DNA of 64,000 bases from a bacterium (GCA_021816845.1 JAKAWT010000002.1:213329-277328), one strand, 5' to 3'. Shown: positions 1-64,000, numbered from the stretch's first letter. Notes: a model not told the origin generated them from the sequence alone. Translations and numbers: made by a program.

Positions 1-1271
1 TATCATATGGAAATGCCACATTCTATGGTGATTTATCTCAAATTCCAAATATACCAAATAACCAAGTAGCAGATATGGTTGTTACAGCAAATGATCTAGG
101 ATATTATATTTTAACTAAGGATGGTGGTGTATACACATTTGGTAATGCAGTATTTAGAGGTTCAGTGTTTAATATATCATCTGCTCCAATAAAAAATGCT
201 GTATCTTTAAAATTGACACCTGATGGACTAGGTTATTATGTATTAACAGAAGATGGTGCGGTATATACTTTTGGAGACGCTGTTTTTCAAGGATCAATGT
301 ATAACATACCACAAGCACCAAATAAAGTTCCTGTATCTTTGAGTATCACGCCTAACAATCAAGGTTACTATATTCAAACGGAAGATGGAGGGGTATATAC
401 TTTTGGAAATGCTCAATTCATGGGATCTGTGTACAATATTCCCCAAGCACCCGATAAGAGTGCCATGGGTTTAAAACTAACACCAAATGGGCAAGGTTAT
501 TATATAGAAACTACTGATGGTGGTGTGTATACATTTGGGAATGCACAATTCTATGGTTCTATATATAACATCCCTAAGGCCCCAAGTAGTATAGTTTCTG
601 ATTTAGCTATAACACCAAATGGGCAAGGTTATTATGCTCTAACTGCTGATGGTGGTGTATATACATTTGGAAATGCTGAGTTTGAAGGATCAGATGCAGG
701 AGATGCAGCTGAAAATTCCCTTACTGTTAAGGGGTATATACAGCTTCCCTATAATACTTCTACAAATACTGGTGTAGTTGAAGGTGTAGTACAGAATAAT
801 TCTAATTCTACAATGAGTAACATATCTTTGACAGTTACTGGAGTTTTCGGTTCTCAAAAGGTTACTCCATTTTTCACTACTCTAAATCCTGATCAAAAGA
901 CTCCATTTATATTTTCATATCAAGGGACATATTCACCAACTTTAACATTTTCTGTTACTGGCACTCAGACAAATACATATACCAATCCTTTGAGTATAGG
1001 CAATATTCAAGTAACAAATAATAACAATTCAATAACAGTGTCTGGAGTTGTTACAAATAATTCTTCTATGACTATAAGTAATCCTAAGGTTTCAGTGATA
1101 TTTTATGATTCCAATGAAAATTTTGTATCAGTGTTATATCCAAGTAATTTAAGTAGTTCTATGTTACAACCTGGTGCATCCGCAACATTTAGTGCAACAC
1201 TTACAGGTAGCTATGTATCTCAGGTGTCTACAAATACGGATAACGCAGTGAAAGCATTAGTGACATATTAA
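1..1271 (+). CDS. 5'-partial secreted tandem-repeat protein (about 47-aa GYYxLTxDGGVYTFGNAxFxGS repeats x5+, then two copies of a Thr/Ser/Asn-rich beta-sandwich-like domain)
   Basis: ORF 75..1271. The same frame stays open back to base 3 and encodes another repeat copy (YGNATFYGDLSQIPNIPNN), so the gene starts left of the window. The repeat is paralogous to the C-terminus of the 17366..19177 ORF. A hairpin terminator follows. Confidence 0.6.
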   Translation, partial: SYGNATFYGDLSQIPNIPNNQVADMVVTANDLGYYILTKDGGVYTFGNAVFRGSVFNISSAPIKNAVSLKLTPDGLGYYVLTEDGAVYTFGDAVFQGSMYNIPQAPNKVPVSLSITPNNQGYYIQTEDGGVYTFGNAQFMGSVYNIPQAPDKSAMGLKLTPNGQGYYIETTDGGVYTFGNAQFYGSIYNIPKAPSSIVSDLAITPNGQGYYALTADGGVYTFGNAEFEGSDAGDAAENSLTVKGYIQLPYNTSTNTGVVEGVVQNNSNSTMSNISLTVTGVFGSQKVTPFFTTLNPDQKTPFIFSYQGTYSPTLTFSVTGTQTNTYTNPLSIGNIQVTNNNNSITVSGVVTNNSSMTISNPKVSVIFYDSNENFVSVLYPSNLSSSMLQPGASATFSATLTGSYVSQVSTNTDNAVKALVTY

Positions 1272-1290
1272 CTAGGTTATTAATAAAATA

Positions 1291-1325
1291 GAGTAACTCC
1301 ATTGATGGAGTTACTTTTGTTATTT
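1291..1325 (+). terminator. rho-independent terminator (GTAACTCCA-ttga-TGGAGTTAC followed by TTTTGTTATTTT)
   Basis: Perfect 9-bp inverted repeat plus T-run directly after the stop at 1271. It can also serve the convergent minus-strand gene ending at 1344. Confidence 0.6.
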
Positions 1326-1343
1326 TAGACTGTAAATTTTAAT

Positions 1344-1715
1344 TTATATTTCTACGTAAATATCATTTCCTTTTTTTTCAATCTTGTACACACCTAGTTT
1401 TTTCATAAATCTTTGAGCTATATCTGTCATAACCTTTGGACTTTTTATGTTCAACCCTGGAACTGTCTGTGGTCCTTGAAGTACATCTCCATCCTTAAGA
1501 TTAAATACTGATTTATGATGAGGACAAGTAATTCTGGAATCTTCTACAATCCCTCCTTCAAGAGACAAATTAAGATGTGTGCATTTTAGCCCTGTAGCAA
1601 AGAATTTATTATCACAATTTGTAATTAAAATATCATGTCCTTCAATATTAAAACTCTTAGAAGAGTTTAATGATATATCTTCTATTGTACAAACCTTCTT
1701 TAATTTATTATCCAT
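1344..1715 (-). CDS. Rieske [2Fe-2S] domain protein (NirD/ferredoxin-like)
   Basis: CTH...(17 aa)...CPHH, i.e. the CxH-x15-17-CxxH Rieske cluster-binding signature; 123 aa. Confidence 0.6.
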   Translation of the reverse strand: MDNKLKKVCTIEDISLNSSKSFNIEGHDILITNCDNKFFATGLKCTHLNLSLEGGIVEDSRITCPHHKSVFNLKDGDVLQGPQTVPGLNIKSPKVMTDIAQRFMKKLGVYKIEKKGNDIYVEI

Positions 1716-1878
1716 AATAATATTTTACATATAAATTAAAAATAATAAAAGAGTTTTCTTTAATTCATTTTAATCTACAGATTACTCCTCTACCAAACAT
1801 CCAACCTTTTGAAACATTTTGAAGAAAGGTTGTGTATTATAAAGTATGTAATCAATTTATATTAGAATTTATGCATAT

Positions 1879-2262
1879 ATGAAAAATCAAAAAATAAGAA
1901 ACATTGTTATTTTAGTTGTTGTAGCAATTGCATTTGGTGCTATAGGGTATTTCATACCACACAAAGTTACACATCATAAAGGAAAGAAAGGTGTAGCTGG
2001 TGGTGCTATAAGCGCTACTAAAAATAAAGCATCTTCCAAAGTAAAGCATATAGCTTTAACATACATACAAGGAAGTATAAGTAGTATATCTACCACTGCT
2101 CTTACAGTTAATGGCACAAATATAAAAGTTACAAAAGGTACAAAAATATATAATGCTGGTAATTTAGAAAATGTCAGCTCTCTTTCAAGTGGTAATACGG
2201 TAAGCGTAGTAGGAACACACACACAAAGTGGAATCGTGGCTAGATTCATAATTGTAACGTAA
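1879..2262 (+). CDS. small membrane-anchored hypothetical protein
   Basis: N-terminal TM helix, Lys-rich stretch, C-terminal beta-rich Thr/Val/Gly region; located upstream of the efflux adaptor. Confidence 0.4.
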   Translation: MKNQKIRNIVILVVVAIAFGAIGYFIPHKVTHHKGKKGVAGGAISATKNKASSKVKHIALTYIQGSISSISTTALTVNGTNIKVTKGTKIYNAGNLENVSSLSSGNTVSVVGTHTQSGIVARFIIVT

Positions 2263-2270
2263 AAAAAATA

Positions 2271-3611
2271 ATGAAAAATTTTATAAAGCATCTGGGTGCA
2301 AAGCATAGTCTTATTGCAAAAATAGTACTTGTGGTCCTTGTTTTAGGGCTCATATATCTAGGCTATTCATCAATTGTAAAAACAAAACAAAAAATTGTGA
2401 AACCATATACTGTAAAGAGTGGAAGTATAACTCAAAATGTTTCTGCAGTTGGTAATGTTGTATTTGGTAATATGGCAGAGCTTAATTTTCCAATTTCAGG
2501 GAAACTTTCCCAAGTATATGTTAAAGATGGGCAAAGTGTACAATCTGGAGAAAAACTTGCATCTTTAACTACTACAACGTTAGAGGAGAATGTACAGACA
2601 GCACAAAATAACTATGATATAGCACAGCAAAAAATAAATGCTTTATATGGGCAAGCATCCTCAGATGTACAAACCGCACAAAATGCTCTTAGCCAGGCAC
2701 AAGCTACACTAAATTCAGATCAAACTAATCTTAACTCTACACCTACCACATCTTCAAATTATCAGACCCTTCAGGCAAAAGTACAGACTGATAATACTAC
2801 AGTTAGTGTAGATCAACAGAACCTCCAAAATGCTCAACAAGAACCCCTATATTATAACCTTGCACCTTTAGTAGATTCAAAAAATAATGCATATATAAAT
2901 TTGGAACAGGCACAAAGTGCATTAGCAGAAGCTACTCTAACTTCTCCAATTTCAGGAACTGTTATATTCCTTTCATCTATTGCTCCTAATGAACAAGTGG
3001 GTGCTACAGCTCAAGGTGGATCAAAAGGTATAGCTTCTGCAGAGAGTGGAGTTTCAAATGTTGCAGGTAATTCATTCGTTACAATAGCAAATACTAAATC
3101 TGCACAGATATTTGCATATGTGGATGAAAGTTCTATTGCAAAAGTTAATACAGGACAAAATGTAGATATAACTTTAACTGCTTATCCTAATCGAACATTT
3201 AAAGGTAATGTCATATCTATAGAACCATCATCTACTATAATACAGAATGTAGTAAATTATGGAGTAACTATAAGTATTAACAATGCTCCATCAAGCATTA
3301 AGCTAGGAATGAGTGCTAATGTTAATATAGTAACTGCACAAGCCTCGAATACATTATTAATACCAAATTCTGCGTTAGTATACACAACATCAGGTAAACC
3401 ATTAGTCATATTAGATTCTAATGGTAAATATATCAAAAAACCAATTCAAACTGGGATTAGTAATATATACTTTACTCAGGTTACAAGTGGACTTCAACGT
3501 GGAGACAAGATAGTGGTTAATGGAAACAGTTCGTTTAAAATCAAATCTACTGGCACAAAAGGTGCTCTGGGTGGGAAAGGGAAAGGAATTGGTAAACAGT
3601 TTGGACTATGA
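2271..3611 (+). CDS. efflux periplasmic adaptor, HlyD/MacA family
   Basis: N-terminal TM anchor, long Gln/Ala-rich coiled-coil region, C-terminal beta-barrel/lipoyl-like segments; 4-nt overlap with the downstream ABC ATPase. Confidence 0.7.
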   Translation: MKNFIKHLGAKHSLIAKIVLVVLVLGLIYLGYSSIVKTKQKIVKPYTVKSGSITQNVSAVGNVVFGNMAELNFPISGKLSQVYVKDGQSVQSGEKLASLTTTTLEENVQTAQNNYDIAQQKINALYGQASSDVQTAQNALSQAQATLNSDQTNLNSTPTTSSNYQTLQAKVQTDNTTVSVDQQNLQNAQQEPLYYNLAPLVDSKNNAYINLEQAQSALAEATLTSPISGTVIFLSSIAPNEQVGATAQGGSKGIASAESGVSNVAGNSFVTIANTKSAQIFAYVDESSIAKVNTGQNVDITLTAYPNRTFKGNVISIEPSSTIIQNVVNYGVTISINNAPSSIKLGMSANVNIVTAQASNTLLIPNSALVYTTSGKPLVILDSNGKYIKKPIQTGISNIYFTQVTSGLQRGDKIVVNGNSSFKIKSTGTKGALGGKGKGIGKQFGL

Positions 3612-4297
3612 TCACTTTAAAAGGTATATATAAAATATATGGTGATACTGGAAACGAGGTTACTGCTCTTGATAACATCAATCTTACAATAGAAAAAGGA
3701 GAATATATTAGTATTATGGGGGCAAGTGGCTCAGGCAAATCATCCCTAATGCATATAATGGGACTTTTAGATAAACCAACCAGAGGTGAATATATCTTAG
3801 ATGGAGTAAATACAAAGGATATAAAAGAGAAAGAATTATCCACTGTGAGGAACAAGTATATAGGATTTGTATTTCAAGCATTTAATCTTCTTCCTCGTAC
3901 TACAGTGATGGAAAACGTAATCCTTCCATTAATATATAGAGGAGAAAACAGAGATAGTGCGGAAAAAAAGGCTATGAAGATTCTCCAAAATTTGGGTATT
4001 GGTGAACGTGCTTATTTTAAAACAAATCAAATATCAGGAGGACAACAACAAAGGGTTGCTATAGCAAGGGCTTTAACACAAGAGCCAACTTTAATATTAG
4101 CAGATGAACCCACTGGGAATGTAGATTCAAAAACCACATTAGAGATTATAAAAATCCTCCAAGATTTAAATGATGAAGGACACTCAATTGTTATAGTTAC
4201 TCATGAGGAGGATATAGGAGATAGAGCAAAAAGAAAGATTAAATTAAAAGATGGTTTTTTGATTGAAGATAAAATTATAAAACAAAAAAGGATCTAG
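3608..4297 (+). CDS. ABC transporter ATP-binding protein, MacB/LolD-type
   Basis: Walker [10 protein letters not shown], signature [15 protein letters not shown], Walker [13 protein letters not shown]-loop VTHE. Confidence 0.9.
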
Positions 4298-4321
4298 ATA
4301 ATCATATCTAGATACAAAAAT

Positions 4322-5551
4322 ATGAATTTTAAAGATTTTTTATTTACAGCAATACATTCTCTAACTATTAATATAGGTAGAACTGTCTTATCTGCTCTAG
4401 GTATTATCATAGGTATAGCATCTGTTATCGCGCTTATTTCTGTAGGTCAAGGTGCTCAATCAAAGATTACCCAGAACATTCAAAACCTTGGATCTAATCT
4501 TATTATAGTAACCTCTGGTAATGCAAAAGTGGGGAATGTTAAACAAGGGATAGGCACTGCTGGAACACTAAATCAAAATGATTTGACTGCTCTAGAGAGT
4601 AGAAGTAATACACCAGATGTTGTAGCTGTATCTCCAGTTATAAGTAAGCAAGGTCAACTTATATATAAAAGTCAAAATGCAGTTACTTTAATTGAAGGAG
4701 TAACACCTGCAGCTCAAGTTGTAAATGATATTACAATGTCTAAAGGATCTTTTATTACTGAGCCAGATATTAAAGATAATCTACCAGTTATTGTTTTAGG
4801 TCCTACAGTTGCTAGCGAACTTTTTCCAAACTCTAATCCACTTGGTAAAATTGTTACTATCGGGAATACATCTTTTACAGTAATTGGAGTCACACAAGCT
4901 AAAGGGTCATCAGGAGGAGGTTCATTTAATCAAGATAATCAAGTAGCTGTTCCAATCACTACGGCACAAGCTGAACTATTTGGGAATATTGGATATAGTA
5001 CTATAATAGTACAAGCACAAAGTGCCCAAGCTATGAACAATGCAACAGCAGAAGTGGAAAATACCTTGATGAGAGTACAAGGAATTACCAATATAAATCA
5101 GGCAAACTTCAATATCACTAATCAAACCCAAATTCTTACAACGTTGAACAGTATAACTGGCACATTTACATTACTTTTGGGTGGTATAGCAGGTATATCA
5201 CTTATTGTTGGTGGAATAGGTATTATGAATATTATGCTTGTATCTGTAACAGAGAGAACAAGAGAAATAGGATTGAGAAAAGCAATTGGTGCAAAAAATA
5301 GCGATATATTGTATCAATTTTTAATAGAAGCTATACTAATAACAGTTATAGGTGGATTTATAGGATTAACAATAGGGATATTTATGGACTATCTGATTGC
5401 CACATATATTATAAAAGTTCCATTCATCATATCTTCAATAGCAATAATACTATCTATAACAGTGTCAATCACAATAGGACTTGCTTTTGGTATTTTTCCT
5501 GCATACAAAGCATCAAGATTGTCTCCTATAGAGGCACTAAGATATGAGTAA
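4322..5551 (+). CDS. ABC transporter permease, FtsX/MacB family
   Basis: N-terminal TM, large periplasmic domain, C-terminal 3-TM FtsX domain ending in the typical ...SRLSPIEALRYE tail. Confidence 0.85.
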   Translation: MNFKDFLFTAIHSLTINIGRTVLSALGIIIGIASVIALISVGQGAQSKITQNIQNLGSNLIIVTSGNAKVGNVKQGIGTAGTLNQNDLTALESRSNTPDVVAVSPVISKQGQLIYKSQNAVTLIEGVTPAAQVVNDITMSKGSFITEPDIKDNLPVIVLGPTVASELFPNSNPLGKIVTIGNTSFTVIGVTQAKGSSGGGSFNQDNQVAVPITTAQAELFGNIGYSTIIVQAQSAQAMNNATAEVENTLMRVQGITNINQANFNITNQTQILTTLNSITGTFTLLLGGIAGISLIVGGIGIMNIMLVSVTERTREIGLRKAIGAKNSDILYQFLIEAILITVIGGFIGLTIGIFMDYLIATYIIKVPFIISSIAIILSITVSITIGLAFGIFPAYKASRLSPIEALRYE

Positions 5552-5579
5552 ACTTGAGATTATATATTAAATATGAGTT

Positions 5580-5777
5580 TTAGTAATTATAATCCCAACA
5601 ATAATAAGTAGTAGTAATAGGAATATAAAAGCTGATATACCGACTTGCCTCTTTTATGGGTCTATTACTATCTATAAAATGCCTTTTATATTCCTCATAT
5701 GTAATAAAACCTGACATAGACCCTCCAAGTAAACCAAAGATAAGTCCTATCAAAAAATACATTTTCACTATTACCAT
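5580..5777 (-). CDS. small membrane protein (hypothetical)
   Basis: 65-aa ORF with one clear hydrophobic helix; weak support. Confidence 0.25.
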   Translation of the reverse strand: MVIVKMYFLIGLIFGLLGGSMSGFITYEEYKRHFIDSNRPIKEASRYISFYIPITTTYYCWDYNY

Positions 5778-5801
5778 AATATTTAGTTGGAGTCAATTTT
5801 T

Positions 5802-6074
5802 TTAATTCTGATAATGAAAGTCTAATGTTTCTAGATTTAAACTAACAACATCTTCTGGATAATCGTGAACTATAGTTCTATCTAGTAACAATCTAAATAA
5901 GGCTTCATTTACGGCTATGTGTGAAAATTGACCAGTTTTAGAAAGTTCTCTACAATACTCTCCAATACCTAATATTGGTTGTTTTCTAAGATCATCCACT
6001 ATTCTCCTCCTCAGAATATCTACTTGATTTTTAAATTCTCCTACATTGTGATTATACTTTTCTGGTGCTTCCAT
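5802..6074 (-). CDS. hypothetical protein
   Basis: 90-aa ORF, no recognisable motif. Confidence 0.3.
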   Translation of the reverse strand: MEAPEKYNHNVGEFKNQVDILRRRIVDDLRKQPILGIGEYCRELSKTGQFSHIAVNEALFRLLLDRTIVHDYPEDVVSLNLETLDFHYQN

Positions 6075-6191
6075 CCGTGTTTTATTGTTGTCTTATAATA
6101 TTATATAACCATACTAAAAACAATGCCTATTATATAATGTATGCTATACTCTATTTAGATACTTTGCTATTAATCTCCAAAAGATTTAGAT

Positions 6192-7247
6192 GTGAATATT
6201 TCCAATAATAATTATATGACCAAATTGAATAAACATATTAAAATTGTACGTTCCAGTTTAAGCAGGCTAAGTTCCATGAGTGAAAAATCATGTGAGTCTA
6301 TATATAACGTTCTAGTGAAGAGCTATTCTCATGTTGATATTAGTATTGTGAATAATTTAGAGGATCTAAAAGATTTGATAAACTCTAGACCAGATTTAGT
6401 TTTTTTGGGTATGAAATTTATACCTACAAATACTGGATTATTATCATCAAAAATATGGATAAGTAAATATTTAGATGATAATAACGTTATATATACAGGA
6501 TCAGGTAAATCAGCACATGAACTTGAATATAATAAACATCTTGCAAAACAGAGGATGATAAATTTCGGTATCCAGACTTCCCCATTTTATATTATAAAAC
6601 ACAATGATACTCAAGAAAAATATAATAACATGCTAAGATTTCCTGTATTTATAAAACCAACAAATCGTAGTGGAGGTATGGGAATTGATAGTGATTCAGT
6701 AGCATATAACTTTGAAGATCTATATTTCAAAGTTAATTTAATTTCTACTAAATTAAGATCAGATTCAATAGTAGAAGAGTATTTACCAGGTAGAGAATTT
6801 AGTGTTGCTATATTGAAAAACCATCACTCAAATAGATTTAGTGTAATGCCTATAGAACTAATTGCAATGCCCGATAAAAATGGTATAAGTATGCTTAGTA
6901 AAAAAGTAAAATCATCAAATAGTGAGTGTGTTAAAGAAGTTACTGATAATATTATAAGATCTAATATTATGGAACTTTCAATGAGAGCTTTTAATGCACT
7001 TGGTGCTCGTGATTATGGACGTATAGATATTAGAATGAATGAGAATGGTATCCCACAATTTCTTGAAGCTAATCTCATACCAAGCCTTATTGATAAATAT
7101 GGTTCATTCCCTAAAGCTTGTATGTTAAATATAAGCTTGGGCTATGAACAGATGATATTAAATATTGTAAAATTAGCATTAAATCGTATAACTATAAAAG
7201 AGAAAATTTCTACAGAATCTTATGATTTGATATTAAAAAATTCTTAA
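6192..7247 (+). CDS. ATP-grasp enzyme, D-alanine--D-alanine ligase-like
   Basis: FIKPTNRSGGMGI, EEYLPGREFSVAIL, RIDIRMNENGIPQFLEANLIPSL: motifs of the Ddl-type ATP-grasp fold; the N-terminal domain is atypical. Confidence 0.6.
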   Translation: MNISNNNYMTKLNKHIKIVRSSLSRLSSMSEKSCESIYNVLVKSYSHVDISIVNNLEDLKDLINSRPDLVFLGMKFIPTNTGLLSSKIWISKYLDDNNVIYTGSGKSAHELEYNKHLAKQRMINFGIQTSPFYIIKHNDTQEKYNNMLRFPVFIKPTNRSGGMGIDSDSVAYNFEDLYFKVNLISTKLRSDSIVEEYLPGREFSVAILKNHHSNRFSVMPIELIAMPDKNGISMLSKKVKSSNSECVKEVTDNIIRSNIMELSMRAFNALGARDYGRIDIRMNENGIPQFLEANLIPSLIDKYGSFPKACMLNISLGYEQMILNIVKLALNRITIKEKISTESYDLILKNS

Positions 7248-7283
7248 TATACAATCTTTAAGAATACATATAATATTTAAAAA

Positions 7284-8555
7284 ATGATTAATAATAATGA
7301 AACTCTTCCTCCTAACAATCTTATTAAAAAACGGTGGAGGGATATGGGTGCGGCATTTAAAGTACGTAACTATCGTTGGTATTGGACAACACAATTTCTA
7401 TCAGGAATAGGAACTTGGGCACAAGCTATAGCTCAATCTTGGTTAATCCTTGATCTTACACACTCAGCAATAGCATTAGGTACAATTACAATGTTGCAAT
7501 TTCTACCCATGCTGCTTTTTTCTTTGTTTGGCGGTGTTATTGCTGATAGATTTGAACGTAGACGACTTCTTGTATTTACACAGATTATATTAGCATTACA
7601 AGCAATCATACTAGCTATACTTGTCCTTACTCACGCTATAACTATATTTGAAGTAGGATTTTTAGCGTTACTTTTAGGTACAATAAATGCTTTAAATGGA
7701 CCAGCTCAACAAGCTTTTGTTCCTGAACTTGTAGGTAAGGATCTTGTTCCTAATGCAGTAGCCTTAAATAGTGTTCAATTTAATACTTCAAGAATGATAG
7801 GAGGAGCGATAGGTGGTATAGCTGTAGCTTTATGGGGCATACCAGGAGCTTTATTCTTTAATGCTGCGAGTTTTATCCCTACAATTGTTGTACTCATTAT
7901 AATTAGACCTGCCTATACTGCTATAAAAACATATTTGGAAAAGACATCTGCTATAACTGAACTTATGGAAGGTTTGAAGTATGCATTATCAAATCTATCT
8001 ATTCGTAGAATAGTTTTACTTTTTGGTATTATTGGTCTTTTAGGTTTTAATTGGCAAGTAGCTGTTCCTCTAATAGCTAAATTTTCACTGCATCAAAATG
8101 TTACAGCATTTGGAGATTTAATGGCAGCACTTGGAGCTGGCTCTCTAATTGGTGCAATTATACAAGCTAGAAATAGTAATGCTAGTGAAAAACGTATAAT
8201 ATTGGGTGGAATTGCTTTAGGTATTTCCCTACTGCTACTTGGTCTATCACATTCATATTTATTAAGTCTTATACTTTTAGCTATTGCTGGGTTCTCAGGT
8301 ATTATAGCATCTGTTACAACCAATACTAGATTACAATTAATCACACCTGATAAATTTAGAGGTAGGATTATGGGTATCTATGTATTATTAATGGGGGGCA
8401 CAACACCAATTGGAGCATTCTTATTTGGAGAGATTGCAGGTAATTTTAATACTGGTGTAGCATTGATAATTTTTGGTAGCATCACTGTATTGGGGATAGT
8501 AACAATCGCTCTAACCAACAGACATTTTGCAACACCTGGTTTATTTACTAACTAG
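7284..8555 (+). CDS. MFS transporter (EntS/MFS_3-like, 12 TM)
   Basis: 12 predicted TM helices, Arg-rich loop after TM2 (DRFERRRLL). Confidence 0.7.
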   Translation: MINNNETLPPNNLIKKRWRDMGAAFKVRNYRWYWTTQFLSGIGTWAQAIAQSWLILDLTHSAIALGTITMLQFLPMLLFSLFGGVIADRFERRRLLVFTQIILALQAIILAILVLTHAITIFEVGFLALLLGTINALNGPAQQAFVPELVGKDLVPNAVALNSVQFNTSRMIGGAIGGIAVALWGIPGALFFNAASFIPTIVVLIIIRPAYTAIKTYLEKTSAITELMEGLKYALSNLSIRRIVLLFGIIGLLGFNWQVAVPLIAKFSLHQNVTAFGDLMAALGAGSLIGAIIQARNSNASEKRIILGGIALGISLLLLGLSHSYLLSLILLAIAGFSGIIASVTTNTRLQLITPDKFRGRIMGIYVLLMGGTTPIGAFLFGEIAGNFNTGVALIIFGSITVLGIVTIALTNRHFATPGLFTN

Positions 8556-8557
8556 TC

Positions 8558-8830
8558 TTATCTTTTTTTTAGACGTTTATTTATCATCTCAAATGTAGAA
8601 TTATCTGGTAAACCAAGCGATCTAGCAATAATCTTAAGCTCTTCTTGATAAATTACATGCCATGGAGAATCACTACTAATATTAAGTTTCCTCGTTTCTT
8701 CGACCCTATTAATTTCATCTATTTCATCCCATGTAACATCATCACTAAGACCCAACTTCCTAGCAGCAAGTATTCTACTATTATTATAAATAGCATCTGA
8801 ATCAATGTCACTAATAGTTTCAATGTCCAT
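8558..8830 (-). CDS. small protein with tandem ARxLGL(P/S)xxxxW(D/E)EI repeats
   Basis: Two copies of the about 22-aa module that 9562..9909 carries in four copies. Confidence 0.45.
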   Translation of the reverse strand: MDIETISDIDSDAIYNNSRILAARKLGLSDDVTWDEIDEINRVEETRKLNISSDSPWHVIYQEELKIIARSLGLPDNSTFEMINKRLKKR

Positions 8831-8841
8831 TTTTGTGAATG

Positions 8842-9504
8842 TTAATCTTTCCTGAAGGATATAGGGGGAGTATATGGTTTTACCAGACCGATACCTGTTA
8901 TAGTAAATGATTCAATATGATTATTGTTTGATAATGCGTGTGCCCCTACATCTTCAGATAACATATAACCTTTACTTGATATACATGAAGACGCAAGTTG
9001 TACTAATGAATTTCCAACATCAGTTCTTTTAAAAGTCCATATATGTCCTGTAACCCCAGCTATACTACAAGGTTTACCTTCCAGTAATATTGCACCAGTA
9101 ACATCTTTAAATCCTACAAATTGTTCAACACTTTTTATATATGGTGAGTTTTGATAATTATTAGAACCTTCTTTTTGTCTATACCAAGTATTAGCTAAAT
9201 CTGTATATATATAACCATTTATATGGTACTCAGGTAATGGTTGTTGTGTGCTCCAGTTTTGAGGTGAATAAACTAGTCCTGTAATTGTTAATGAGTTATT
9301 AGTGAAACTAAAAGTGTAGTTTTTAAGATCTATTAATTTAGATAGATTCAATATTGATTTACTAGAAACTGAAGAATTACTGTTTATTAAATTAGAATTT
9401 TTTGTTGATATATTATTGTTTTTTGGAGTAATTAGATAAAGGATAATAACTATAACTGCAACAAGTGGTAATATTACATATATAATTGTTCTTTTTGAAG
9501 TCAT
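8842..9504 (-). CDS. membrane-anchored extracytoplasmic hypothetical protein
   Basis: N-terminal TM helix, Asn/Ser-rich linker, globular C-terminal domain. Confidence 0.45.
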   Translation of the reverse strand: MTSKRTIIYVILPLVAVIVIILYLITPKNNNISTKNSNLINSNSSVSSKSILNLSKLIDLKNYTFSFTNNSLTITGLVYSPQNWSTQQPLPEYHINGYIYTDLANTWYRQKEGSNNYQNSPYIKSVEQFVGFKDVTGAILLEGKPCSIAGVTGHIWTFKRTDVGNSLVQLASSCISSKGYMLSEDVGAHALSNNNHIESFTITGIGLVKPYTPPISFRKD

Positions 9505-9561
9505 ATTTTCTATCTCTAATTATTGCAGAAATAGTATATTGTTTTTATATTATTGTCAATG

Positions 9562-9909
9562 CTAATTTAGCTGTATTCTTCTTTCTAGATCTCTTTTTGC
9601 TCTCAATACATCTTCATAACTAGAATCATAAGGTAAGCCTAATATTCTTGCATTAATCATTCTTTCTTCATTATGTATTTCTGACCAAGTAGCTGTGTAA
9701 TCAAGCCCTATATTTCTTGCAGCAAATACCCTTTCTATGTCATCTATAACTTCCCAAGATGTGTTTTCTGGAAGACCAAGTCTTCTTGCAGCATCTATCC
9801 TTTCTTGATTGTGTATCTGACCCCATGAAGCACCCTCAGGTAACCCCAACATTCTAGAACATATTGTCCTTTCTAACATATCATTTATTTCTGTATTATC
9901 CTTTTCCAT
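9562..9909 (-). CDS. small protein with 4 tandem ARRLGLPxxxSWxxIxxxER repeats
   Basis: RRLGLPENTSWEVIDDIER / ARNIGLDYTATWSEIHNEER / ARILGLPYDSSYEDV...: internally repeated about 22-aa module shared with 8558..8830. Confidence 0.45.
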   Translation of the reverse strand: MEKDNTEINDMLERTICSRMLGLPEGASWGQIHNQERIDAARRLGLPENTSWEVIDDIERVFAARNIGLDYTATWSEIHNEERMINARILGLPYDSSYEDVLRAKRDLERRIQLN

Positions 9910-10176
9910 AGATCTATCTATATAGATTGTTAATATAAACCATCATGAGTACCTATATCATAAACAATGATTGTACTATTTGATACCCCTTTATATATTA
10001 ATCGCACATTATATTCTATTGATAATTTTTTAAACTCTTAAAATCCGGATTATCAATAAATTAATATTACTCATATTATTGATAAATATATACTAAACGA
10101 TACTATTTTGATTGAAATTTATCAAGTATAATCTTCTATAAAATCATCAAGTTTCGATAATTTCTGAAAGATATTG

Positions 10177-11805
10177 CTATTCTGAAATTCTTATTATCTC
10201 CCCCTTTAGTTTTTTTACGAAATAACTATCATGAGATACATATAATATACCTCCGTGGAAATCTTTTAGGATATTTTCTAGTTCTTCTATAGATGGTAAA
10301 TCTAAATGATTAGTTGGCTCATCTAAAATAAGGAGATTAGGATTATTTGATAGCATTTTTATTATTTGGAATCTTGATTTTTGTCCACCAGATAAGTTTT
10401 TTACTAATAAGTCTCTATCCAATGATGGATTAAATAGATAATCATTCAAGATTTTATTAACATTAGGCATAGGTATATCACCTAACTGATATACCTCTTC
10501 AACGGCTTTCTCAAGTGTCATATTAAAATAGTAATTATCAATCTCCTGCTCATAAATACCAAGTTTTATCTTATTATCTGGTATGATTTCTCCCTCATAT
10601 ATTTTTGCCTCACAATGACTATTCTCTATAGCAGATATGATTGTTTTTATTAAAGATGTCTTTCCAGCACCATTTCTTCCCTTAAGATGGACTTTATCTC
10701 CTGGGGATAATATGAAACTAATATTACTAAATAATGGATACTTATAACCTATGGAAATTTTCTTAACTTTTAATAAAACATTACTTTGTATATCATGATC
10801 TGTAATTTTTATTGATATATTCTTATCTTTATATTTTTCATATTTATCAGCAATTTTTTTGTTTACATCTTTAATTGATTCCTCATCAATCCATATAGAT
10901 GGTTTTTCTAAATTTTTCTTTACCTTGTCATACTCTCTCCCTACCCTCTCATACATTACTCTAGTTGATGCATGTGCACCTCTTTTTTTGATACTTTCTA
11001 CCTGTTTTTTTAATCTGTCCAGTGATTTTAATGAACCTTCATAAGCCTGAATTTTAGTTACATTTGTAATACTATTTTGGCTTAGGTATGAATCATAGTT
11101 TCCAGGAAATGTAAAAGCTTTTTTATCTTTTATCTCTATTATCTTATCTACATAGTTTAAAACATCTCTATCATGAGTTATTACACATATCCCGTGAGTT
11201 GTATTTTTAAACCAAGAAATAAAATCATTCTTTCCTATATCATCCATATGATTTGTAGGTTCATCAATAAGTGCTATATCACAATCTGAATACATAATCT
11301 TTACTAATTCAACAAATCTTTTCTCTCCTCCAGATAATTTTATAAGGGGCATTAATGCTCTTGCTTTATCTATCTTGTATTTCAAAAGGGAGTTTAAAAC
11401 CTGATCCTCAATGTTATAGTATCCATACTCACTGAAAAGATTTATAGCTTTAGTATAAATATCTATCAAATCCATGTCAGATCCCATAATATCAGGGTAC
11501 TTATCTATTATATTCTTTAAGTCTATATATTCTGGTAAGCTTTGCATCACATAATCGAGGGAGGATATTGAGTCCTCAATAGAATATTCTTGTTTGGTCA
11601 ATATTATTTTTGTATCTTTCTTAATATCAATAACACCTTTATAATCCTTATCTTCTCCTGAAATAATTTTAAAAAGTGTTGTTTTCCCCGTACCATTCCT
11701 GCCAATGAAACCAACTTTTTCATTCAAATTTACAAAAAAAGACATATTTTCATATAAAACCTTATTATTAATAGATTTTTCATCAATCTTTACATTTAAA
11801 ATCAT
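10177..11805 (-). CDS. ABC-F family ATPase (two tandem ABC domains, no TM)
   Basis: Two Walker A (GRNGTGKTT, GRNGAGKTS), two LSGG signatures, two DEPTNH Walker B motifs and a charged inter-domain linker. Start placed at the internal Met (MILNVK); the ORF extends upstream to 11859 through a GGATC-repeat copy. Confidence 0.8.
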   Translation of the reverse strand: MILNVKIDEKSINNKVLYENMSFFVNLNEKVGFIGRNGTGKTTLFKIISGEDKDYKGVIDIKKDTKIILTKQEYSIEDSISSLDYVMQSLPEYIDLKNIIDKYPDIMGSDMDLIDIYTKAINLFSEYGYYNIEDQVLNSLLKYKIDKARALMPLIKLSGGEKRFVELVKIMYSDCDIALIDEPTNHMDDIGKNDFISWFKNTTHGICVITHDRDVLNYVDKIIEIKDKKAFTFPGNYDSYLSQNSITNVTKIQAYEGSLKSLDRLKKQVESIKKRGAHASTRVMYERVGREYDKVKKNLEKPSIWIDEESIKDVNKKIADKYEKYKDKNISIKITDHDIQSNVLLKVKKISIGYKYPLFSNISFILSPGDKVHLKGRNGAGKTSLIKTIISAIENSHCEAKIYEGEIIPDNKIKLGIYEQEIDNYYFNMTLEKAVEEVYQLGDIPMPNVNKILNDYLFNPSLDRDLLVKNLSGGQKSRFQIIKMLSNNPNLLILDEPTNHLDLPSIEELENILKDFHGGILYVSHDSYFVKKLKGEIIRISE

Positions 11806-11831
11806 TATTTTTAGATATATAAATATTTTCA

Positions 11832-11858
11832 GGATTAGAATCCAAGGATCTTGATCCA
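11832..11858. repeat. GGATC-palindrome tandem repeat copy (GGATTAGAATCC aa GGATCTTGATCC)
   Basis: Member of the dispersed GGATCYRGATCC family; lies at the 5' boundary of the ABC-F ORF. Confidence 0.6.
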
Positions 11859-11919
11859 ACCTTGTGATTTTAACATATTTATAGAAGATAATTGTATTTT
11901 AATATATAATTGTGGAATT

Positions 11920-12870
11920 ATGACAAATTTTTGGTTGAGTCTTAAAAAACCTTTTTTCGTCCTTGCTCCAATGGATGATGTAACAGATATTGTGTTTCGT
12001 GATGTTGTAGAGAAAGTATATCCTCCTGATGTTTTTTTTACTGAATTTGTATCTATAGAGGGTCTAGCTTCTAAAGGTCGAGAAAATGTTATAAGGAAGC
12101 TTAAAAGAAATATTAAAAGCAACAAACCTCTAGTTGCTCAAATATGGGGTAGAAATTTAGATGATTATATTAAAGCTACTAAAGATATTAGAAAGATGGG
12201 ATTTGATGGTATTGATATAAATATGGGATGCCCTGAACGAGGTATTGTAAGACGTGGTTATTGCGGAGGATTAATAGGACAATATTCTGAAGTTGAATCT
12301 ATCATTAAAGCAGCAAAAAAAGGTGCAGGTACTATTCCAGTTAGTGTTAAAACTAGAATAGGTATAGATCATGCTATTACCAATGATTGGTTCAGTTTTC
12401 TCCTAAAACAAGATCTTGCTGCTATAACAGTTCATGCTCGTACTGTAAAAGAGATGAGCAAGGTTGAAGCTCACTACGATGAAATTAAAAAAGTAGTGAA
12501 ACTTCGTGATGAATTATCCAAAAATACTTTGATCATTGGTAATGGGGATATTACAAGTTATAAGAAAGGTCTAGATCTAGTAAAAGAAACTGGAGTTGAT
12601 GGTGTGATGATAGGAAGAGGGATTTTTAAAGATATATTTATATTTGATCCTAAGAAGAAAGAACATACACTAAAAGAGATGATAGATATACTCACTTATC
12701 ATCTAGATAAATATGAAGATAATACAGATTATAAATCTTTTCAAATACTTAAAAAATTTTTTAAGATATATGTTAATAATTTTGATGGAGCTAATGATTT
12801 ACGTATTGAATTAATGCAAACAAATTCTGTAAGGGAAGTGAAGAATATTTTAGTAAATAGAGATTTTTAA
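11920..12870 (+). CDS. tRNA-dihydrouridine synthase (Dus family)
   Basis: FVLAPMDDVTD, GFDGIDINMGCP (FMN/TIM-barrel Dus motifs); start chosen at the ATG at 11920 inside ORF 11851..12870. Confidence 0.8.
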   Translation: MTNFWLSLKKPFFVLAPMDDVTDIVFRDVVEKVYPPDVFFTEFVSIEGLASKGRENVIRKLKRNIKSNKPLVAQIWGRNLDDYIKATKDIRKMGFDGIDINMGCPERGIVRRGYCGGLIGQYSEVESIIKAAKKGAGTIPVSVKTRIGIDHAITNDWFSFLLKQDLAAITVHARTVKEMSKVEAHYDEIKKVVKLRDELSKNTLIIGNGDITSYKKGLDLVKETGVDGVMIGRGIFKDIFIFDPKKKEHTLKEMIDILTYHLDKYEDNTDYKSFQILKKFFKIYVNNFDGANDLRIELMQTNSVREVKNILVNRDF

Positions 12871-13467
12871 ATGAATGATATTAAAATAACTATTAATGTT
12901 TATAATAACAGAGCCAAAGAACTTTCAGATTACTATGATACATATGATAGAAGTGGAGACATAAAAAGAGTCTTTTCATATATTAAAAAACCTAACCCTA
13001 GAGTTTTAGAGATTGGATGTGGAGGAGGTAGAGATGCAGTAGAAATATTAAAATATACAAAAGATTATATTGGAATGGATATATCATCAAATATGTTAGA
13101 TTTAGCTAAATCTAGACTACCTAATGCTGTATTTGAACTTGGAGATATAAACACTTACAATCTACCTTTAAATATAGATATTATTTATTCATCAGCATCA
13201 CTACTGCATTCCAATAAGAATGTAGTTAAAAACGTATTAAAACGTTGTCATCGTGTACTTAATATTGATGGTATTGTATATATATCTTTAAAATATGGTA
13301 CTTATAAAAAAATAATAAAGAAAGATAGGTTTGGAGAAAGACTATTTTATTTGTATACCCCAGAGGATATTAAAAAATTAGCATTGAGTATGTATCAGGC
13401 TATTTATGAAGATACACAAACCATAGAACACACAAAATGGTTCACACTCGTACTTAGAAAGGTATAA
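12871..13467 (+). CDS. class I SAM-dependent methyltransferase
   Basis: Motif I VLEIGCGGGRD, motif II-like region, 198 aa. Confidence 0.7.
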   Translation: MNDIKITINVYNNRAKELSDYYDTYDRSGDIKRVFSYIKKPNPRVLEIGCGGGRDAVEILKYTKDYIGMDISSNMLDLAKSRLPNAVFELGDINTYNLPLNIDIIYSSASLLHSNKNVVKNVLKRCHRVLNIDGIVYISLKYGTYKKIIKKDRFGERLFYLYTPEDIKKLALSMYQAIYEDTQTIEHTKWFTLVLRKV

Positions 13468-13572
13468 AATAATATTTTAAAAATCCTTATATTTAACTTC
13501 TCTGTATGAATAAATATAACAAACAACTCACATCGCTTTGAAACGAGTGAGCTGTTTATTTAAAAGTACTGA

Positions 13573-14115
13573 TTACTGAGCAAAAACTGATCCGTAACCA
13601 TTTGGAGTTGCCAATGTACATAATTGGTGTCCACCTCCATTTATACTTGTAGTACAGTAATCATAACTATCATTTCCTTGATCCATAATTACCTCATAAT
13701 TACCCCAAATAGAGTAACCACCTTGTAACCAATATGGACTAGAAGATGCTGCTGAACCTACCCATATAATTTTATAATGCCATACTCCACCAGAACCATT
13801 AGGTACATTACCATTAAATTCATTGTCTACCCAGGCTCCTAAACAATAAGTAGGATTATTATATCCATTAGCATTACAATTATCCCATTGAGCATTCCAT
13901 TTCATAACAAGCTGATCATTAGGATTACCGTCACAATTTGAAGGAGCATTCATTGATGCACAAAAACTAGCATTAGTACCGTTAAAAATTCTAGCTCCAT
14001 AATTATATCCATATTGATTGAATCCCTTTGTTCCTGCTGCAAATGTGAAAACAGCTCCTAAACTCAACATTAAAGCTCCTACGGCTCCCCCTATTAAAAA
14101 TTTTTTAATATTCAT
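13573..14115 (-). CDS. secreted cysteine-rich hypothetical protein
   Basis: Signal peptide/TM at the N-terminus; 8 Cys; Gly/Asn/Trp/Tyr-rich mature part (lectin- or bacteriocin-like composition). Confidence 0.45.
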   Translation of the reverse strand: MNIKKFLIGGAVGALMLSLGAVFTFAAGTKGFNQYGYNYGARIFNGTNASFCASMNAPSNCDGNPNDQLVMKWNAQWDNCNANGYNNPTYCLGAWVDNEFNGNVPNGSGGVWHYKIIWVGSAASSSPYWLQGGYSIWGNYEVIMDQGNDSYDYCTTSINGGGHQLCTLATPNGYGSVFAQ

Positions 14116-14403
14116 AATTATTCACCTCCTAAATGTACACCAATATGTTATTCCTATAGGACTACAATGTCAATAATTTATATATTCCATTATTATGATA
14201 ATATATTGAATACTACATTTGTTATTAATAATCCTATTGGGTGATTAGAAGTATATGTTGGTTTAAATTTTTATACTTTTTTCACTACTATACTACATAA
14301 TACACATTTGAAACTTAGGGTATCAATTCTAATTTATATTGGGAACTAGTTTGAGCCTATATGTAGATAACTTCTGATATTTTAGACAATGTGTTGACCT
14401 TTA

Positions 14404-14961
14404 TTACATCAAATCTTCCATCCACTTATCACTAGTTATAACATTTGCTTGTCTTGGAAATATTTTATTAATAAGTACTGAGTGAACTTCTGGGTCACTA
14501 TCAAAACAAAGATCTGAAAGTATAGTGATTGTAAAATCCTTATCTGCAGCTTCTCTTGTAGTTGAGAGTACTACTCCACTTGTAGATATTCCTGAGAGTA
14601 TAATATTTTCAAAACCACCTGCTCTAAGAATCATATCTAAATCACTTCCACTGAAAGCACTAATTCTATGTTTAGTAACTAATATATCATTATCTTTAAT
14701 ATCTATTATAGGAGTAACACCAACCATTGAACTTGAAGCCCTTTCTTTCATAGCACTAAATGATTTATTAGAAGAGCTAATTTCTGGAGCTCCTTTACGG
14801 AAACTAACCACAACATAGATTACTTGGATATTATTTTTATGAGCAAAATCAACGGTAGCATTAACTTTTTTCAAAAATTCATCCTTATTATCTAGATTAT
14901 CAACTATTCCAGGTTGTATATCCATCACAAGTAATGCAGTTTTTTCCGATTTATTATTCAT
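14404..14961 (-). CDS. isochorismatase-family cysteine hydrolase
   Basis: ALLVMDIQ...., VIYVV, ILSGISTSGVVLSTTREA pattern with catalytic Cys (DLC). Confidence 0.7.
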   Translation of the reverse strand: MNNKSEKTALLVMDIQPGIVDNLDNKDEFLKKVNATVDFAHKNNIQVIYVVVSFRKGAPEISSSNKSFSAMKERASSSMVGVTPIIDIKDNDILVTKHRISAFSGSDLDMILRAGGFENIILSGISTSGVVLSTTREAADKDFTITILSDLCFDSDPEVHSVLINKIFPRQANVITSDKWMEDLM

Positions 14962-15479
14962 GATTTCATTATAGCATATGCTACTGATCAGGGTAAATTA
15001 TTGAATTGAAATATCATAGGTTGATTAAAATTGAACCTAATTGAAGGAAACATTCTTAATTAAAACCAATTTCTTAAATAAATAGAGAAAAATAATATTT
15101 AATAAATAAGAATATATACACTCAAAAATTAGAATCACACTACCTCATCAAATGAAATTTATCATACTAGGATGTTAATATATTATTTATTTTCCTTTTT
15201 TTTAAGAGTACAATTCAATTAAGAAATAATATTGAAATTATGAGTAAAAATCTAATAAACATAATTTATATTGTTGCTATGATATCTACGATAGTTATTG
15301 TAGATATACTTTTCTTTAGGAATCAATTCTGGCCACGATTAATGTCGAATATTGGAATTATTCTTATATACACAGCTTTCTATCTAGTATTTTTTATAAA
15401 TCGCTAAAAAGTATATAAATGCACACATCTCCATGAGTATCGTAGGCGACGTTAAAACCTTTTCATATATATTCAGATA

Positions 15480-16208
15480 CTAACGTTTTTTGAAATTATT
15501 ATAGATATAGTTTTTAATTAATTTTTCTAAATCCATTATTTCATTATTTTTTAGGCATTTTTTTAAATCATCTAAAAAATCCTTATCATATCTCTTAATA
15601 TAGTAATCATGTTGAAATTTGTGATTATATAAAAATTTGTATCTTTTATCTTCATGTGAGAAAGGAATTTCTTCTCCATATATTTTACAATACATTGGAA
15701 GAATATTCCAATATATTATACTTATATACATACCTTTATAGTTAGGATTATCTTGGTAATATTTTTTCATAAGATTCATTTTTTTATATAGATACTTATA
15801 TTCTATCTCCTTAATCTCTCTTTTTACAAAATTTTCTTGTATATGCACACTACTTTTATCTTTCAAATCTTTAATAATATTTTTATTATCTTTAACTATT
15901 TCTCCTATATAGAACATTCTTGATGTCACTTTAGTATTACAATTATAATCTTTAGCAAATCGATCCTGAACACCTTTAGTAGTAGATATAAATAAATCTA
16001 TATTCAATTTTCGATTTTTAATATGAGTAAAAAAATTATATTTGTGATTATCTGTAATAATTATAATATCTATATCTGATCCTTTCGTATTTAATCCCAA
16101 AACATAGCTACCAGTAATAATATATCCAATCAATGGAAATATTTCATACTCAGATCCATTATTATTAATAAAATTTTCAATTTTTTTATAGGGAATATTC
16201 TTTTTCAA
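15480..16208 (-). CDS. Pol-beta-superfamily nucleotidyltransferase (KNTase/Lnu-like) with C-terminal helical domain
   Basis: GSYVLGLNTKGSDIDIIIIT = G[GS]-x9-13-DhD signature; 242 aa; extremely Lys/Asn/Ile/Tyr-rich. Confidence 0.55.
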   Translation of the reverse strand: MKKNIPYKKIENFINNNGSEYEIFPLIGYIITGSYVLGLNTKGSDIDIIIITDNHKYNFFTHIKNRKLNIDLFISTTKGVQDRFAKDYNCNTKVTSRMFYIGEIVKDNKNIIKDLKDKSSVHIQENFVKREIKEIEYKYLYKKMNLMKKYYQDNPNYKGMYISIIYWNILPMYCKIYGEEIPFSHEDKRYKFLYNHKFQHDYYIKRYDKDFLDDLKKCLKNNEIMDLEKLIKNYIYNNFKKR

Positions 16209-16214
16209 TATAAA

Positions 16215-17339
16215 CTATATGTTAAAAGTATATTTATCTATTTTGGATTTATCACCTTGTGCTATTTTATAATAATTCCCATAGTGTTTATTTGAACTTA
16301 ATGTCTTTTGTAAATACTCTTTCATTTTCAAAAGATAATTATTTGCTTGTGCTTGATCTTTTGATAATTGTGCTTGAGCATTACTCAGAGTATTTTGATC
16401 TCTATTTACAGTTGCTTGATCATCTTGTACATTTAATTGATCTTGCTTTATAGTCCCTGCTTCCAATGAAGCACCAACACTATATCCTAATTCATTTATA
16501 TATGCATTATTTTGTGCCTCATCTACTTGTAGTTGATTCTGATCTGTTTGTAATTGACTTTGATCAGTACTTAACTGACTCTGATCTGAGCTAACATTAC
16601 TTCTATCATTAGGAATTGTCGTTTCTTCTATAGGGAGTGCTTGAATTAATTCATTCATTCCAAACAAGTAATATACACATTCATTTTGCAAATTATTTAT
16701 AAGAAATTTTAGATTACTATTTATATTAGGACTATAATAACTTTTAGGATAATTCCTCAGAGTATTAATATTTGTATTATCACAATTATTTTCAAAATAA
16801 TTCATAGAATTTCCTATATATGAGCTTAATTGACTATTTGTCATAGTATCACTTTTAGAAAAAATTCTACTATTGATAGTGACTATATGGCTGTCTATAG
16901 AATGTATATTTGAGAGTAGATTATCGTATTTAGACACTTTATTTTGATAACTTAAATATGGAAGTAATACAAAATACCCTAATAAAGCTAAAATCACTAA
17001 TAGAACTATTAATATAGAAATACTTTTCTTATTAATTAATCGTTTAGGATTAAACTTTTGTCTATTTGTTATTTTTGATTTTACTATATTAAAATTTCTA
17101 AGTTCTGTTGTTATATATTTTTTATATTCCTTATTATATTCAATTCTTTGAATAGGATTACTTAATACTTCGTATGCCTCATTAATATCTTTCATTTTTT
17201 CTTCAATTTTAAGATCCTCTCTTACTTTGTCTGGATGATATTTACTAATTAAATCCTTATATGATTCTTTTATTTCTTCTGATGAAGAGTTAATAGAAAC
17301 TCTTAAGATATTATAATAATCTTTAAATTTGTCATTCAT
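16215..17339 (-). CDS. J-domain (DnaJ-like) membrane protein with C-terminal coiled-coil/Q-rich domain
   Basis: N-terminal J domain DYYNILRV...KYHPDK (HPD motif), one TM helix, DQSQL repeats near the C-terminus. Confidence 0.6.
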   Translation of the reverse strand: MNDKFKDYYNILRVSINSSSEEIKESYKDLISKYHPDKVREDLKIEEKMKDINEAYEVLSNPIQRIEYNKEYKKYITTELRNFNIVKSKITNRQKFNPKRLINKKSISILIVLLVILALLGYFVLLPYLSYQNKVSKYDNLLSNIHSIDSHIVTINSRIFSKSDTMTNSQLSSYIGNSMNYFENNCDNTNINTLRNYPKSYYSPNINSNLKFLINNLQNECVYYLFGMNELIQALPIEETTIPNDRSNVSSDQSQLSTDQSQLQTDQNQLQVDEAQNNAYINELGYSVGASLEAGTIKQDQLNVQDDQATVNRDQNTLSNAQAQLSKDQAQANNYLLKMKEYLQKTLSSNKHYGNYYKIAQGDKSKIDKYTFNI

Positions 17340-17365
17340 AACATATATAAAAATATTCCCTAGAT

Positions 17366-19177
17366 TTATTGTATAGCAGTAGGTGTAGCAACTCCTGCAA
17401 TACTACCTAAGAAATTTGCGTCTCCAAATGTATATACTCCTCCATCTGCTGTTACCATATAATAACCTAACCCATCTATTGATAATTTAAATGCAACTGG
17501 TGTTCTTACTGGTGGATTTGTTATATTAAACATTGATCCATAGAATTGAGCATCTCCAAACGTATATACCCCTCCATCTGCTGTTACCATATAATACCCA
17601 TTCCCATCATTTGTTACAGCAAATGCTACCGTAGTCTTTACTGGGGCATTTGGTATATTATATGTAGATCCATGAAATTGAGCATCTCCAAATGTATATA
17701 CTGCTCCATTCTGAGTTACTATGTAATATCCACCCCCATCTGGTGTTACTCCAAATGCCACAGGTGTTTTATCAGGTATGGCTGATTGGGGTATGTTAAA
17801 TAACGATCCATGGAATACTGCATCTCCAAATGTATATACACCCCCATCTGCAGTAAGAACATAATATCCATTACCATCTGGAGTGGCCACAATAGCCACG
17901 GGAGTCTTCACTGGAGCGTTTGGAATATTATATACTGATCCATAGAATTGAGCATTTCCAAATGTATATATTCCCCCATCTGAAGTTAGAATGTAGTACC
18001 CAGTATCAGTTGGATTTTCAGCAAATCCCACACCTTGCTTCGAAGGTACACCATTAGGAATATTACTCATATCTCCATAATTATTAGTTCCAAAATTGTA
18101 TAAATTACCGGTTAAAGATAATATTGAATAACCATCACGTAATTGAGATACATATACAGCATTAGAGTATGAATAAGATGTTCCAATTGTGTTGTTACAT
18201 TGGGCAGAATCATATGTTCCACCTCCTAATATATATGCAATATTATTATATGTAGCAACACTCTCACCTGAAATTCCAACAAATGCACAAGTAGAATTTG
18301 ATTGAGAATAATAATTCCAAGTTCCTAATGTTCCATTAGAATTTATATTAGAATAAACCATTCCAGTATTTCCTCCTATGCCATAAATATATCCATTAAT
18401 AATGAAATAATTTGATGGGTATATCCAATCTGAATAACTATTACTTGGATAAAAATGGTTTGTAGAGTTCCATACACCTAATGTACCATTACTCTGTATT
18501 TGCGAGTAATATATACTTAATTGTGAAGGGATAGTCCCTGTATAAATATAATATATATCCCCATTATATGCTAAAGACACTGCATCATAATCATCTACAG
18601 GAAGAGAAGTAGTAGAGTTCCATACACCTAATGTACCATTACTCTGTATTTGAGAATAATATACTGTATTTAGATAATTGTAATTTAAAGTTCCATTTAT
18701 TTGATTGTATCCACCAAGTTTATATATATATCCACCATAAGCCGCTATACTAGGATTATTAATATTTTGTGAAATAGATGATGTGGAATTCCAAATACTA
18801 AGTGTACCATTACTTTGTATTTGCGAGTAATATACTGTATTTCCTAATAAATATATATATCCATTAGACTCAACAGCTAAATTACTAACATTATTGGGTA
18901 TAGAAGTAGTAGAATTCCAATTTCCCAAAGTATGATTGCTTTGTATTCGGGCATAGTAAACTGAGTTTACACTATTTGGCATTCCATTTATTAATATATT
19001 CCCTCCTACTTCGTAAATATACCCATTATAAGTTATAGAAGAAGAATTACTAATTTCTTGAGGTAGAGAAGTTGTATTTTTCCAATTTAGATAATGAGCA
19101 TAGGATCCATGTGAAAAAATAAAACCATAAATTAGTAATAAAGCAAAAGAAAAAAATATATTTTTTATAAATTTCAC
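17366..19177 (-). CDS. secreted beta-propeller-like repeat protein (Kelch-like N-terminal repeats plus 5 C-terminal GYYxLTxDGGVYTFGNAQF repeats)
   Basis: Signal peptide; repeated YYSQIQSNGTLGxWNSTTS blades; C-terminal 47-aa repeats paralogous to the 1..1271 protein. Confidence 0.6.
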   Translation of the reverse strand: MKFIKNIFFSFALLLIYGFIFSHGSYAHYLNWKNTTSLPQEISNSSSITYNGYIYEVGGNILINGMPNSVNSVYYARIQSNHTLGNWNSTTSIPNNVSNLAVESNGYIYLLGNTVYYSQIQSNGTLSIWNSTSSISQNINNPSIAAYGGYIYKLGGYNQINGTLNYNYLNTVYYSQIQSNGTLGVWNSTTSLPVDDYDAVSLAYNGDIYYIYTGTIPSQLSIYYSQIQSNGTLGVWNSTNHFYPSNSYSDWIYPSNYFIINGYIYGIGGNTGMVYSNINSNGTLGTWNYYSQSNSTCAFVGISGESVATYNNIAYILGGGTYDSAQCNNTIGTSYSYSNAVYVSQLRDGYSILSLTGNLYNFGTNNYGDMSNIPNGVPSKQGVGFAENPTDTGYYILTSDGGIYTFGNAQFYGSVYNIPNAPVKTPVAIVATPDGNGYYVLTADGGVYTFGDAVFHGSLFNIPQSAIPDKTPVAFGVTPDGGGYYIVTQNGAVYTFGDAQFHGSTYNIPNAPVKTTVAFAVTNDGNGYYMVTADGGVYTFGDAQFYGSMFNITNPPVRTPVAFKLSIDGLGYYMVTADGGVYTFGDANFLGSIAGVATPTAIQ

Positions 19178-19350
19178 TTAATTAATTACCAAAATAATTA
19201 TCTTAGATTCTACTCCTTACTTTTAAAAAAACAATATGAGTATATAAAAGATATATTGTATATAAATAAATTAAAACGATATTTTTATACTATAAAATTC
19301 AAATTATCCTAATTGTATTTTGCTGAATTAGTCTTCCTCATATACTATAA

Positions 19351-22104
19351 TTATACGAGTTTTCTTGAATTTAATCTCATATTTACCAACTGTAATAAAG
19401 AATTAATAACATCTCTTTTTATGCCTGATAAACCATAACATCTTAGTACTACGTCTTCAAATTCTATTCTATCTTTTTGAACTAATTCTTTAGTTATAGG
19501 AAAAACTTCTCTTTCTAATAATGGTTGAAATTTATTTAGTATTAAATTCTTTTGTCCATTTGATAAAAATAAAGGGTTTAAAATCATTAGATTCTTTTCT
19601 ATATTATCTTTATTCAAATCTAATACACTATCACCTCTTCCAAAACCTAAAGCTTCTATATAGAATATAGTCAAAAATGAATTCAATAAAGCATGGAGTA
19701 TATCTTTTTCAACATTTTGATGTTTCAGAGAAAATCCAATTAACCTTTGATTAATAAAAGAAGGATTATTCATTCTGGGAATAAAAATTCTTTCTGAAGG
19801 ATTCAAACTCATTGTAAAATCAGCTTTTTTATCCAAACTCATTGAATACCAAAATTTGTTACCTTTACCTAAAATCTGATTTAAAGGTTTTCCTTTTGTA
19901 TTGCTTAGATTTTCAAAAGATTTAATCCACTCTATAGCTCCGAAATGATTTAGTTTTTCTAAATCATTAATAGATAAAATACATGAAAATGCTCTTCCAT
20001 TAGCTTCTGTTGTAAGAGTCTTTACGGATTTTAAATTTTTTAAAAAAGGTTTGAGATATATTTTTTCTATATGATTATTTACTTCAGGATAAAATAATTT
20101 ATCCCATCCTCTTCTTTCTCCTCTATTAATGTCAAAAAATTGATTAACATTTATAACTTTATTCTCTAGTTTCATAACCCATGAGCAATCCGAGAATAAT
20201 CCATTACCACCAATACCATATTGACTTAAAATTTTTAAATCTTTATCTTTATAAGATTTCAAATATAATTCTTCATTATTTAAAAATTCATACTTATAAA
20301 TACTGCTAACAATATATTCAAAGTTATTTGATTTCTCTATATCGCCTTTTAATGTAACATATTTAGTCAAGTTTACATCTTTGTTTTTATTATTAATTTT
20401 TCTTAATATCATTATATTAGTTATAATTTTTACATCTTTAAACCATCTTCTAGAACCTGAAGTTATAACTATATCAATATGAAAGATTTTCCTTAAAGAA
20501 CTAATGAAATTCTTTCCCCATTTTGTTGATTGCCAAGAATTTGATATTATTAAACCTAAAACTCCATCTTTTGATAAGAATTTAACAAAATAAAAAGGTA
20601 AAAATGAATAGAAATCTCCTTTATTATTTAATTGTAAATCAATATTCAATTCTAATCTAATATATTCTCTTATTTCTTTTGCAATATTGGGATATAAAAT
20701 TGAATAAGTTTCTGATTTTATAAAAGGTAAATTTGAAACTACATAATCCATTAATGGCAAGCTAACTTTATAAATATCTCCAGAATAAGATTTATGAATA
20801 TTAATTAACATTCCCGCTTTGATATCAAGAACATCATCTTTGAATATATAAAATTTTTGTTCTTTATTCTCAGGATTAGCAATAGAAAAAGTAGCTAATT
20901 GTAAAGGAAATCCAAATTTATCACTTCCCCATGTAGATGAATAGATTTCTGATATCTTTAATTTATCATCTTCTTTTTTTAAATTAATAATCTCCCTTAG
21001 TATAGTTCCGGTACCACAACATGGGTCAATAACATTGGAATTTTTATTTCTTATAGTTAATTTAACTAAAAATTTTGATAAATATTGAGGTGTAGTAAAC
21101 TGACCTGCAATTTTTCTTTTACTTTTAATGACTAAATTATCTATCAATTCTTGAATAAAATCTTGAGTCATTTCTTGAATATTAGAATCTATTAATAAAT
21201 TATTGAATTCCAATATATTCTCCCAAAATTTATTAGGAATAATATCATCACCTAATTGTCTTACAAAAATATTCCAAAAATCTAATTTTTTAGATATATT
21301 TTCAAAGAATTCTAAAGAACACTTGATTTTATCAATAGTATTAAATTTATCTATTTCATTCGCGTTCATATTAAATTTCTTTATTAAATGTATGAATAGA
21401 AATTTGTTTATTACTGTTAAAAGATTTATTTTTGCAAGTACTATATATTTATCCTCTGTAGGGTATTCATACTGATTAGATTTCCACCAAATATTGATAT
21501 CATCACTAAATTCTGGATATTCATTACTTTTATCTTTAATATTATTAGAATAACTTTCTATATTGTTTTTTATTAAACTATCAATACCAAAAATAGATAT
21601 TGAATCAACTAGTGTTGTACTCTTAATACTTCCATTACTAAAATATATTACTAAATCTTCTAATATCTTATCTAATAAAATATAAATACTGTCTATTTGT
21701 TCAAAAACCTCTTCTCGTGTCTGAATTGTAGAAAGGTCTCTCCATTCTGATAAAATTTCTAAATCTTCATGATTATTAATAGTATATAACCTTGCATATT
21801 TAATATTCCATAATAAGAAACTCTTTAATCCTAAACTATCTGCTTTTTCTTTTGCATTTAAAATAAATTTTGAATCATTTATATCTGTATCAGGTAATTT
21901 GATTTCCCATCCTTGTAGATATGCTCCGGATGTTGAATCTGAATATAAAATTATGTCTGGGAAAAGTTTATTTTGATTTTGATTTGTAATTGTTATCTCA
22001 CCACCAGCTCTCTTTATAATTACATTCCTATTATTAGCCCAATTATTAATATATGAAATTAAATCAATACTTAAACTACGTTCATTTTCTTTAATATTTA
22101 TCAT
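19351..22104 (-). CDS. Type IIG restriction-modification enzyme (Eco57I/MmeI-like: N-terminal PD-ExK nuclease, central gamma-class N6-adenine methyltransferase, C-terminal TRD)
   Basis: N-terminal FPDIILYSD...GWEIK (D...ExK); MTase motif I DPCCGTGTIL followed by motif IV VVSNLPF (gamma order); 917 aa; 9 nt downstream of a separate MTase. Confidence 0.65.
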   Translation of the reverse strand: MINIKENERSLSIDLISYINNWANNRNVIIKRAGGEITITNQNQNKLFPDIILYSDSTSGAYLQGWEIKLPDTDINDSKFILNAKEKADSLGLKSFLLWNIKYARLYTINNHEDLEILSEWRDLSTIQTREEVFEQIDSIYILLDKILEDLVIYFSNGSIKSTTLVDSISIFGIDSLIKNNIESYSNNIKDKSNEYPEFSDDINIWWKSNQYEYPTEDKYIVLAKINLLTVINKFLFIHLIKKFNMNANEIDKFNTIDKIKCSLEFFENISKKLDFWNIFVRQLGDDIIPNKFWENILEFNNLLIDSNIQEMTQDFIQELIDNLVIKSKRKIAGQFTTPQYLSKFLVKLTIRNKNSNVIDPCCGTGTILREIINLKKEDDKLKISEIYSSTWGSDKFGFPLQLATFSIANPENKEQKFYIFKDDVLDIKAGMLINIHKSYSGDIYKVSLPLMDYVVSNLPFIKSETYSILYPNIAKEIREYIRLELNIDLQLNNKGDFYSFLPFYFVKFLSKDGVLGLIISNSWQSTKWGKNFISSLRKIFHIDIVITSGSRRWFKDVKIITNIMILRKINNKNKDVNLTKYVTLKGDIEKSNNFEYIVSSIYKYEFLNNEELYLKSYKDKDLKILSQYGIGGNGLFSDCSWVMKLENKVINVNQFFDINRGERRGWDKLFYPEVNNHIEKIYLKPFLKNLKSVKTLTTEANGRAFSCILSINDLEKLNHFGAIEWIKSFENLSNTKGKPLNQILGKGNKFWYSMSLDKKADFTMSLNPSERIFIPRMNNPSFINQRLIGFSLKHQNVEKDILHALLNSFLTIFYIEALGFGRGDSVLDLNKDNIEKNLMILNPLFLSNGQKNLILNKFQPLLEREVFPITKELVQKDRIEFEDVVLRCYGLSGIKRDVINSLLQLVNMRLNSRKLV

Positions 22105-22112
22105 TCTTAATT

Positions 22113-22919
22113 TTATAAATCAAAAGAATTAAAAAATCCTAGGCTTTTTTTTGCAGCTTCAATCCTTTTGATAGATATATCTATTAAATTTACTTTATTT
22201 TTTTTATGCAAAAGAGTATCTTCATTTTTTTCTATTCCTATAAAGTTTCTATTCTCTAATACAGCACTAACAAGAAAACTTCCACTACCAGAAGTATTAT
22301 CTAAAACAGTATCTCCTTCATTTGTATATGTTCTTATAATATATCTTCCTAATTCCACTGGTTTTTGAGTCGGATGATATACTTTTCCTTCACTTTCAGC
22401 TGTTTTAAAATATATAACATCGCTAGGATATCTTTGTCCATCACTTTGAATTTGTATAGAATTAAAATCCCCGTAACTCCCTGTTAATTGGTCTTTTCTA
22501 ACTCCTTTATCATATGGAACTCCTTCATTCATTTGAGGATTATAAATAGGTTGATTTTTATAGAATATGCAAATATCTTCATGTTTTCTTAACGGCTGTT
22601 TTTTTGCATTTAAAAAGTTTGTTGATTTTGATTTAACCCAAATCAGTTTATATTTAAACAGTTTTTTATTACTCATAATTAATTCTGCACTAAATGCTCC
22701 TTGAGAAGAAAGTGCTATAACTCCATTATCTTTAATTATCCGTTCATATTGTTCCCATAGTTTATCCAAAGGAATAACACTATCCCATATATTCTGTGTT
22801 GTACCATAAGGCAAATCACATAATATTAAATCAATAGACTTGCTATCAATGAAAGGTAAAACCTTTAAACAGTCATTTTCTATAACTTTATTTAAAAATT
22901 CTGTATTAAATTTAGACAT
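22113..22919 (-). CDS. DNA methyltransferase, beta-class (N6-adenine or N4-cytosine), companion to the Type IIG enzyme
   Basis: Motif IV LILCDLPYG preceding motif I DNTSGSGSF (beta-class order); 268 aa. Confidence 0.7.
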   Translation of the reverse strand: MSKFNTEFLNKVIENDCLKVLPFIDSKSIDLILCDLPYGTTQNIWDSVIPLDKLWEQYERIIKDNGVIALSSQGAFSAELIMSNKKLFKYKLIWVKSKSTNFLNAKKQPLRKHEDICIFYKNQPIYNPQMNEGVPYDKGVRKDQLTGSYGDFNSIQIQSDGQRYPSDVIYFKTAESEGKVYHPTQKPVELGRYIIRTYTNEGDTVLDNTSGSGSFLVSAVLENRNFIGIEKNEDTLLHKKNKVNLIDISIKRIEAAKKSLGFFNSFDL

Positions 22920-23359
22920 AATTAAAAGTATATTTATACTTCATCATTATAAACTTTTTGCTTTCTGAAAGGAATTGTTTATATTAATTAAATCATCATA
23001 TATCTTACTAGAGCTTAAATAGTGTTTTATTTTCAAAGATTTTATCAATTGTATATTTAATACAATTATCTTGTCAAATTCCCATCTATAATACCAATTT
23101 TTTTCAGAATAAACTTATGGGGACTGTGGACGATATTCGAACCCTTATTTCAAATAATTTAATTCTTAATATATTTACATAAATTATCTCTTCTTCTAGT
23201 GTAACGAGAACTAAGTCTCTATGAAGAAGAAGTAATTTATTTTTAATAATAAAAAATGAATATATCTAATTATGGTATAATATTTATATAATAATAAATA
23301 TAAATGAATTAAAATAAAAATTCAGGATTAAACTCTTCAGAAGATTATAATGGAAATTT

Positions 23360-23435
23360 AGTATTTATGAAGATACGAGCACCAAAGGACATACAAAATG
23401 GTGTGCACTTGTGCTTAGAAAGTTATAAAATAACA
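23360..23435 (+). pseudogene. remnant copy of the 3' end of the SAM-methyltransferase gene (12871..13467)
   Basis: tttatgaagatac...caaaatggt.cac..gt.cttagaaag.tataaaataa aligns with 13404..13478 at about 75% identity, including the stop codon. Confidence 0.45.
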
Positions 23436-23460
23436 TTATAATATTTATTAGAATAATAGA

Positions 23461-23770
23461 ATGACTAAAAAAGATATTTCAGAGGGGGTAGTACACAAAG
23501 TTCCCCCAGATTTAAAAGAAGCTTTGATTTCTGATTCACAAACTCTAGAAATATGGGAAAGTCTTACTCCTCTTGCACGTAATGAATGGATCTGCTGGAC
23601 TACCTTTGTTTAAAAAACCAGAAACCAGAAAGCAGCATGTTAAAAGGGTTATTACAGAACTTAAAGAAGGCATGCGTAGACCTTGTTGTTGGATAGGCTG
23701 TATACATCGTCTTGATAAACCTGTAAGCCCTTCTATACAACATATTATTAATAAATCTCATATTATCTAA
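23461..23770 (+). pseudogene. frameshifted YdeI/OmpD-associated (DUF1905/PF13376-like) gene
   Basis: Frame 1 encodes MTKKDISEGVVHKVPPDLKEALISDSQTLEIWESLTPLARNEWICWTT then stops. Frame 2 continues KKPETRKQHVKRVITELKEGMRRP. The shift occurs at an A6 homopolymer near 23616. Confidence 0.5.
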
Positions 23771-23845
23771 TTAAATTACACTTTATCCCTTATTAATAAA
23801 AATAATTATATTGATATTGTATGACTTTTGTATTAATATGAATTT

Positions 23846-24067
23846 ATGAGAAAATCATACAAATCATGGACAATATATAGTATTGGACTTTTTATGGCTT
23901 GGGGAATTATTTTTCTTATCAGATGGAGACTTAAATCCTATCCAAGCCTACAAGATTTAGCCTTAGTATTCTTTGGTTATTTTATAGGATGGTTATCAGC
24001 AACTATAAAATTTGTTCTGGTTAGTAATAAAATTTATGGTATCGTATCTTTTAAACCAGACAAATAA
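23846..24067 (+). CDS. small 2-TM membrane protein (hypothetical)
   Basis: 73 aa, two hydrophobic helices. Confidence 0.3.
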   Translation: MRKSYKSWTIYSIGLFMAWGIIFLIRWRLKSYPSLQDLALVFFGYFIGWLSATIKFVLVSNKIYGIVSFKPDK

Positions 24068-24359
24068 TATTGTAAGTTGGTACTTTTTTAATAGATTCCA
24101 TTTTAATACAATAATTTAGATATTAGTAAAATTTCATGTTAACATTAAAATTAATAAAAGAGCAATTGAAAAGTTCTAGAGAGATTTTTGAAGGAGAAAT
24201 TGCAACTCTGCCTCAATATATTACTGGTATTTTAAGCATTTTAGTCTTTATTACCTCAATACAGCAATTACTGAAAGATTTTGCAATAAATAAAAGGGTA
24301 TCATAAAAAGACTGTGTAATTCAAAAAATAAATAACAGATAATTAAAACTTAGGAAGTT

Positions 24360-25649
24360 TTACTCGTATCTAAGTGCTTCTATAGGATCTTTTCTACTAG
24401 CTCTTAAAGCAGGTAGAGCTCCTGCTAGAAATGCAATAATCATAATGCCAACTATTACAGAAACAATAGTATTTAATGGAAAAGTAAGTAATGATAAACC
24501 AGGAAAAGCTTTAAGAAAACTATGTTTACCTATTGCATTAACTGAACTACCAATTAAAAATGCAAAAACTACACCTAAAAGGCTTCCCCAAAAACCAATT
24601 AGTATTGCTTCAATACTAAAGAGAGCAAATATTCTGTGTGGGCTCATACCAAGTGCCTTCATTAATCCTATTTCTTTTGTTCTTTCTTGTACAGACATAA
24701 ATAAAGTGTTAATAATACCAAATGAAGCTGCTAATAAGGCAATAATTCCAAATATATCAAATACAATAATAATAGCACTGATTACTGAAAACAGAGTACT
24801 CTCCTCATCTTTTATTGTCATTCCAGTAAATCCTTTAGCAGTTAGTTGACTTTTTATTTTATTAATTTGATTTGTAGTTAAGTTTTTTGGAAAGGTAGCA
24901 TAAGCGGTTAGAAATGTATTAGTAAGAGTTTTTGGTATTCCTGTAGTTCTAATATGGTATATATTATTTGCTAAAGTAGTATTAGCAAAAGAGGTAGATT
25001 CTCCTATTAAATTTTTCTGCTGGACTCCCGTAACAGTTGCAATAACATTGAAATGAATGTTTCTAGGATTAGTAACTCCTATTGTAACTGTTTTACCAAT
25101 AATAGATTTATTACTACTATAACCAAGAACACTAACATAACTTTCTGGGATACTAATTTGATTTTGAGTACTATTATTATTAACCCCGCTACCCACAACC
25201 ATATCAGAAGTAGCGTTACCGAACTGTTGCTCTAATGTTAGTTGATACTTACTACCTGTCCCTTGAATATAATCTGGAGAAAGTGAGTGGGCTGGTACAA
25301 CACTGGTAATATTATGAATAGATTTAATTTTTGCTATATCCTCTAGATTCATGAGTAATTGTTCTTTACCTAGACCTCCTGAAGATACAGTAACGTTTGG
25401 ATTATATGCATATTTTACTGGCCCATTTGTTGGTGATGCAGCCTTAGTAGTTAAAGTTACTAATAAGATATTAGAAGCTCCTAGATTACCAATCTGTTGA
25501 TTTAAGTAAGTTTTTATGCCAGTACCAATTCCATTCGTTAGAGTAATTGTCATAGCTCCTATTACTATAGCAATAATAGTTAAAAGAGTCCTAACCTTAG
25601 AGCGTAACATATTGCTACTAGCGGTCTGTAATATATCTCTAAAATTCAT
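24360..25649 (-). CDS. ABC transporter permease, FtsX/MacB family (second copy)
   Basis: N-terminal TM, extracytoplasmic domain, C-terminal FtsX 3-TM domain ending ...SRKDPIEALRYE; 4-nt overlap with the upstream ATPase. Confidence 0.85.
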   Translation of the reverse strand: MNFRDILQTASSNMLRSKVRTLLTIIAIVIGAMTITLTNGIGTGIKTYLNQQIGNLGASNILLVTLTTKAASPTNGPVKYAYNPNVTVSSGGLGKEQLLMNLEDIAKIKSIHNITSVVPAHSLSPDYIQGTGSKYQLTLEQQFGNATSDMVVGSGVNNNSTQNQISIPESYVSVLGYSSNKSIIGKTVTIGVTNPRNIHFNVIATVTGVQQKNLIGESTSFANTTLANNIYHIRTTGIPKTLTNTFLTAYATFPKNLTTNQINKIKSQLTAKGFTGMTIKDEESTLFSVISAIIIVFDIFGIIALLAASFGIINTLFMSVQERTKEIGLMKALGMSPHRIFALFSIEAILIGFWGSLLGVVFAFLIGSSVNAIGKHSFLKAFPGLSLLTFPLNTIVSVIVGIMIIAFLAGALPALRASRKDPIEALRYE

Positions 25650-26353
25650 ATGTTTTTATCTCCATCAATTAATTTACCATCTAAAATATGCATTTGTCTT
25701 TGACAACGCGCTGCAATATCTTTATCATGAGTAACAATAATAAGAGTAATATCATGTTCTTTATTCAATTTAAACAGTAAGTCTTCTACAATCTTCCCAG
25801 TATGGCTATCAAGATTTCCTGTTGGCTCATCAGCAAATATTATACTAGGGTTATTAATTAGCGCCCTTGCAATACATACTCTTTGTTTTTGCCCCCCACT
25901 TAAATTTACAGCCTTTGTATTTGCTTTATCAACTAATTCTACAGTCTTAAGTGATTTCATGCCTTTTTCTCTACGCTCCTTACGTCCAACTTTTGCAATT
26001 TTAAGCGGAAGAACTACATTGTTTAATACTGTGTCATTACTATTTAAAAAGAATTGTTGAAAAACAAAACCATAACTTTTATTACGCAAACTTTCAATTT
26101 GCCTATTAGTTAACTTAGATGTATCTTGATCACCAACGAAAACTATTCCTTTGGTGGGACTATCAAGTAATGCTAGCATATGCATTAATGTACTCTTACC
26201 CGAACCACTCTTACCTAAAATAGCAACAGATTCTCCAGATATAATAGAAATATTAATATCATTAAGTGCCGTAAAAGCAACTTCTCCTTTACCATAGATT
26301 TTAGTAACATTTTTTGTACCTACAACTTGAGGTTTATCTAGTAATTTAGCCAT
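25646..26353 (-). CDS. ABC transporter ATP-binding protein, MacB/FtsE-type (second copy)
   Basis: GKSGSGKST Walker A, LSGGQKQRVCIARAL, IFADEPTGNLD, VTHD. Confidence 0.9.
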   Translation of the reverse strand: MAKLLDKPQVVGTKNVTKIYGKGEVAFTALNDINISIISGESVAILGKSGSGKSTLMHMLALLDSPTKGIVFVGDQDTSKLTNRQIESLRNKSYGFVFQQFFLNSNDTVLNNVVLPLKIAKVGRKERREKGMKSLKTVELVDKANTKAVNLSGGQKQRVCIARALINNPSIIFADEPTGNLDSHTGKIVEDLLFKLNKEHDITLIIVTHDKDIAARCQRQMHILDGKLIDGDKNI

Positions 26354-26511
26354 TAATGTTTATTCTACTATAAAATGCAATGATTAACAATCACCTTTAT
26401 AGAGATAAATTTCTAGAATTATTTATTATATTGGAACTATTTTTACTAAAACTTGACAACTTTACTAATAGTAAAGTATAATACTATTATTAAATTAATA
26501 TAATAAAAATT

Positions 26512-26937
26512 ATGGATAAGTTAGATTTGAATCAAGAAGGTAATAATATGTTAAATCGGATTAAAGATACTCAAGAGGTAATAAAAAATAAGGGTGTCAA
26601 AGGATATCTTCCTTGGTTTTTTTGGGGGTTATTTGTACTTATAACTTATCCTTCATTTGATTTTATTAAAAGTTTTATTTGGTATATTATAGCAATAATT
26701 ATATTTATAGTAGGCATAGTTTTGTCATATTACTATTATATTATTGTCAATAGGCATATCCATAGTGTATCTCACTCTCCCTGGTACATGTCTTTGTTAT
26801 ATTTTATATTAATAGCAATAACAATATTACTTGCTAATATATTTCAACCAAACTTCCATTATTCTTGGGTTTTAGGTGGCATAATACTTGCAGCTTTATT
26901 TTTTATGTACGGTTTCTACTTAAAGCTAAAATATTAA
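26512..26937 (+). CDS. membrane protein (4 TM), partner of a winged-helix regulator
   Basis: Hydrophobic 141-aa ORF immediately upstream of an HTH_34-type regulator. Confidence 0.45.
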   Translation: MDKLDLNQEGNNMLNRIKDTQEVIKNKGVKGYLPWFFWGLFVLITYPSFDFIKSFIWYIIAIIIFIVGIVLSYYYYIIVNRHIHSVSHSPWYMSLLYFILIAITILLANIFQPNFHYSWVLGGIILAALFFMYGFYLKLKY

Positions 26938-26941
26938 AATC

Positions 26942-27244
26942 ATGGATCTATCATACCACAAACTTGACCCAATTATTCATCAACCAGCACGCCTTTCAAT
27001 TATGGCGGCTTTAGCTGTTACTCTGGAAGTAGAATTTATTGTTATACGAGATACAATAAAAATTAGCGATTCATTATTATCCAGATATATTTCAGTTTTA
27101 GAAAAAGCTGGATATATATACGTACGTAAAGTTTTTGTTAATAAAAGACCAAAAACATGGCTTTCTCTAACAAAAAAAGGACACATAGCTTTTAACAAAT
27201 ATATTCAGGATTTAGAAAGTATAGTTAGTCGGAAATCTCAATAA
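26942..27244 (+). CDS. winged-helix transcriptional regulator (HTH_34/PF13601-like)
   Basis: LDPIIHQPARLSIMAAL ... KRPKTWLSLTKKGHIAFNKYIQDLE pattern. Confidence 0.55.
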   Translation: MDLSYHKLDPIIHQPARLSIMAALAVTLEVEFIVIRDTIKISDSLLSRYISVLEKAGYIYVRKVFVNKRPKTWLSLTKKGHIAFNKYIQDLESIVSRKSQ

Positions 27245-27295
27245 AATTAAATATAAAATATACGCAAATGTTAAACGTAGAAACTTTACTATTAA

Positions 27296-27532
27296 TCAGT
27301 CCTCTGGCAGAGAAGCAAAAATCTTCTTTGTTTTCATATACCATCCCATTCCCGATATGGGATTCTTCCACCTAGACTGCATACTCTTAAGTGCACTTTT
27401 GTGTATTTCATCACCATTAGCAACCATTTCTTTTAAATGTTTATCTTGTGCCTTGATAACTTCATTAGCATCATTACCATGAAACTTGGTATCACATGGT
27501 CCTCCCATTTGTTTACATGTCATTGTTTTCAT
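27296..27532 (-). CDS. DUF1059-family small metal-binding protein
   Basis: MKTMTCKQMGGPCDTKFHGNDANEV...H: the CxxMGxxCD...H signature. Confidence 0.55.
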   Translation of the reverse strand: MKTMTCKQMGGPCDTKFHGNDANEVIKAQDKHLKEMVANGDEIHKSALKSMQSRWKNPISGMGWYMKTKKIFASLPED

Positions 27533-27564
27533 ATTTATTACTTACTGTTAGTATTTTAGCTAAA

Positions 27565-27813
27565 TCACTTTACCATTTTCTTTCTGTATAAATAGGCTAT
27601 TGCACTTGTTACCCAAGAAATTATCAACCCAACAGCAACTCCTCTCAAATATCTGTTACTTGTAAGATATGACAATGAAAGGAATATCACACTTAAAATT
27701 AACTCAAATAATATAAGTGTCATATCCAACCTTCCTAAAATTCTTTTTCTCCATTCCTTCATATCTCCACCTTTTATCATTATGTAGAATCTCTCTGTTG
27801 TTTTTGCACTCAT
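27565..27813 (-). CDS. small 2-TM membrane protein (hypothetical)
   Basis: 82 aa, hydrophobic. Confidence 0.3.
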   Translation of the reverse strand: MSAKTTERFYIMIKGGDMKEWRKRILGRLDMTLILFELILSVIFLSLSYLTSNRYLRGVAVGLIISWVTSAIAYLYRKKMVK

Positions 27814-27864
27814 TATACATCTAATTTATAAAAAATATTTTACGTAACTTAGTTCCTTATTCTT

Positions 27865-28392
27865 TTAATCAATAGTCTTTATTATACAATTTTTTAAGTA
27901 AATTGTAGAACCAGATACTTTTTCTATTATTCCCCTAACCATAAGGTGGTCATAACGATTCATTCTATTCAAAAAATTATACATATTCTTTTGTACTGAA
28001 AAACATACATAACAACTAAACTTGTCTAAAGATACAGTAAAAACATTTGACCTATCATTATCAAAAGTATCATCATTTAAACTAAACAATTTGACTTCCC
28101 ATGTAATTTTATAATCTATATATCCACTAGCAATAATTTTTTGGGCTGATAAAGGATGATTATCAATATCATTTATAATATCCCTAGGAGATTTTTTAGA
28201 TAAAGTAAATTTTTTAAATTTTTCTTTATTTGTAGTTATACTTCCATTGTTTTCAATTTGATTTTGATGCTGTATTTTATTATCTTTACTTCTATCTTTA
28301 CCTATGCCAAAACCATAATACAAGATTAAGCCTGCAATTACAGTACCTCCTATTCCTATAACCCATGGATTATTCATTAATATATTTATCAT
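27865..28392 (-). CDS. membrane-anchored hypothetical protein
   Basis: Real start placed at MINILMNNPWV (28392). The upstream part of ORF 27865..28707 is an artefact that reads through tRNA-Gln/Gly/Phe. Confidence 0.45.
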   Translation of the reverse strand: MINILMNNPWVIGIGGTVIAGLILYYGFGIGKDRSKDNKIQHQNQIENNGSITTNKEKFKKFTLSKKSPRDIINDIDNHPLSAQKIIASGYIDYKITWEVKLFSLNDDTFDNDRSNVFTVSLDKFSCYVCFSVQKNMYNFLNRMNRYDHLMVRGIIEKVSGSTIYLKNCIIKTID

Positions 28393-28413
28393 AGTAATAA
28401 AAATAATAAAGCA

Positions 28414-28484
28414 CTGGGATGCAGGGATTCGAACCCCAAACTTCAGGACCAAAACCTGGCGTGATGCCATTTCACCACATCCCA
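28414..28484 (-). tRNA. tRNA-Gln(TTG)
   Basis: Acceptor TGGGATG/CATCCCA, anticodon loop TTTTGGT, T-loop GGTTCGAATCC; no encoded CCA. Confidence 0.75.
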
Positions 28485-28493
28485 AAATAAATA

Positions 28494-28566
28494 AGCGGAA
28501 GACGGGGTTCAAACCCGCGACCTTATCCTTGGCAAGGATACGCTCTATCAACTGAGCTACTTCCGC
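28494..28566 (-). tRNA. tRNA-Gly(GCC)
   Basis: Acceptor GCGGAAG/CTTCCGC, anticodon stem TATCC/GGATA with loop TTGCCAA, T-loop GGTTTGAACCC. Confidence 0.8.
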
Positions 28567-28571
28567 AGATA

Positions 28572-28644
28572 TGCCACAGGTGGGGCTCGGACCCACGACA
28601 CAAGGCTCTTCAGGCCTCTGCTCTACCAGCTGAGCTACCGTGGC
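28572..28644 (-). tRNA. tRNA-Phe(GAA)
   Basis: Acceptor GCCACGG/CTGTGGC, D-arm AGCTCAGCTGGTAGAGC, anticodon loop CTGAAGA. Confidence 0.8.
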
Positions 28645-28709
28645 ATAAAACATTAAGAGTATACCAAATTTTTTTAATATTGAAAATTTATTTAATGGAG
28701 AAAACACAT

Positions 28710-28782
28710 TGGGTGGTACAGGGATCGGACCTGTGACATCTACGGTGTAAACGTAGCGCTCTACCAGCTGAGCTAACCACCC
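28710..28782 (-). tRNA. tRNA-Val(TAC)
   Basis: Acceptor GGGTGGT/ACCACCC, anticodon stem CTACG/CGTAG with loop TTTACAC. Confidence 0.8.
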
Positions 28783-28797
28783 AAATTAAATCTACAA

Positions 28798-28886
28798 TGG
28801 GCAGAAGAGGACTTGAACCTCCATGCCACTAAATAAGGGGCACAACCACCTCAAGGTTGCGTGTCTACCGATTCCACCATCTGCCC
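28798..28886 (-). tRNA. tRNA-Leu(GAG)
   Basis: Acceptor GGGCAGA/TCTGCCC, long variable arm, anticodon stem CAACC/GGTTG with loop TTGAGGT. Confidence 0.75.
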
Positions 28887-28947
28887 AAAATCTATATTAA
28901 AGACACAGGCATATTATATTTAAAAAAAACAAATTTTGCAATGAATT

Positions 28948-29029
28948 TGCCAGAGAGAGGACTTGAACCTCCAAATCTTTCGATACAGCGTTCTGAACAC
29001 TGCGTGTATACCAATTTCACCACTCTGGC
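28948..29029 (-). tRNA. tRNA-Leu(CAG)
   Basis: Acceptor GCCAGAG/CTCTGGC, long variable arm, anticodon stem CAGTG/CGCTG with loop TTCAGAA. Confidence 0.7.
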
Positions 29030-29030
29030 A

Positions 29031-30599
29031 CTATATTCTCCAATCCTCAACAGACTGATATCTTTGGTGAGGATATGCAATGTTGTTGAAGTTTAATCCT
29101 GTTATATCTTTATTCTCAAGATATATAAAGTTTCTACTATAAAGAAATACTGCAGGAGCTAGAGATATAAGGTTCTGTTGGAATAGCTGATAAGCTAATT
29201 TTCTCGTTTTTCTGTTTATTGAATTTATACCAATCAATAAAAGTCTATCTATATTTGAATTTGATAGGTGTGATATATTTTTATAACTTCTTGAATACCA
29301 CAGACTGAAATTATTAGGATCCACACTTCCCTTTATATTGGTCAGAATTGCATCATACTTTCCACTCTTTATAATTTTGTTAATACCATCCTTACTTTTT
29401 TTTATAAATCCTACATTGATTCCTATATTACTCCAAGTATTTTTAAGATAATTGATTATAGAGTATGGTACATTATCATAATATACAAAAAGATTGTTTT
29501 GGGATAAACTTGTTGAACTTGTTTGTAGATAGTGTTGTGCCAAAATAGGATTATATGTAAAATGTAACATTGATTTTGAGTTATAATAAGCCCATGAAGT
29601 TTTAGATATAGGTCCATATATTGGTACTGCGTTATTATTAAGATATTTTTGTACAATAGTATTTCTTGATATAGAGTATTCCATTGCATATCTAAAATTA
29701 ATATCTGTTATTTTATTAAGGTTAAAAAATAATGCAGTATATGAATATGGCATTTGTGATTCATATACATTTATATTAGAGGATAATTTATTTTTATTAA
29801 TATACTGTACATACGCACCATCTATTTCATCATATTTGAGAGCTTTAAGAACATCATTCTCATTTTTAAATATTTGTATTTTAAAATATTTAAAATGAGG
29901 TTTACCAAGGAAGTAATTGTCAAATCTTCTAAAATTAATTTCACTGTCCGTAACAGATGTAATAATATATGGTCCTGTTCCTATTATATTTGATGTATGT
30001 TCAAGATAATTTGCTCCATATGGAACAACATTAAACCCTATATCCTCAAAAAAAGTAACATCTATCTGTTGTAGAACAAATTCAATACTATATTTTGAAA
30101 GTTTTTTTACCTCTATGTTAGATAATACTGATGAAGGGAAATTTTCTTTTTCAAAATTAAAAGAATATATAACATCAGATGCTGTAAGTTTCTGTCCATT
30201 TTGGAATAGAATATTGTGTTTTAAATATATGATATATTTTGTACCTTTATTTTCTTTTTTGTATGATTGTGCAAGTACCCCTTTTATATTTCCATTTGAT
30301 TGCACTTCAAATAATTTATTAAAGACTAATTGATTAATATCATTCTCCAAAGTCATATTGGATCCACTGTATGGGTTATATAAAGTTGTTTGTGCAATAA
30401 TACCTTCACTGTAGGTACTTGAAGTTAAAAATTGAAGATTAAAGAAGTTATTCTGATATAGGATAAATGTAAGAATTATTGCAAGTATTATATAAAAAAC
30501 GATATATGATTTCGGAGAATATTTTCTAAAAAATGAGTGTATAGTATAGGGATAATCCCATAAACCTTCTCTAAACTTAAGAAATAATGATTTAAACAT
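29031..30599 (-). CDS. ABC transporter substrate-binding protein, family 5 (peptide/nickel SBP-like), membrane-anchored
   Basis: N-terminal TM, IGTGPYIITS motif typical of SBP_bac_5, 522 aa. Confidence 0.6.
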   Translation of the reverse strand: MFKSLFLKFREGLWDYPYTIHSFFRKYSPKSYIVFYIILAIILTFILYQNNFFNLQFLTSSTYSEGIIAQTTLYNPYSGSNMTLENDINQLVFNKLFEVQSNGNIKGVLAQSYKKENKGTKYIIYLKHNILFQNGQKLTASDVIYSFNFEKENFPSSVLSNIEVKKLSKYSIEFVLQQIDVTFFEDIGFNVVPYGANYLEHTSNIIGTGPYIITSVTDSEINFRRFDNYFLGKPHFKYFKIQIFKNENDVLKALKYDEIDGAYVQYINKNKLSSNINVYESQMPYSYTALFFNLNKITDINFRYAMEYSISRNTIVQKYLNNNAVPIYGPISKTSWAYYNSKSMLHFTYNPILAQHYLQTSSTSLSQNNLFVYYDNVPYSIINYLKNTWSNIGINVGFIKKSKDGINKIIKSGKYDAILTNIKGSVDPNNFSLWYSRSYKNISHLSNSNIDRLLLIGINSINRKTRKLAYQLFQQNLISLAPAVFLYSRNFIYLENKDITGLNFNNIAYPHQRYQSVEDWRI

Positions 30600-30611
30600 A
30601 GGATCTTACTA

Positions 30612-30875
30612 TTAACCCTGCTTTGCTACAACTAAAGATAGAATAGTACTTGTTACAAATAATACACCAAGAATAATAGTTGCATAGAGAAGAAGTTTAT
30701 CAAAACCTCTTCTTGATCTATATGATTCTCCACCAGATGATCCACCAAAAGCTACGGACAAGCCGGCACCTCTATTTTGTAGTATAATAACTATAATAAG
30801 AAGTGATGCTAGAACTATTTGTAATATATCAAGTTGATTCGAATTCATATATAAGATAATATCAATAATATGCAA
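30612..30875 (-). CDS. secG: preprotein translocase subunit SecG
   Basis: VIILQNRGAGLSVAFGGSSGG...TIILGVLFVTSTILSL: the SecG LLQxGKG / FGGG signature between two TM helices. Confidence 0.65.
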   Translation of the reverse strand: MHIIDIILYMNSNQLDILQIVLASLLIIVIILQNRGAGLSVAFGGSSGGESYRSRRGFDKLLLYATIILGVLFVTSTILSLVVAKQG

Positions 30876-32834
30876 AAAATAAAAATTGCTACTACAATAG
30901 TTATTTTGACTATTTCCGTTTTAACATTTTTTCACAGTGTTGACCATGTATATGCTCAAACCTTAGGCACTGGTACCTCAGGTACTGGTACCTCTCCATT
31001 TAGTGTTGATTATAACATTTTATACAACATATCAAAAGATGGTACTGCAACAGTATCATATGATATCAAACTTGTAAACCTAACCCCTACTACCTATGCA
31101 TCATCTTATTCAATTGCCCTAACATCAACTGATGCTTCTTCAATATCCGTAGTCTCATCTTCAGGATCTAATCTCCCCTTTACTGTAACTAAGGGAGCAA
31201 CATCAACTTCAATTTTAACTAAATTCCCGAATTCAGTATATGGTTATGGTACATATCAGGAATGGACTATTAATTTTACAACTAACCAGATATCTAAGAT
31301 GCAGGGAGATTTGATGAATATTATGATTCCTGGATTTCAGCAAAAGAGTCTTATATCTCAGGTTACAACAACTGTAGAAGTTCCATCATCTCTAGGTCCA
31401 ATTAATTTTGCATCTCCTCAATTCCCTCAGATTGCTACAAATGGAAGTAATACAACATATACATATAACTCAAGTCAATCTTATTCTCAAAGAGGTATAT
31501 TGTTAATACTTGGTAGTTATCAAATTTATAAATTTAAATTTCATTACAAATTACAGAATCCTAATTTTTTTTCAAAAGAATCATATAAGATAGTTGTACC
31601 TGCAGACTACAAAACACAGTCAGTGATATTCTCAAAGATATATCCACAACCCACAAAGACATACATAGATTCTGATGGTAATTATATAGTGGAATATGTA
31701 TTATCTCCAAGGGCAAGTTTTACAACCACAATTGAAGGAGAAGCTAAAGTTTTTTCTACATATAATAATTTTAAGAATGCTTTACCCCAAAAACAATATT
31801 TATCTAAAAGTGACATAAAGATATATACTGCTAGTCAGCCTTACTGGCAAACTACAAACACATATATAAAGAATCTAGCTAAGAGCATTATAAAGGGTGA
31901 TACAACAACATTACAAAAGGCTCAATCTATAGAAAATTATGTAGCAGGAAAACTTGTATATAATCAAAAAGCAATCTTTGACCCTCAAAGAAAAAGATTG
32001 GGTGCAATAGTTGCTCTAGAAGAGCCTAATAACGCAATATGCCAAGAATATGTAGATGTTTTTGTAACACTTGCAAGAGCAGATGGAATACCCGCTCGTA
32101 TGATAGCAGGATATGGGGATCCTCCTGATATTAATGTAAATCCTTTGCCTCCAGATATTTTGCATGCCTGGGTACAATTTTACACACCATCTTTTGGTTG
32201 GGTAACTGCTGATCCAACATGGCAATCTACATCAGGTGGATTTAACTTTTTTGGTAATATTGGATCTAATCATCTAATCCTTGCAAGATATGGGCATAGC
32301 TCTGTAAATCCTCCTCTCATATTATCATTTGTAAGGGAGAAAAATCCTCAAAACAACATTAATATAGAAGCAGTTAATGCTCCATTTGTAGTTCATCCAA
32401 ATTTCAGCCTTACAGTATTGAATGATAATAGTCTAGTTTCAGGATTTGAAAATATACTAGAAATTAATATAAAAAATACTGGAAATCAAGTTTTACGTGG
32501 ACATGATATCACAGTGTCATCTAACCAAGGTGTAACAATAGGAAAAATTAATATTTCCAGTAATGCTATTTTTCCAGGATCTTCAGAGGTCATAAAGATA
32601 CCTATAAAAACAAATGATTATTTCTCAAGTGGAACAAAAGAAATCAATATAGATGCAACATTCTATACATACCACAAAAAAGCTGTAAATGAAAAGATCA
32701 ATAGTCTTCTAACATTTAATCCTTTGTTTGTATCAGGAATAGTACCTTGGATTCTAATTATTATCATATTCATACTCTCTATAATATTTGTAGACCTACT
32801 TTTTAGGTTTAAAAACACTAAAAGCAAGAGTTAA
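30870..32834 (+). CDS. transglutaminase-like cysteine protease-fold protein, secreted with C-terminal TM anchor
   Basis: Signal peptide; core CQEYVDVFVTLARADGIPARMIAGY ... HAWVQFYTPSFGWVTADPT (Cys-His-Asp transglutaminase triad context); C-terminal hydrophobic helix. Confidence 0.65.
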   Translation: MQKIKIATTIVILTISVLTFFHSVDHVYAQTLGTGTSGTGTSPFSVDYNILYNISKDGTATVSYDIKLVNLTPTTYASSYSIALTSTDASSISVVSSSGSNLPFTVTKGATSTSILTKFPNSVYGYGTYQEWTINFTTNQISKMQGDLMNIMIPGFQQKSLISQVTTTVEVPSSLGPINFASPQFPQIATNGSNTTYTYNSSQSYSQRGILLILGSYQIYKFKFHYKLQNPNFFSKESYKIVVPADYKTQSVIFSKIYPQPTKTYIDSDGNYIVEYVLSPRASFTTTIEGEAKVFSTYNNFKNALPQKQYLSKSDIKIYTASQPYWQTTNTYIKNLAKSIIKGDTTTLQKAQSIENYVAGKLVYNQKAIFDPQRKRLGAIVALEEPNNAICQEYVDVFVTLARADGIPARMIAGYGDPPDINVNPLPPDILHAWVQFYTPSFGWVTADPTWQSTSGGFNFFGNIGSNHLILARYGHSSVNPPLILSFVREKNPQNNINIEAVNAPFVVHPNFSLTVLNDNSLVSGFENILEINIKNTGNQVLRGHDITVSSNQGVTIGKINISSNAIFPGSSEVIKIPIKTNDYFSSGTKEINIDATFYTYHKKAVNEKINSLLTFNPLFVSGIVPWILIIIIFILSIIFVDLLFRFKNTKSKS

Positions 32835-32927
32835 TAATACATAAAAAGGCTTAATTCTCTAATTTTTTACATGTTTTAGCAATTATATAGGGTAACTTGA
32901 CAAAAATTCTCCATATCTTTAGAATGG

Positions 32928-35729
32928 ATGTATCCTATGAATAATAATTTAAAGGTTATATATCAATTTAATGAGGTTAGTGGTAGAGATTATATGAAGC
33001 TTGGTGATAAATCTATGAGTATAGGTGCTATATATAATCTATCTATACCTACTCCCCCTGGTTTTATTATTTCAGCTGATGCATATAACTTTTTCATAGA
33101 TATAACTAATTTAAAAGAACAGATAAAGGATCTTTTGGAAAAAACAGATTTTGATGATGAGAATTCTATACAAGAGGTTTCATCTAGGATTGAAGATAGC
33201 ATAATGAAATCAGAAATACCTCCTCAAGCTGAAAGAGAAATTGCTAGAGCTTATTCAAAATTATCTGGATTCTCTGATAGTACAGTTTCAGTAAGATCTT
33301 CATATATCTTTGGAGAGAATGTAGAAATTCCAGATAATATAATTCAGAATACATTTATAAATATAAAAGGTTTAGCAGAACTGACTTTAGCAATAAAAGC
33401 CTGTTGGGCAAGTTTATTTGAACCTGAGGTTTTAAAATATAGGAAAGAAAATAATGTTGATATTGTAAAAACAAGTACATCAATTCTCATACAAAAGATG
33501 GTTCAGGTAGAGGCTTCAGGACTAATGTTTACAGTATCACCTATTGATAGGGATATACATACACTTTCTATACAAGCAATACTTGGTACTATAGATGGAA
33601 TAAAATCTGGAGAGATTACTCCAGACAATTATCATATAGACAAAAAAACTTTAAAGTTTAAGGAGAAAGAAATTTCCAAACAGGAACATATGTTTGTAAA
33701 GAATCATAAATCAAAGAGTAATACTGATGAAAGTATGAAAGTTAAGATTGCATCCAAGTGGCAAGAGAATCAAAAGATAGATAATAAAAATATAATTACG
33801 TTAGCAAGATATGGATTATTATTGGAAGATATGTATAAAAGACCACAAGCTGTAGAGTGGTCTATAGAAAAGGGAAAACTGTGGGTATTAAAATCTCTAA
33901 ATATGCCTAGCTTTGATGAAAATGACCTTTTAAATATGGAGGATAACACAGAAGATAAAAGTATCAAAGCTGAAGAGGAAACAGAGAAAGTATCTCCAGA
34001 GGTAGCACCCCAAGAGGTATCACCTCAAGAAGAAATACCTCTAAAGGAAGTGGCTGATGATAACAACCCTCCTGGAAGTGTAACAGCAGCAATAAGATAT
34101 GATACTAATCTTCTTCTTACAGGATCACCTGCTTATCCTGGTATAGTCTATGGGACAGTTAAAGTAGTTAAAGATCTTAGTGAACAGGATACAGTTGAAA
34201 ATGGGGACATCATTGTCTGTGAGAATATCAATGATGATTGGAGAGAAGTATTAAGAAAAGTTAATGGTCTTATTATAGATAAGGGTAGTATAGATTCTAA
34301 AGCAGTACAAATTGCAAAAGAAATGGATATCCCTTGCATAGTGGGTGCAGAAATAGGCACAAAGGTACTTGTAAGTGGAGAGAAAATATTTTTTGATGGA
34401 TCTGTAGGAAGAATATATAAAGATAATAGTATAGGATCAACTAATAAAACTGATACTATTGATTATAAAATTGAAGACGTATCACCTATTAAAGAAAGTG
34501 AGGGAACTTCAGAGAAACCTCAAGAAACAATGCCTACAGAGGAAGTAGATAAAAAGGTTGAAAATTTAGAGGATGAGAAAACAACAGTAGATACCAAGGA
34601 ACAGATTTCTGAACCAGTCATAGAATCAGAGGTTCCAGAACCAGTTCCAGAACAAAGTCCAGAACCAGTGCCAGAACAAGAGGCTCCTGAAACAATCATA
34701 AATAATGGTGTAGAGCAAGCTCCTGAAACTGCCCCGGAGCTTGCCCAAGAACCAGAGGTTCCAGAACCAGTTCCAGAACAAAAGGTAGTTATAGATAATG
34801 ATAGCCACAAAAAGTCAAAAAATGAGAAGAGTATTTTAACCGCAACAAAGGTATATACAACAATATTTGATAGCAAACTATCAAAGGAGATACCAAAAAC
34901 AAACTTAGATGGAGTTGTAGTTTATGCAGACGATTTAATTCTCGATCTAAAGGTACATCCTAAACAGATACTATCTATACAAAAAAATAAAGAATATATA
35001 GAGGATATATCAAAAAAGGTTATAGAAATATGTGATAGTGTAACCAACTCGAGGAATGTTATATATACCCTATCTAATTTTACATCCAATGAATTTTTAC
35101 AACTAGAAGGAGGGGTTCAATTTGAAATACAAGAAGAGAATCCTTTAATAGGTTACAGAGGAACATTAAGAAATATAAAAGAGATAGAAGTTCTAAATAT
35201 GGAACTTGAAATTATAAAAAATGTGAGGAATAAACATGGTTATAAAAACCTTTGGATTATGATTCCATATGTAAGGACTCCAGAAGAATTAGTAGAGATG
35301 AAGAAAATTATATCATCTCAAAATTTAAAACGCTCATCAACATTTAAGATATTTATTGATCTACAAGTACCTTCCAACATTATTGCAATAGATGATCTTC
35401 TAGATATTGGTGTTGATGGGATTAACATAAACCTTGATGAACTATCCCAAATGGTATTGGGAATAGATTATAAAAACCCTAAGATACAAAAGGAAGTTAT
35501 ATCGACAAATAGTATAATGAGAAAAGCAATAGAGTCAATTTTGAAAAGCTCAAATGAACATAAAATATTAAACTCTATATCAGGAAGGAATATATCTGAT
35601 GATCAAGAATTTTTAGAATTCCTTATTAAGCATGGGATGAATATCATAAATGCTGAAACTGATAAAGTATATAGTGTCAAAGAAAAGCTTGCACAAATAG
35701 AAAGAGAATATATACTAAAGAAATCTTAG
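32928..35729 (+). CDS. PEP synthase/pyruvate phosphate dikinase-like protein with degenerate phospho-His site and Pro/Glu-rich repeat insertion
   Basis: N-terminal PPDK_N-like ATP-grasp (IPTPPGFIISADAY), PEP-utilizer mobile domain (GSIDSKAVQIAKEMDIPCIVG, His position occupied by Ser), C-terminal PEP-utilizers TIM barrel (LWIMIPYVRTPEEL, IGVDGININLDELSQ); EPVPEQ repeats at 34550-34800. Start may be the Met at 32994. Confidence 0.6.
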   Translation: MYPMNNNLKVIYQFNEVSGRDYMKLGDKSMSIGAIYNLSIPTPPGFIISADAYNFFIDITNLKEQIKDLLEKTDFDDENSIQEVSSRIEDSIMKSEIPPQAEREIARAYSKLSGFSDSTVSVRSSYIFGENVEIPDNIIQNTFINIKGLAELTLAIKACWASLFEPEVLKYRKENNVDIVKTSTSILIQKMVQVEASGLMFTVSPIDRDIHTLSIQAILGTIDGIKSGEITPDNYHIDKKTLKFKEKEISKQEHMFVKNHKSKSNTDESMKVKIASKWQENQKIDNKNIITLARYGLLLEDMYKRPQAVEWSIEKGKLWVLKSLNMPSFDENDLLNMEDNTEDKSIKAEEETEKVSPEVAPQEVSPQEEIPLKEVADDNNPPGSVTAAIRYDTNLLLTGSPAYPGIVYGTVKVVKDLSEQDTVENGDIIVCENINDDWREVLRKVNGLIIDKGSIDSKAVQIAKEMDIPCIVGAEIGTKVLVSGEKIFFDGSVGRIYKDNSIGSTNKTDTIDYKIEDVSPIKESEGTSEKPQETMPTEEVDKKVENLEDEKTTVDTKEQISEPVIESEVPEPVPEQSPEPVPEQEAPETIINNGVEQAPETAPELAQEPEVPEPVPEQKVVIDNDSHKKSKNEKSILTATKVYTTIFDSKLSKEIPKTNLDGVVVYADDLILDLKVHPKQILSIQKNKEYIEDISKKVIEICDSVTNSRNVIYTLSNFTSNEFLQLEGGVQFEIQEENPLIGYRGTLRNIKEIEVLNMELEIIKNVRNKHGYKNLWIMIPYVRTPEELVEMKKIISSQNLKRSSTFKIFIDLQVPSNIIAIDDLLDIGVDGININLDELSQMVLGIDYKNPKIQKEVISTNSIMRKAIESILKSSNEHKILNSISGRNISDDQEFLEFLIKHGMNIINAETDKVYSVKEKLAQIEREYILKKS
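34600..34800 (+). repeat. in-frame tandem nucleotide repeat (gaaccagttccagaacaa-type units) encoding an (E/S)PEPVPEQ low-complexity linker
   Basis: Visible direct repeats ccagaaccagttccagaacaa...ccagaaccagtgccagaacaa...ccagaaccagttccagaacaa; they generate spurious antisense ORFs 34520..34876 and 34626..34808. Confidence 0.7.
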
Positions 35730-35758
35730 ACTGAGTAATATTATTAGTAAGGAAAATT

Positions 35759-37282
35759 ATGACTCCACAAAATACAGTGCATAGAGATACTCTGTATCGG
35801 GATACCGTTCTTGTCATACTAGATGGATTTGGAATATCAGAGAAAAGGAAAGGTAATGCAGTAATATCAGCTAACACCCCATTTTTAGATTCTATATATC
35901 AAAAGAGTTACTACTCAGAACTTGAGGCTTCTGGAGAATATGTTGGACTTGAAAAGAATGTTATGGGAAATAGTGAAGTTGGTCACTTAAACATAGGGGC
36001 AGGTAGGATTGTAAAACAATACTCTTTAATGATAGATGAGGATATAAAGAATAACAATTTTTTTGAGAACAAAGAAATAGATAAAGCTATACACAATGTA
36101 GAGACAAACAGGAGTAATATGCATATAATGGGACTTTTATCAGATGGCAAAGTACATTCTGACATCTCAAATTTTTATGCAATATTAAAGTATTTAAAAC
36201 AAAATGGTATAGATAAAGTTTATGTTCATATATTTTCAGATGGAAGGGATGCTGGTTATGAAAGTGTAAAAAGTTATATAAAGAAACTAGAGTCACACTC
36301 ACCAAAAAATTATATACTATCCTCCATCGTGGGCAGATATTATGCTATGGATAGAGATAATAGATGGGATAGAACAGAGAAAGCATTTAGATTACTAAGA
36401 TCACACTTTGGAATTGAGGTATCAAACATAAATGATGCTATAGATGAATCTTATAAAGAAGAGATATCTGATGAGTTTATAAAACCATACTATGTTAGAG
36501 GTACTCCAGAGGTTAAAGATAATGATTCTATGATATTCCTAAATTTTAGAGAAGACAGAGCAAGACAAATATCCAAACTTTTTATACAAAATACAAAAGT
36601 ATATTTTTTATCTATGATTCAATATGATAACTATGTTAAAAGATATATATACCCTAGTGTAAAAGTAAAAGACTCTTTATCTGAAGTAATATCCACAAAT
36701 AATCTCAAACAATTAAAGATTGCAGAAACAGAAAAATATGCCCATATAACATATTTTCTAAATGGAGGATATGAAAAAGCTTTTAGAGGAGAAGATAGAA
36801 TACTAGTACCATCACTTAAGGTTGCAACATATGATTTGGCTCCTCAAATGAGAACGCCGGAGATAACAGAAAAACTTATCTTAAGTTTAGAAAAAACTAA
36901 ATACTCTTTTGTTGCTATAAATTTTGCAGCAGCGGATATGGTTGGCCATACAGGAAATTTCAAAGCTGTGGTTGAAGCTATTGAGACTATAGATAGAAAT
37001 TTAAAACTTATATATGACGAATGTGTCAAAAAAAAGGATCTCAATTTAATCATTACTGCAGATCATGGAAATGCTGAAGAGATGATAAAGGACGAAGAAA
37101 TTTATAAGGAACATACTACAAATAAAGTACCATTCATATTCACCAATCAATCTATATCAAGAGGAAAAAGAATCAATGATGGGATACTTTCTGATATTGC
37201 ACCTACAATATTATATCTTCTAGGATTAGAAAAACCCAAAACAATGACAGGATCAAATCTTCTTGGTAAAATATATACATAA
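35759..37282 (+). CDS. gpmI: 2,3-bisphosphoglycerate-independent phosphoglycerate mutase
   Basis: MGNSEVGHLNIGAGR, DGRD, ADHGN motifs of iPGM; 507 aa. Confidence 0.85.
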   Translation: MTPQNTVHRDTLYRDTVLVILDGFGISEKRKGNAVISANTPFLDSIYQKSYYSELEASGEYVGLEKNVMGNSEVGHLNIGAGRIVKQYSLMIDEDIKNNNFFENKEIDKAIHNVETNRSNMHIMGLLSDGKVHSDISNFYAILKYLKQNGIDKVYVHIFSDGRDAGYESVKSYIKKLESHSPKNYILSSIVGRYYAMDRDNRWDRTEKAFRLLRSHFGIEVSNINDAIDESYKEEISDEFIKPYYVRGTPEVKDNDSMIFLNFREDRARQISKLFIQNTKVYFLSMIQYDNYVKRYIYPSVKVKDSLSEVISTNNLKQLKIAETEKYAHITYFLNGGYEKAFRGEDRILVPSLKVATYDLAPQMRTPEITEKLILSLEKTKYSFVAINFAAADMVGHTGNFKAVVEAIETIDRNLKLIYDECVKKKDLNLIITADHGNAEEMIKDEEIYKEHTTNKVPFIFTNQSISRGKRINDGILSDIAPTILYLLGLEKPKTMTGSNLLGKIYT

Positions 37283-38265
37283 TGCATGAATATAGAATTT
37301 CAAATAAGGAAGAGATAGAAGAATTACAGAAAGAATTTAAATCCAATTTTCTCCAGACTACATATTGGGCTGAATTTAAAAATTGGGATACTCACTACCT
37401 AGTTTTTGAAGACAATTCTAAAGTATATGGATATTGTGTTTTATTAATAGAGAAAAAATACTTTTTTAAATTAGCATATGTGCCACGAGGACCAATTTTA
37501 AATGATTATTCAAAGATTCTAGATTCTAAGTTTAAAAGTGCTATATCAAGTATTGAGGATTTTGCAAAAACACAACACGTGTCACTTTTAAAAATAGAAC
37601 CAGACCACTCTGATATTAACCATCAAGATGGCAACCATCCAGATGGCAACATCAACTACTCTGATATATTCAAAGGGTATATCAAGGTTAATGATTTCAT
37701 ACAACCAGTACAAACTGCTGTATTAGATGTAGGAGATAGAGATTTTATGATAAAAAATATATCTTCAAAATATAGAGGAAGAATAAGGAATAAATTTAAT
37801 TTAGAATTAAAAACTATTGATGATATAGACAAATTTTTTAAAGTTTATTCAGACACAGCAAATATAAAACACTTTAAACAAAGAAATATAGAATATTTTA
37901 AGAATATGAAATTTTATTTTAAAGATCATATAAAAATCTTTGGGGTCTATTACAATAATATCCTAATAGCAGCATCTTTTAATATATTATGGCAAGATAC
38001 ATTGACTTATCTTTATTCTGGATCAGATAAAAAGTATAACAACATGTATCCAGGATATTTTCTTGTTTTTGAGTCATCATTATCTATGAAAAATAATGGT
38101 ATAAAAATTACAGACTTATGGGGAGTTAGCGATGATAATACTAAATGGCAAGGATTTTCAGAATTCAAGAAAAATATCGGAGGTAGAGTTATTGATTTCC
38201 CAGGAAGTTTTGATTTACCATTAAACAAATTATATTATTCTATATATAAATTGATCAAAAGGTAG
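37282..38265 (+). CDS. FemAB-family peptidoglycan bridge-forming aminoacyltransferase
   Basis: FLQTTYWAEFK, YVPRGP, LTYLYSGS, MYPGYFLVFES, DLWGVSDD...W.GFS.FK motifs; paralogous to the convergent neighbour. Confidence 0.7.
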   Translation: MHEYRISNKEEIEELQKEFKSNFLQTTYWAEFKNWDTHYLVFEDNSKVYGYCVLLIEKKYFFKLAYVPRGPILNDYSKILDSKFKSAISSIEDFAKTQHVSLLKIEPDHSDINHQDGNHPDGNINYSDIFKGYIKVNDFIQPVQTAVLDVGDRDFMIKNISSKYRGRIRNKFNLELKTIDDIDKFFKVYSDTANIKHFKQRNIEYFKNMKFYFKDHIKIFGVYYNNILIAASFNILWQDTLTYLYSGSDKKYNNMYPGYFLVFESSLSMKNNGIKITDLWGVSDDNTKWQGFSEFKKNIGGRVIDFPGSFDLPLNKLYYSIYKLIKR

Positions 38266-38271
38266 AAGAAT

Positions 38272-39270
38272 CTATTTTAATGAGATTTCAAAGCTACCAG
38301 GGAAATTTACTACTTTAGATCCCATATTCCTTTTAAAATCGGAGAATCCTTTCCATGTTGGGTTGTCATCACTTACACCCCATAGATCCATCACTGAAGC
38401 TCCTCTATCTCTCATTAATAAGGCAGATTCAAATACCAGGAAATATCCAGGATACATATTATTTTTTTCCCTGATAGACCCAGCATAAAGGTATGTTAAA
38501 GTATGCCCATGTAAGATATTAAAAGAAGCTGCAATAAGTCTACCTTCATGATATACACCAAATATTTTTGTTTTATCTTTTAGGAATCTTTGCATATCTT
38601 CAAAATATGTTATATCTCTTTTTGTAAAATGCTGTCTTTCTGAAGTACTTTGATATACTCTAAAAAAATTATCCACAGTTTCATTTTCTTTGAGTTCAAG
38701 ATTAAACTTATTCTTGACTCTACCTCTATACTTAGAATCTATCTGACTTACCATCTCACTCCTAGATCCTATTTTAAGTAATGCAACTTTAGTAGGTTGC
38801 ACACCAACATCATGATCTACTTTTTTATATTTTCTAAAAATATTTTGATAATCAATATCATCGGAATATTCATCCATAAAATCTGGTTCTATTTTTAAAG
38901 ATGATACATGTTGTGTTTTTGCAAAGTTCTCGATAGCATCTATTGCAGTTCCAAATTGTAAAGGATTTCTCAGTACAGGACCACGAGGAACATATAGTTC
39001 TTTTTTAAATAAGGATTTCCTTTGTGTTAATAATATAGCATAACCAGATACAGACATACCATCTTTAAAAACCATATAATGAGGTATTACACCTTCTTTT
39101 TGTGTTTTAAATTCTGCCCACTCTGTAGTTTGAAGAAAACTAGATTGAAATTCTTCTTGTAGTTTTTTTATTTCTCTCTTATCTGAAAATTGATATTCAG
39201 GAATATTTACAGCTTCAGACATAGAGTTTAATCCAGCTCTAAATTGTTGATATTCAATTTCAGGTTGCAT
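38272..39270 (-). CDS. FemAB-family peptidoglycan bridge-forming aminoacyltransferase (second paralog)
   Basis: Same motif set (FLQTTEWAEFK, YVPRGP, LTYLYAGS, MYPGYFLVFES, DLWGVSDDNPTWKGFSDFK). Confidence 0.7.
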   Translation of the reverse strand: MQPEIEYQQFRAGLNSMSEAVNIPEYQFSDKREIKKLQEEFQSSFLQTTEWAEFKTQKEGVIPHYMVFKDGMSVSGYAILLTQRKSLFKKELYVPRGPVLRNPLQFGTAIDAIENFAKTQHVSSLKIEPDFMDEYSDDIDYQNIFRKYKKVDHDVGVQPTKVALLKIGSRSEMVSQIDSKYRGRVKNKFNLELKENETVDNFFRVYQSTSERQHFTKRDITYFEDMQRFLKDKTKIFGVYHEGRLIAASFNILHGHTLTYLYAGSIREKNNMYPGYFLVFESALLMRDRGASVMDLWGVSDDNPTWKGFSDFKRNMGSKVVNFPGSFEISLK

Positions 39271-39446
39271 GATAACATAGATTATATCATATCTCTACAT
39301 ATAACACTATACTATAGGAGAAATAATGCAGTCGTAAAATAATTGATGGATTAGGAATTCATTTTAATATTTATAACAGAATACTTATTCATGTAGAACA
39401 CATATATTATCAGTATATATTTCTAATATACTGTAATTTATCACAT

Positions 39447-39518
39447 TGAGGGCACCGGGATTCGAACCCGGAACAAACAGCTTAAAAGGCTGATGCTCTA
39501 CCGTTGAGCTATACCCCC
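39447..39518 (-). tRNA. tRNA-Lys(TTT)
   Basis: Acceptor GGGGGTA/TGCCCTC, anticodon loop CTTTTAA, T-loop GGGTTCGAATCCC. Confidence 0.8.
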
Positions 39519-39556
39519 AAATTTGTAATGATGATAACACAAAATCTTAAAATTAT

Positions 39557-40453
39557 TCAATTTCTTCCTGCAATAGATGAATTGATGTTGAGTTTTTTAT
39601 AAATATCATCAAGCTCCTTGTCAGACTCAAAGGCAATATTTATACTACCTTTCCCATAAGAGTTCCTTTTTATTTTAACCTTACCGAAATATGATTTAAG
39701 ATGATTTTCTATAATAAGTGCTCTTTGATCTAAAACATTAGCTTTCTTCACTCCTAACTTTGGATTCATTGCAAGAAGCTTATCTATAAGTTCATGAGCC
39801 TTACTCCCTGAAAGTCCATCCTCTATCATTTTATTAAGAAGACTCTTTTGTAATTTTAAATCTGTAAGTCTCAATAATTCTTCTGCCTGAGATAAAACAA
39901 TCTTATTGTTGTATATAGCCTCTTGAATAAACTGAGGAAGAGATAGTAGTTTTAAATAACTTTCTGCTGTAACCTTAGATATACCAATCTTTTTTGCAAT
40001 ATTCTCAATATCCATATTAAATTGATCTTTAAGGTTAGATATAGCCACTGCTTGTTCCATAACATTTAAATCTTTTCTTTGAAAATTCTCAATTATTGCG
40101 AAAGCTAATAATTCTTCATTGAGAGCTTCTTTTATTATAATAGGAACTTTTGAAAGCCCAAGCTTTTTTGCAGCATTTAGCCTTCTCTCTCCTGCTATCA
40201 GTTGATATTTTCCTTCGCTAGACTTTGTCACAAGTAAAGGGGATAATATACCATTTTCCTTGATTGAAGCTACAAGTTCTTCCAACTCTTTGGATGGTTC
40301 TCTACGTGGTTGATATGGATTTGGTTCTATAAGTGTTAATGATACTTCCTTGTATCCATCTACTGATGCATTTTGAATCAAAGCTGATAGTCCCCTACCC
40401 AAGATCTGTTTTTTTATATCATCTTTTTCAACATTATCTTTTTGATTATCCAT
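39557..40453 (-). CDS. parB: chromosome partitioning protein ParB
   Basis: ParB box LIAGERRLNAAKKLG, HTH region, C-terminal dimerisation domain; immediately downstream of parA. Confidence 0.85.
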   Translation of the reverse strand: MDNQKDNVEKDDIKKQILGRGLSALIQNASVDGYKEVSLTLIEPNPYQPRREPSKELEELVASIKENGILSPLLVTKSSEGKYQLIAGERRLNAAKKLGLSKVPIIIKEALNEELLAFAIIENFQRKDLNVMEQAVAISNLKDQFNMDIENIAKKIGISKVTAESYLKLLSLPQFIQEAIYNNKIVLSQAEELLRLTDLKLQKSLLNKMIEDGLSGSKAHELIDKLLAMNPKLGVKKANVLDQRALIIENHLKSYFGKVKIKRNSYGKGSINIAFESDKELDDIYKKLNINSSIAGRN

Positions 40454-40455
40454 TA

Positions 40456-41226
40456 TTATTTAAATCTTAGTAAAATTTCATCAGCTAGTTTTCTATAACT
40501 TGAAGCTCCTGATGAGGCTGAATCATATTGTTTTATAGTTTGCCCAAAAGAAGGAGCTTCAGCAAGTTTAACGTTTCTAGGTATTATAGTATCAAAAGTT
40601 TTATCTTTAAAAAAGCTCCTTATCTCTGAGGCTACAGATTCAGATATCTTAGTTCTTGTGTCATACATAGTTAAAATAACACCTGATATTTCAAGTTTAG
40701 GATTTAGAGAATCTTTTATCATTGAAACAGTATTTAAAAGTTGGGATATACCTTCTAAAGCAAAATACTCACATTGTACAGGAACAATTATATGATCTGA
40801 TGCAACAAAAGCATTAATAGTAAGCATACCTAAAGATGGAGGTGAATCAATAATTACATAGTCATATTGTGTTGCAAAAGTACTTAGTGTAGATTTTAAT
40901 TTACTTTCTCTTGATATTTGGCTTACAAGTTCAATTTCTGCACCAGCTAAAGATATGTTTGAAGGTATTACATATAAATTTTCTATACCAGATGCTACAA
41001 AAACCTCTTCAGCTTTTTTACCATTTATTATCATATCATATACTGAAGGAGCTCTTACACCATCAGTTTCAGAGTTTAATAATCCTAACCCCGAAGTTAA
41101 ATTACTCTGAGGATCAAAGTCAACAAGGAGAACCTTTTTTCCTGATTCTGCAAGGTATGCACCTATGTTAAGTGCAGAAGTAGTCTTCCCCACCCCACCT
41201 TTTTGATTTGCAATAGTTATTATCAT
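40456..41226 (-). CDS. parA: chromosome partitioning ATPase ParA/Soj
   Basis: Deviant Walker A NQKGGVGKTT, DFDPQ, IIDSPPS motifs. Confidence 0.9.
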   Translation of the reverse strand: MIITIANQKGGVGKTTSALNIGAYLAESGKKVLLVDFDPQSNLTSGLGLLNSETDGVRAPSVYDMIINGKKAEEVFVASGIENLYVIPSNISLAGAEIELVSQISRESKLKSTLSTFATQYDYVIIDSPPSLGMLTINAFVASDHIIVPVQCEYFALEGISQLLNTVSMIKDSLNPKLEISGVILTMYDTRTKISESVASEIRSFFKDKTFDTIIPRNVKLAEAPSFGQTIKQYDSASSGASSYRKLADEILLRFK

Positions 41227-41837
41227 TAGTTAAGTATAGAATAAATTTGATTATTCTTAGTATAATAATGTACAGTAGGAACAAATCCAAACCTGTTTAG
41301 AGGCCAATATACAAACCAAGCTTCACCTTTTATCGCTGATCTTTTTACAAACCCCCATTCTCTTGAATCAGAACTATTTTCTCTATTATCACCCATAACA
41401 AAATATTCACCTTTAGGCACTGTAATAGTTACATTATTAGGCAGGAATGCCATACCGAAAGTTTTTACAGATTTTTTTAGGTATGCTCCTTCATGAAGTA
41501 ATTCTCCATTTACGTATACGGAACCATTTTTAACTTCTATAGTATCCCCTGGGAGACCAATTATTCTTTTTATATATTCCTCTGTTGGAGAATAATTGAA
41601 AATAATAACTTGCCCTCTTTGAGGTTCTGAATAAGTATAGATAAGTTTGTTTGTAAGAAGGTATTCATGATTTAGAAAATTAGGCATCATAGATTCTCCC
41701 ACTACTACATGTGGGGATGCTATAAATATATATATTACAATTGCTATAGCAAGGGTAATAACTACAGTTTCTAGAAAATCAACCAAAAAAAATTTTAATA
41801 AGCTATTCAAAAAGGACTTAGGGTCTTTATTCTTCAT
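41226..41837 (-). CDS. lepB: signal peptidase I
   Basis: N-terminal TM, catalytic Ser box VVGESMMPN, Lys box YIKRIIGLPGD, GDNRENSSDSR. Confidence 0.85.
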   Translation of the reverse strand: MKNKDPKSFLNSLLKFFLVDFLETVVITLAIAIVIYIFIASPHVVVGESMMPNFLNHEYLLTNKLIYTYSEPQRGQVIIFNYSPTEEYIKRIIGLPGDTIEVKNGSVYVNGELLHEGAYLKKSVKTFGMAFLPNNVTITVPKGEYFVMGDNRENSSDSREWGFVKRSAIKGEAWFVYWPLNRFGFVPTVHYYTKNNQIYSILN

Positions 41838-41866
41838 AATGTGTCATATTAAATTAAGGAATTGTT

Positions 41867-41907
41867 GGATCTAGATCCTCGGATCTAAATCCTAGGATCC
41901 AGATCCT
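41867..41907. repeat. GGATC-palindrome tandem repeat (GGATCTAGATCC tc GGATCTAAATCC ta GGATCCAGATCC)
   Basis: Three 14-bp units in the lepB-PBP intergenic region. Confidence 0.7.
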
Positions 41908-41947
41908 TTTGTATAATATAACAAATGTTAATATTATTCAATTAATA

Positions 41948-44044
41948 TCATAAAAAAGTACCAGAATAGTAATTATAATTCCATAAACTCAAATCAAAAT
42001 TAGTTTTTTTATAATATTTCAATGCTTGAATCATAAAATTATTCCATATAGGTGCTGCGGTAGTCTCCCCCCATGTATTATTGGATGTAAAAGAATAATT
42101 ATCATTGCCAGACCAAACTACTGCTGTAAGGTTTGGAGAAAACCCTGCAAAAATATTATCTATATGGTTATTAGATGTACCAGTTTTACCTGCTACCTGA
42201 TATCCTTGATCAATAACAGGTGCCATAGTGTAATAATGTTTAATTATACTTATGACCATCTCTGTGTAAAGTTTACTAAATACTTTTGTACCTTTCGGAT
42301 TTGTATCGTTATACACCAATTTGTTATATTTGTTATATATTTTATCTATTGGGGATGCCTTATAAAAAGTTCCATAATTAGCTAGTGTATCGTAAGCCTG
42401 AGCTTCCTCAAGAGTTGTTATATCACAACCACCAATGACTGCAGTATATCCACAATGATTAATACTCTGATTTGTAAACTCACTTAATCCTACACTCCTA
42501 AAAGTTTGGAATACACTTTGTAAGCTTACAAGTTCAGCTGTCCTTATTGCAGGTATATTTCTTGACTGTAACAGTGCTGTAGCTACAGTTATAGCACCCA
42601 TATATGTGCCATTCCAATCAGTAGGCTGCCATCCTCCAATATCAAGTGGCGTATCATAAACAATAGAATTTGGAGTTAATAATTTTTTCTCAAATGCAGT
42701 TATATATACAAATGGTTTTAGAGAGGATCCTGGAGATACAAGAGATAAAGTAGAATTAACAGCACCTTTTACATATGTAGTATTTGCATTGTAATTTACA
42801 GACCCGACCATAGCAAGCACATGACCATTTTTAGGATTTAAAGCAACCAGGGAAGAATTATGAGTATTATAACCTTGATTTATCAATGTATTAACCCCAC
42901 TGGTTACAGCATTCTGCGCGATATTTTGTAGTTTTAGACTTAAAGTTGTGTATACTCTAAAACCTCCCTCATCTACTTTTTTAGTTCCATACATTGAGTC
43001 AAGATATGCCCTTGTGTAATATATAAACCAAGGAGCAACAAGGTTATTCAAGGTGGTATTAAATGTTAATTTTGTATTTTCTGCTGTCTTTATTGAAGAT
43101 ACAGGGATTTGTACTATATTTTGATGTACCAACATTTGATTTAATACGTAGTGTTGTCTTTGAAATGCTAATTCAGGATGAGTACCATATAATGGGGAAT
43201 ACACTCCTGGGGCCTGTACTATACCTGCAAGAAGTGATGATTGTGCAACATTAAGATCTTTTGCTGGTATACCAAAATACGTTTCAGCTGCCATTTGTAT
43301 ACCATATACATCTCCACCAAAAGAAATATCATTTAGATATGCTTGCAATATCTGTTTTTTTGAATATTGTGATGAAACCTCCAGAGTCAAAAATAAACCT
43401 CTCACCTTCCTTCTTAGTGACTGTGTATCTGATAAAGCTGTCAACTTAACTAATTGTTGAGTAATAGTACTGCCTCCCTGTATACCAGCTTGAGAATGGA
43501 AAAGGTCATCATATAAAGCACGTAAAATACCAACAGGGTCTATACCAAGATTTTCACTAAAGAAGTGTACATCTTCTGCTGATATCATTGCTTTGATCAT
43601 ATAGGGAGATATTTGATTATATTTTACATACTCTCTGTTCTGATTGCCATATATAGTGTCAATCAATGTACCATTCCTGGAGTATATAAGGGTGTTTTCT
43701 GAATGATTACGAAGAAGTGGAACTGTAACCTTTGGCAACCCTTTTAAATATACACTAGATACTATTGCTAGAGATATAACCATCAAAGTTATAAGTGTAA
43801 TTGATACTGTTATTAAAACTGTAAAAGTTATATATATTACTCTTAGAGTTTTATTATTTTTATTCTTTTTTTTATCTAAAGCCTTTTGTATTATTTTTCT
43901 ACTACTAGAATTTGTTAAAATTGGTTTTACCTTTGTAGATTTTTTTAAAAATTTTGATCTCAAGGGCTTCAATAGAAAAAAACCTTTTGGTTTAGACTCA
44001 TTATGTTGCTTTGGTTGAGGATCTTTGGATTCCATATAAATCAT
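41948..44044 (-). CDS. class A penicillin-binding protein (PBP1A-type transglycosylase/transpeptidase)
   Basis: GT51 motifs EDVHFFSENLGID, GGSTITQQLVK; transpeptidase SxxK (GSSLKPF), SRN, KTGT; N-terminal TM. Confidence 0.85.
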   Translation of the reverse strand: MIYMESKDPQPKQHNESKPKGFFLLKPLRSKFLKKSTKVKPILTNSSSRKIIQKALDKKKNKNNKTLRVIYITFTVLITVSITLITLMVISLAIVSSVYLKGLPKVTVPLLRNHSENTLIYSRNGTLIDTIYGNQNREYVKYNQISPYMIKAMISAEDVHFFSENLGIDPVGILRALYDDLFHSQAGIQGGSTITQQLVKLTALSDTQSLRRKVRGLFLTLEVSSQYSKKQILQAYLNDISFGGDVYGIQMAAETYFGIPAKDLNVAQSSLLAGIVQAPGVYSPLYGTHPELAFQRQHYVLNQMLVHQNIVQIPVSSIKTAENTKLTFNTTLNNLVAPWFIYYTRAYLDSMYGTKKVDEGGFRVYTTLSLKLQNIAQNAVTSGVNTLINQGYNTHNSSLVALNPKNGHVLAMVGSVNYNANTTYVKGAVNSTLSLVSPGSSLKPFVYITAFEKKLLTPNSIVYDTPLDIGGWQPTDWNGTYMGAITVATALLQSRNIPAIRTAELVSLQSVFQTFRSVGLSEFTNQSINHCGYTAVIGGCDITTLEEAQAYDTLANYGTFYKASPIDKIYNKYNKLVYNDTNPKGTKVFSKLYTEMVISIIKHYYTMAPVIDQGYQVAGKTGTSNNHIDNIFAGFSPNLTAVVWSGNDNYSFTSNNTWGETTAAPIWNNFMIQALKYYKKTNFDLSLWNYNYYSGTFL

Positions 44045-44116
44045 TATATATGAATCCCATAAAAAGGAAAATTAATGTATACAAAGACATATCTATTTGT
44101 TATAATAAAATAGAAT

Positions 44117-44165
44117 CAAGACGGAAAGGGGCGGTTTAAGACTCCATGCTTAAACAGAACCTTTC
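44117..44165. promoter_or_regulatory. nested stem-loop (GGAAAGG...GTTTAAG-n8-CTTAAAC...CCTTTCC) between the NYN gene and the PBP gene
   Basis: Inverted repeats seen directly; orientation and T-run do not make a clean terminator for the minus-strand gene, so function is unclear. Confidence 0.25.
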
Positions 44166-44183
44166 CTCTTTTCTTGATCTATT

Positions 44184-44738
44184 CTAAATAGAAATGCCAT
44201 CCTTGGGCCTAGACTCATTAGGTTTAGATCCCCTGGACCTAGACCCCCTGGATTTAGATCCTGTATATTCTAACTTCAACCTTAAATCATTCACAAACCA
44301 TTTTTTTCCATTAGCCACTTTTTTAAAAAGACTACTATAGAGATTTTTATTAGGAATTAATAATACTTTAAGTTTAGATCTAGTATCTAGATAGTCTACC
44401 AGACAATAAAAATCTCCATCCCCTGTAACTATTATTGCTTGATCATAGTTAGCTATTTCAATCATCGTTTGTAAAACTAGTTCTGCATCACAGTTTCCTT
44501 TAACTGTACCTTGTCTTGTGAGTGTAGGTTTGAAAATAATGATATAACCCATTTTCTGCAAAGCAGTATACATAGATTGATTTTCATCAATAAAACCAAT
44601 AAATAAAAAACATTTAGTAGCTGAATATTTGTTTTCTAAATATTTTTTGAATTTCTCAAAATCTAATATCCATCCCTGATCTCTCACGGCTAAATTTAAA
44701 TTTTGACTATCTATAAATGCGTAATTGTTATTTTCCAT
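44184..44738 (-). CDS. NYN-domain (LabA/PIN-like) protein with repeat-encoded Ser/Arg/Lys-rich C-terminal tail
   Basis: NYAFIDSQNL, CFLFIGF, AIIVTGDGDFYCLVDYL: the NYN/LabA pattern; C-terminal GSKSRGSRSRGSKPNE is encoded by a GGATC-repeat locus. Confidence 0.65.
   Translation of the reverse strand: MENNNYAFIDSQNLNLAVRDQGWILDFEKFKKYLENKYSATKCFLFIGFIDENQSMYTALQKMGYIIIFKPTLTRQGTVKGNCDAELVLQTMIEIANYDQAIIVTGDGDFYCLVDYLDTRSKLKVLLIPNKNLYSSLFKKVANGKKWFVNDLRLKLEYTGSKSRGSRSRGSKPNESRPKDGISI
44200..44263. repeat. GGATC-palindrome tandem repeat, degenerate (GGCCTAGACTC.. GGTTTAGATCC cct GGACCTAGACCC cct GGATTTAGATCC)
   Basis: 15-bp periodic units encoding the NYN protein C-terminal tail. Confidence 0.65.
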
Positions 44739-44835
44739 TAATTTTTATATTATATTACAAAGTTTGATTAATAACTAATATTTAATGCATATTTTTGATA
44801 ATATATAGGAATTAATATATAATCTTTTCGTAATT

Positions 44836-44917
44836 GCTGGGGTGGCGGAACTGGCATACGCGACGGACTTAAAATCCGTTGGAGCAATCCATGAGGGTCC
44901 GAGTCCCTCTCTCAGCA
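44836..44917 (+). tRNA. tRNA-Leu(TAA)
   Basis: Acceptor GCTGGGG/TCTCAGC (two G-U pairs), anticodon stem ACGGA/TCCGT with loop CTTAAAA, long variable arm TGGAGCAATCCA. Confidence 0.75.
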
Positions 44918-44926
44918 TATGTAGTT

Positions 44927-45000
44927 CGGAATGTAGTTCAGTTGGCTAGAACGCTTGCTTTGGGAGCAAGAGGTCGCTGGTTCGAGTCCAGTCATTCCGA
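44927..45000 (+). tRNA. tRNA-Pro(TGG)
   Basis: Acceptor CGGAATG/CATTCCG, anticodon stem CTTGC/GCAAG with loop TTTGGGA, T-loop GGTTCGAGTCC. Confidence 0.8.
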
Positions 45001-45070
45001 TTTAACTTTACAACACTATTTTTTTTGAAATATGCTATGATAATATCAGTAAGAAATAATTATTATACTT

Positions 45071-45424
45071 ATGTGCATAATAATAAAAGAGATTAGTGAA
45101 CTAAAATTTTCTTCAGCTCATGGAGGTTCTGGGAGAAAAAGAGAGATTATTAACGGTTCAGAGATTAATAATGAAAATCTTGAAATTCTCAATAAGGATT
45201 ATCTTTCTAAAGGTAAAATATTTGATTGGCATATGCATGAGAATGCTGATGAAATAGCATTGGTATTAGAAGGAAAAGGAATAATATATTATATAGATGA
45301 GAATCACCAAAAGAATTTTTCTACGAATGATGTAATAGTTTTTGAGAAGAGGGAGATGCATAAAATCAAAGCTTTAAGTAATTGTAAATTTTATTTTCTG
45401 AGGATTATTAAGAACTTACAGTAG
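45071..45424 (+). CDS. cupin-domain protein
   Basis: DWHMHENADEIALVLEGKGIIYY: cupin motif 1 (H.H...E) context; 117 aa. Confidence 0.5.
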   Translation: MCIIIKEISELKFSSAHGGSGRKREIINGSEINNENLEILNKDYLSKGKIFDWHMHENADEIALVLEGKGIIYYIDENHQKNFSTNDVIVFEKREMHKIKALSNCKFYFLRIIKNLQ

Positions 45425-45962
45425 GATGATTCAACACTCTCAATAAAAGCAGAATTGCAATTATAACTGCAATCACATAGAAAACCACTGCAACCACCAA
45501 AGCTACACTCCCTACAACACTAAAAGCATATATTGTTAGTAATAGACCTATTAGTGTATCACCCTTAAATACAGTTGCAACTTCATTTTGAAGTTTGATA
45601 TTCTTTGGATTTGCTATAGCCATGGTGCTTAGTTCAGCATATGTTTTACCACCAGCTATCTCCGATAGATGGACTGCAATAAAGTGATTAGCATAAGCTT
45701 TAGCTTGATTTCCTGTAAGTAATTGTTCTCCTGCATATTTATTTAAATAAGGTCCAATTTTAGGACTTGATAGAGCTGAACTGCCTTTAGGTGGAAAATA
45801 TATTTTTTGGACAGCTAATTGGCTACTCACAGTTGAATTTATAAAAAAAGAAGCCCATAAAGCTACACTTCCAATTACAAGTAAAGAAAAAACGGTAATA
45901 ACTTCTAAAGTGGAAAAAACTTTACTAATAATATGACGTTCATTTAACATAGTTTCATTCAT
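45408..45962 (-). CDS. membrane protein (hypothetical)
   Basis: 184 aa, N- and C-terminal TM helices with an extracytoplasmic middle. Confidence 0.4.
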   Translation of the reverse strand: MNETMLNERHIISKVFSTLEVITVFSLLVIGSVALWASFFINSTVSSQLAVQKIYFPPKGSSALSSPKIGPYLNKYAGEQLLTGNQAKAYANHFIAVHLSEIAGGKTYAELSTMAIANPKNIKLQNEVATVFKGDTLIGLLLTIYAFSVVGSVALVVAVVFYVIAVIIAILLLLRVLNHPTVSS

Positions 45963-46047
45963 TTGTTGCTTTATAACATCAATACTATTATTATATAACT
46001 TAGTAGGAATAAAACAATAGGTATGCTTCCTACAGGCTAAACATATA

Positions 46048-47238
46048 ATGAGTACTACTCTAAAAAATCATATATATACGAATAATAAGTCTTTAATATT
46101 GACAGTAAATGCTGGCTCATCTAGTCTCAAATTTGATTTATTTTCCATTAATCCGATTGTAAAAGTTACTAGTGGTGTTATAGATAAAATTGGACAAGAT
46201 AAATCTTTATTTGCCATTGACAATTTATCCAAGGAAGTATCTTTAAATACATATAATGATGCAATTAATCTATTTATAGAATGGTTGGGAAATAATACAC
46301 AAAATGTAATTGCAATAGGCCACCGTATAGTACATGGAGGACCTAAATATTTTGAACCTTGTCTAGCTACCAGAGATATTATTGATGATTTGGAAAAATT
46401 TATACCATTTGATACTGAACATCTACCTAATGAATTATTAATCCTTAAAAAAATTCAATCATTGTTCCATGATATCCCCAATATATTATGTTTTGATACA
46501 TCATTTTACAAAGACTTACCAATTGAATCAAAAATGTTGCCTATCCCAAGGCATTATTTTGAAGATGGCTTAAGGCGTTATGGATTCCACGGATTATCTT
46601 ACCAATTTGTTTTTCAGAAATTACAACAAATTTATGGAGAAAAAATATTATCTAGTAGATTAATTATTGCACACATTGGTAGTGGCGTAAGCTTAAGTGC
46701 AATAAGAGAAGGAAAACCAATAGATACAACAATGGGGTTTACTCCAACAGGTGGTGTACCTATGGGGACTAGATCTGGAGATATTGATCCAGGAATAATA
46801 TCATATATAGAAAATACGAAGAATCTAAATATCAACCAGATTGATCATATGTTTAATTTTGAATCAGGACTTCTAGGTATATCCGAAACAACATCTGATA
46901 TGAAATCACTTTTAGACAATGAATCTACAGATAAAAGAATATCTGATGCTATAAATATTTTTTGTTACAATATAAAAAAAACAATTGGAGGATTTATTGC
47001 AATACTTGGTGGTATTGATAAAATTGTATTTACTGGTGGTATTGGTGAAAATTCCCCAGAGATACGTAGAAGAATATGTCAAAACCTAGATTTTATGGGG
47101 ATTGTAATAGATCAAAATAATAACAATAATAATAAAGATATTATTTCTAAAAAAACGAGTAAAGTAGAAATCAGGGTTATTAATACAGATGAAGCTCAAA
47201 TTATTGTTCAAAATGTAATAAATATTTTAAATATATGA
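46048..47238 (+). CDS. ackA: acetate kinase
   Basis: [52 protein letters not shown] motifs. Confidence 0.9.
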
Positions 47239-49610
47239 TAATTAATAAAAAACCTTTAAACAAGAAAACATTACAAAAAATGGATAGATATTGGAGAGCT
47301 ACGAATTATCTTTCAGTTGGACAAATCTATCTTTGTGATAATCCATTACTACGTAAACCTTTAGAACTTTCCCATATAAAAAAATTGCTTTTAGGACATT
47401 GGGGTACTACACCTGGACAAAATTTTATATATGTTCATTTAAATCGTATTATAAAAAAACATAATCTCAATATGATATATATCTCAGGACCAGGACATGG
47501 AGGACCAGCTTTGATTAGTAACGTTTATCTTGAAGGTACATATAGTGAAGTTTACCCTAGTATCACTCAAGATGAAGCTGGGCTGAAAAAATTATTCAAG
47601 CAATTTTCATTTCCAGGAGGTATCTCAAGCCATGTTTCCCCTCAAACGCCAGGATCAATACATGAAGGAGGAGAATTAGGATATTCTTTGTCTCATGCAT
47701 TTGGTGCGGTATTTGATAACCCAGATTTAATCGCAGCATGCGTTGTAGGAGATGGAGAAGCAGAAACTGGACCTCTTGCTACGGCTTGGCATTCAAATAA
47801 ATTTTTAAATCCTTTAACTGATGGTGTGGTCTTACCAATTTTACATCTTAATGGATATAAGATTTCAAATCCCACAGTTTTATCTCGTATTACTCATAAA
47901 GAACTAGAGCAATTGTTTATAGGATATGGGTGGAAACCATATTTTGTAGAAGGATATGATCCTCAATTGATGCATCAAAAAATGGCCCAAATACTAGACA
48001 AATGTATAAAAGATATACACGATATAAAACATAAAGCACATTCTAAAAAAAATATGGAAAGACCTCGTTTCCCCATGATTATTCTGCGATCACCAAAGGG
48101 TTGGACAGGACCTAAAATATTAGATGGAAAACCTATTGAAAATTCATTCCGTTCTCATCAAGTTCCAATATTAATAACGGATAAAACACCTCCAGAAAAT
48201 ATTAAGGAGTTGGAAAATTGGCTTAAAAGTTATAAACCAGAAGAACTCTTTGATGAAAAAGGAAAATTAAAATCAGATTTAGCCGATCTAGCCCCTATTG
48301 GTAATCACAGAATGGGTGCCAATCCTCATACTAATGGAGGATATCTACTACAAGCACTAAATATGCCAGATTTCAAGGATTATGCTATCAAAATAGACAA
48401 ACCGGCAACTATAGCTACCAGTAATATGGAGGTATTAGGACCTTTCCTACGTGACATTATTGTTAAAAATGAGCATAATTTCCGTATCTTTAGTCCTGAT
48501 GAAACTATTTCAAATAAGCTTGAAGCAGTATTTGAAGCAACTAATCGTCAATGGGACGCCAACATTAAACCTAGCGATGAATTCCTATCAAATAAAGGTC
48601 GAGTATTTGATTCAATGCTTAGTGAACATCAATGTGAAGGATGGCTGGAGGGATATTTATTAACTGGACGTCATGGTTTATTCCATAGTTATGAAGCATT
48701 TATTAGAATTATAGACTCTATGCTTACACAACACGCAAAATGGCTCAAGATGAGTAATGAGTTACCTTGGAGACAAAAAATTGCTTCCTTAAATTATTTA
48801 TTAACCTCACACGCTTGGAGACAAGACCATAATGGATTTACACATCAAGATCCAGGATTTATTGACCATATAATTAATAAAAAGAGTCAAACAGTACGTA
48901 TTTACCTGCCTCCTGATGCAAATTGCCTATTATCAACTATGGACCATTGTCTCAGAAGCTCTAATTATATTAATCTAATAATCAGTGGTAAACATGATGA
49001 GGCTCTGCAGTTTCTTAATATAGATGAAGCTATTGCTCATTGTAATCAAGGTATTGGTATTTGGCAATGGGCAAGTAATGATAGTGAGACTGGCCCAGAC
49101 GTAGTTATGGCATGTGCGGGTGATGTTCCAACAGTTGAGACACTCGCTGCAGTATCCATTTTAAGATCATATCTTAAAGATTTGAAAATACGAGTGGTGA
49201 ACATTGTAGATTTGATGAAATTAGAACCTGAAAGTGAAGGTCCACACGGGCTAAGTGATACTGATTATGACTCTATATTTACAAAAGACAAGAATATAAT
49301 TTTTGCTTTCCACGGATATCCTTGGTTAATACATAGACTCACATATCGCCGTAACAATCGTAATTTGCATGTACGTGGTTATAAAGAAGAAGGAACAATA
49401 ACTACGGCATTTGACATGGCTGTATTAAACAATATTGATAGGTTTCATCTTGTTATAGATACAATTGATCGTTTACCTCAAATTGGGACAAAAGGTGATT
49501 ATTTAAAACAACTCATGGAAGAAAAATTAATACAACATAGACAATTTATAAATGAAAATGGAATAGATATGCCTGAGATACGTAATTGGAGATGGGAAAG
49601 AGAGGATTAA
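47235..49610 (+). CDS. xfp: xylulose-5-phosphate/fructose-6-phosphate phosphoketolase
   Basis: [11 protein letters not shown], ThDP-binding [12 protein letters not shown], 791 aa; 4-nt overlap with ackA (operon). Confidence 0.9.
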
Positions 49611-49943
49611 TTGTTTTTCTAACAATTAATAATTTTTACTCCTATAAATACTTTGCAAGTTAACAAGAATCTTTCAAATAAAAGACTAATACTAACTACT
49701 CCAATAAAAAAGAAGAAACTGTAAACAATTTACATGGGTTCTCCCAAATTATTAATAATGATTTCATAAAGACAATCCAGAAAATTATATTATTAAATAG
49801 AATTACAATCATTTAAAAGTTTAAATGGAGTGTATAAGGAGTGCGAGTATTCAAGGGCTTATTTAACCTATATGATAAATATTACTAAACACCATTGTCA
49901 AAAATCTAGATTAGGCCTTTAGAATATGTTATCATCATATTAG

Positions 49944-50849
49944 ATGAAGATGAGAAATACTATCCTTATAGTCATACTGATTGTTCTTATAGCAATTTTG
50001 GTATATTCTTTGTATTCTGCTTTTTTCTACAAAAATCACCAACTTCAAAACATATCTACCATATCCAAAAATCTAACAAGCTGTAATAATGGATCTAGAT
50101 CCAATGGATCAAGATCCATTGATTGGATGATAACTTATCAGAATATTAAAAATTTATCTAAAATAAATAAAACTATTGTAAATAGTATTTTTGACTCTCA
50201 AAATACTTATATAATGGAGTCACCATTAAAGTTTCAATATAATCCTTATGGAACATTTGTTGCCGTTTTTCAAAGTTATCAAACATTTAAAACAGACTTA
50301 TTAAATCATACTATTAATCCTCACTTTAAGTGGGTTTTATATGATAATGAACATTGGTCAAAAACTCCAGTTGTCGAGCAACAGAATCCAGTTTTATATG
50401 AGGAACTATTCACTAATCTTGCACATCAATATGGATACAAAGTAATTTTATCTCCCTCTCAAGATTTGTTTATAGAATCAAAAAATAATTTCAATGGGAA
50501 TTTATATCTAAATTCTGGTATTGTTAAATCAACTTATAATTATGCTGATATATATGAAGTACAAGCTCAATCATTCGAACAGTCAAGATATAGAAGTAAT
50601 AATGTATTTACAACTTTTGTAGATAATGTTCTTAAACAGATACCAAATCATACGAAACCTATCATTGTAGGACTTGGTACAAGTAGAGTTCAGAATTCCA
50701 CTCAACTCTACAATGATTTTTTAAGCGTTATGGGATCTGTACAAGGATTTTGGTTGAACATTCCAGGATCAACAGCCAAGAGACTTAATATAGGGATACA
50801 ATTCTTACAAATGGTTGGATCCAGATCCTTTGAGAATTCGTGTAAATAA
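49944..50849 (+). CDS. membrane-anchored extracytoplasmic hypothetical protein with in-frame GSRSNGSRS repeat insertion
   Basis: N-terminal TM; the GGATC-repeat locus at 50091-50120 is translated in-frame as NGSRSNGSRS; a second repeat copy lies at the 3' end (MVGSRSFE). Confidence 0.45.
   Translation: MKMRNTILIVILIVLIAILVYSLYSAFFYKNHQLQNISTISKNLTSCNNGSRSNGSRSIDWMITYQNIKNLSKINKTIVNSIFDSQNTYIMESPLKFQYNPYGTFVAVFQSYQTFKTDLLNHTINPHFKWVLYDNEHWSKTPVVEQQNPVLYEELFTNLAHQYGYKVILSPSQDLFIESKNNFNGNLYLNSGIVKSTYNYADIYEVQAQSFEQSRYRSNNVFTTFVDNVLKQIPNHTKPIIVGLGTSRVQNSTQLYNDFLSVMGSVQGFWLNIPGSTAKRLNIGIQFLQMVGSRSFENSCK
50091..50120. repeat. GGATC-palindrome tandem repeat (GGATCTAGATCC aat GGATCAAGATCC)
   Basis: Two 15-bp units, in-frame inside CDS 49944..50849; an extra single unit GGATCCAGATCC lies at 50817..50828. 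Confidence 0.7.
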
Positions 50850-50852
50850 ATA

Positions 50853-51260
50853 TTACTTAATCTTCTTTAGTGTATCAATAACAAGTGACAGATTATCTTT
50901 TAATACTAGTTTATCCTCTTTAGATAAAGTAGCAATTTTATCCTTCATCTCACTTCGCATAAGTTTAGAGAATTCTTTCATCCTATCTTTACCAGTATCA
51001 GTTATAGAAACTATTTTTTCTCTTTTATTATCACCTTCTTCCTTATGTATAAAACCTTGATTTTCAAGTTTAAATAATGCTTCTGTTACTGAAGGAGGGG
51101 ATATATTCATTTTTCTTGATATATCAATTACTCTTATATGTTTATTTTCACTGATTATTTTTAAAAGTAACGCCGATGAGATAAAACTATTCCCATATAT
51201 GAAATGAGTTTTCATTTCCATTATAAGGTCAATTATTTTATCTTCAATAGTACTATCCAT
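50853..51260 (-). CDS. MarR-family transcriptional regulator
   Basis: Winged-helix core with ISPPSVTEALFKLENQGFI and the wing SITDTGKD; 135 aa; upstream of an MFS efflux pump. Confidence 0.7.
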   Translation of the reverse strand: MDSTIEDKIIDLIMEMKTHFIYGNSFISSALLLKIISENKHIRVIDISRKMNISPPSVTEALFKLENQGFIHKEEGDNKREKIVSITDTGKDRMKEFSKLMRSEMKDKIATLSKEDKLVLKDNLSLVIDTLKKIK

Positions 51261-52821
51261 TTCTATTATCAGTCCTTAGAGGTATCTCCTTTACAAGTAT
51301 AGCAAAAATTAGCGCTATTGCAACAACAACTGCTGCAAATAAAAGCAGATAACTGATTGATTGAGTTAGAGATAGGTATACTGCATGAGTTATTTCATGT
51401 ACATATTTTTCTAAATATTTTGGTACATGACTTGCTCCATTAATCGTAGTAGAAAATGATGTATTAGTACTTGAAAAAGAATGTTGTACAGCATCATACT
51501 GTCTGGAGAAAGCTAATGGTAGATTTTTTGGTTTATTATAAGATAATCTCGATATAAGTGAATTGTTCAAAATTGTTCCCATAGCAGCAAGTCCGACTGC
51601 ACTAGCAATATTCCTAAAAAACTGTAATGTTCCTGTAACTACACCAACTTCTTGTACAGGGAAGAAGTTTTGGGCTACAATAGTTAAAATTGGTAATAGC
51701 ACTCCAAGGCCGATACCCGTAATAAACATATGTACCATCATTAAAAGTATATTTGTTGTTGGGGTCAATGTTGATAAAAGGAAAAATCCTACACTGGTAA
51801 TTATTATAGATACTATAATTAAATATTTATATTTTCCATATTTAGTAAGCAGTAATCCACCTCCAATTGCAGTTGATATAAGACCCAATACTAAAGATGT
51901 GATGTATAACCCAGACATTGTTGGAGATGCACCTCTAACATACTGAAAATATATTGGTAGATAGACTATACCACCCAAAAAACCAAAAGATGTAAGAAAC
52001 GCAATCACATTAATATATATAAATGATTTATTTTTAAAAAGATGTAAAGGTAACAATGGGTATTTTGCCTTTGTTTGATATACTATAAATATAACAAGGA
52101 AGACAATAAAAGTTCCTATAAGAGAAAATTCCTGTATAGAATTCCAGGCAAACAGAGATCCTCCAAATATTAAAGCTGATATTAAAGCCACCGTAAATAT
52201 TGAGAATAGTGATATACCAATATAGTCCACAGTTTCTCCCTTATCATGTTTTATTACAGGATATTCTCTTAGAATTAATATAAATGCAAGTATACCTATA
52301 GGTACATTAATATAAAATATCCAGTGCCATGATAGTGAATCTGTAAGATAACCTCCTATTAGAGGACCTACAACTGCTGCGATACCAAAACTAGAAGATA
52401 TAATACCTTGCCATTTTCCACGCTCCCTAGGTGAGAATAAATCTCCTACAGAGGCAAAAGCTAAAGATGTTAGAGCTCCTCCACCAAACCCTTGTAACGC
52501 CCTAAAAATTATTAACTCTGTTATATTTTGTGATAAACCAGATAAAATTGACCCAAATACAAATATACCTATTCCCCATAGGTAAAATAACTTTCTTCCA
52601 TAAATATCTGACAGTCTACCCACAACCAATATTGCTATTGTAGATGTAAGTATGTACGCTGCGTATATCCAGCTTAAAAGGTTAAAACCTCCCAAATCTT
52701 TCAAAATTGTAGGTAGTGCTGTTGATACTATTGTCTGGTCTAAAGAAGACATAAACATAGATATCAAAATAGCTGCCATAAGAAATTTCAACCTTCCAGG
52801 TTTTATATGTTCATTTATCAT
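51253..52821 (-). CDS. MFS drug:H+ antiporter, DHA2 (14-TM EmrB-like) family
   Basis: 14 predicted TM helices, motif A GRLSDIYGRK after TM2; operon with MarR. Confidence 0.75.
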   Translation of the reverse strand: MINEHIKPGRLKFLMAAILISMFMSSLDQTIVSTALPTILKDLGGFNLLSWIYAAYILTSTIAILVVGRLSDIYGRKLFYLWGIGIFVFGSILSGLSQNITELIIFRALQGFGGGALTSLAFASVGDLFSPRERGKWQGIISSSFGIAAVVGPLIGGYLTDSLSWHWIFYINVPIGILAFILILREYPVIKHDKGETVDYIGISLFSIFTVALISALIFGGSLFAWNSIQEFSLIGTFIVFLVIFIVYQTKAKYPLLPLHLFKNKSFIYINVIAFLTSFGFLGGIVYLPIYFQYVRGASPTMSGLYITSLVLGLISTAIGGGLLLTKYGKYKYLIIVSIIITSVGFFLLSTLTPTTNILLMMVHMFITGIGLGVLLPILTIVAQNFFPVQEVGVVTGTLQFFRNIASAVGLAAMGTILNNSLISRLSYNKPKNLPLAFSRQYDAVQHSFSSTNTSFSTTINGASHVPKYLEKYVHEITHAVYLSLTQSISYLLLFAAVVVAIALIFAILVKEIPLRTDNRNG

Positions 52822-52912
52822 AATAGTAAGTGTCCAATTATGTACCTAATTATTAGGCAACCTATGTATAAGATTTAAGTATATCATAGATATCATTTAT
52901 GTCAAACATGTA

Positions 52913-53590
52913 CTACGAAACTATTCTTAGTATAGATTGATAAGCGTTATTAAGTTCTTTAAATTTCGTATCATCTTGATTCCTTGTAAAATCTGGATGA
53001 AGAACTCTAGCCTTCTCTCTAAATGCCTTTTTAATTTCATCAAGTGGTGCACCTTTTCTTACTCCAAGTATAGAATATGCTTCATCAAGTTCATCCTTAC
53101 TCTCTGTTTTCTGGGATTTTGTACTTTCCCTAGATTGTTTAAAAGAGTTATATAGATTAAATATAACTTCACTAGAAAATTTAAATCGTGATTTTAATAC
53201 TGCGGAAAATTCAAGCAATGTTTTTGACTTTACAAATACAGTGTATATGTATTCATAGTTATCTATAACAGTCTCCTCTATTTCTGCATTCTCATTAATA
53301 ATTCTACGTATTTTAAAGTAATATAGATTTAATTCTCTAAAAAAATCTATTCCTCCTATTAAAAGGGCAATTACAATAAATAAGAAGTCTCTAGTAAATA
53401 GAGTGACCCAAGCACCAACTGTAAGTATTAAAGAATTATTAAATAACCTTCCAAGGAGTGCACTTCTGTATTGCTCTGCTTTAAGTTTTGAATTTTTTTT
53501 TGGTGATAGATATAATATTAGAGATATAAATGTTGTAACAAAAACCAAAATCAAATAAACAAAAAATGTATCAAGTCCGTTTATATTCAT
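52913..53590 (-). CDS. membrane-anchored J-domain protein (DjlA-like)
   Basis: N-terminal TM helices and a C-terminal J domain DEAYSILGVRKGAPLDEIKKAFREKARVLHPD (HPD). Confidence 0.6.
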   Translation of the reverse strand: MNINGLDTFFVYLILVFVTTFISLILYLSPKKNSKLKAEQYRSALLGRLFNNSLILTVGAWVTLFTRDFLFIVIALLIGGIDFFRELNLYYFKIRRIINENAEIEETVIDNYEYIYTVFVKSKTLLEFSAVLKSRFKFSSEVIFNLYNSFKQSRESTKSQKTESKDELDEAYSILGVRKGAPLDEIKKAFREKARVLHPDFTRNQDDTKFKELNNAYQSILRIVS

Positions 53591-53606
53591 ATTATAATTT
53601 CAAATT

Positions 53607-53680
53607 TGACCTCGGCGGGATTCGAACCCGCGATTTCCAGGATGAAAACCTGATGTCCTAGACCACTAGACGACGAGGCC
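53607..53680 (-). tRNA. tRNA-Glu(TTC)
   Basis: Acceptor GGCCTCG/CGAGGTC, D-arm GTCTAGTGGTCTAGGAC, anticodon stem TCAGG/CCTGG with loop TTTTCAT. Confidence 0.75.
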
Positions 53681-53798
53681 AAAAACAATAAAAATATACC
53701 AGAAATAAGGGTTTTTTGCAAATACAATGTTCAGTAATTTGAGTTTTGGAAATTTTTAGTATACAATGAGCTAGGGATGTGCCCAACCTATGCAGCCT

Positions 53799-53843
53799 TG
53801 GATCCGGATCCTTGAATCCAGATTATTAGATCTAGATCTTTGG
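53799..53843. repeat. GGATC-palindrome tandem repeat (GGATCCGGATCC tt GAATCCAGATTATTAGATCTAGATCTTTGG)
   Basis: Intergenic, between tRNA-Glu and the AI-2E transporter gene. Confidence 0.6.
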
Positions 53844-53862
53844 AGTTGTATATCATTAATAA

Positions 53863-54909
53863 ATGAAAAGTCAAACAATTGAGATTTCTACAAAGACAAT
53901 ATTCATAGTTATAGCTACACTAGTAGGAATATATTTCTTTTTGAAAATAGCATTTGTTTTTGTCCTCATATTCCTTTCTTTCATTTTAATGTCAGCAATT
54001 GACCCATTAGTGGTATGGTTTGAAAAAAGAAAACTGCCAAGAGGAATATCAGTAATATTTAGTATGCTTATTATAATAATTGTAGTGGGCTTCTTCTTTT
54101 ATATAACAATATCTCCTATAACAAATCAGATAGATCAAATTGTAGCAGCTTTTTCAACTATTCCACAAAAACTAGCCCATATATTCCCATTCATAAAATC
54201 TAATTCCACAGTAAAAATTGGAGGTTTTAATTTATATAAATATATATTTAATAACTTCCATAACTTTGTAGTATCAGGAGCTGTTAATGTATCACAGACA
54301 ACTATAAATGTAATTACTTTTATAGCATATATAGTATTTATACTTGTGATGTCTATATACATGCTTATTTATAAGGAACATTTTTATTCAACTACATTAA
54401 ATTTCATACCAAAACAAGAAAGACAAAGGATAGATCATATGTTAAGAAGAATAGAGATACAACTAGGAAGATGGTTGAGAGGACAATTACTAATAAGTTT
54501 GTTTGTAGGAATTTTATTCTGGATTTATCTTACAATCCTAGGCATCCCTTATGCTATACCTCTTAGTCTATTTGCAGCATTTTGTGAGGCTATACCTTTC
54601 GTAGGACCAATAGTATCTGGAGTTGTAGCTTCATTAGTAGTATTTTTCATTTTCCCTAATTTGTTTTTATTATCTGTTATTGCCGTAATAATAATACAGC
54701 AATTGGAAGCAAATCTAATAGCACCAAAAATCATGGAGAGAGTTATAGGAATAAATCCTTTAATTGTAGTTATAGGAATATTTATAGGTACAGAAATCGG
54801 AGGCCTTCTTGGGGCACTAATTGTACTACCTATAATTACAGTAATTCAACTTTTAATTTATGATATATGGGGAGAAGGAAAAGATGATAGTCTATCTAAA
54901 AACAATTAA
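53863..54909 (+). CDS. AI-2E family transporter (PerM/UPF0118)
   Basis: 8 TM helices, conserved C-terminal LIAPKIMERVIGINPLIVVIGIF... region. Confidence 0.7.
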   Translation: MKSQTIEISTKTIFIVIATLVGIYFFLKIAFVFVLIFLSFILMSAIDPLVVWFEKRKLPRGISVIFSMLIIIIVVGFFFYITISPITNQIDQIVAAFSTIPQKLAHIFPFIKSNSTVKIGGFNLYKYIFNNFHNFVVSGAVNVSQTTINVITFIAYIVFILVMSIYMLIYKEHFYSTTLNFIPKQERQRIDHMLRRIEIQLGRWLRGQLLISLFVGILFWIYLTILGIPYAIPLSLFAAFCEAIPFVGPIVSGVVASLVVFFIFPNLFLLSVIAVIIIQQLEANLIAPKIMERVIGINPLIVVIGIFIGTEIGGLLGALIVLPIITVIQLLIYDIWGEGKDDSLSKNN

Positions 54910-55714
54910 TGGTATTAAAGTTCAATGTACTGATACAGAAAATAAACTTCTGCAGTTGAATAATGATATCTCTATACACAAAATACTAGATAGAAATCTA
55001 GAGGAGATGAAACACGTTATATTAAACAACCAACTCCTATACCCAAAACTATTTTATACTGAATATTTCCATATCTTAAAAAATGACCATAAAGATCTTT
55101 TTAAAGAACATGGATTAAGACATGATATAACAATAATGTCCGGAAACCTAGCAGGAATAGAATTTATGAAAACATATGGGCATTACCATGACCTTTTGAA
55201 TAGTAAAAGAAATACCGCACCTGAAGTCATAGAAATTTTATATGGACAAGCATTAATACTTCTACAAAAACCTAAAATGGTGAGCTCTAAATATGCTTTA
55301 GGACAATCTTTGGAAAGCATGTGTGATTTCTCTCATATAGAAGAATTTACATATTTTAAACTTAACAAAGGTGATGTGTTTGTAATACCGCCTGGATATG
55401 GCCATATTCTAATAAACCAGAAACCTGGGGCATTAATATTTTCAAGTTTAATTTCATCAAGAGCTAAAAGTCTATATAAAAGTATTTTTGATTTTAGGGG
55501 GGGAGCATATTATATAATTAAAAAGAATGCAAAACAGGTATTTGTACAAAATCCTAATTATAAAAATGTACCTAAAGTAAAGAAACAAAGGAAATGGGCA
55601 TATAGCAATCTTGTAGATAAAAAAGATCCTATATATCTATCATTTGTTAATGATCCTAAAAGATATCATTGGTTAAACGATCCAGATAGCATAAATTGGG
55701 AAAATTTTGCATAA
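54860..55714 (+). CDS. cupin-type protein, candidate cupin glucose-6-phosphate isomerase
   Basis: TYGHYHDL...EVIEILYGQALIL...VIPPGYGHILIN matches the TxGHxH...E.Y...P..H metal-site spacing of archaeal-type cupin PGI; overlaps the upstream gene by 50 nt (alternative start Met at 54884). Confidence 0.4.
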   Translation: MIYGEKEKMIVYLKTINGIKVQCTDTENKLLQLNNDISIHKILDRNLEEMKHVILNNQLLYPKLFYTEYFHILKNDHKDLFKEHGLRHDITIMSGNLAGIEFMKTYGHYHDLLNSKRNTAPEVIEILYGQALILLQKPKMVSSKYALGQSLESMCDFSHIEEFTYFKLNKGDVFVIPPGYGHILINQKPGALIFSSLISSRAKSLYKSIFDFRGGAYYIIKKNAKQVFVQNPNYKNVPKVKKQRKWAYSNLVDKKDPIYLSFVNDPKRYHWLNDPDSINWENFA

Positions 55715-55757
55715 TAACAAGAGTTATGATGTTCACATTGGAGTATATGAATCGTAA

Positions 55758-55840
55758 TGCCTGGAAAAGGACTCGAACCTTCACACTTTTTCAAGTACTA
55801 GCTCCTAAGGCTAGCGTGTCTACCATTCCACCATCCAGGC
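55758..55840 (-). tRNA. tRNA-Leu(TAG)
   Basis: Acceptor GCCTGGA/TCCAGGC, long variable arm, anticodon stem CTAGC/GCTAG with loop CTTAGGA. Confidence 0.75.
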
Positions 55841-55880
55841 TCATAACAAAGTACCTAGAAATTATACCACATAAAATCAT

Positions 55881-56645
55881 TTATAGTTGATTAATATAGC
55901 TTTGAACATTCGGAGCCCATGACGGATTAGGAGGGTCATATACAGGTTGCATTTGATATGGACTTTCATTTTGATATGAGCTACCTATTCCTGCGGCAAT
56001 ACTATTAATAGCATTTGGCCACGATCCAAATCCAGAGAATCCACTAAATTCACTTCCTCCCCCTGTCCATCCCCAACCATTATAGGATAATGCTCCACTT
56101 GTACTCTCTGGAATAACTCTTCCAAATCCAGATTCCACACCTGATATTGCAACGAGTAGTTTCCAACTAACACCGTATTTTGCACCAGCAGATATAAAGT
56201 CTCCTGCATAGGGAGCCATAGGAGAACCATGTGATATTAGGAAATTATATAAAATTTGGATATTTGCATTAGATGTAGTTGTTATGGAGGATGATATTTC
56301 ATTATTCTTACTTGGTATAACAGCTGCAAGCATCCTTGCATGTTCAATATTAGGGTTTATGATATTAACTCCAGCTAGCTTATCAAGATTTGATAAACTT
56401 TTATTTCTTATTGAATAAACATTAGCAGCCATAACTTGTTTGGACAAAAATACTTTACCTTCTATATTTGCAAATATATTTAGTGGACTTTTAAATATAA
56501 AAAGCGAGGAAATGACAAACAGTGATATAACTAGATATATATATATACGTAACCTCTTTTTGACTATTTTGTCTATCTTTTTTATATAATGCGAATCCTC
56601 GAGGCTAGTATTTTTTGACAAACTATCATTGTTTAGGAAATTCAT
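55881..56645 (-). CDS. membrane-anchored putative peptidoglycan hydrolase (glucosaminidase/lytic transglycosylase-like)
   Basis: N-terminal TM; C-terminal KLLVAISGVESGFGR motif resembling ES-containing muramidase/glucosaminidase active-site regions. Confidence 0.4.
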   Translation of the reverse strand: MNFLNNDSLSKNTSLEDSHYIKKIDKIVKKRLRIYIYLVISLFVISSLFIFKSPLNIFANIEGKVFLSKQVMAANVYSIRNKSLSNLDKLAGVNIINPNIEHARMLAAVIPSKNNEISSSITTTSNANIQILYNFLISHGSPMAPYAGDFISAGAKYGVSWKLLVAISGVESGFGRVIPESTSGALSYNGWGWTGGGSEFSGFSGFGSWPNAINSIAAGIGSSYQNESPYQMQPVYDPPNPSWAPNVQSYINQL

Positions 56646-56725
56646 ATATATATACTAGAGAGTTTTACAACAAAAGTCAATATATTAGCATTTAAATAGG
56701 AATTTTTTTAGATGAGGAATCAAAA

Positions 56726-56798
56726 AGCAGAAGACGGGGCTCGAACCCGCGACAACTAGTTTGGAAAACTAGTACTCTACCAACTGAGTTACTTCTGC
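56726..56798 (-). tRNA. tRNA-Gly(TCC)
   Basis: Acceptor GCAGAAG/CTTCTGC, anticodon stem CTAGT/ACTAG with loop TTTCCAA, T-loop GGGTTCGAGCCCC. Confidence 0.8.
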
Positions 56799-56872
56799 AT
56801 AAAAACCATTATTCAAGCAATTATACTATATATTTACCCCCTGTATCTAGATTATCCTAGATTTAAAGATCC

Positions 56873-57439
56873 CTACTTACAATTTTGGAATTGGTTATAT
56901 AAAACGAGAGATTTTAAGAGACTATCTAAAACTTGTATTTTTTGTGTACTAGAATAATTTAGAACTAAAGAAAAGCCTGGGTTATAAAAGGATAATATAT
57001 TTTTACTAGATACTAGATATCCTGTGTATAAACCTTCAGTTTCTTTCGTTATAGATCCTCCAGAGCTAGCTCCAGAACTAGATACTTTACCAGTATATGG
57101 TGTCATACTCTGGCATTTACTATATACTGTTATTGTTTCGCTGTTAGTAACACTCTTAAATGTTGCAGATTCAGAATTAGGAGTCTCACTAGCACTAGTC
57201 ATAGTCCATCCTTGTATATAATTTATATCAAAAGAAGGAGTACCATTATATGTTCCTTTAAATAAAGAATATGTTATTGGTGGAGTAACAAGTTTGGGTG
57301 TCGGTGCAACATTGGAAACATAAGAATTAGAGCTTTGTGTACTTATTTTTTGTAATTCTTCAGCATATTTTGTAGTTATGTATAAAACAACTATTATAAG
57401 AAGAGCAAAAATCACAATAAATAATGTTTTTGTTTTCAT
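56873..57439 (-). CDS. secreted hypothetical protein
   Basis: N-terminal signal/TM, Ser/Thr-rich mature part, 188 aa. Confidence 0.4.
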   Translation of the reverse strand: MKTKTLFIVIFALLIIVVLYITTKYAEELQKISTQSSNSYVSNVAPTPKLVTPPITYSLFKGTYNGTPSFDINYIQGWTMTSASETPNSESATFKSVTNSETITVYSKCQSMTPYTGKVSSSGASSGGSITKETEGLYTGYLVSSKNILSFYNPGFSLVLNYSSTQKIQVLDSLLKSLVLYNQFQNCK

Positions 57440-57473
57440 ATATATATGATATATCTTTTTTAAAATTTCATCA

Positions 57474-57527
57474 AGGATTAAAATCCAAAGATCTTGATCC
57501 GGGGATCTTGATCCGGGGATCTAGGTA
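57474..57527. repeat. GGATC-palindrome tandem repeat (GGATTAAAATCC aaa GATCTTGATCC ggg GATCTTGATCC ggg GATCTAGG)
   Basis: 14-bp period, intergenic between the secreted-protein gene and the surface-protein gene. Confidence 0.65.
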
Positions 57528-57552
57528 GAAAACAACTTATATAATAATTCAA

Positions 57553-57585
57553 AAAAAGGAGGCGAACCTCCTTTTTCTTTATTAA
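57553..57585 (-). terminator. bidirectional rho-independent terminator (AAAAAGGAGG-cgaa-CCTCCTTTTT)
   Basis: GC-rich 5-bp stem flanked by an A-run and a T-run, immediately 3' of the 858-aa surface protein gene. Confidence 0.6.
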
Positions 57586-57593
57586 TAATGTAA

Positions 57594-60170
57594 TTAGAGC
57601 ATCATCAATCCAACTCCTATTGCTATTATCAATCCTCCTACTGCAGCAAACATTTCTATTGGTGATGTTCCTGCTGTTTGTGGAAGTTGCTGTACTGTTG
57701 GAGTTACAACTGCTGGAACACAATCTCCTGATACTGATGATGTTGTCATCACATTTGTCTTTGCTCCTCCAGCATTTACTAACCATCCAGATACTTGGTA
57801 ACTATCTTTACCATTAGATCCTTGCCATATATATGCACCTAGGTTAGCATCTGTATTTGGTATTGTTGCTACCTCTGTTCCTGTTGTAGTATCTAATATT
57901 ATTCCTGTAAACATCTCTCCACTTGGTACATTAGTTGCTTTCCAATTTATCAACAAATCATTTGTAGTATTGTTCTGACATGCTAATGATATAGATGTCA
58001 TTGCCGGACTTACAGGTGCCTGACATGATGTTACATTCTCACTTGATGATGTAACAACGCTACTTTTACCATTAGTACCCTCTATGTACCCGGATACTGT
58101 GTAGTTATCAGTTGTGTTTGCTCCTGTCCATGTGTAAGTACCTAATGATGCTGGTACATTAAAGGTTGCTACTTGTGTATTTGTTGTTGTATCTTCTATT
58201 GTCCCATAAAATGTATCACCACTTACTAAGCTTGAAGCTGTATCTTGCCATTGTATAGCCATATTAACTGATGATTGTACACATGCTAGTGACACAGATA
58301 TAATTACTGGAGGATGTTGTACACAGTTATAAAAACTTACAGCACTCGATGTAGCAGTATTTCCACCCTGTACACTCATTGTTGCAGAATAGTTATCATT
58401 GCTATTTTCTAATGACTGTACAAATGAATTGTATACTCCTGTAGATGTATTTTGTGTTGGTATTGACAATGCCTCTGTACCTGTAGTCATGTTCGTAATA
58501 TATCCTGTTATCGCATCTTGTGAGACGTAGTTTGTTGTACTCCATGATACTCCTTGACAATTTAGTGAAACTGTTATTACAGGTGGTTGTGTATGTGTCA
58601 CACAGTTATAAAAATTAAATTCACTTGATGTGGAACTATTGCCTCCTGCAACTGACATAGTTACAGTATAATTATCATGACTATTAGTTAGAGCTGATAC
58701 AAATGAATTCACTGTTCCTGTAGATACATTCTCTGTTGGAATTGTAGCTACTTTCTGATTTGTTGTTGTATCTTCTACATATCCTGTTATTGCATCTTGT
58801 GAGACGTAGTTTGTTGTTGTCCATGATGCCCCCTGACAATCCAGAGTCACAGCTATTGTTGGAGCTTTTGTATGTGTTACACAGTTATAGAAATTAAATG
58901 ATCCAGATGTTGCACTATTTCCATTCTGTACTGACATCATAACTTCATAATTATCACTACTATTTGTCAGAGATGATACAAATGAGTTGACTGTACCAGA
59001 TGCTGAAGTTTCTGTTGGGAATGTATAAACATTCTGACCTGTAGTCATATCCTCTACATATCCTGTTATTGCATCTGTGGATACGTAGTTTGTTGTACTC
59101 CATGTTGCCCCCTCACAATTTAGTGTTACTGATATTGTAGGTGGTTGTGTATGTGTCACACAGTTATAAAAATTAAACTGTGGAGAATAGTTGCTTCCAA
59201 TAGGACCACTAGGTGAATATATATTCATTAAAAAGTCATATGTGTCATTTGTTTGTGTAGCTCCAGATACGAATGAATTTACTGTACCAGATGCTGTAGC
59301 TTGTGTAGGAACTGTTAATATAGTTTTACCAGTTGTCACATCAGTAACATAACCTGCAACTGTGTCTCCAGATTGAAAATTAGTTGTTGTCCATGATGCT
59401 CCTTGACAATTCAGCGAAACTTTTATTGTAGGTGTAACTGGTGCTGGAGGTGTTACTGTTATAGTCTCCGTTACTAGCTCACCATTCTGTACCTGAACTG
59501 TTACATTATTACCGCTTACAGACCACCCAGATGGTAATCCAGATAAGGCATAACTTACAGGTGAAAAATTACAATCAATTATCTCATAATATTTAATATC
59601 ACTTTCACTAACAGTTCCAGATGAAACATTATTAGTTCTTGTAATATTACCGTGTAGTGAGCTACATAAACCAAATCCAGTTGATGGACATGAAAATACT
59701 GTCCCACTACCCTGGGTTTGACCTACACTTACTGTTGGCATAACTTGATATGTTGTTGGTGGTGTATCATTGTGGTTCTTGTAATAACCCATTATGTCTG
59801 CAGGTCCTATGTATGAACCAGGATTAATCTGTGGAGATTGTACTAATGGATCTTGTAATGCACCATTATAACCAGAATCCCATACAAACCCATTATCATA
59901 ACCATCTGTACATTGAGCTGTATGCATAGATAGATTCAAATTTGGTAACGCTACTTGCGAGCTAGATGTCTTAATATCAATTTGTATTGATGCATTGTGT
60001 GTAGCAGAATATGTAGTCAAATTACTTGGTAATTGACAATTAGGTGCAGCACTAACTACTACTGGCTTACCTAAATTACCCATAGCTAAAAATGCTATAA
60101 AAGATATATTTAACAGTATAAATACAGATATAACTAAATGTATTTTCTTGAAATGTAACTTATTAAACAT
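57594..60170 (-). CDS. LPxTG-type sortase-anchored surface protein with about 5 tandem Ig-like repeats of roughly 97 aa
   Basis: Signal peptide; repeats NFYNCVTHTQPP.I.V.L.C.G.SW.TTNYVS.DAITGY......; C-terminal LPQTAG plus hydrophobic helix plus short tail = sorting signal. Confidence 0.7.
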   Translation of the reverse strand: MFNKLHFKKIHLVISVFILLNISFIAFLAMGNLGKPVVVSAAPNCQLPSNLTTYSATHNASIQIDIKTSSSQVALPNLNLSMHTAQCTDGYDNGFVWDSGYNGALQDPLVQSPQINPGSYIGPADIMGYYKNHNDTPPTTYQVMPTVSVGQTQGSGTVFSCPSTGFGLCSSLHGNITRTNNVSSGTVSESDIKYYEIIDCNFSPVSYALSGLPSGWSVSGNNVTVQVQNGELVTETITVTPPAPVTPTIKVSLNCQGASWTTTNFQSGDTVAGYVTDVTTGKTILTVPTQATASGTVNSFVSGATQTNDTYDFLMNIYSPSGPIGSNYSPQFNFYNCVTHTQPPTISVTLNCEGATWSTTNYVSTDAITGYVEDMTTGQNVYTFPTETSASGTVNSFVSSLTNSSDNYEVMMSVQNGNSATSGSFNFYNCVTHTKAPTIAVTLDCQGASWTTTNYVSQDAITGYVEDTTTNQKVATIPTENVSTGTVNSFVSALTNSHDNYTVTMSVAGGNSSTSSEFNFYNCVTHTQPPVITVSLNCQGVSWSTTNYVSQDAITGYITNMTTGTEALSIPTQNTSTGVYNSFVQSLENSNDNYSATMSVQGGNTATSSAVSFYNCVQHPPVIISVSLACVQSSVNMAIQWQDTASSLVSGDTFYGTIEDTTTNTQVATFNVPASLGTYTWTGANTTDNYTVSGYIEGTNGKSSVVTSSSENVTSCQAPVSPAMTSISLACQNNTTNDLLINWKATNVPSGEMFTGIILDTTTGTEVATIPNTDANLGAYIWQGSNGKDSYQVSGWLVNAGGAKTNVMTTSSVSGDCVPAVVTPTVQQLPQTAGTSPIEMFAAVGGLIIAIGVGLMML
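58000..59500 (-). repeat. about 290-bp tandem DNA repeats inside the surface-protein gene
   Basis: Near-identical blocks, e.g. ggtggttgtgtatgtgtcacacagttataaaaattaaa around 58575, 58870 and 59140. Confidence 0.7.
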
Positions 60171-60279
60171 TTGCCTTATTACCAGAATAAATTAATTATT
60201 GAGAGCATATCACAACATATATAAAATGTCAACCTATAATATTATTACATATATTAAATAATTGAAATCATGATGGTGT

Positions 60280-60870
60280 GTGCATATAATGAAAGATATG
60301 AAGTTTATTATAAATTTTAAGTCAAGAACAAATCTAGTTGCAAATGATGGAGAAAGATTTCTTGCTAAATTAACTTTAAAAAACCCTAAATTGGACTTTA
60401 TAATAGCACCAAACATAATTGATATAAGCAATTTTAAGAGTAAATTTAACTATCCTATAATTTCTCAGCACGTAGATAAGATTGAAACTTTCAGAGCATC
60501 AGGATATGTTTCTCCCAAAGCTCTATCTAAAATTGGAGTCATAGGTGCTATCATAAATTCCCCTTATCACAGACTAGGATATAATAGCATTTGTGACATA
60601 ATAAAAGAGAATAAAAAATACGGTTTATTAACCTTTCTTTATGTATATAATCAAGATGAATACATTCATTCTCTTGTCTTTGATAGTGAATATATAGTAA
60701 TTAAAACAGACAGTTTAGATGATATTTTAAAATTTAAAGGTATTAAACAGAATATTTTCATAGATTACAAAATTAAAGACAAACAGGATATAATATCTAT
60801 TAGAAATTTCAAACCTGCTGGTATCATTATTGAACCAGAAGATTATTTAATCTGGACCCAAAATGTCTAG
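60280..60870 (+). CDS. triosephosphate isomerase-like protein, C-terminally truncated
   Basis: INFKSR (NWK-like), SQHVD...SGYVSPKAL (AQN...TGE.S), GAIINSPYHR (GHSERR-like), IIIEPEDYLIW (catalytic EP(V)WAIGTG position); the ORF stops about 15 aa after the EP motif. Confidence 0.45.
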   Translation: MHIMKDMKFIINFKSRTNLVANDGERFLAKLTLKNPKLDFIIAPNIIDISNFKSKFNYPIISQHVDKIETFRASGYVSPKALSKIGVIGAIINSPYHRLGYNSICDIIKENKKYGLLTFLYVYNQDEYIHSLVFDSEYIVIKTDSLDDILKFKGIKQNIFIDYKIKDKQDIISIRNFKPAGIIIEPEDYLIWTQNV

Positions 60871-60912
60871 CCCAAAAGAATCTACATTCAAAGTGTCTAG
60901 ACAAAAGAAATT

Positions 60913-62397
60913 ATGCTTGACCATTTTATAAAAAAAGGGAAAAAATACGGATATCTTAAAGACAATCATTGGCTAGAAAGCTCAAGTGGTGAGGTGATGC
61001 TATCAATATCCCCTATTAATAATGAGATAGTAGGTTATATGCAAAAAATGACAACAAGTGAAGTAGATGAAACTATCAAGTCATCAAAATTAGCATTCTC
61101 AAGTTGGAAAAATCAACCAATGAACATAAGAGTTCAAATATTAAAGAAAGCATCTAGAATTATATTTGATAACACAGCTCTAATAACAGCTTTGATTATT
61201 AAGGAAATTGCAAAACCATATAATGAGGCACTAGATGAAGTAATAAGGACTGCAGATTTAATATCATTTTATGCGGATGAGGGTTCTAGAATGATTGGAG
61301 AGGTTCTAACTTCAGATCTTTTTCCTAGATACACGAAATCAAAAACAGCAATTGTAGAAAGAGTACCTTTAGGTGTCATTTTATCTATACCTCCGTTTAA
61401 CTACCCTTTTAATGAATCTGCCCCTAAAATAGTTGGTGCGATAATATCTGGAAATACAGTTGTATTAAAACCACCATCTCAAGGGGGAATTACAGCATTA
61501 CTTCTTGGTGAAATATTTAAACTTGCAGGGTTACCTGATGGAGTTTTAAATATAATAACAGGGGATAGCTCGGTAATTGGAGATTTTGCAGTATCACATA
61601 CTGATATAGCAGGGATAAATTTTACAGGTAGTACTAAAACTGCTTTGCATATACAAAAAACCTTAGAAAAAGGAAATAGACTATTACCATTATTACTTAT
61701 GGGACTAGGAGGAAAAGATGCAGCTATTGTACTTGAAGATTCAGATATAAAAAATGCTGCATTAAATATAGCAGATGGAGCATTCACATATTCGGGTCAA
61801 AGATGTACTGCAATAAAAAGAGTATTGTTACAAGATACTATTGCAGATTTATTTTTAAGAGAATTAAAAAATATAGTTTTAAAAAAGTATATATTAGGTA
61901 ATCCCAATGACAAAAGTATAAATATGGGTCCTGTGATTAATGACAAACAGGCAGAGTATATTGAATCTCTTGTTAATGATGCAATCTCGAAAAAAGCTGT
62001 AGTTATATGTGGAGGACAAAGAAGTGGCAGATATATAGAAGCAACTATCCTCGATCATGTCAGCCTTGATTCAAAGCTTGCCTGGGAAGAGCCTTTTGGT
62101 CCAGTACTACCTATAATAAGAGTAAAAAATGTTACAGATGCAATAGATATAGCTAATAAATCAGAATATGGACTACAGAGTAGTGTCTTTACAAGTAATA
62201 TTGATACTGCGTTTGAAGTAGCAGAAAAATTAGAAGTTGGGGTTGTACAAATAAATGGTAAAGATTCAAGAGGTCCAGACAATTTTCCTTTCAACGGTGT
62301 TAAAAATTCCGGATATGGTAATATACAAGGTGCAAAGTATTTAATAGAATCTCTAACGAAACTAAAAACAACTGTAGTAAATAAAATTAATGTTTGA
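60913..62397 (+). CDS. aldehyde dehydrogenase family protein (GapN-like candidate)
   Basis: ALDH motifs: catalytic FTYSGQRCTA, EEPFGPV, glycine-rich GSTKTA; 494 aa. Confidence 0.75.
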   Translation: MLDHFIKKGKKYGYLKDNHWLESSSGEVMLSISPINNEIVGYMQKMTTSEVDETIKSSKLAFSSWKNQPMNIRVQILKKASRIIFDNTALITALIIKEIAKPYNEALDEVIRTADLISFYADEGSRMIGEVLTSDLFPRYTKSKTAIVERVPLGVILSIPPFNYPFNESAPKIVGAIISGNTVVLKPPSQGGITALLLGEIFKLAGLPDGVLNIITGDSSVIGDFAVSHTDIAGINFTGSTKTALHIQKTLEKGNRLLPLLLMGLGGKDAAIVLEDSDIKNAALNIADGAFTYSGQRCTAIKRVLLQDTIADLFLRELKNIVLKKYILGNPNDKSINMGPVINDKQAEYIESLVNDAISKKAVVICGGQRSGRYIEATILDHVSLDSKLAWEEPFGPVLPIIRVKNVTDAIDIANKSEYGLQSSVFTSNIDTAFEVAEKLEVGVVQINGKDSRGPDNFPFNGVKNSGYGNIQGAKYLIESLTKLKTTVVNKINV

Positions 62398-63805
62398 AAA
62401 TTCTATCCCTATAGATCTCAAAAGTAAATTATTCTTAAAAGCAATCCCCTATTCTTGTGGTTGTTATATTTTCACTGGATTTGGATCCAAGGGATCTGGA
62501 TCCAAGGGATCTGGATCCAAAGATAAAGTCTTATACATAGGAAAAGCCAAGAATTTAAGAAAAAGAGTAAGTCAGTATTTCAATATAGGAAATTTACCGA
62601 TAAAAACTCAAAAAATGCTTTCTCTGTCTAAATCTATAACATATATAGAAACAGACAACGAAGCCGAAGCTTTAATATTAGAGAGTAACCTAATAAAAAA
62701 ATATAGACCTAAATATAATATTCTTTTAAAAGATGATAAACAGTATGCCTGGGTAAAAATAACAAATGATGAATTTCCAAAGATTGAGAGAGTTAGAGAA
62801 AAAAAGAATGATAAGGCAACCTATTTTGGACCATATCCAAACGCCTACACTACAATCAAAGTTTTATCAAATCTAAGAAAGATTTTCCCATATAGAACAT
62901 GTAATCTAAAAATTCATGAAAGATCTTCTAGAGATGGAGAAATAACAAAACCCTTGGTACTAGTACCCAGGGTATGTATTTATTATCATATAGGACTTTG
63001 TACTGGACCTTGTGATAACTTACAGTCCAGAGAAGATTATATGAAGAATATAAATAACATAAAGAAGTTTTTTAAAAGTAAGAAACATCAAATTATAAAA
63101 GATTATGAAAAAGAAATGATAAAAGCATCAAAAGAAGAAAGATTTGAAGATGCAATAAAGCTAAGAGACAAGATAGAAGATATTAGGTATGTTACACAGA
63201 ACATAAAAGTAAATTTTGAAGATCCAGATGATCCAGAGAATAGAACATATACAAATAGAAAAAAAGAGAACATAGAAGCTTTAAAAAAGCTATTTTTAAA
63301 ACTCCATATTAAATATAACAATGGAAGGGTAGAATGCTACGATATATCTAATATACAAGGAAAATATCCTGTATCATCAATGGTTGTTTTCAAAGATGGA
63401 GAGATGTCAAAATCTAACTATAGAAAATTCAAAATTAAATCGGATGATACACCAAATGACCCGTTAATGATGTATGAAACACTAACTAGAAGACTCAAAG
63501 AGTCTAGAATCACTAATAAACCTAAAGATGTAAGTTTTAGTGAGGTTCCAGACTTAATTGTTGTAGATGGGGGTAAAACTCAAGTTAGTGCAGGAGCTAG
63601 AGCTTTAGAAGATTTAGGATTAACTATTCCACTTATTGGACTTGCAAAAAGATATGAAGAAATTTACCTACCTAATATAAAAGAGCCTATACGGTTAAAA
63701 CAAAATGACAAATCTTTATTGGTATTAAGACAAATTAGAGATGAAGCACATAGGTTCGCAATAACATTTCACAGACAAATACGATCGAAAGGAATGTATT
63801 CCTAA
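62390..63805 (+). CDS. uvrC: excinuclease ABC subunit C-like protein lacking the C-terminal HhH domain
   Basis: N-terminal GIY-YIG (CGCYIF...LYIGKAKNLRKRVSQYF, E...LE..LIKKYRPKYN), UVR motif (RFEDAIKLRDKIEDIRYV), RNase H-like endonuclease domain (GRVECYDISN, VVDGGKTQV, IGLAKRYEEIY, RDEAHRFAI); ends at 471 aa without the HhH tail; a repeat-encoded GSKGSGSKGSGSK insertion sits in the GIY-YIG loop. Confidence 0.7.
   Translation: MFENSIPIDLKSKLFLKAIPYSCGCYIFTGFGSKGSGSKGSGSKDKVLYIGKAKNLRKRVSQYFNIGNLPIKTQKMLSLSKSITYIETDNEAEALILESNLIKKYRPKYNILLKDDKQYAWVKITNDEFPKIERVREKKNDKATYFGPYPNAYTTIKVLSNLRKIFPYRTCNLKIHERSSRDGEITKPLVLVPRVCIYYHIGLCTGPCDNLQSREDYMKNINNIKKFFKSKKHQIIKDYEKEMIKASKEERFEDAIKLRDKIEDIRYVTQNIKVNFEDPDDPENRTYTNRKKENIEALKKLFLKLHIKYNNGRVECYDISNIQGKYPVSSMVVFKDGEMSKSNYRKFKIKSDDTPNDPLMMYETLTRRLKESRITNKPKDVSFSEVPDLIVVDGGKTQVSAGARALEDLGLTIPLIGLAKRYEEIYLPNIKEPIRLKQNDKSLLVLRQIRDEAHRFAITFHRQIRSKGMYS
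62478..62519. repeat. GGATC-palindrome tandem repeat (GGATTTGGATCC aag GGATCTGGATCC aag GGATCTGGATCC)
   Basis: Three 15-bp units translated in-frame within the uvrC-like gene. Confidence 0.7.
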
Positions 63806-64000
63806 GAATGTGTTCTTCAATAGGATAGGATTACACATTTGATAATATATAATATATATTATAAGGGGTAACCAGCTATAGAAACAGATATATGAAAAAT
63901 TCTAAGTATGTAGATATTGTCAATTAAGATAATGGAGAATACTTAAATATGTGTGTTATATGAATCCTTCTTAACCAATAAATCATATAGAAGAATAGAG

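Follow-up and report, generated by a model that had tools for sequence, protein, structure and literature searches.

In-frame palindromic inserts in a reduced, probably functional uvrC gene of a Patescibacteria bacterium

The canonical UvrC proteins of E. coli, T. maritima and D. radiodurans (~600-617 aa) share with the protein described here a GIY-YIG nuclease, a Cys-rich region, a UVR motif and an RNase H-like nuclease with its DDH triad. In contrast to these proteins it has neither the central RNase H1-like domain (PF22920) nor the (HhH)2 tail, the tyrosines of its GIY-YIG hairpin are 22 rather than 10 residues apart and the first spacer of its Cys-rich motif is widened to X24. The (HhH)2 is missing likewise from the engineered proteins UvrC-Delta(HhH)2 and UvrC554 (PMC10085695, and older work on E. 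coli to which it refers). D. radiodurans UvrC deprived of this domain retains UvrB binding and both cuts, with full 3' incision and a partly impaired, reduced 5' incision (PMC10085695). Unlike those constructs, the form described here is natural, occurs phylum-wide, has lost the RNase H1 domain as well and is known from sequence. Cho, another UvrC homologue of reduced length, also acts together with UvrB. Cho was rejected as an identity for this protein, since the RNase H half absent from Cho is present here and the match to NF007833 reaches 51.6 bits where the cutoff is 367. Our literature search found no paper joining the Candidate Phyla Radiation, UvrC and NER.

The repeats that interrupt this gene have their closest described counterparts in the Rickettsia palindromic elements (RPEs), which are likewise dispersed in a reduced genome and frequently lie in frame in unrelated metabolic and repair genes, where they are translated (PMC10969869). 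These are MITE-like repeats in housekeeping genes, apparently tolerated at surface positions (PMC10969869). RPEs are ~100-150 bp long with conserved family sequences, whereas the units here are of 12 nt, recur with a period of 14 or 15 and are often in tandem. The family shares with the RPE/MITE class the dispersed in-frame palindromes with empty sites in relatives, but not the length of ~100-400 bp, the conserved sequence, the terminal inverted repeats or the target-site duplication. REP/BIME and REPIN sequences are also short, hairpin-forming, lineage-specific and dispersed palindromes, often clustered in alternating orientation; REPs are 20-40 bp long and extragenic, with GTAG/CGTC tags and RAYT transposases (PMC3116915, PMC3733652). 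The arrays described here are intragenic in around half of the cases and lack a conserved GTAG/CGTC tag; the 64 kb analysed encode no transposase, and within those 64 kb the arrays do not belong to the REP/REPIN class. PARCEL repeats are similarly intragenic tandem repeats with DNA dyad symmetry in minimal-genome bacteria, but their unit is a 25-residue amphipathic motif in ORFs of surface or unknown function; the unit here spans 5 residues and is found in conserved enzymes and in intergenic DNA. The genome-wide over-representation of a single palindrome, as in HIP1, is not seen and the signal lies instead in a tandem 5-2-5 geometry. The literature search turned up no paper describing such palindrome arrays either.

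The stretch of DNA analysed, called the window below, comprises 64,000 nt (GCA_021816845.1 JAKAWT010000002.1:213329-277328) from a Patescibacteria bacterium with a tiny genome, the nearest named relatives of which are Dojkabacteria. In a degenerate-pattern scan of GTDB genomes no relative among the matches listed exceeded 43% identity, and these loci were reused as controls. The ORF at 62390..63805 (+), whose ATG shares 8 nt with the stop of an upstream aldehyde dehydrogenase gene, encodes a protein of 471 aa that had been described as UvrC-like in the original prediction. This is confirmed by the TIGR00194 equivalog model, against which the whole protein scores 379.8 bits (cutoff 285.45), and by its Pfam domains; GIY-YIG residues, UVR motif and RNase H-like DDH triad are all present. 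The translation includes ...CGCYIFTGFGSKGSGSKGSGSKDKVLYIGKA... and ends in ...RDEAHRFAITFHRQIRSKGMYS*. The GIY-YIG 3'-incision nuclease domain (~aa 20-110; 62447..62719, +; Pfam and superposition on 1YD6) carries the catalytic set Y26, Y49, K52, R59, Y63, E98 and N110, equivalent to Y19, Y29, K32, R39, Y43, E76 and N88 of T. maritima, and the modelled domain superposes on 1YD6 with a TM of 0.84-0.91 and an rmsd of 1.8 A. It is followed by the UVR motif, the UvrB-binding helical hairpin (aa 235-266; 63092..63187, +; PF02151, 31.1 bits), and by the RNase H-like 5'-incision nuclease (aa 305-458; 63302..63763, +; PF08459, 170 bits). The triad of the latter consists of D318, D393 and H454, and the modelled domain matches 2NRR and 3C65 with a TM of 0.85-0.87. 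Neither the triad nor the GIY-YIG catalytic residues vary across 72 homologues. The reduced protein runs from the GIY-YIG nuclease through a beta-sheet and Cys-rich region and the UVR hairpin to a predicted active RNase H-like nuclease. UvrB models also match the UVR region weakly with their C-terminus.

A 45-nt lineage-specific insert (62474..62518, +) lies at the tip of the beta1-beta2 hairpin of the GIY-YIG domain, as determined by DNA alignment with loci L005 and L006, by Tandem Repeats Finder and from the structural model. It consists of three 15-nt units, in each of which a 12-nt palindrome GGAT(T/C)TGGATCC is joined to a spacer codon, and is translated as TGFGSKGSGSKGSGS (GFGSK-GSGSK-GSGSK); Tandem Repeats Finder reports the tract as 62477-62520 with a period of 15, 2.9 copies, 96% matches and the consensus GGATCTGGATCCAAG. 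The three units had been thought to encode 13 residues. Because the palindromes are parted by AAG, AAG and AAA spacer codons, the units recur every 15 nt and together code for 15 residues. A 9-nt deletion adjoins the insert, giving a net gain of 36 nt (12 aa). Model and alignment agree with the predicted position between the strands that bear the GIY and YIG residues. The spacing of the two tyrosines, ~10-11 residues in UvrC and exactly 10 in 117 of 118 homologues, is 22 residues here. The three units have turned a strictly 10-residue hairpin into a 22-residue one, being read in the one GGATCNNGATCC frame that gives small, flexible and hydrophilic amino acids. Four relatives with 87-89% UvrC identity do not have the insert, and a loop of equal length encoded by non-repetitive DNA was sought in close relatives and not found: these have the 10-residue spacing and the non-repetitive AAAGATAAAGACAAT. 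On these alignments the insert is unique to one lineage. The modelling of the loop that had been suggested along with the original prediction gave a hairpin with beta1 at 24-30, beta2 at 46-53 and a loop at 31-45 (AlphaFold2), in which the strands are modelled confidently and pLDDT falls below 50 at aa 36-42. The extra residues are predicted to prolong the hairpin tip as a disordered stretch that leaves both active sites intact. When the 15 residues were deleted in silico the alignment of beta1 was regained (85 versus 67 bits to 1YD6).

Three further lineage-specific inserts bring the number in uvrC to four, all in frame and free of stops. A 12-nt insert, AGATCTTCTAGA (62921..62932, +), encodes RSSR between Cys171 and Cys196 and is followed by a 15-nt single-unit insert, CTTGGTACTAGTACC (62953..62967, +), which has the palindrome GGTAC-TA-GTACC and encodes LVLVP. 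The consensus of the FeS motif is CX6-14CX3(H/Q)X3CX3C (PMC10085695). In this protein the motif reads C171-X24-C196-X3-H200-X3-C204-X3-C208, with every ligand present, and the first spacer (X15 in relatives) exceeds the consensus owing to the two palindromic inserts. The remaining insert, TCAAAGAGTCTAGAA (15 nt; 63495..63509, +), adds KESRI to an RNase H domain loop and completes the palindrome AGACTC-AAA-GAGTCT (63491-63505).

These insertions raise the question of whether the GIY-YIG 3' nuclease has been crippled, so that uvrC is an early pseudogene or is kept for the 5' nuclease or some other role. The spacing of 10 residues, invariant elsewhere, argues for a structural constraint that this protein, to judge by the alignment, violates. 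Pfam scores the GIY-YIG domain at 37.3 instead of 48.9 bits and beta1 is lost from the match, which covers aa 44-110 and begins only at profile position 11. A floppy loop of 15 residues next to the 3' nuclease site might also hinder the docking of DNA or UvrB, an effect beyond the reach of an AlphaFold model. The other three insertions, which extend to the FeS motif, point the same way, and NER genes do get lost in reduced genomes. Set against this, the catalytic residues are all intact, the four inserts are all in frame and stop-free, and the one in the GIY-YIG domain sits at a hairpin tip and is modelled as disordered. The dN/dS of uvrC is 0.078 at a dS of 0.875 against the sister genome, a whole-branch average that includes time before a possibly recent insertion. 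Compared with 10 outgroups, the protein is as similar to them as its insert-free sister is, so there is no acceleration of rate; this too is a whole-branch average, and activity after a recent insertion lies beyond the reach of both measures. Changes unique to this gene at positions invariant in the clade occur only at insert boundaries. Members of the same repeat family are also found in essential Mur ligase and MurA-like genes, which cannot all be dying. A crippled nuclease is on this evidence unlikely. The gene is probably a functional Patescibacteria uvrC of reduced architecture, with four in-frame palindromic inserts and intact active sites, and by its pattern of substitution it looks functional and selectively maintained as a DNA-repair uvrC.

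The absence of an HhH domain from the C-terminus, noted in the original prediction, stands: Pfam finds none, and the protein ends 6 residues past FHRQIR in the last RNase H helix. The length given for the missing tail, ~100 aa, does not, as the canonical tail extends for ~58-63 aa after the FHRxxR helix. A second absence had been missed, that of the ~115-aa central RNase H1-like domain PF22920, which is lacking in all Patescibacteria-like homologues and present in a 610-aa homologue (P0106). The (HhH)2 tail is absent from 12 of the 12 nearest homologues, from 41 of the 115 top matches and from all 15 Patescibacteria genomes sampled; all of these are also without the central inactive RNase H1 domain, and the loci from the GTDB scan showed the loss of the tail to be phylum-wide. 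What had been read as a truncation of this gene is instead the standard UvrC architecture across Patescibacteria, and the HhH half of the finding is therefore ordinary for the lineage.

Downstream of the uvrC stop there is an AT-rich spacer of 137 nt (63806..63942) in which, as predicted, no frame continues the gene. Beyond it the 3' end of a convergent VKOR-family gene (63943..64000, -; 11554..11991 of L001) runs off the window. The order VKOR gene then DUF929 is kept in three relatives. This synteny excludes the adjacent split HhH ORF that had been raised as the alternative to truncation. A fourth relative (L091) has an extra 267-aa ORF after uvrC; this contains no HhH and was rejected as a split HhH gene, its best Pfam match being DUF3810 (E 0.024). 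It might still be supposed that another protein, with its gene at a distance from uvrC, furnishes the HhH function in trans, given that halves of D. radiodurans UvrC can cooperate in trans (PMC10085695) and that the genome search spanned 74 kb only. A tail HMM built from 74 UvrC tails, which recognised the tail in all 12 canonical UvrC ORFs taken as positive controls, gave no match in six frames over those 74 kb and the relatives' loci (best E 0.27). The loss is moreover common to the 15 Patescibacteria genomes with no candidate nearby, and we regard supply in trans as very improbable. Within the 74 kb analysed UvrA and UvrB were not located. The tail-less enzyme would still make both incisions with UvrB, and by analogy with the Delta-HhH experiments on canonical UvrC the 5' incision would be weaker.

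That the hairpin insert is repeat-derived, as predicted, follows from the presence of the same palindromic unit family scattered through the genome. The unit is a 12-nt 5-2-5 palindrome (G-NNN-C NN G-NNN-C), single or in tandem with a period of 14 or 15; arrays of period 14 are all intergenic and gene-internal arrays all have period 15. The window contains 17 copies of GGATYTGGATCC when up to one mismatch is allowed, where 0.42 would be expected, and none of 100 shuffles reached 17. Strict arrays number 8 in 73.8 kb of this genome; the sister genome, which together with it (87-89% UvrC identity) makes up the lineage of the family, has 4 in 19.3 kb. Three syntenic loci from clade members farther removed have none and the controls have 2 in 1.29 Mb, an enrichment of ~70-fold or more over controls. 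The intergenic arrays of the window lie at 11832..11859 (GGATTAGAATCC AA GGATCTTGATCC AA), at 41867..41908 (three GGATC-type units; -22.8 kcal/mol, z -4.7), at 53800..53839 (three units) and at 57475..57516, which has two units (28 nt) more than the relative. Arrays in frame within genes are found in a FemAB-family gene (37620..37646, +; stem CCATC-NN-GATGG), near the C-terminus of an NYN-domain protein (44225..44261, -; three units, GSKSR GSRSR GSK) and in the ORF 49944..50849 (50088..50118, +; two units, NGSRS NGSRS), which also has a single unit at 50817-50828. Palindromic insertions were found in the uvrC, Mur ligase, MurA-like, NYN and FemAB genes, and pairs of filled and empty sites were observed. 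The inserts are 12-60 nt long and show no consistent target-site duplication; from array to array the stem sequence changes but the 5-2-5 geometry does not. Of the 14 indels of 9-120 nt that distinguish the sister genomes, 13 contain palindromes whose stems reach 5 bp or more; the family is the source of most mid-size indels between them.

The array in the uvrC hairpin is predicted to fold as one composite hairpin (-23.6 kcal/mol, z -2.7), as are the other arrays, only two of the four tested being more stable than shuffled sequences. Single 12-nt units were rejected as stable hairpins because the 2-nt loop is too small. Variation in insert length between strains, which the original prediction had suggested looking for, is not seen: the uvrC array has the same copy number in four assemblies, possibly of one population, and ten arrays are identical wherever covered (1-4 assemblies per array, again possibly one population). 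A transposase as driver was discarded, none being encoded in the 64 kb. GGATC was counted 64 times (~52 expected) and GATCC 69 times (~58 expected), with a slight under-representation of GATC; this was judged to be no over- or under-representation of GGATC/GATC, and a link with the neighbouring methyltransferase pair or restriction system was therefore dropped. The 13 matches to three-unit GGATC arrays in metagenomes proved to be single ordinary tandem repeats, unrelated to this family, on contigs of 50-71% GC.

Short palindromes rich in GGATCC look like synthetic linkers and chimeras are possible in metagenome-assembled genomes, which might suggest that the repeat tract arose as an artefact of assembly or amplification, through linker-like GGATCC or fold-back chimeras. 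This can hardly be so. The same uvrC tract is present without change in two MAG assemblies from NCBI and in two independent Logan run assemblies, in-gene arrays are always in frame and many arrays have stems other than GGATC. Orthologous arrays in a different species also carry substitutions and paired stem changes, as in 53800..53839, which has the same length in the relative with paired substitutions in the stem (GAATC..GATTa versus GAGCC..GGCTC).

Another reading would make the Gly/Ser/Lys loop of UvrC adaptive, either as a flexible DNA tether whose lysines make up in part for the missing (HhH)2 tail or as a length-variable tuner of activity. Three lysines are indeed added beside a DNA-binding nuclease in a protein without the usual DNA-binding tail, and tandem 15-nt units could in principle expand and contract in frame. 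Relatives equally without HhH nevertheless have no such loop, and copy number is the same in four of four assemblies. Equivalent arrays are scattered in unrelated genes and in intergenic DNA, so that a function specific to this gene need not be invoked, and an adaptive role appears distinctly improbable.

Returning to the reading of the loop as one product of a dispersed repeat family, the origin of the arrays may lie in template switching or slippage promoted by hairpins, or else in some unknown copy-paste mechanism. Those within genes would survive only at period 15, which preserves the frame and is stop-free; such arrays are for this reason translated and not removed. As a tentative proposal, the lineage could host an undescribed class of palindromic insertion element of ultra-small size, or a dedicated process of mutation, that creates and spreads 12-nt 5-2-5 palindromes in tandem arrays of period 14 or 15 and is now its chief source of mid-size indels. 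As part of the same tentative proposal, palindromy might be kept by paired changes while essential proteins are inflated in frame and the fixed length of the UvrC hairpin is broken.

The missing tail is normal for the phylum and the interest of this locus lies mainly in the repeat family. Patescibacteria nonetheless provide a natural minimal UvrC of ~400-470 aa without the RNase H1 platform and the (HhH)2 DNA anchor. The central RNase H1 platform has reportedly been proposed, in recent work, to auto-inhibit the 3' nuclease of UvrC. With the minimal form, models of UvrC activation become directly testable on a natural protein. The allele described here suggests, from its sequence and the lack of visible decay in the gene, that the otherwise length-invariant GIY-YIG hairpin can bear a flexible extension of 12 residues. 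The palindrome arrays resemble miniature Rickettsia palindromic elements, filtered by frame and restricted to one lineage, and offer a tractable case of selfish or mutational repeat DNA lengthening the proteins of a reduced genome.

The ORF at 62390..63805 (+), which encodes 471 aa and whose ATG shares 8 nt with the stop of the aldehyde dehydrogenase gene upstream, can be assigned as a bona fide uvrC from its profile matches. The protein scores 379.8 bits against TIGR00194, the NCBIfam uvrC equivalog (cutoff 285.45), and only 51.6 against the Cho model (cutoff 367), so that an identity as Cho was rejected. Pfam places a GIY-YIG domain at residues 44-110, with the match starting only at profile position 11, a UVR domain at residues 235-266 and the UvrC RNase H endonuclease domain at residues 305-458, and finds no helix-hairpin-helix (HhH) domain. 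In an alignment made after in silico removal of the insert described below, Y26, Y49, K52, R59, Y63, E98 and N110 correspond to Y19, Y29, K32, R39, Y43, E76 and N88 of T. maritima UvrC. In an alignment of 72 sequences neither these residues nor the RNase H DDH triad (D318, D393 and H454) vary. Superposition of the modelled domains gave TM-scores of 0.84-0.91 (rmsd 1.8 A) with 1YD6 and of 0.85-0.87 with 2NRR and 3C65.

Tandem Repeats Finder reports 2.9 copies of the 15-nt unit GGATCTGGATCCAAG at 62477-62520. The tract reads GGA TTT GGA TCC AAG / GGA TCT GGA TCC AAG / GGA TCT GGA TCC AAA and is translated as GFGSK GSGSK GSGSK. The original prediction was right in placing three units between the catalytic strands, but the tract contributes 15 residues rather than 13, with a spacer codon following each 12-nt unit. 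With phmmer the intact protein aligned to the GIY-YIG domains of 1YD6 (B. caldotenax) and 1YCZ (T. maritima) only from residue 44-45; when the 15 inserted residues were removed in silico the alignment spanned beta1, with gains in score from 67 to 85 bits for 1YD6 and from 46 to 60 bits for 1YCZ. In an AlphaFold2 model (mean pLDDT 85.3) residues 31-45 form a loop between beta1 (24-30) and beta2 (46-53), with pLDDT below 50 at residues 36-42. Together, the modelled loop and the alignments to solved domains indicate that the insert extends the tip of the hairpin bearing both catalytic tyrosines. The spacing of these tyrosines is exactly 10 residues in 117 of 118 homologues with an intact N-terminus and 22 in the window protein, so close relatives do not share a loop of identical length encoded by non-repetitive DNA. 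Four distinct UvrCs of close relatives (P0002, P0121, P0122 and P0123; 87-89% identity) read CGCYIF-KDKDN-KVLYIGKA, without the insert. At the DNA level TTT AAA GAT AAA GAC AAT AAA GTT in the relatives is replaced by TTC [45 nt] AAA GAT AAA GTC, a 45-nt insertion and a 9-nt deletion between ATAAAG direct repeats (net +36 nt). Four assemblies, two of them NCBI MAGs and two independent run assemblies, have the same insert allele, so that no copy-number variation was seen. The insertion is real and unique, and is probably tolerated.

The absence of an HhH tail, the other half of the original prediction, is ordinary for the phylum, and what is missing measures about 60 aa, not the ~100 aa first given (58-75 aa in 74 tailed homologues). 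All of the 12 nearest homologues (429-471 aa) end 5-8 residues past the FHRxxR helix, and among the 115 top hits in which that motif was found the tail is at most 25 aa in 41. A GTDB scan found the uvrC frame ending no more than ~15 residues from the final RNase H helix in 15 Patescibacteria genomes (Dojkabacteria, Minisyncoccia, Shapirobacteria, Moraniibacteriota, Paceibacteria, Saccharibacteria and others). A profile HMM of the 74 UvrC tails recognises the tail in 12 canonical UvrC ORFs. Run against this genome (the 74 kb available, six frames) and the relatives' loci, it detected nothing (best E 0.27). No split HhH ORF follows beyond the window: uvrC is succeeded by a 137-nt spacer, a convergent VKOR-family gene (3' end at window 63943) and DUF929, an order common to three relatives. 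At the locus of a more distant clade member (L091) an additional 267-aa ORF of unknown function lies between uvrC and the VKOR gene (11347-12150, +), with no HhH and no significant Pfam match. A second domain loss had been missed: the central RNase H1-like domain (PF22920, ~115 aa), present in a 610-aa Firmicutes UvrC, is missing from every Patescibacteria-like homologue (proteins P0002-P0105; loci L009-L024). Judged from these sequence comparisons, tail loss is a lineage trait and the Patescibacteria protein a natural minimal UvrC of ~400-470 aa. In D. radiodurans UvrC the inactive RNase H1 domain is described as a conserved central platform packed on the GIY-YIG active site (PMC10085695), and a 2023 study rates it highly conserved and central to UvrC. 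Deletion of (HhH)2 from D. radiodurans UvrC affected neither UvrB binding nor 3' incision and impaired 5' incision only in part (PMC10085695). By analogy, a tail-less UvrC would therefore be expected to function, probably with a weaker 5' cut. Sequence comparison gives no sign of uvrC decay. The dN/dS relative to the sister genome is 0.078, with dS at 0.875 (445 codons), and identity to ten outgroup UvrCs equals that of the insert-free sister (e.g. 0.619 vs 0.621); both tests average over the branch and so do not prove activity after the insertion. Window-only changes at sites invariant in the other eleven sequences occur at the insert boundaries only.

Of greatest interest is the repeat family from which the uvrC insertion derives. 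GGATYTGGATCC, with at most one mismatch, has 17 matches in the window, where 0.42 would be expected; with the TIGR00194 match and the 15-nt tandem array this confirms the prediction of a UvrC-like gene with a repeat-derived GIY-YIG loop insert. The common element of this genome-wide family is a 12-nt 5-2-5 palindrome, G-NNN-C NN G-NNN-C, found as single units or as tandem units 2 or 3 nt apart. Stems vary by array (GGATC, GCATC, GGGTC, GGACC, GAACC, GTATC, GTTAC, GGTAC and CCATC among those observed), yet the arms remain complementary within each unit. Further arrays or units lie in the window at 11832-11859, 37620-37646, 41867-41908, 44225-44261, 50088-50118, 50817-50828, 53800-53839 and 57475-57516, in the locus of the same genome that runs past the window end (L001) at 15990-17360, 19342-19371, 19867-19893 and 21151-21195, and in the sister-genome locus (L005) at 2243, 4040, 5057, 16327, 17779, 18496, 19113 and 19168. 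Strict arrays, in which two or more perfect palindromes follow one another at a step of 14 or 15 nt, number 8 in this genome (73.8 kb) and 4 in the sister (19.3 kb), against 2 in 1.29 Mb of control loci, an enrichment of roughly 70-fold or more. Three clade members at a greater distance (UvrC 53-62% identical) have none at their syntenic loci, and the family is restricted to this genome and its sister. Among 241 million metagenome records only 13 matched three-unit GGATC arrays, all unrelated single repeats on high-GC contigs.

Gene-internal arrays have a period of 15 in every case; period-14 arrays are all intergenic, and a few intergenic arrays also have period 15. GGATC-type units inside genes always read GGA-TCN-NGA-TCC (Gly-Ser-x-Ser), a frame of small flexible residues. 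Within uvrC itself, three further inserts of the same kind, AGATCTTCTAGA (62921-62932), CTTGGTACTAGTACC (62953-62967) and TCAAAGAGTCTAGAA (63495-63509), are missing from all four close relatives. The first two lie between Cys171 and Cys196 of the FeS motif and lengthen its first Cys spacing to X24 (published consensus X6-14). Sites filled here and empty or shorter in the sister occur in intergenic spacers and in the genes for a Mur ligase, a MurA-like protein and a 283-aa protein. The Mur ligase (Mpl/MurC-like; L001 15830-17548, -; ~5.4-7.1 kb past the window end) reaches 572 aa here, compared with 487 aa in the sister genome and 459 aa in relatives at a greater distance. Several in-frame Gly/Ser-rich palindromic arrays (e.g. 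TGSSGSGSSGSGSAGFGP vs TGSGSAG) and a C-terminal extension make up the surplus. Between this gene and an epimerase gene, L001 13830-15527 (~3.8-5.5 kb past the window end) carries two inserted toxin-antitoxin-like pairs (BrnT/CopG-like, and PIN with an 85-aa partner) and a 100-aa ORF, missing from the same L005 site.

Other features of the window may be mentioned here. The non-coding segment 53682-53799, between tRNA-Glu (53606-53681, -) and a palindrome array, is ~95-100% identical to the sister, where proteins are only ~80-90% identical, and is a probable site of divergent promoters, or of a small RNA or leader ahead of the AI-2E transporter gene. An 858-aa Thr/Ser/Asn-rich protein (57594-60170, -), with no Pfam domain and a C-terminal hydrophobic anchor, is built of ~93-aa (279-nt) tandem modules, each with conserved Cys residues (tandem repeat 58474-59177); among relatives its length ranges widely (670, 711, 765, 856 and 937 aa), which makes a variable surface protein probable. 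At 17366-19177 (-) a gene for a protein of 603 aa, with faint RCC1/WD40-like matches, contains 4.3 copies of a 132-nt repeat (17421-17988). Six tRNA genes (Gln, Gly, Phe, Val, Leu, Leu) cluster at 28413-29030 (-), and ORF 27865..28707 of the mechanical ORF list, which overlaps four of them, is probably spurious.

Palindromes with stems of 5 bp or more are present in 13 of 14 indels between the two sister genomes (9-120 nt, well-aligned flanks). Orthologous arrays show paired stem changes that keep the arms complementary, both at 53814 (GAATC..GATTa vs GAGCC..GGCTC) and in the MurA-like gene (GGACC..GGTCC vs GAACC..GGTTC). Three-unit arrays are globally palindromic and fold into a single composite hairpin; the uvrC array has a folding energy of -23.6 kcal/mol (z -2.7) and the 41867 array one of -22.8 kcal/mol (z -4.7), and two other arrays fold no better than shuffles. 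Hairpin-promoted template switching and slippage may be the source of the arrays, since uniform geometry with variable stems, paired stem changes and whole-unit expansion would fit such a process. Copy-paste spread may also contribute, since the GGATC stem predominates at at least nine loci and GCATC occurs at three loci in two genomes; no transposase was found within the 64-kb window. A restriction-modification explanation of the GGATC repeats is without support, as GGATC is neither enriched nor avoided overall. The window does carry a likely restriction-modification module (19351-22919, -), in which the gene for a 917-aa protein with an N6_Mtase domain, as long as a type IIG/IIL restriction-modification fusion, adjoins that for a 268-aa N6_N4 DNA methyltransferase; no link between it and the repeats was found.

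The papers searched give no account of 5-2-5 arrays, nor of UvrC architecture in the Candidate Phyla Radiation. Nearest in behaviour to the uvrC-type inserts are the Rickettsia palindromic elements (RPEs), palindromic repeats found in frame inside housekeeping genes (PMC10969869), although the defining size, conserved sequence and terminal repeats of RPEs and MITEs are not seen in the 5-2-5 arrays. The arrays also lack the extragenic, tagged and RAYT-linked character of REP/REPINs (PMC3116915, PMC3733652) and the word over-representation of HIP1 (PMC4390886), and differ from the 25-residue amphipathic units of PARCELs (PMC2996958). The evidence supports a process, specific to the lineage, by which palindromic mini-arrays are inserted, and of which the uvrC loop is a single case. 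It likewise supports selection that keeps only frame-preserving, stop-free copies in a benign frame, and translation of these copies rather than their excision from RNA or protein, because excision would make the strict period-15, stop-free pattern unnecessary. The protein is a reduced Patescibacteria-type UvrC with a unique hairpin extension, and the original interpretation is supported.
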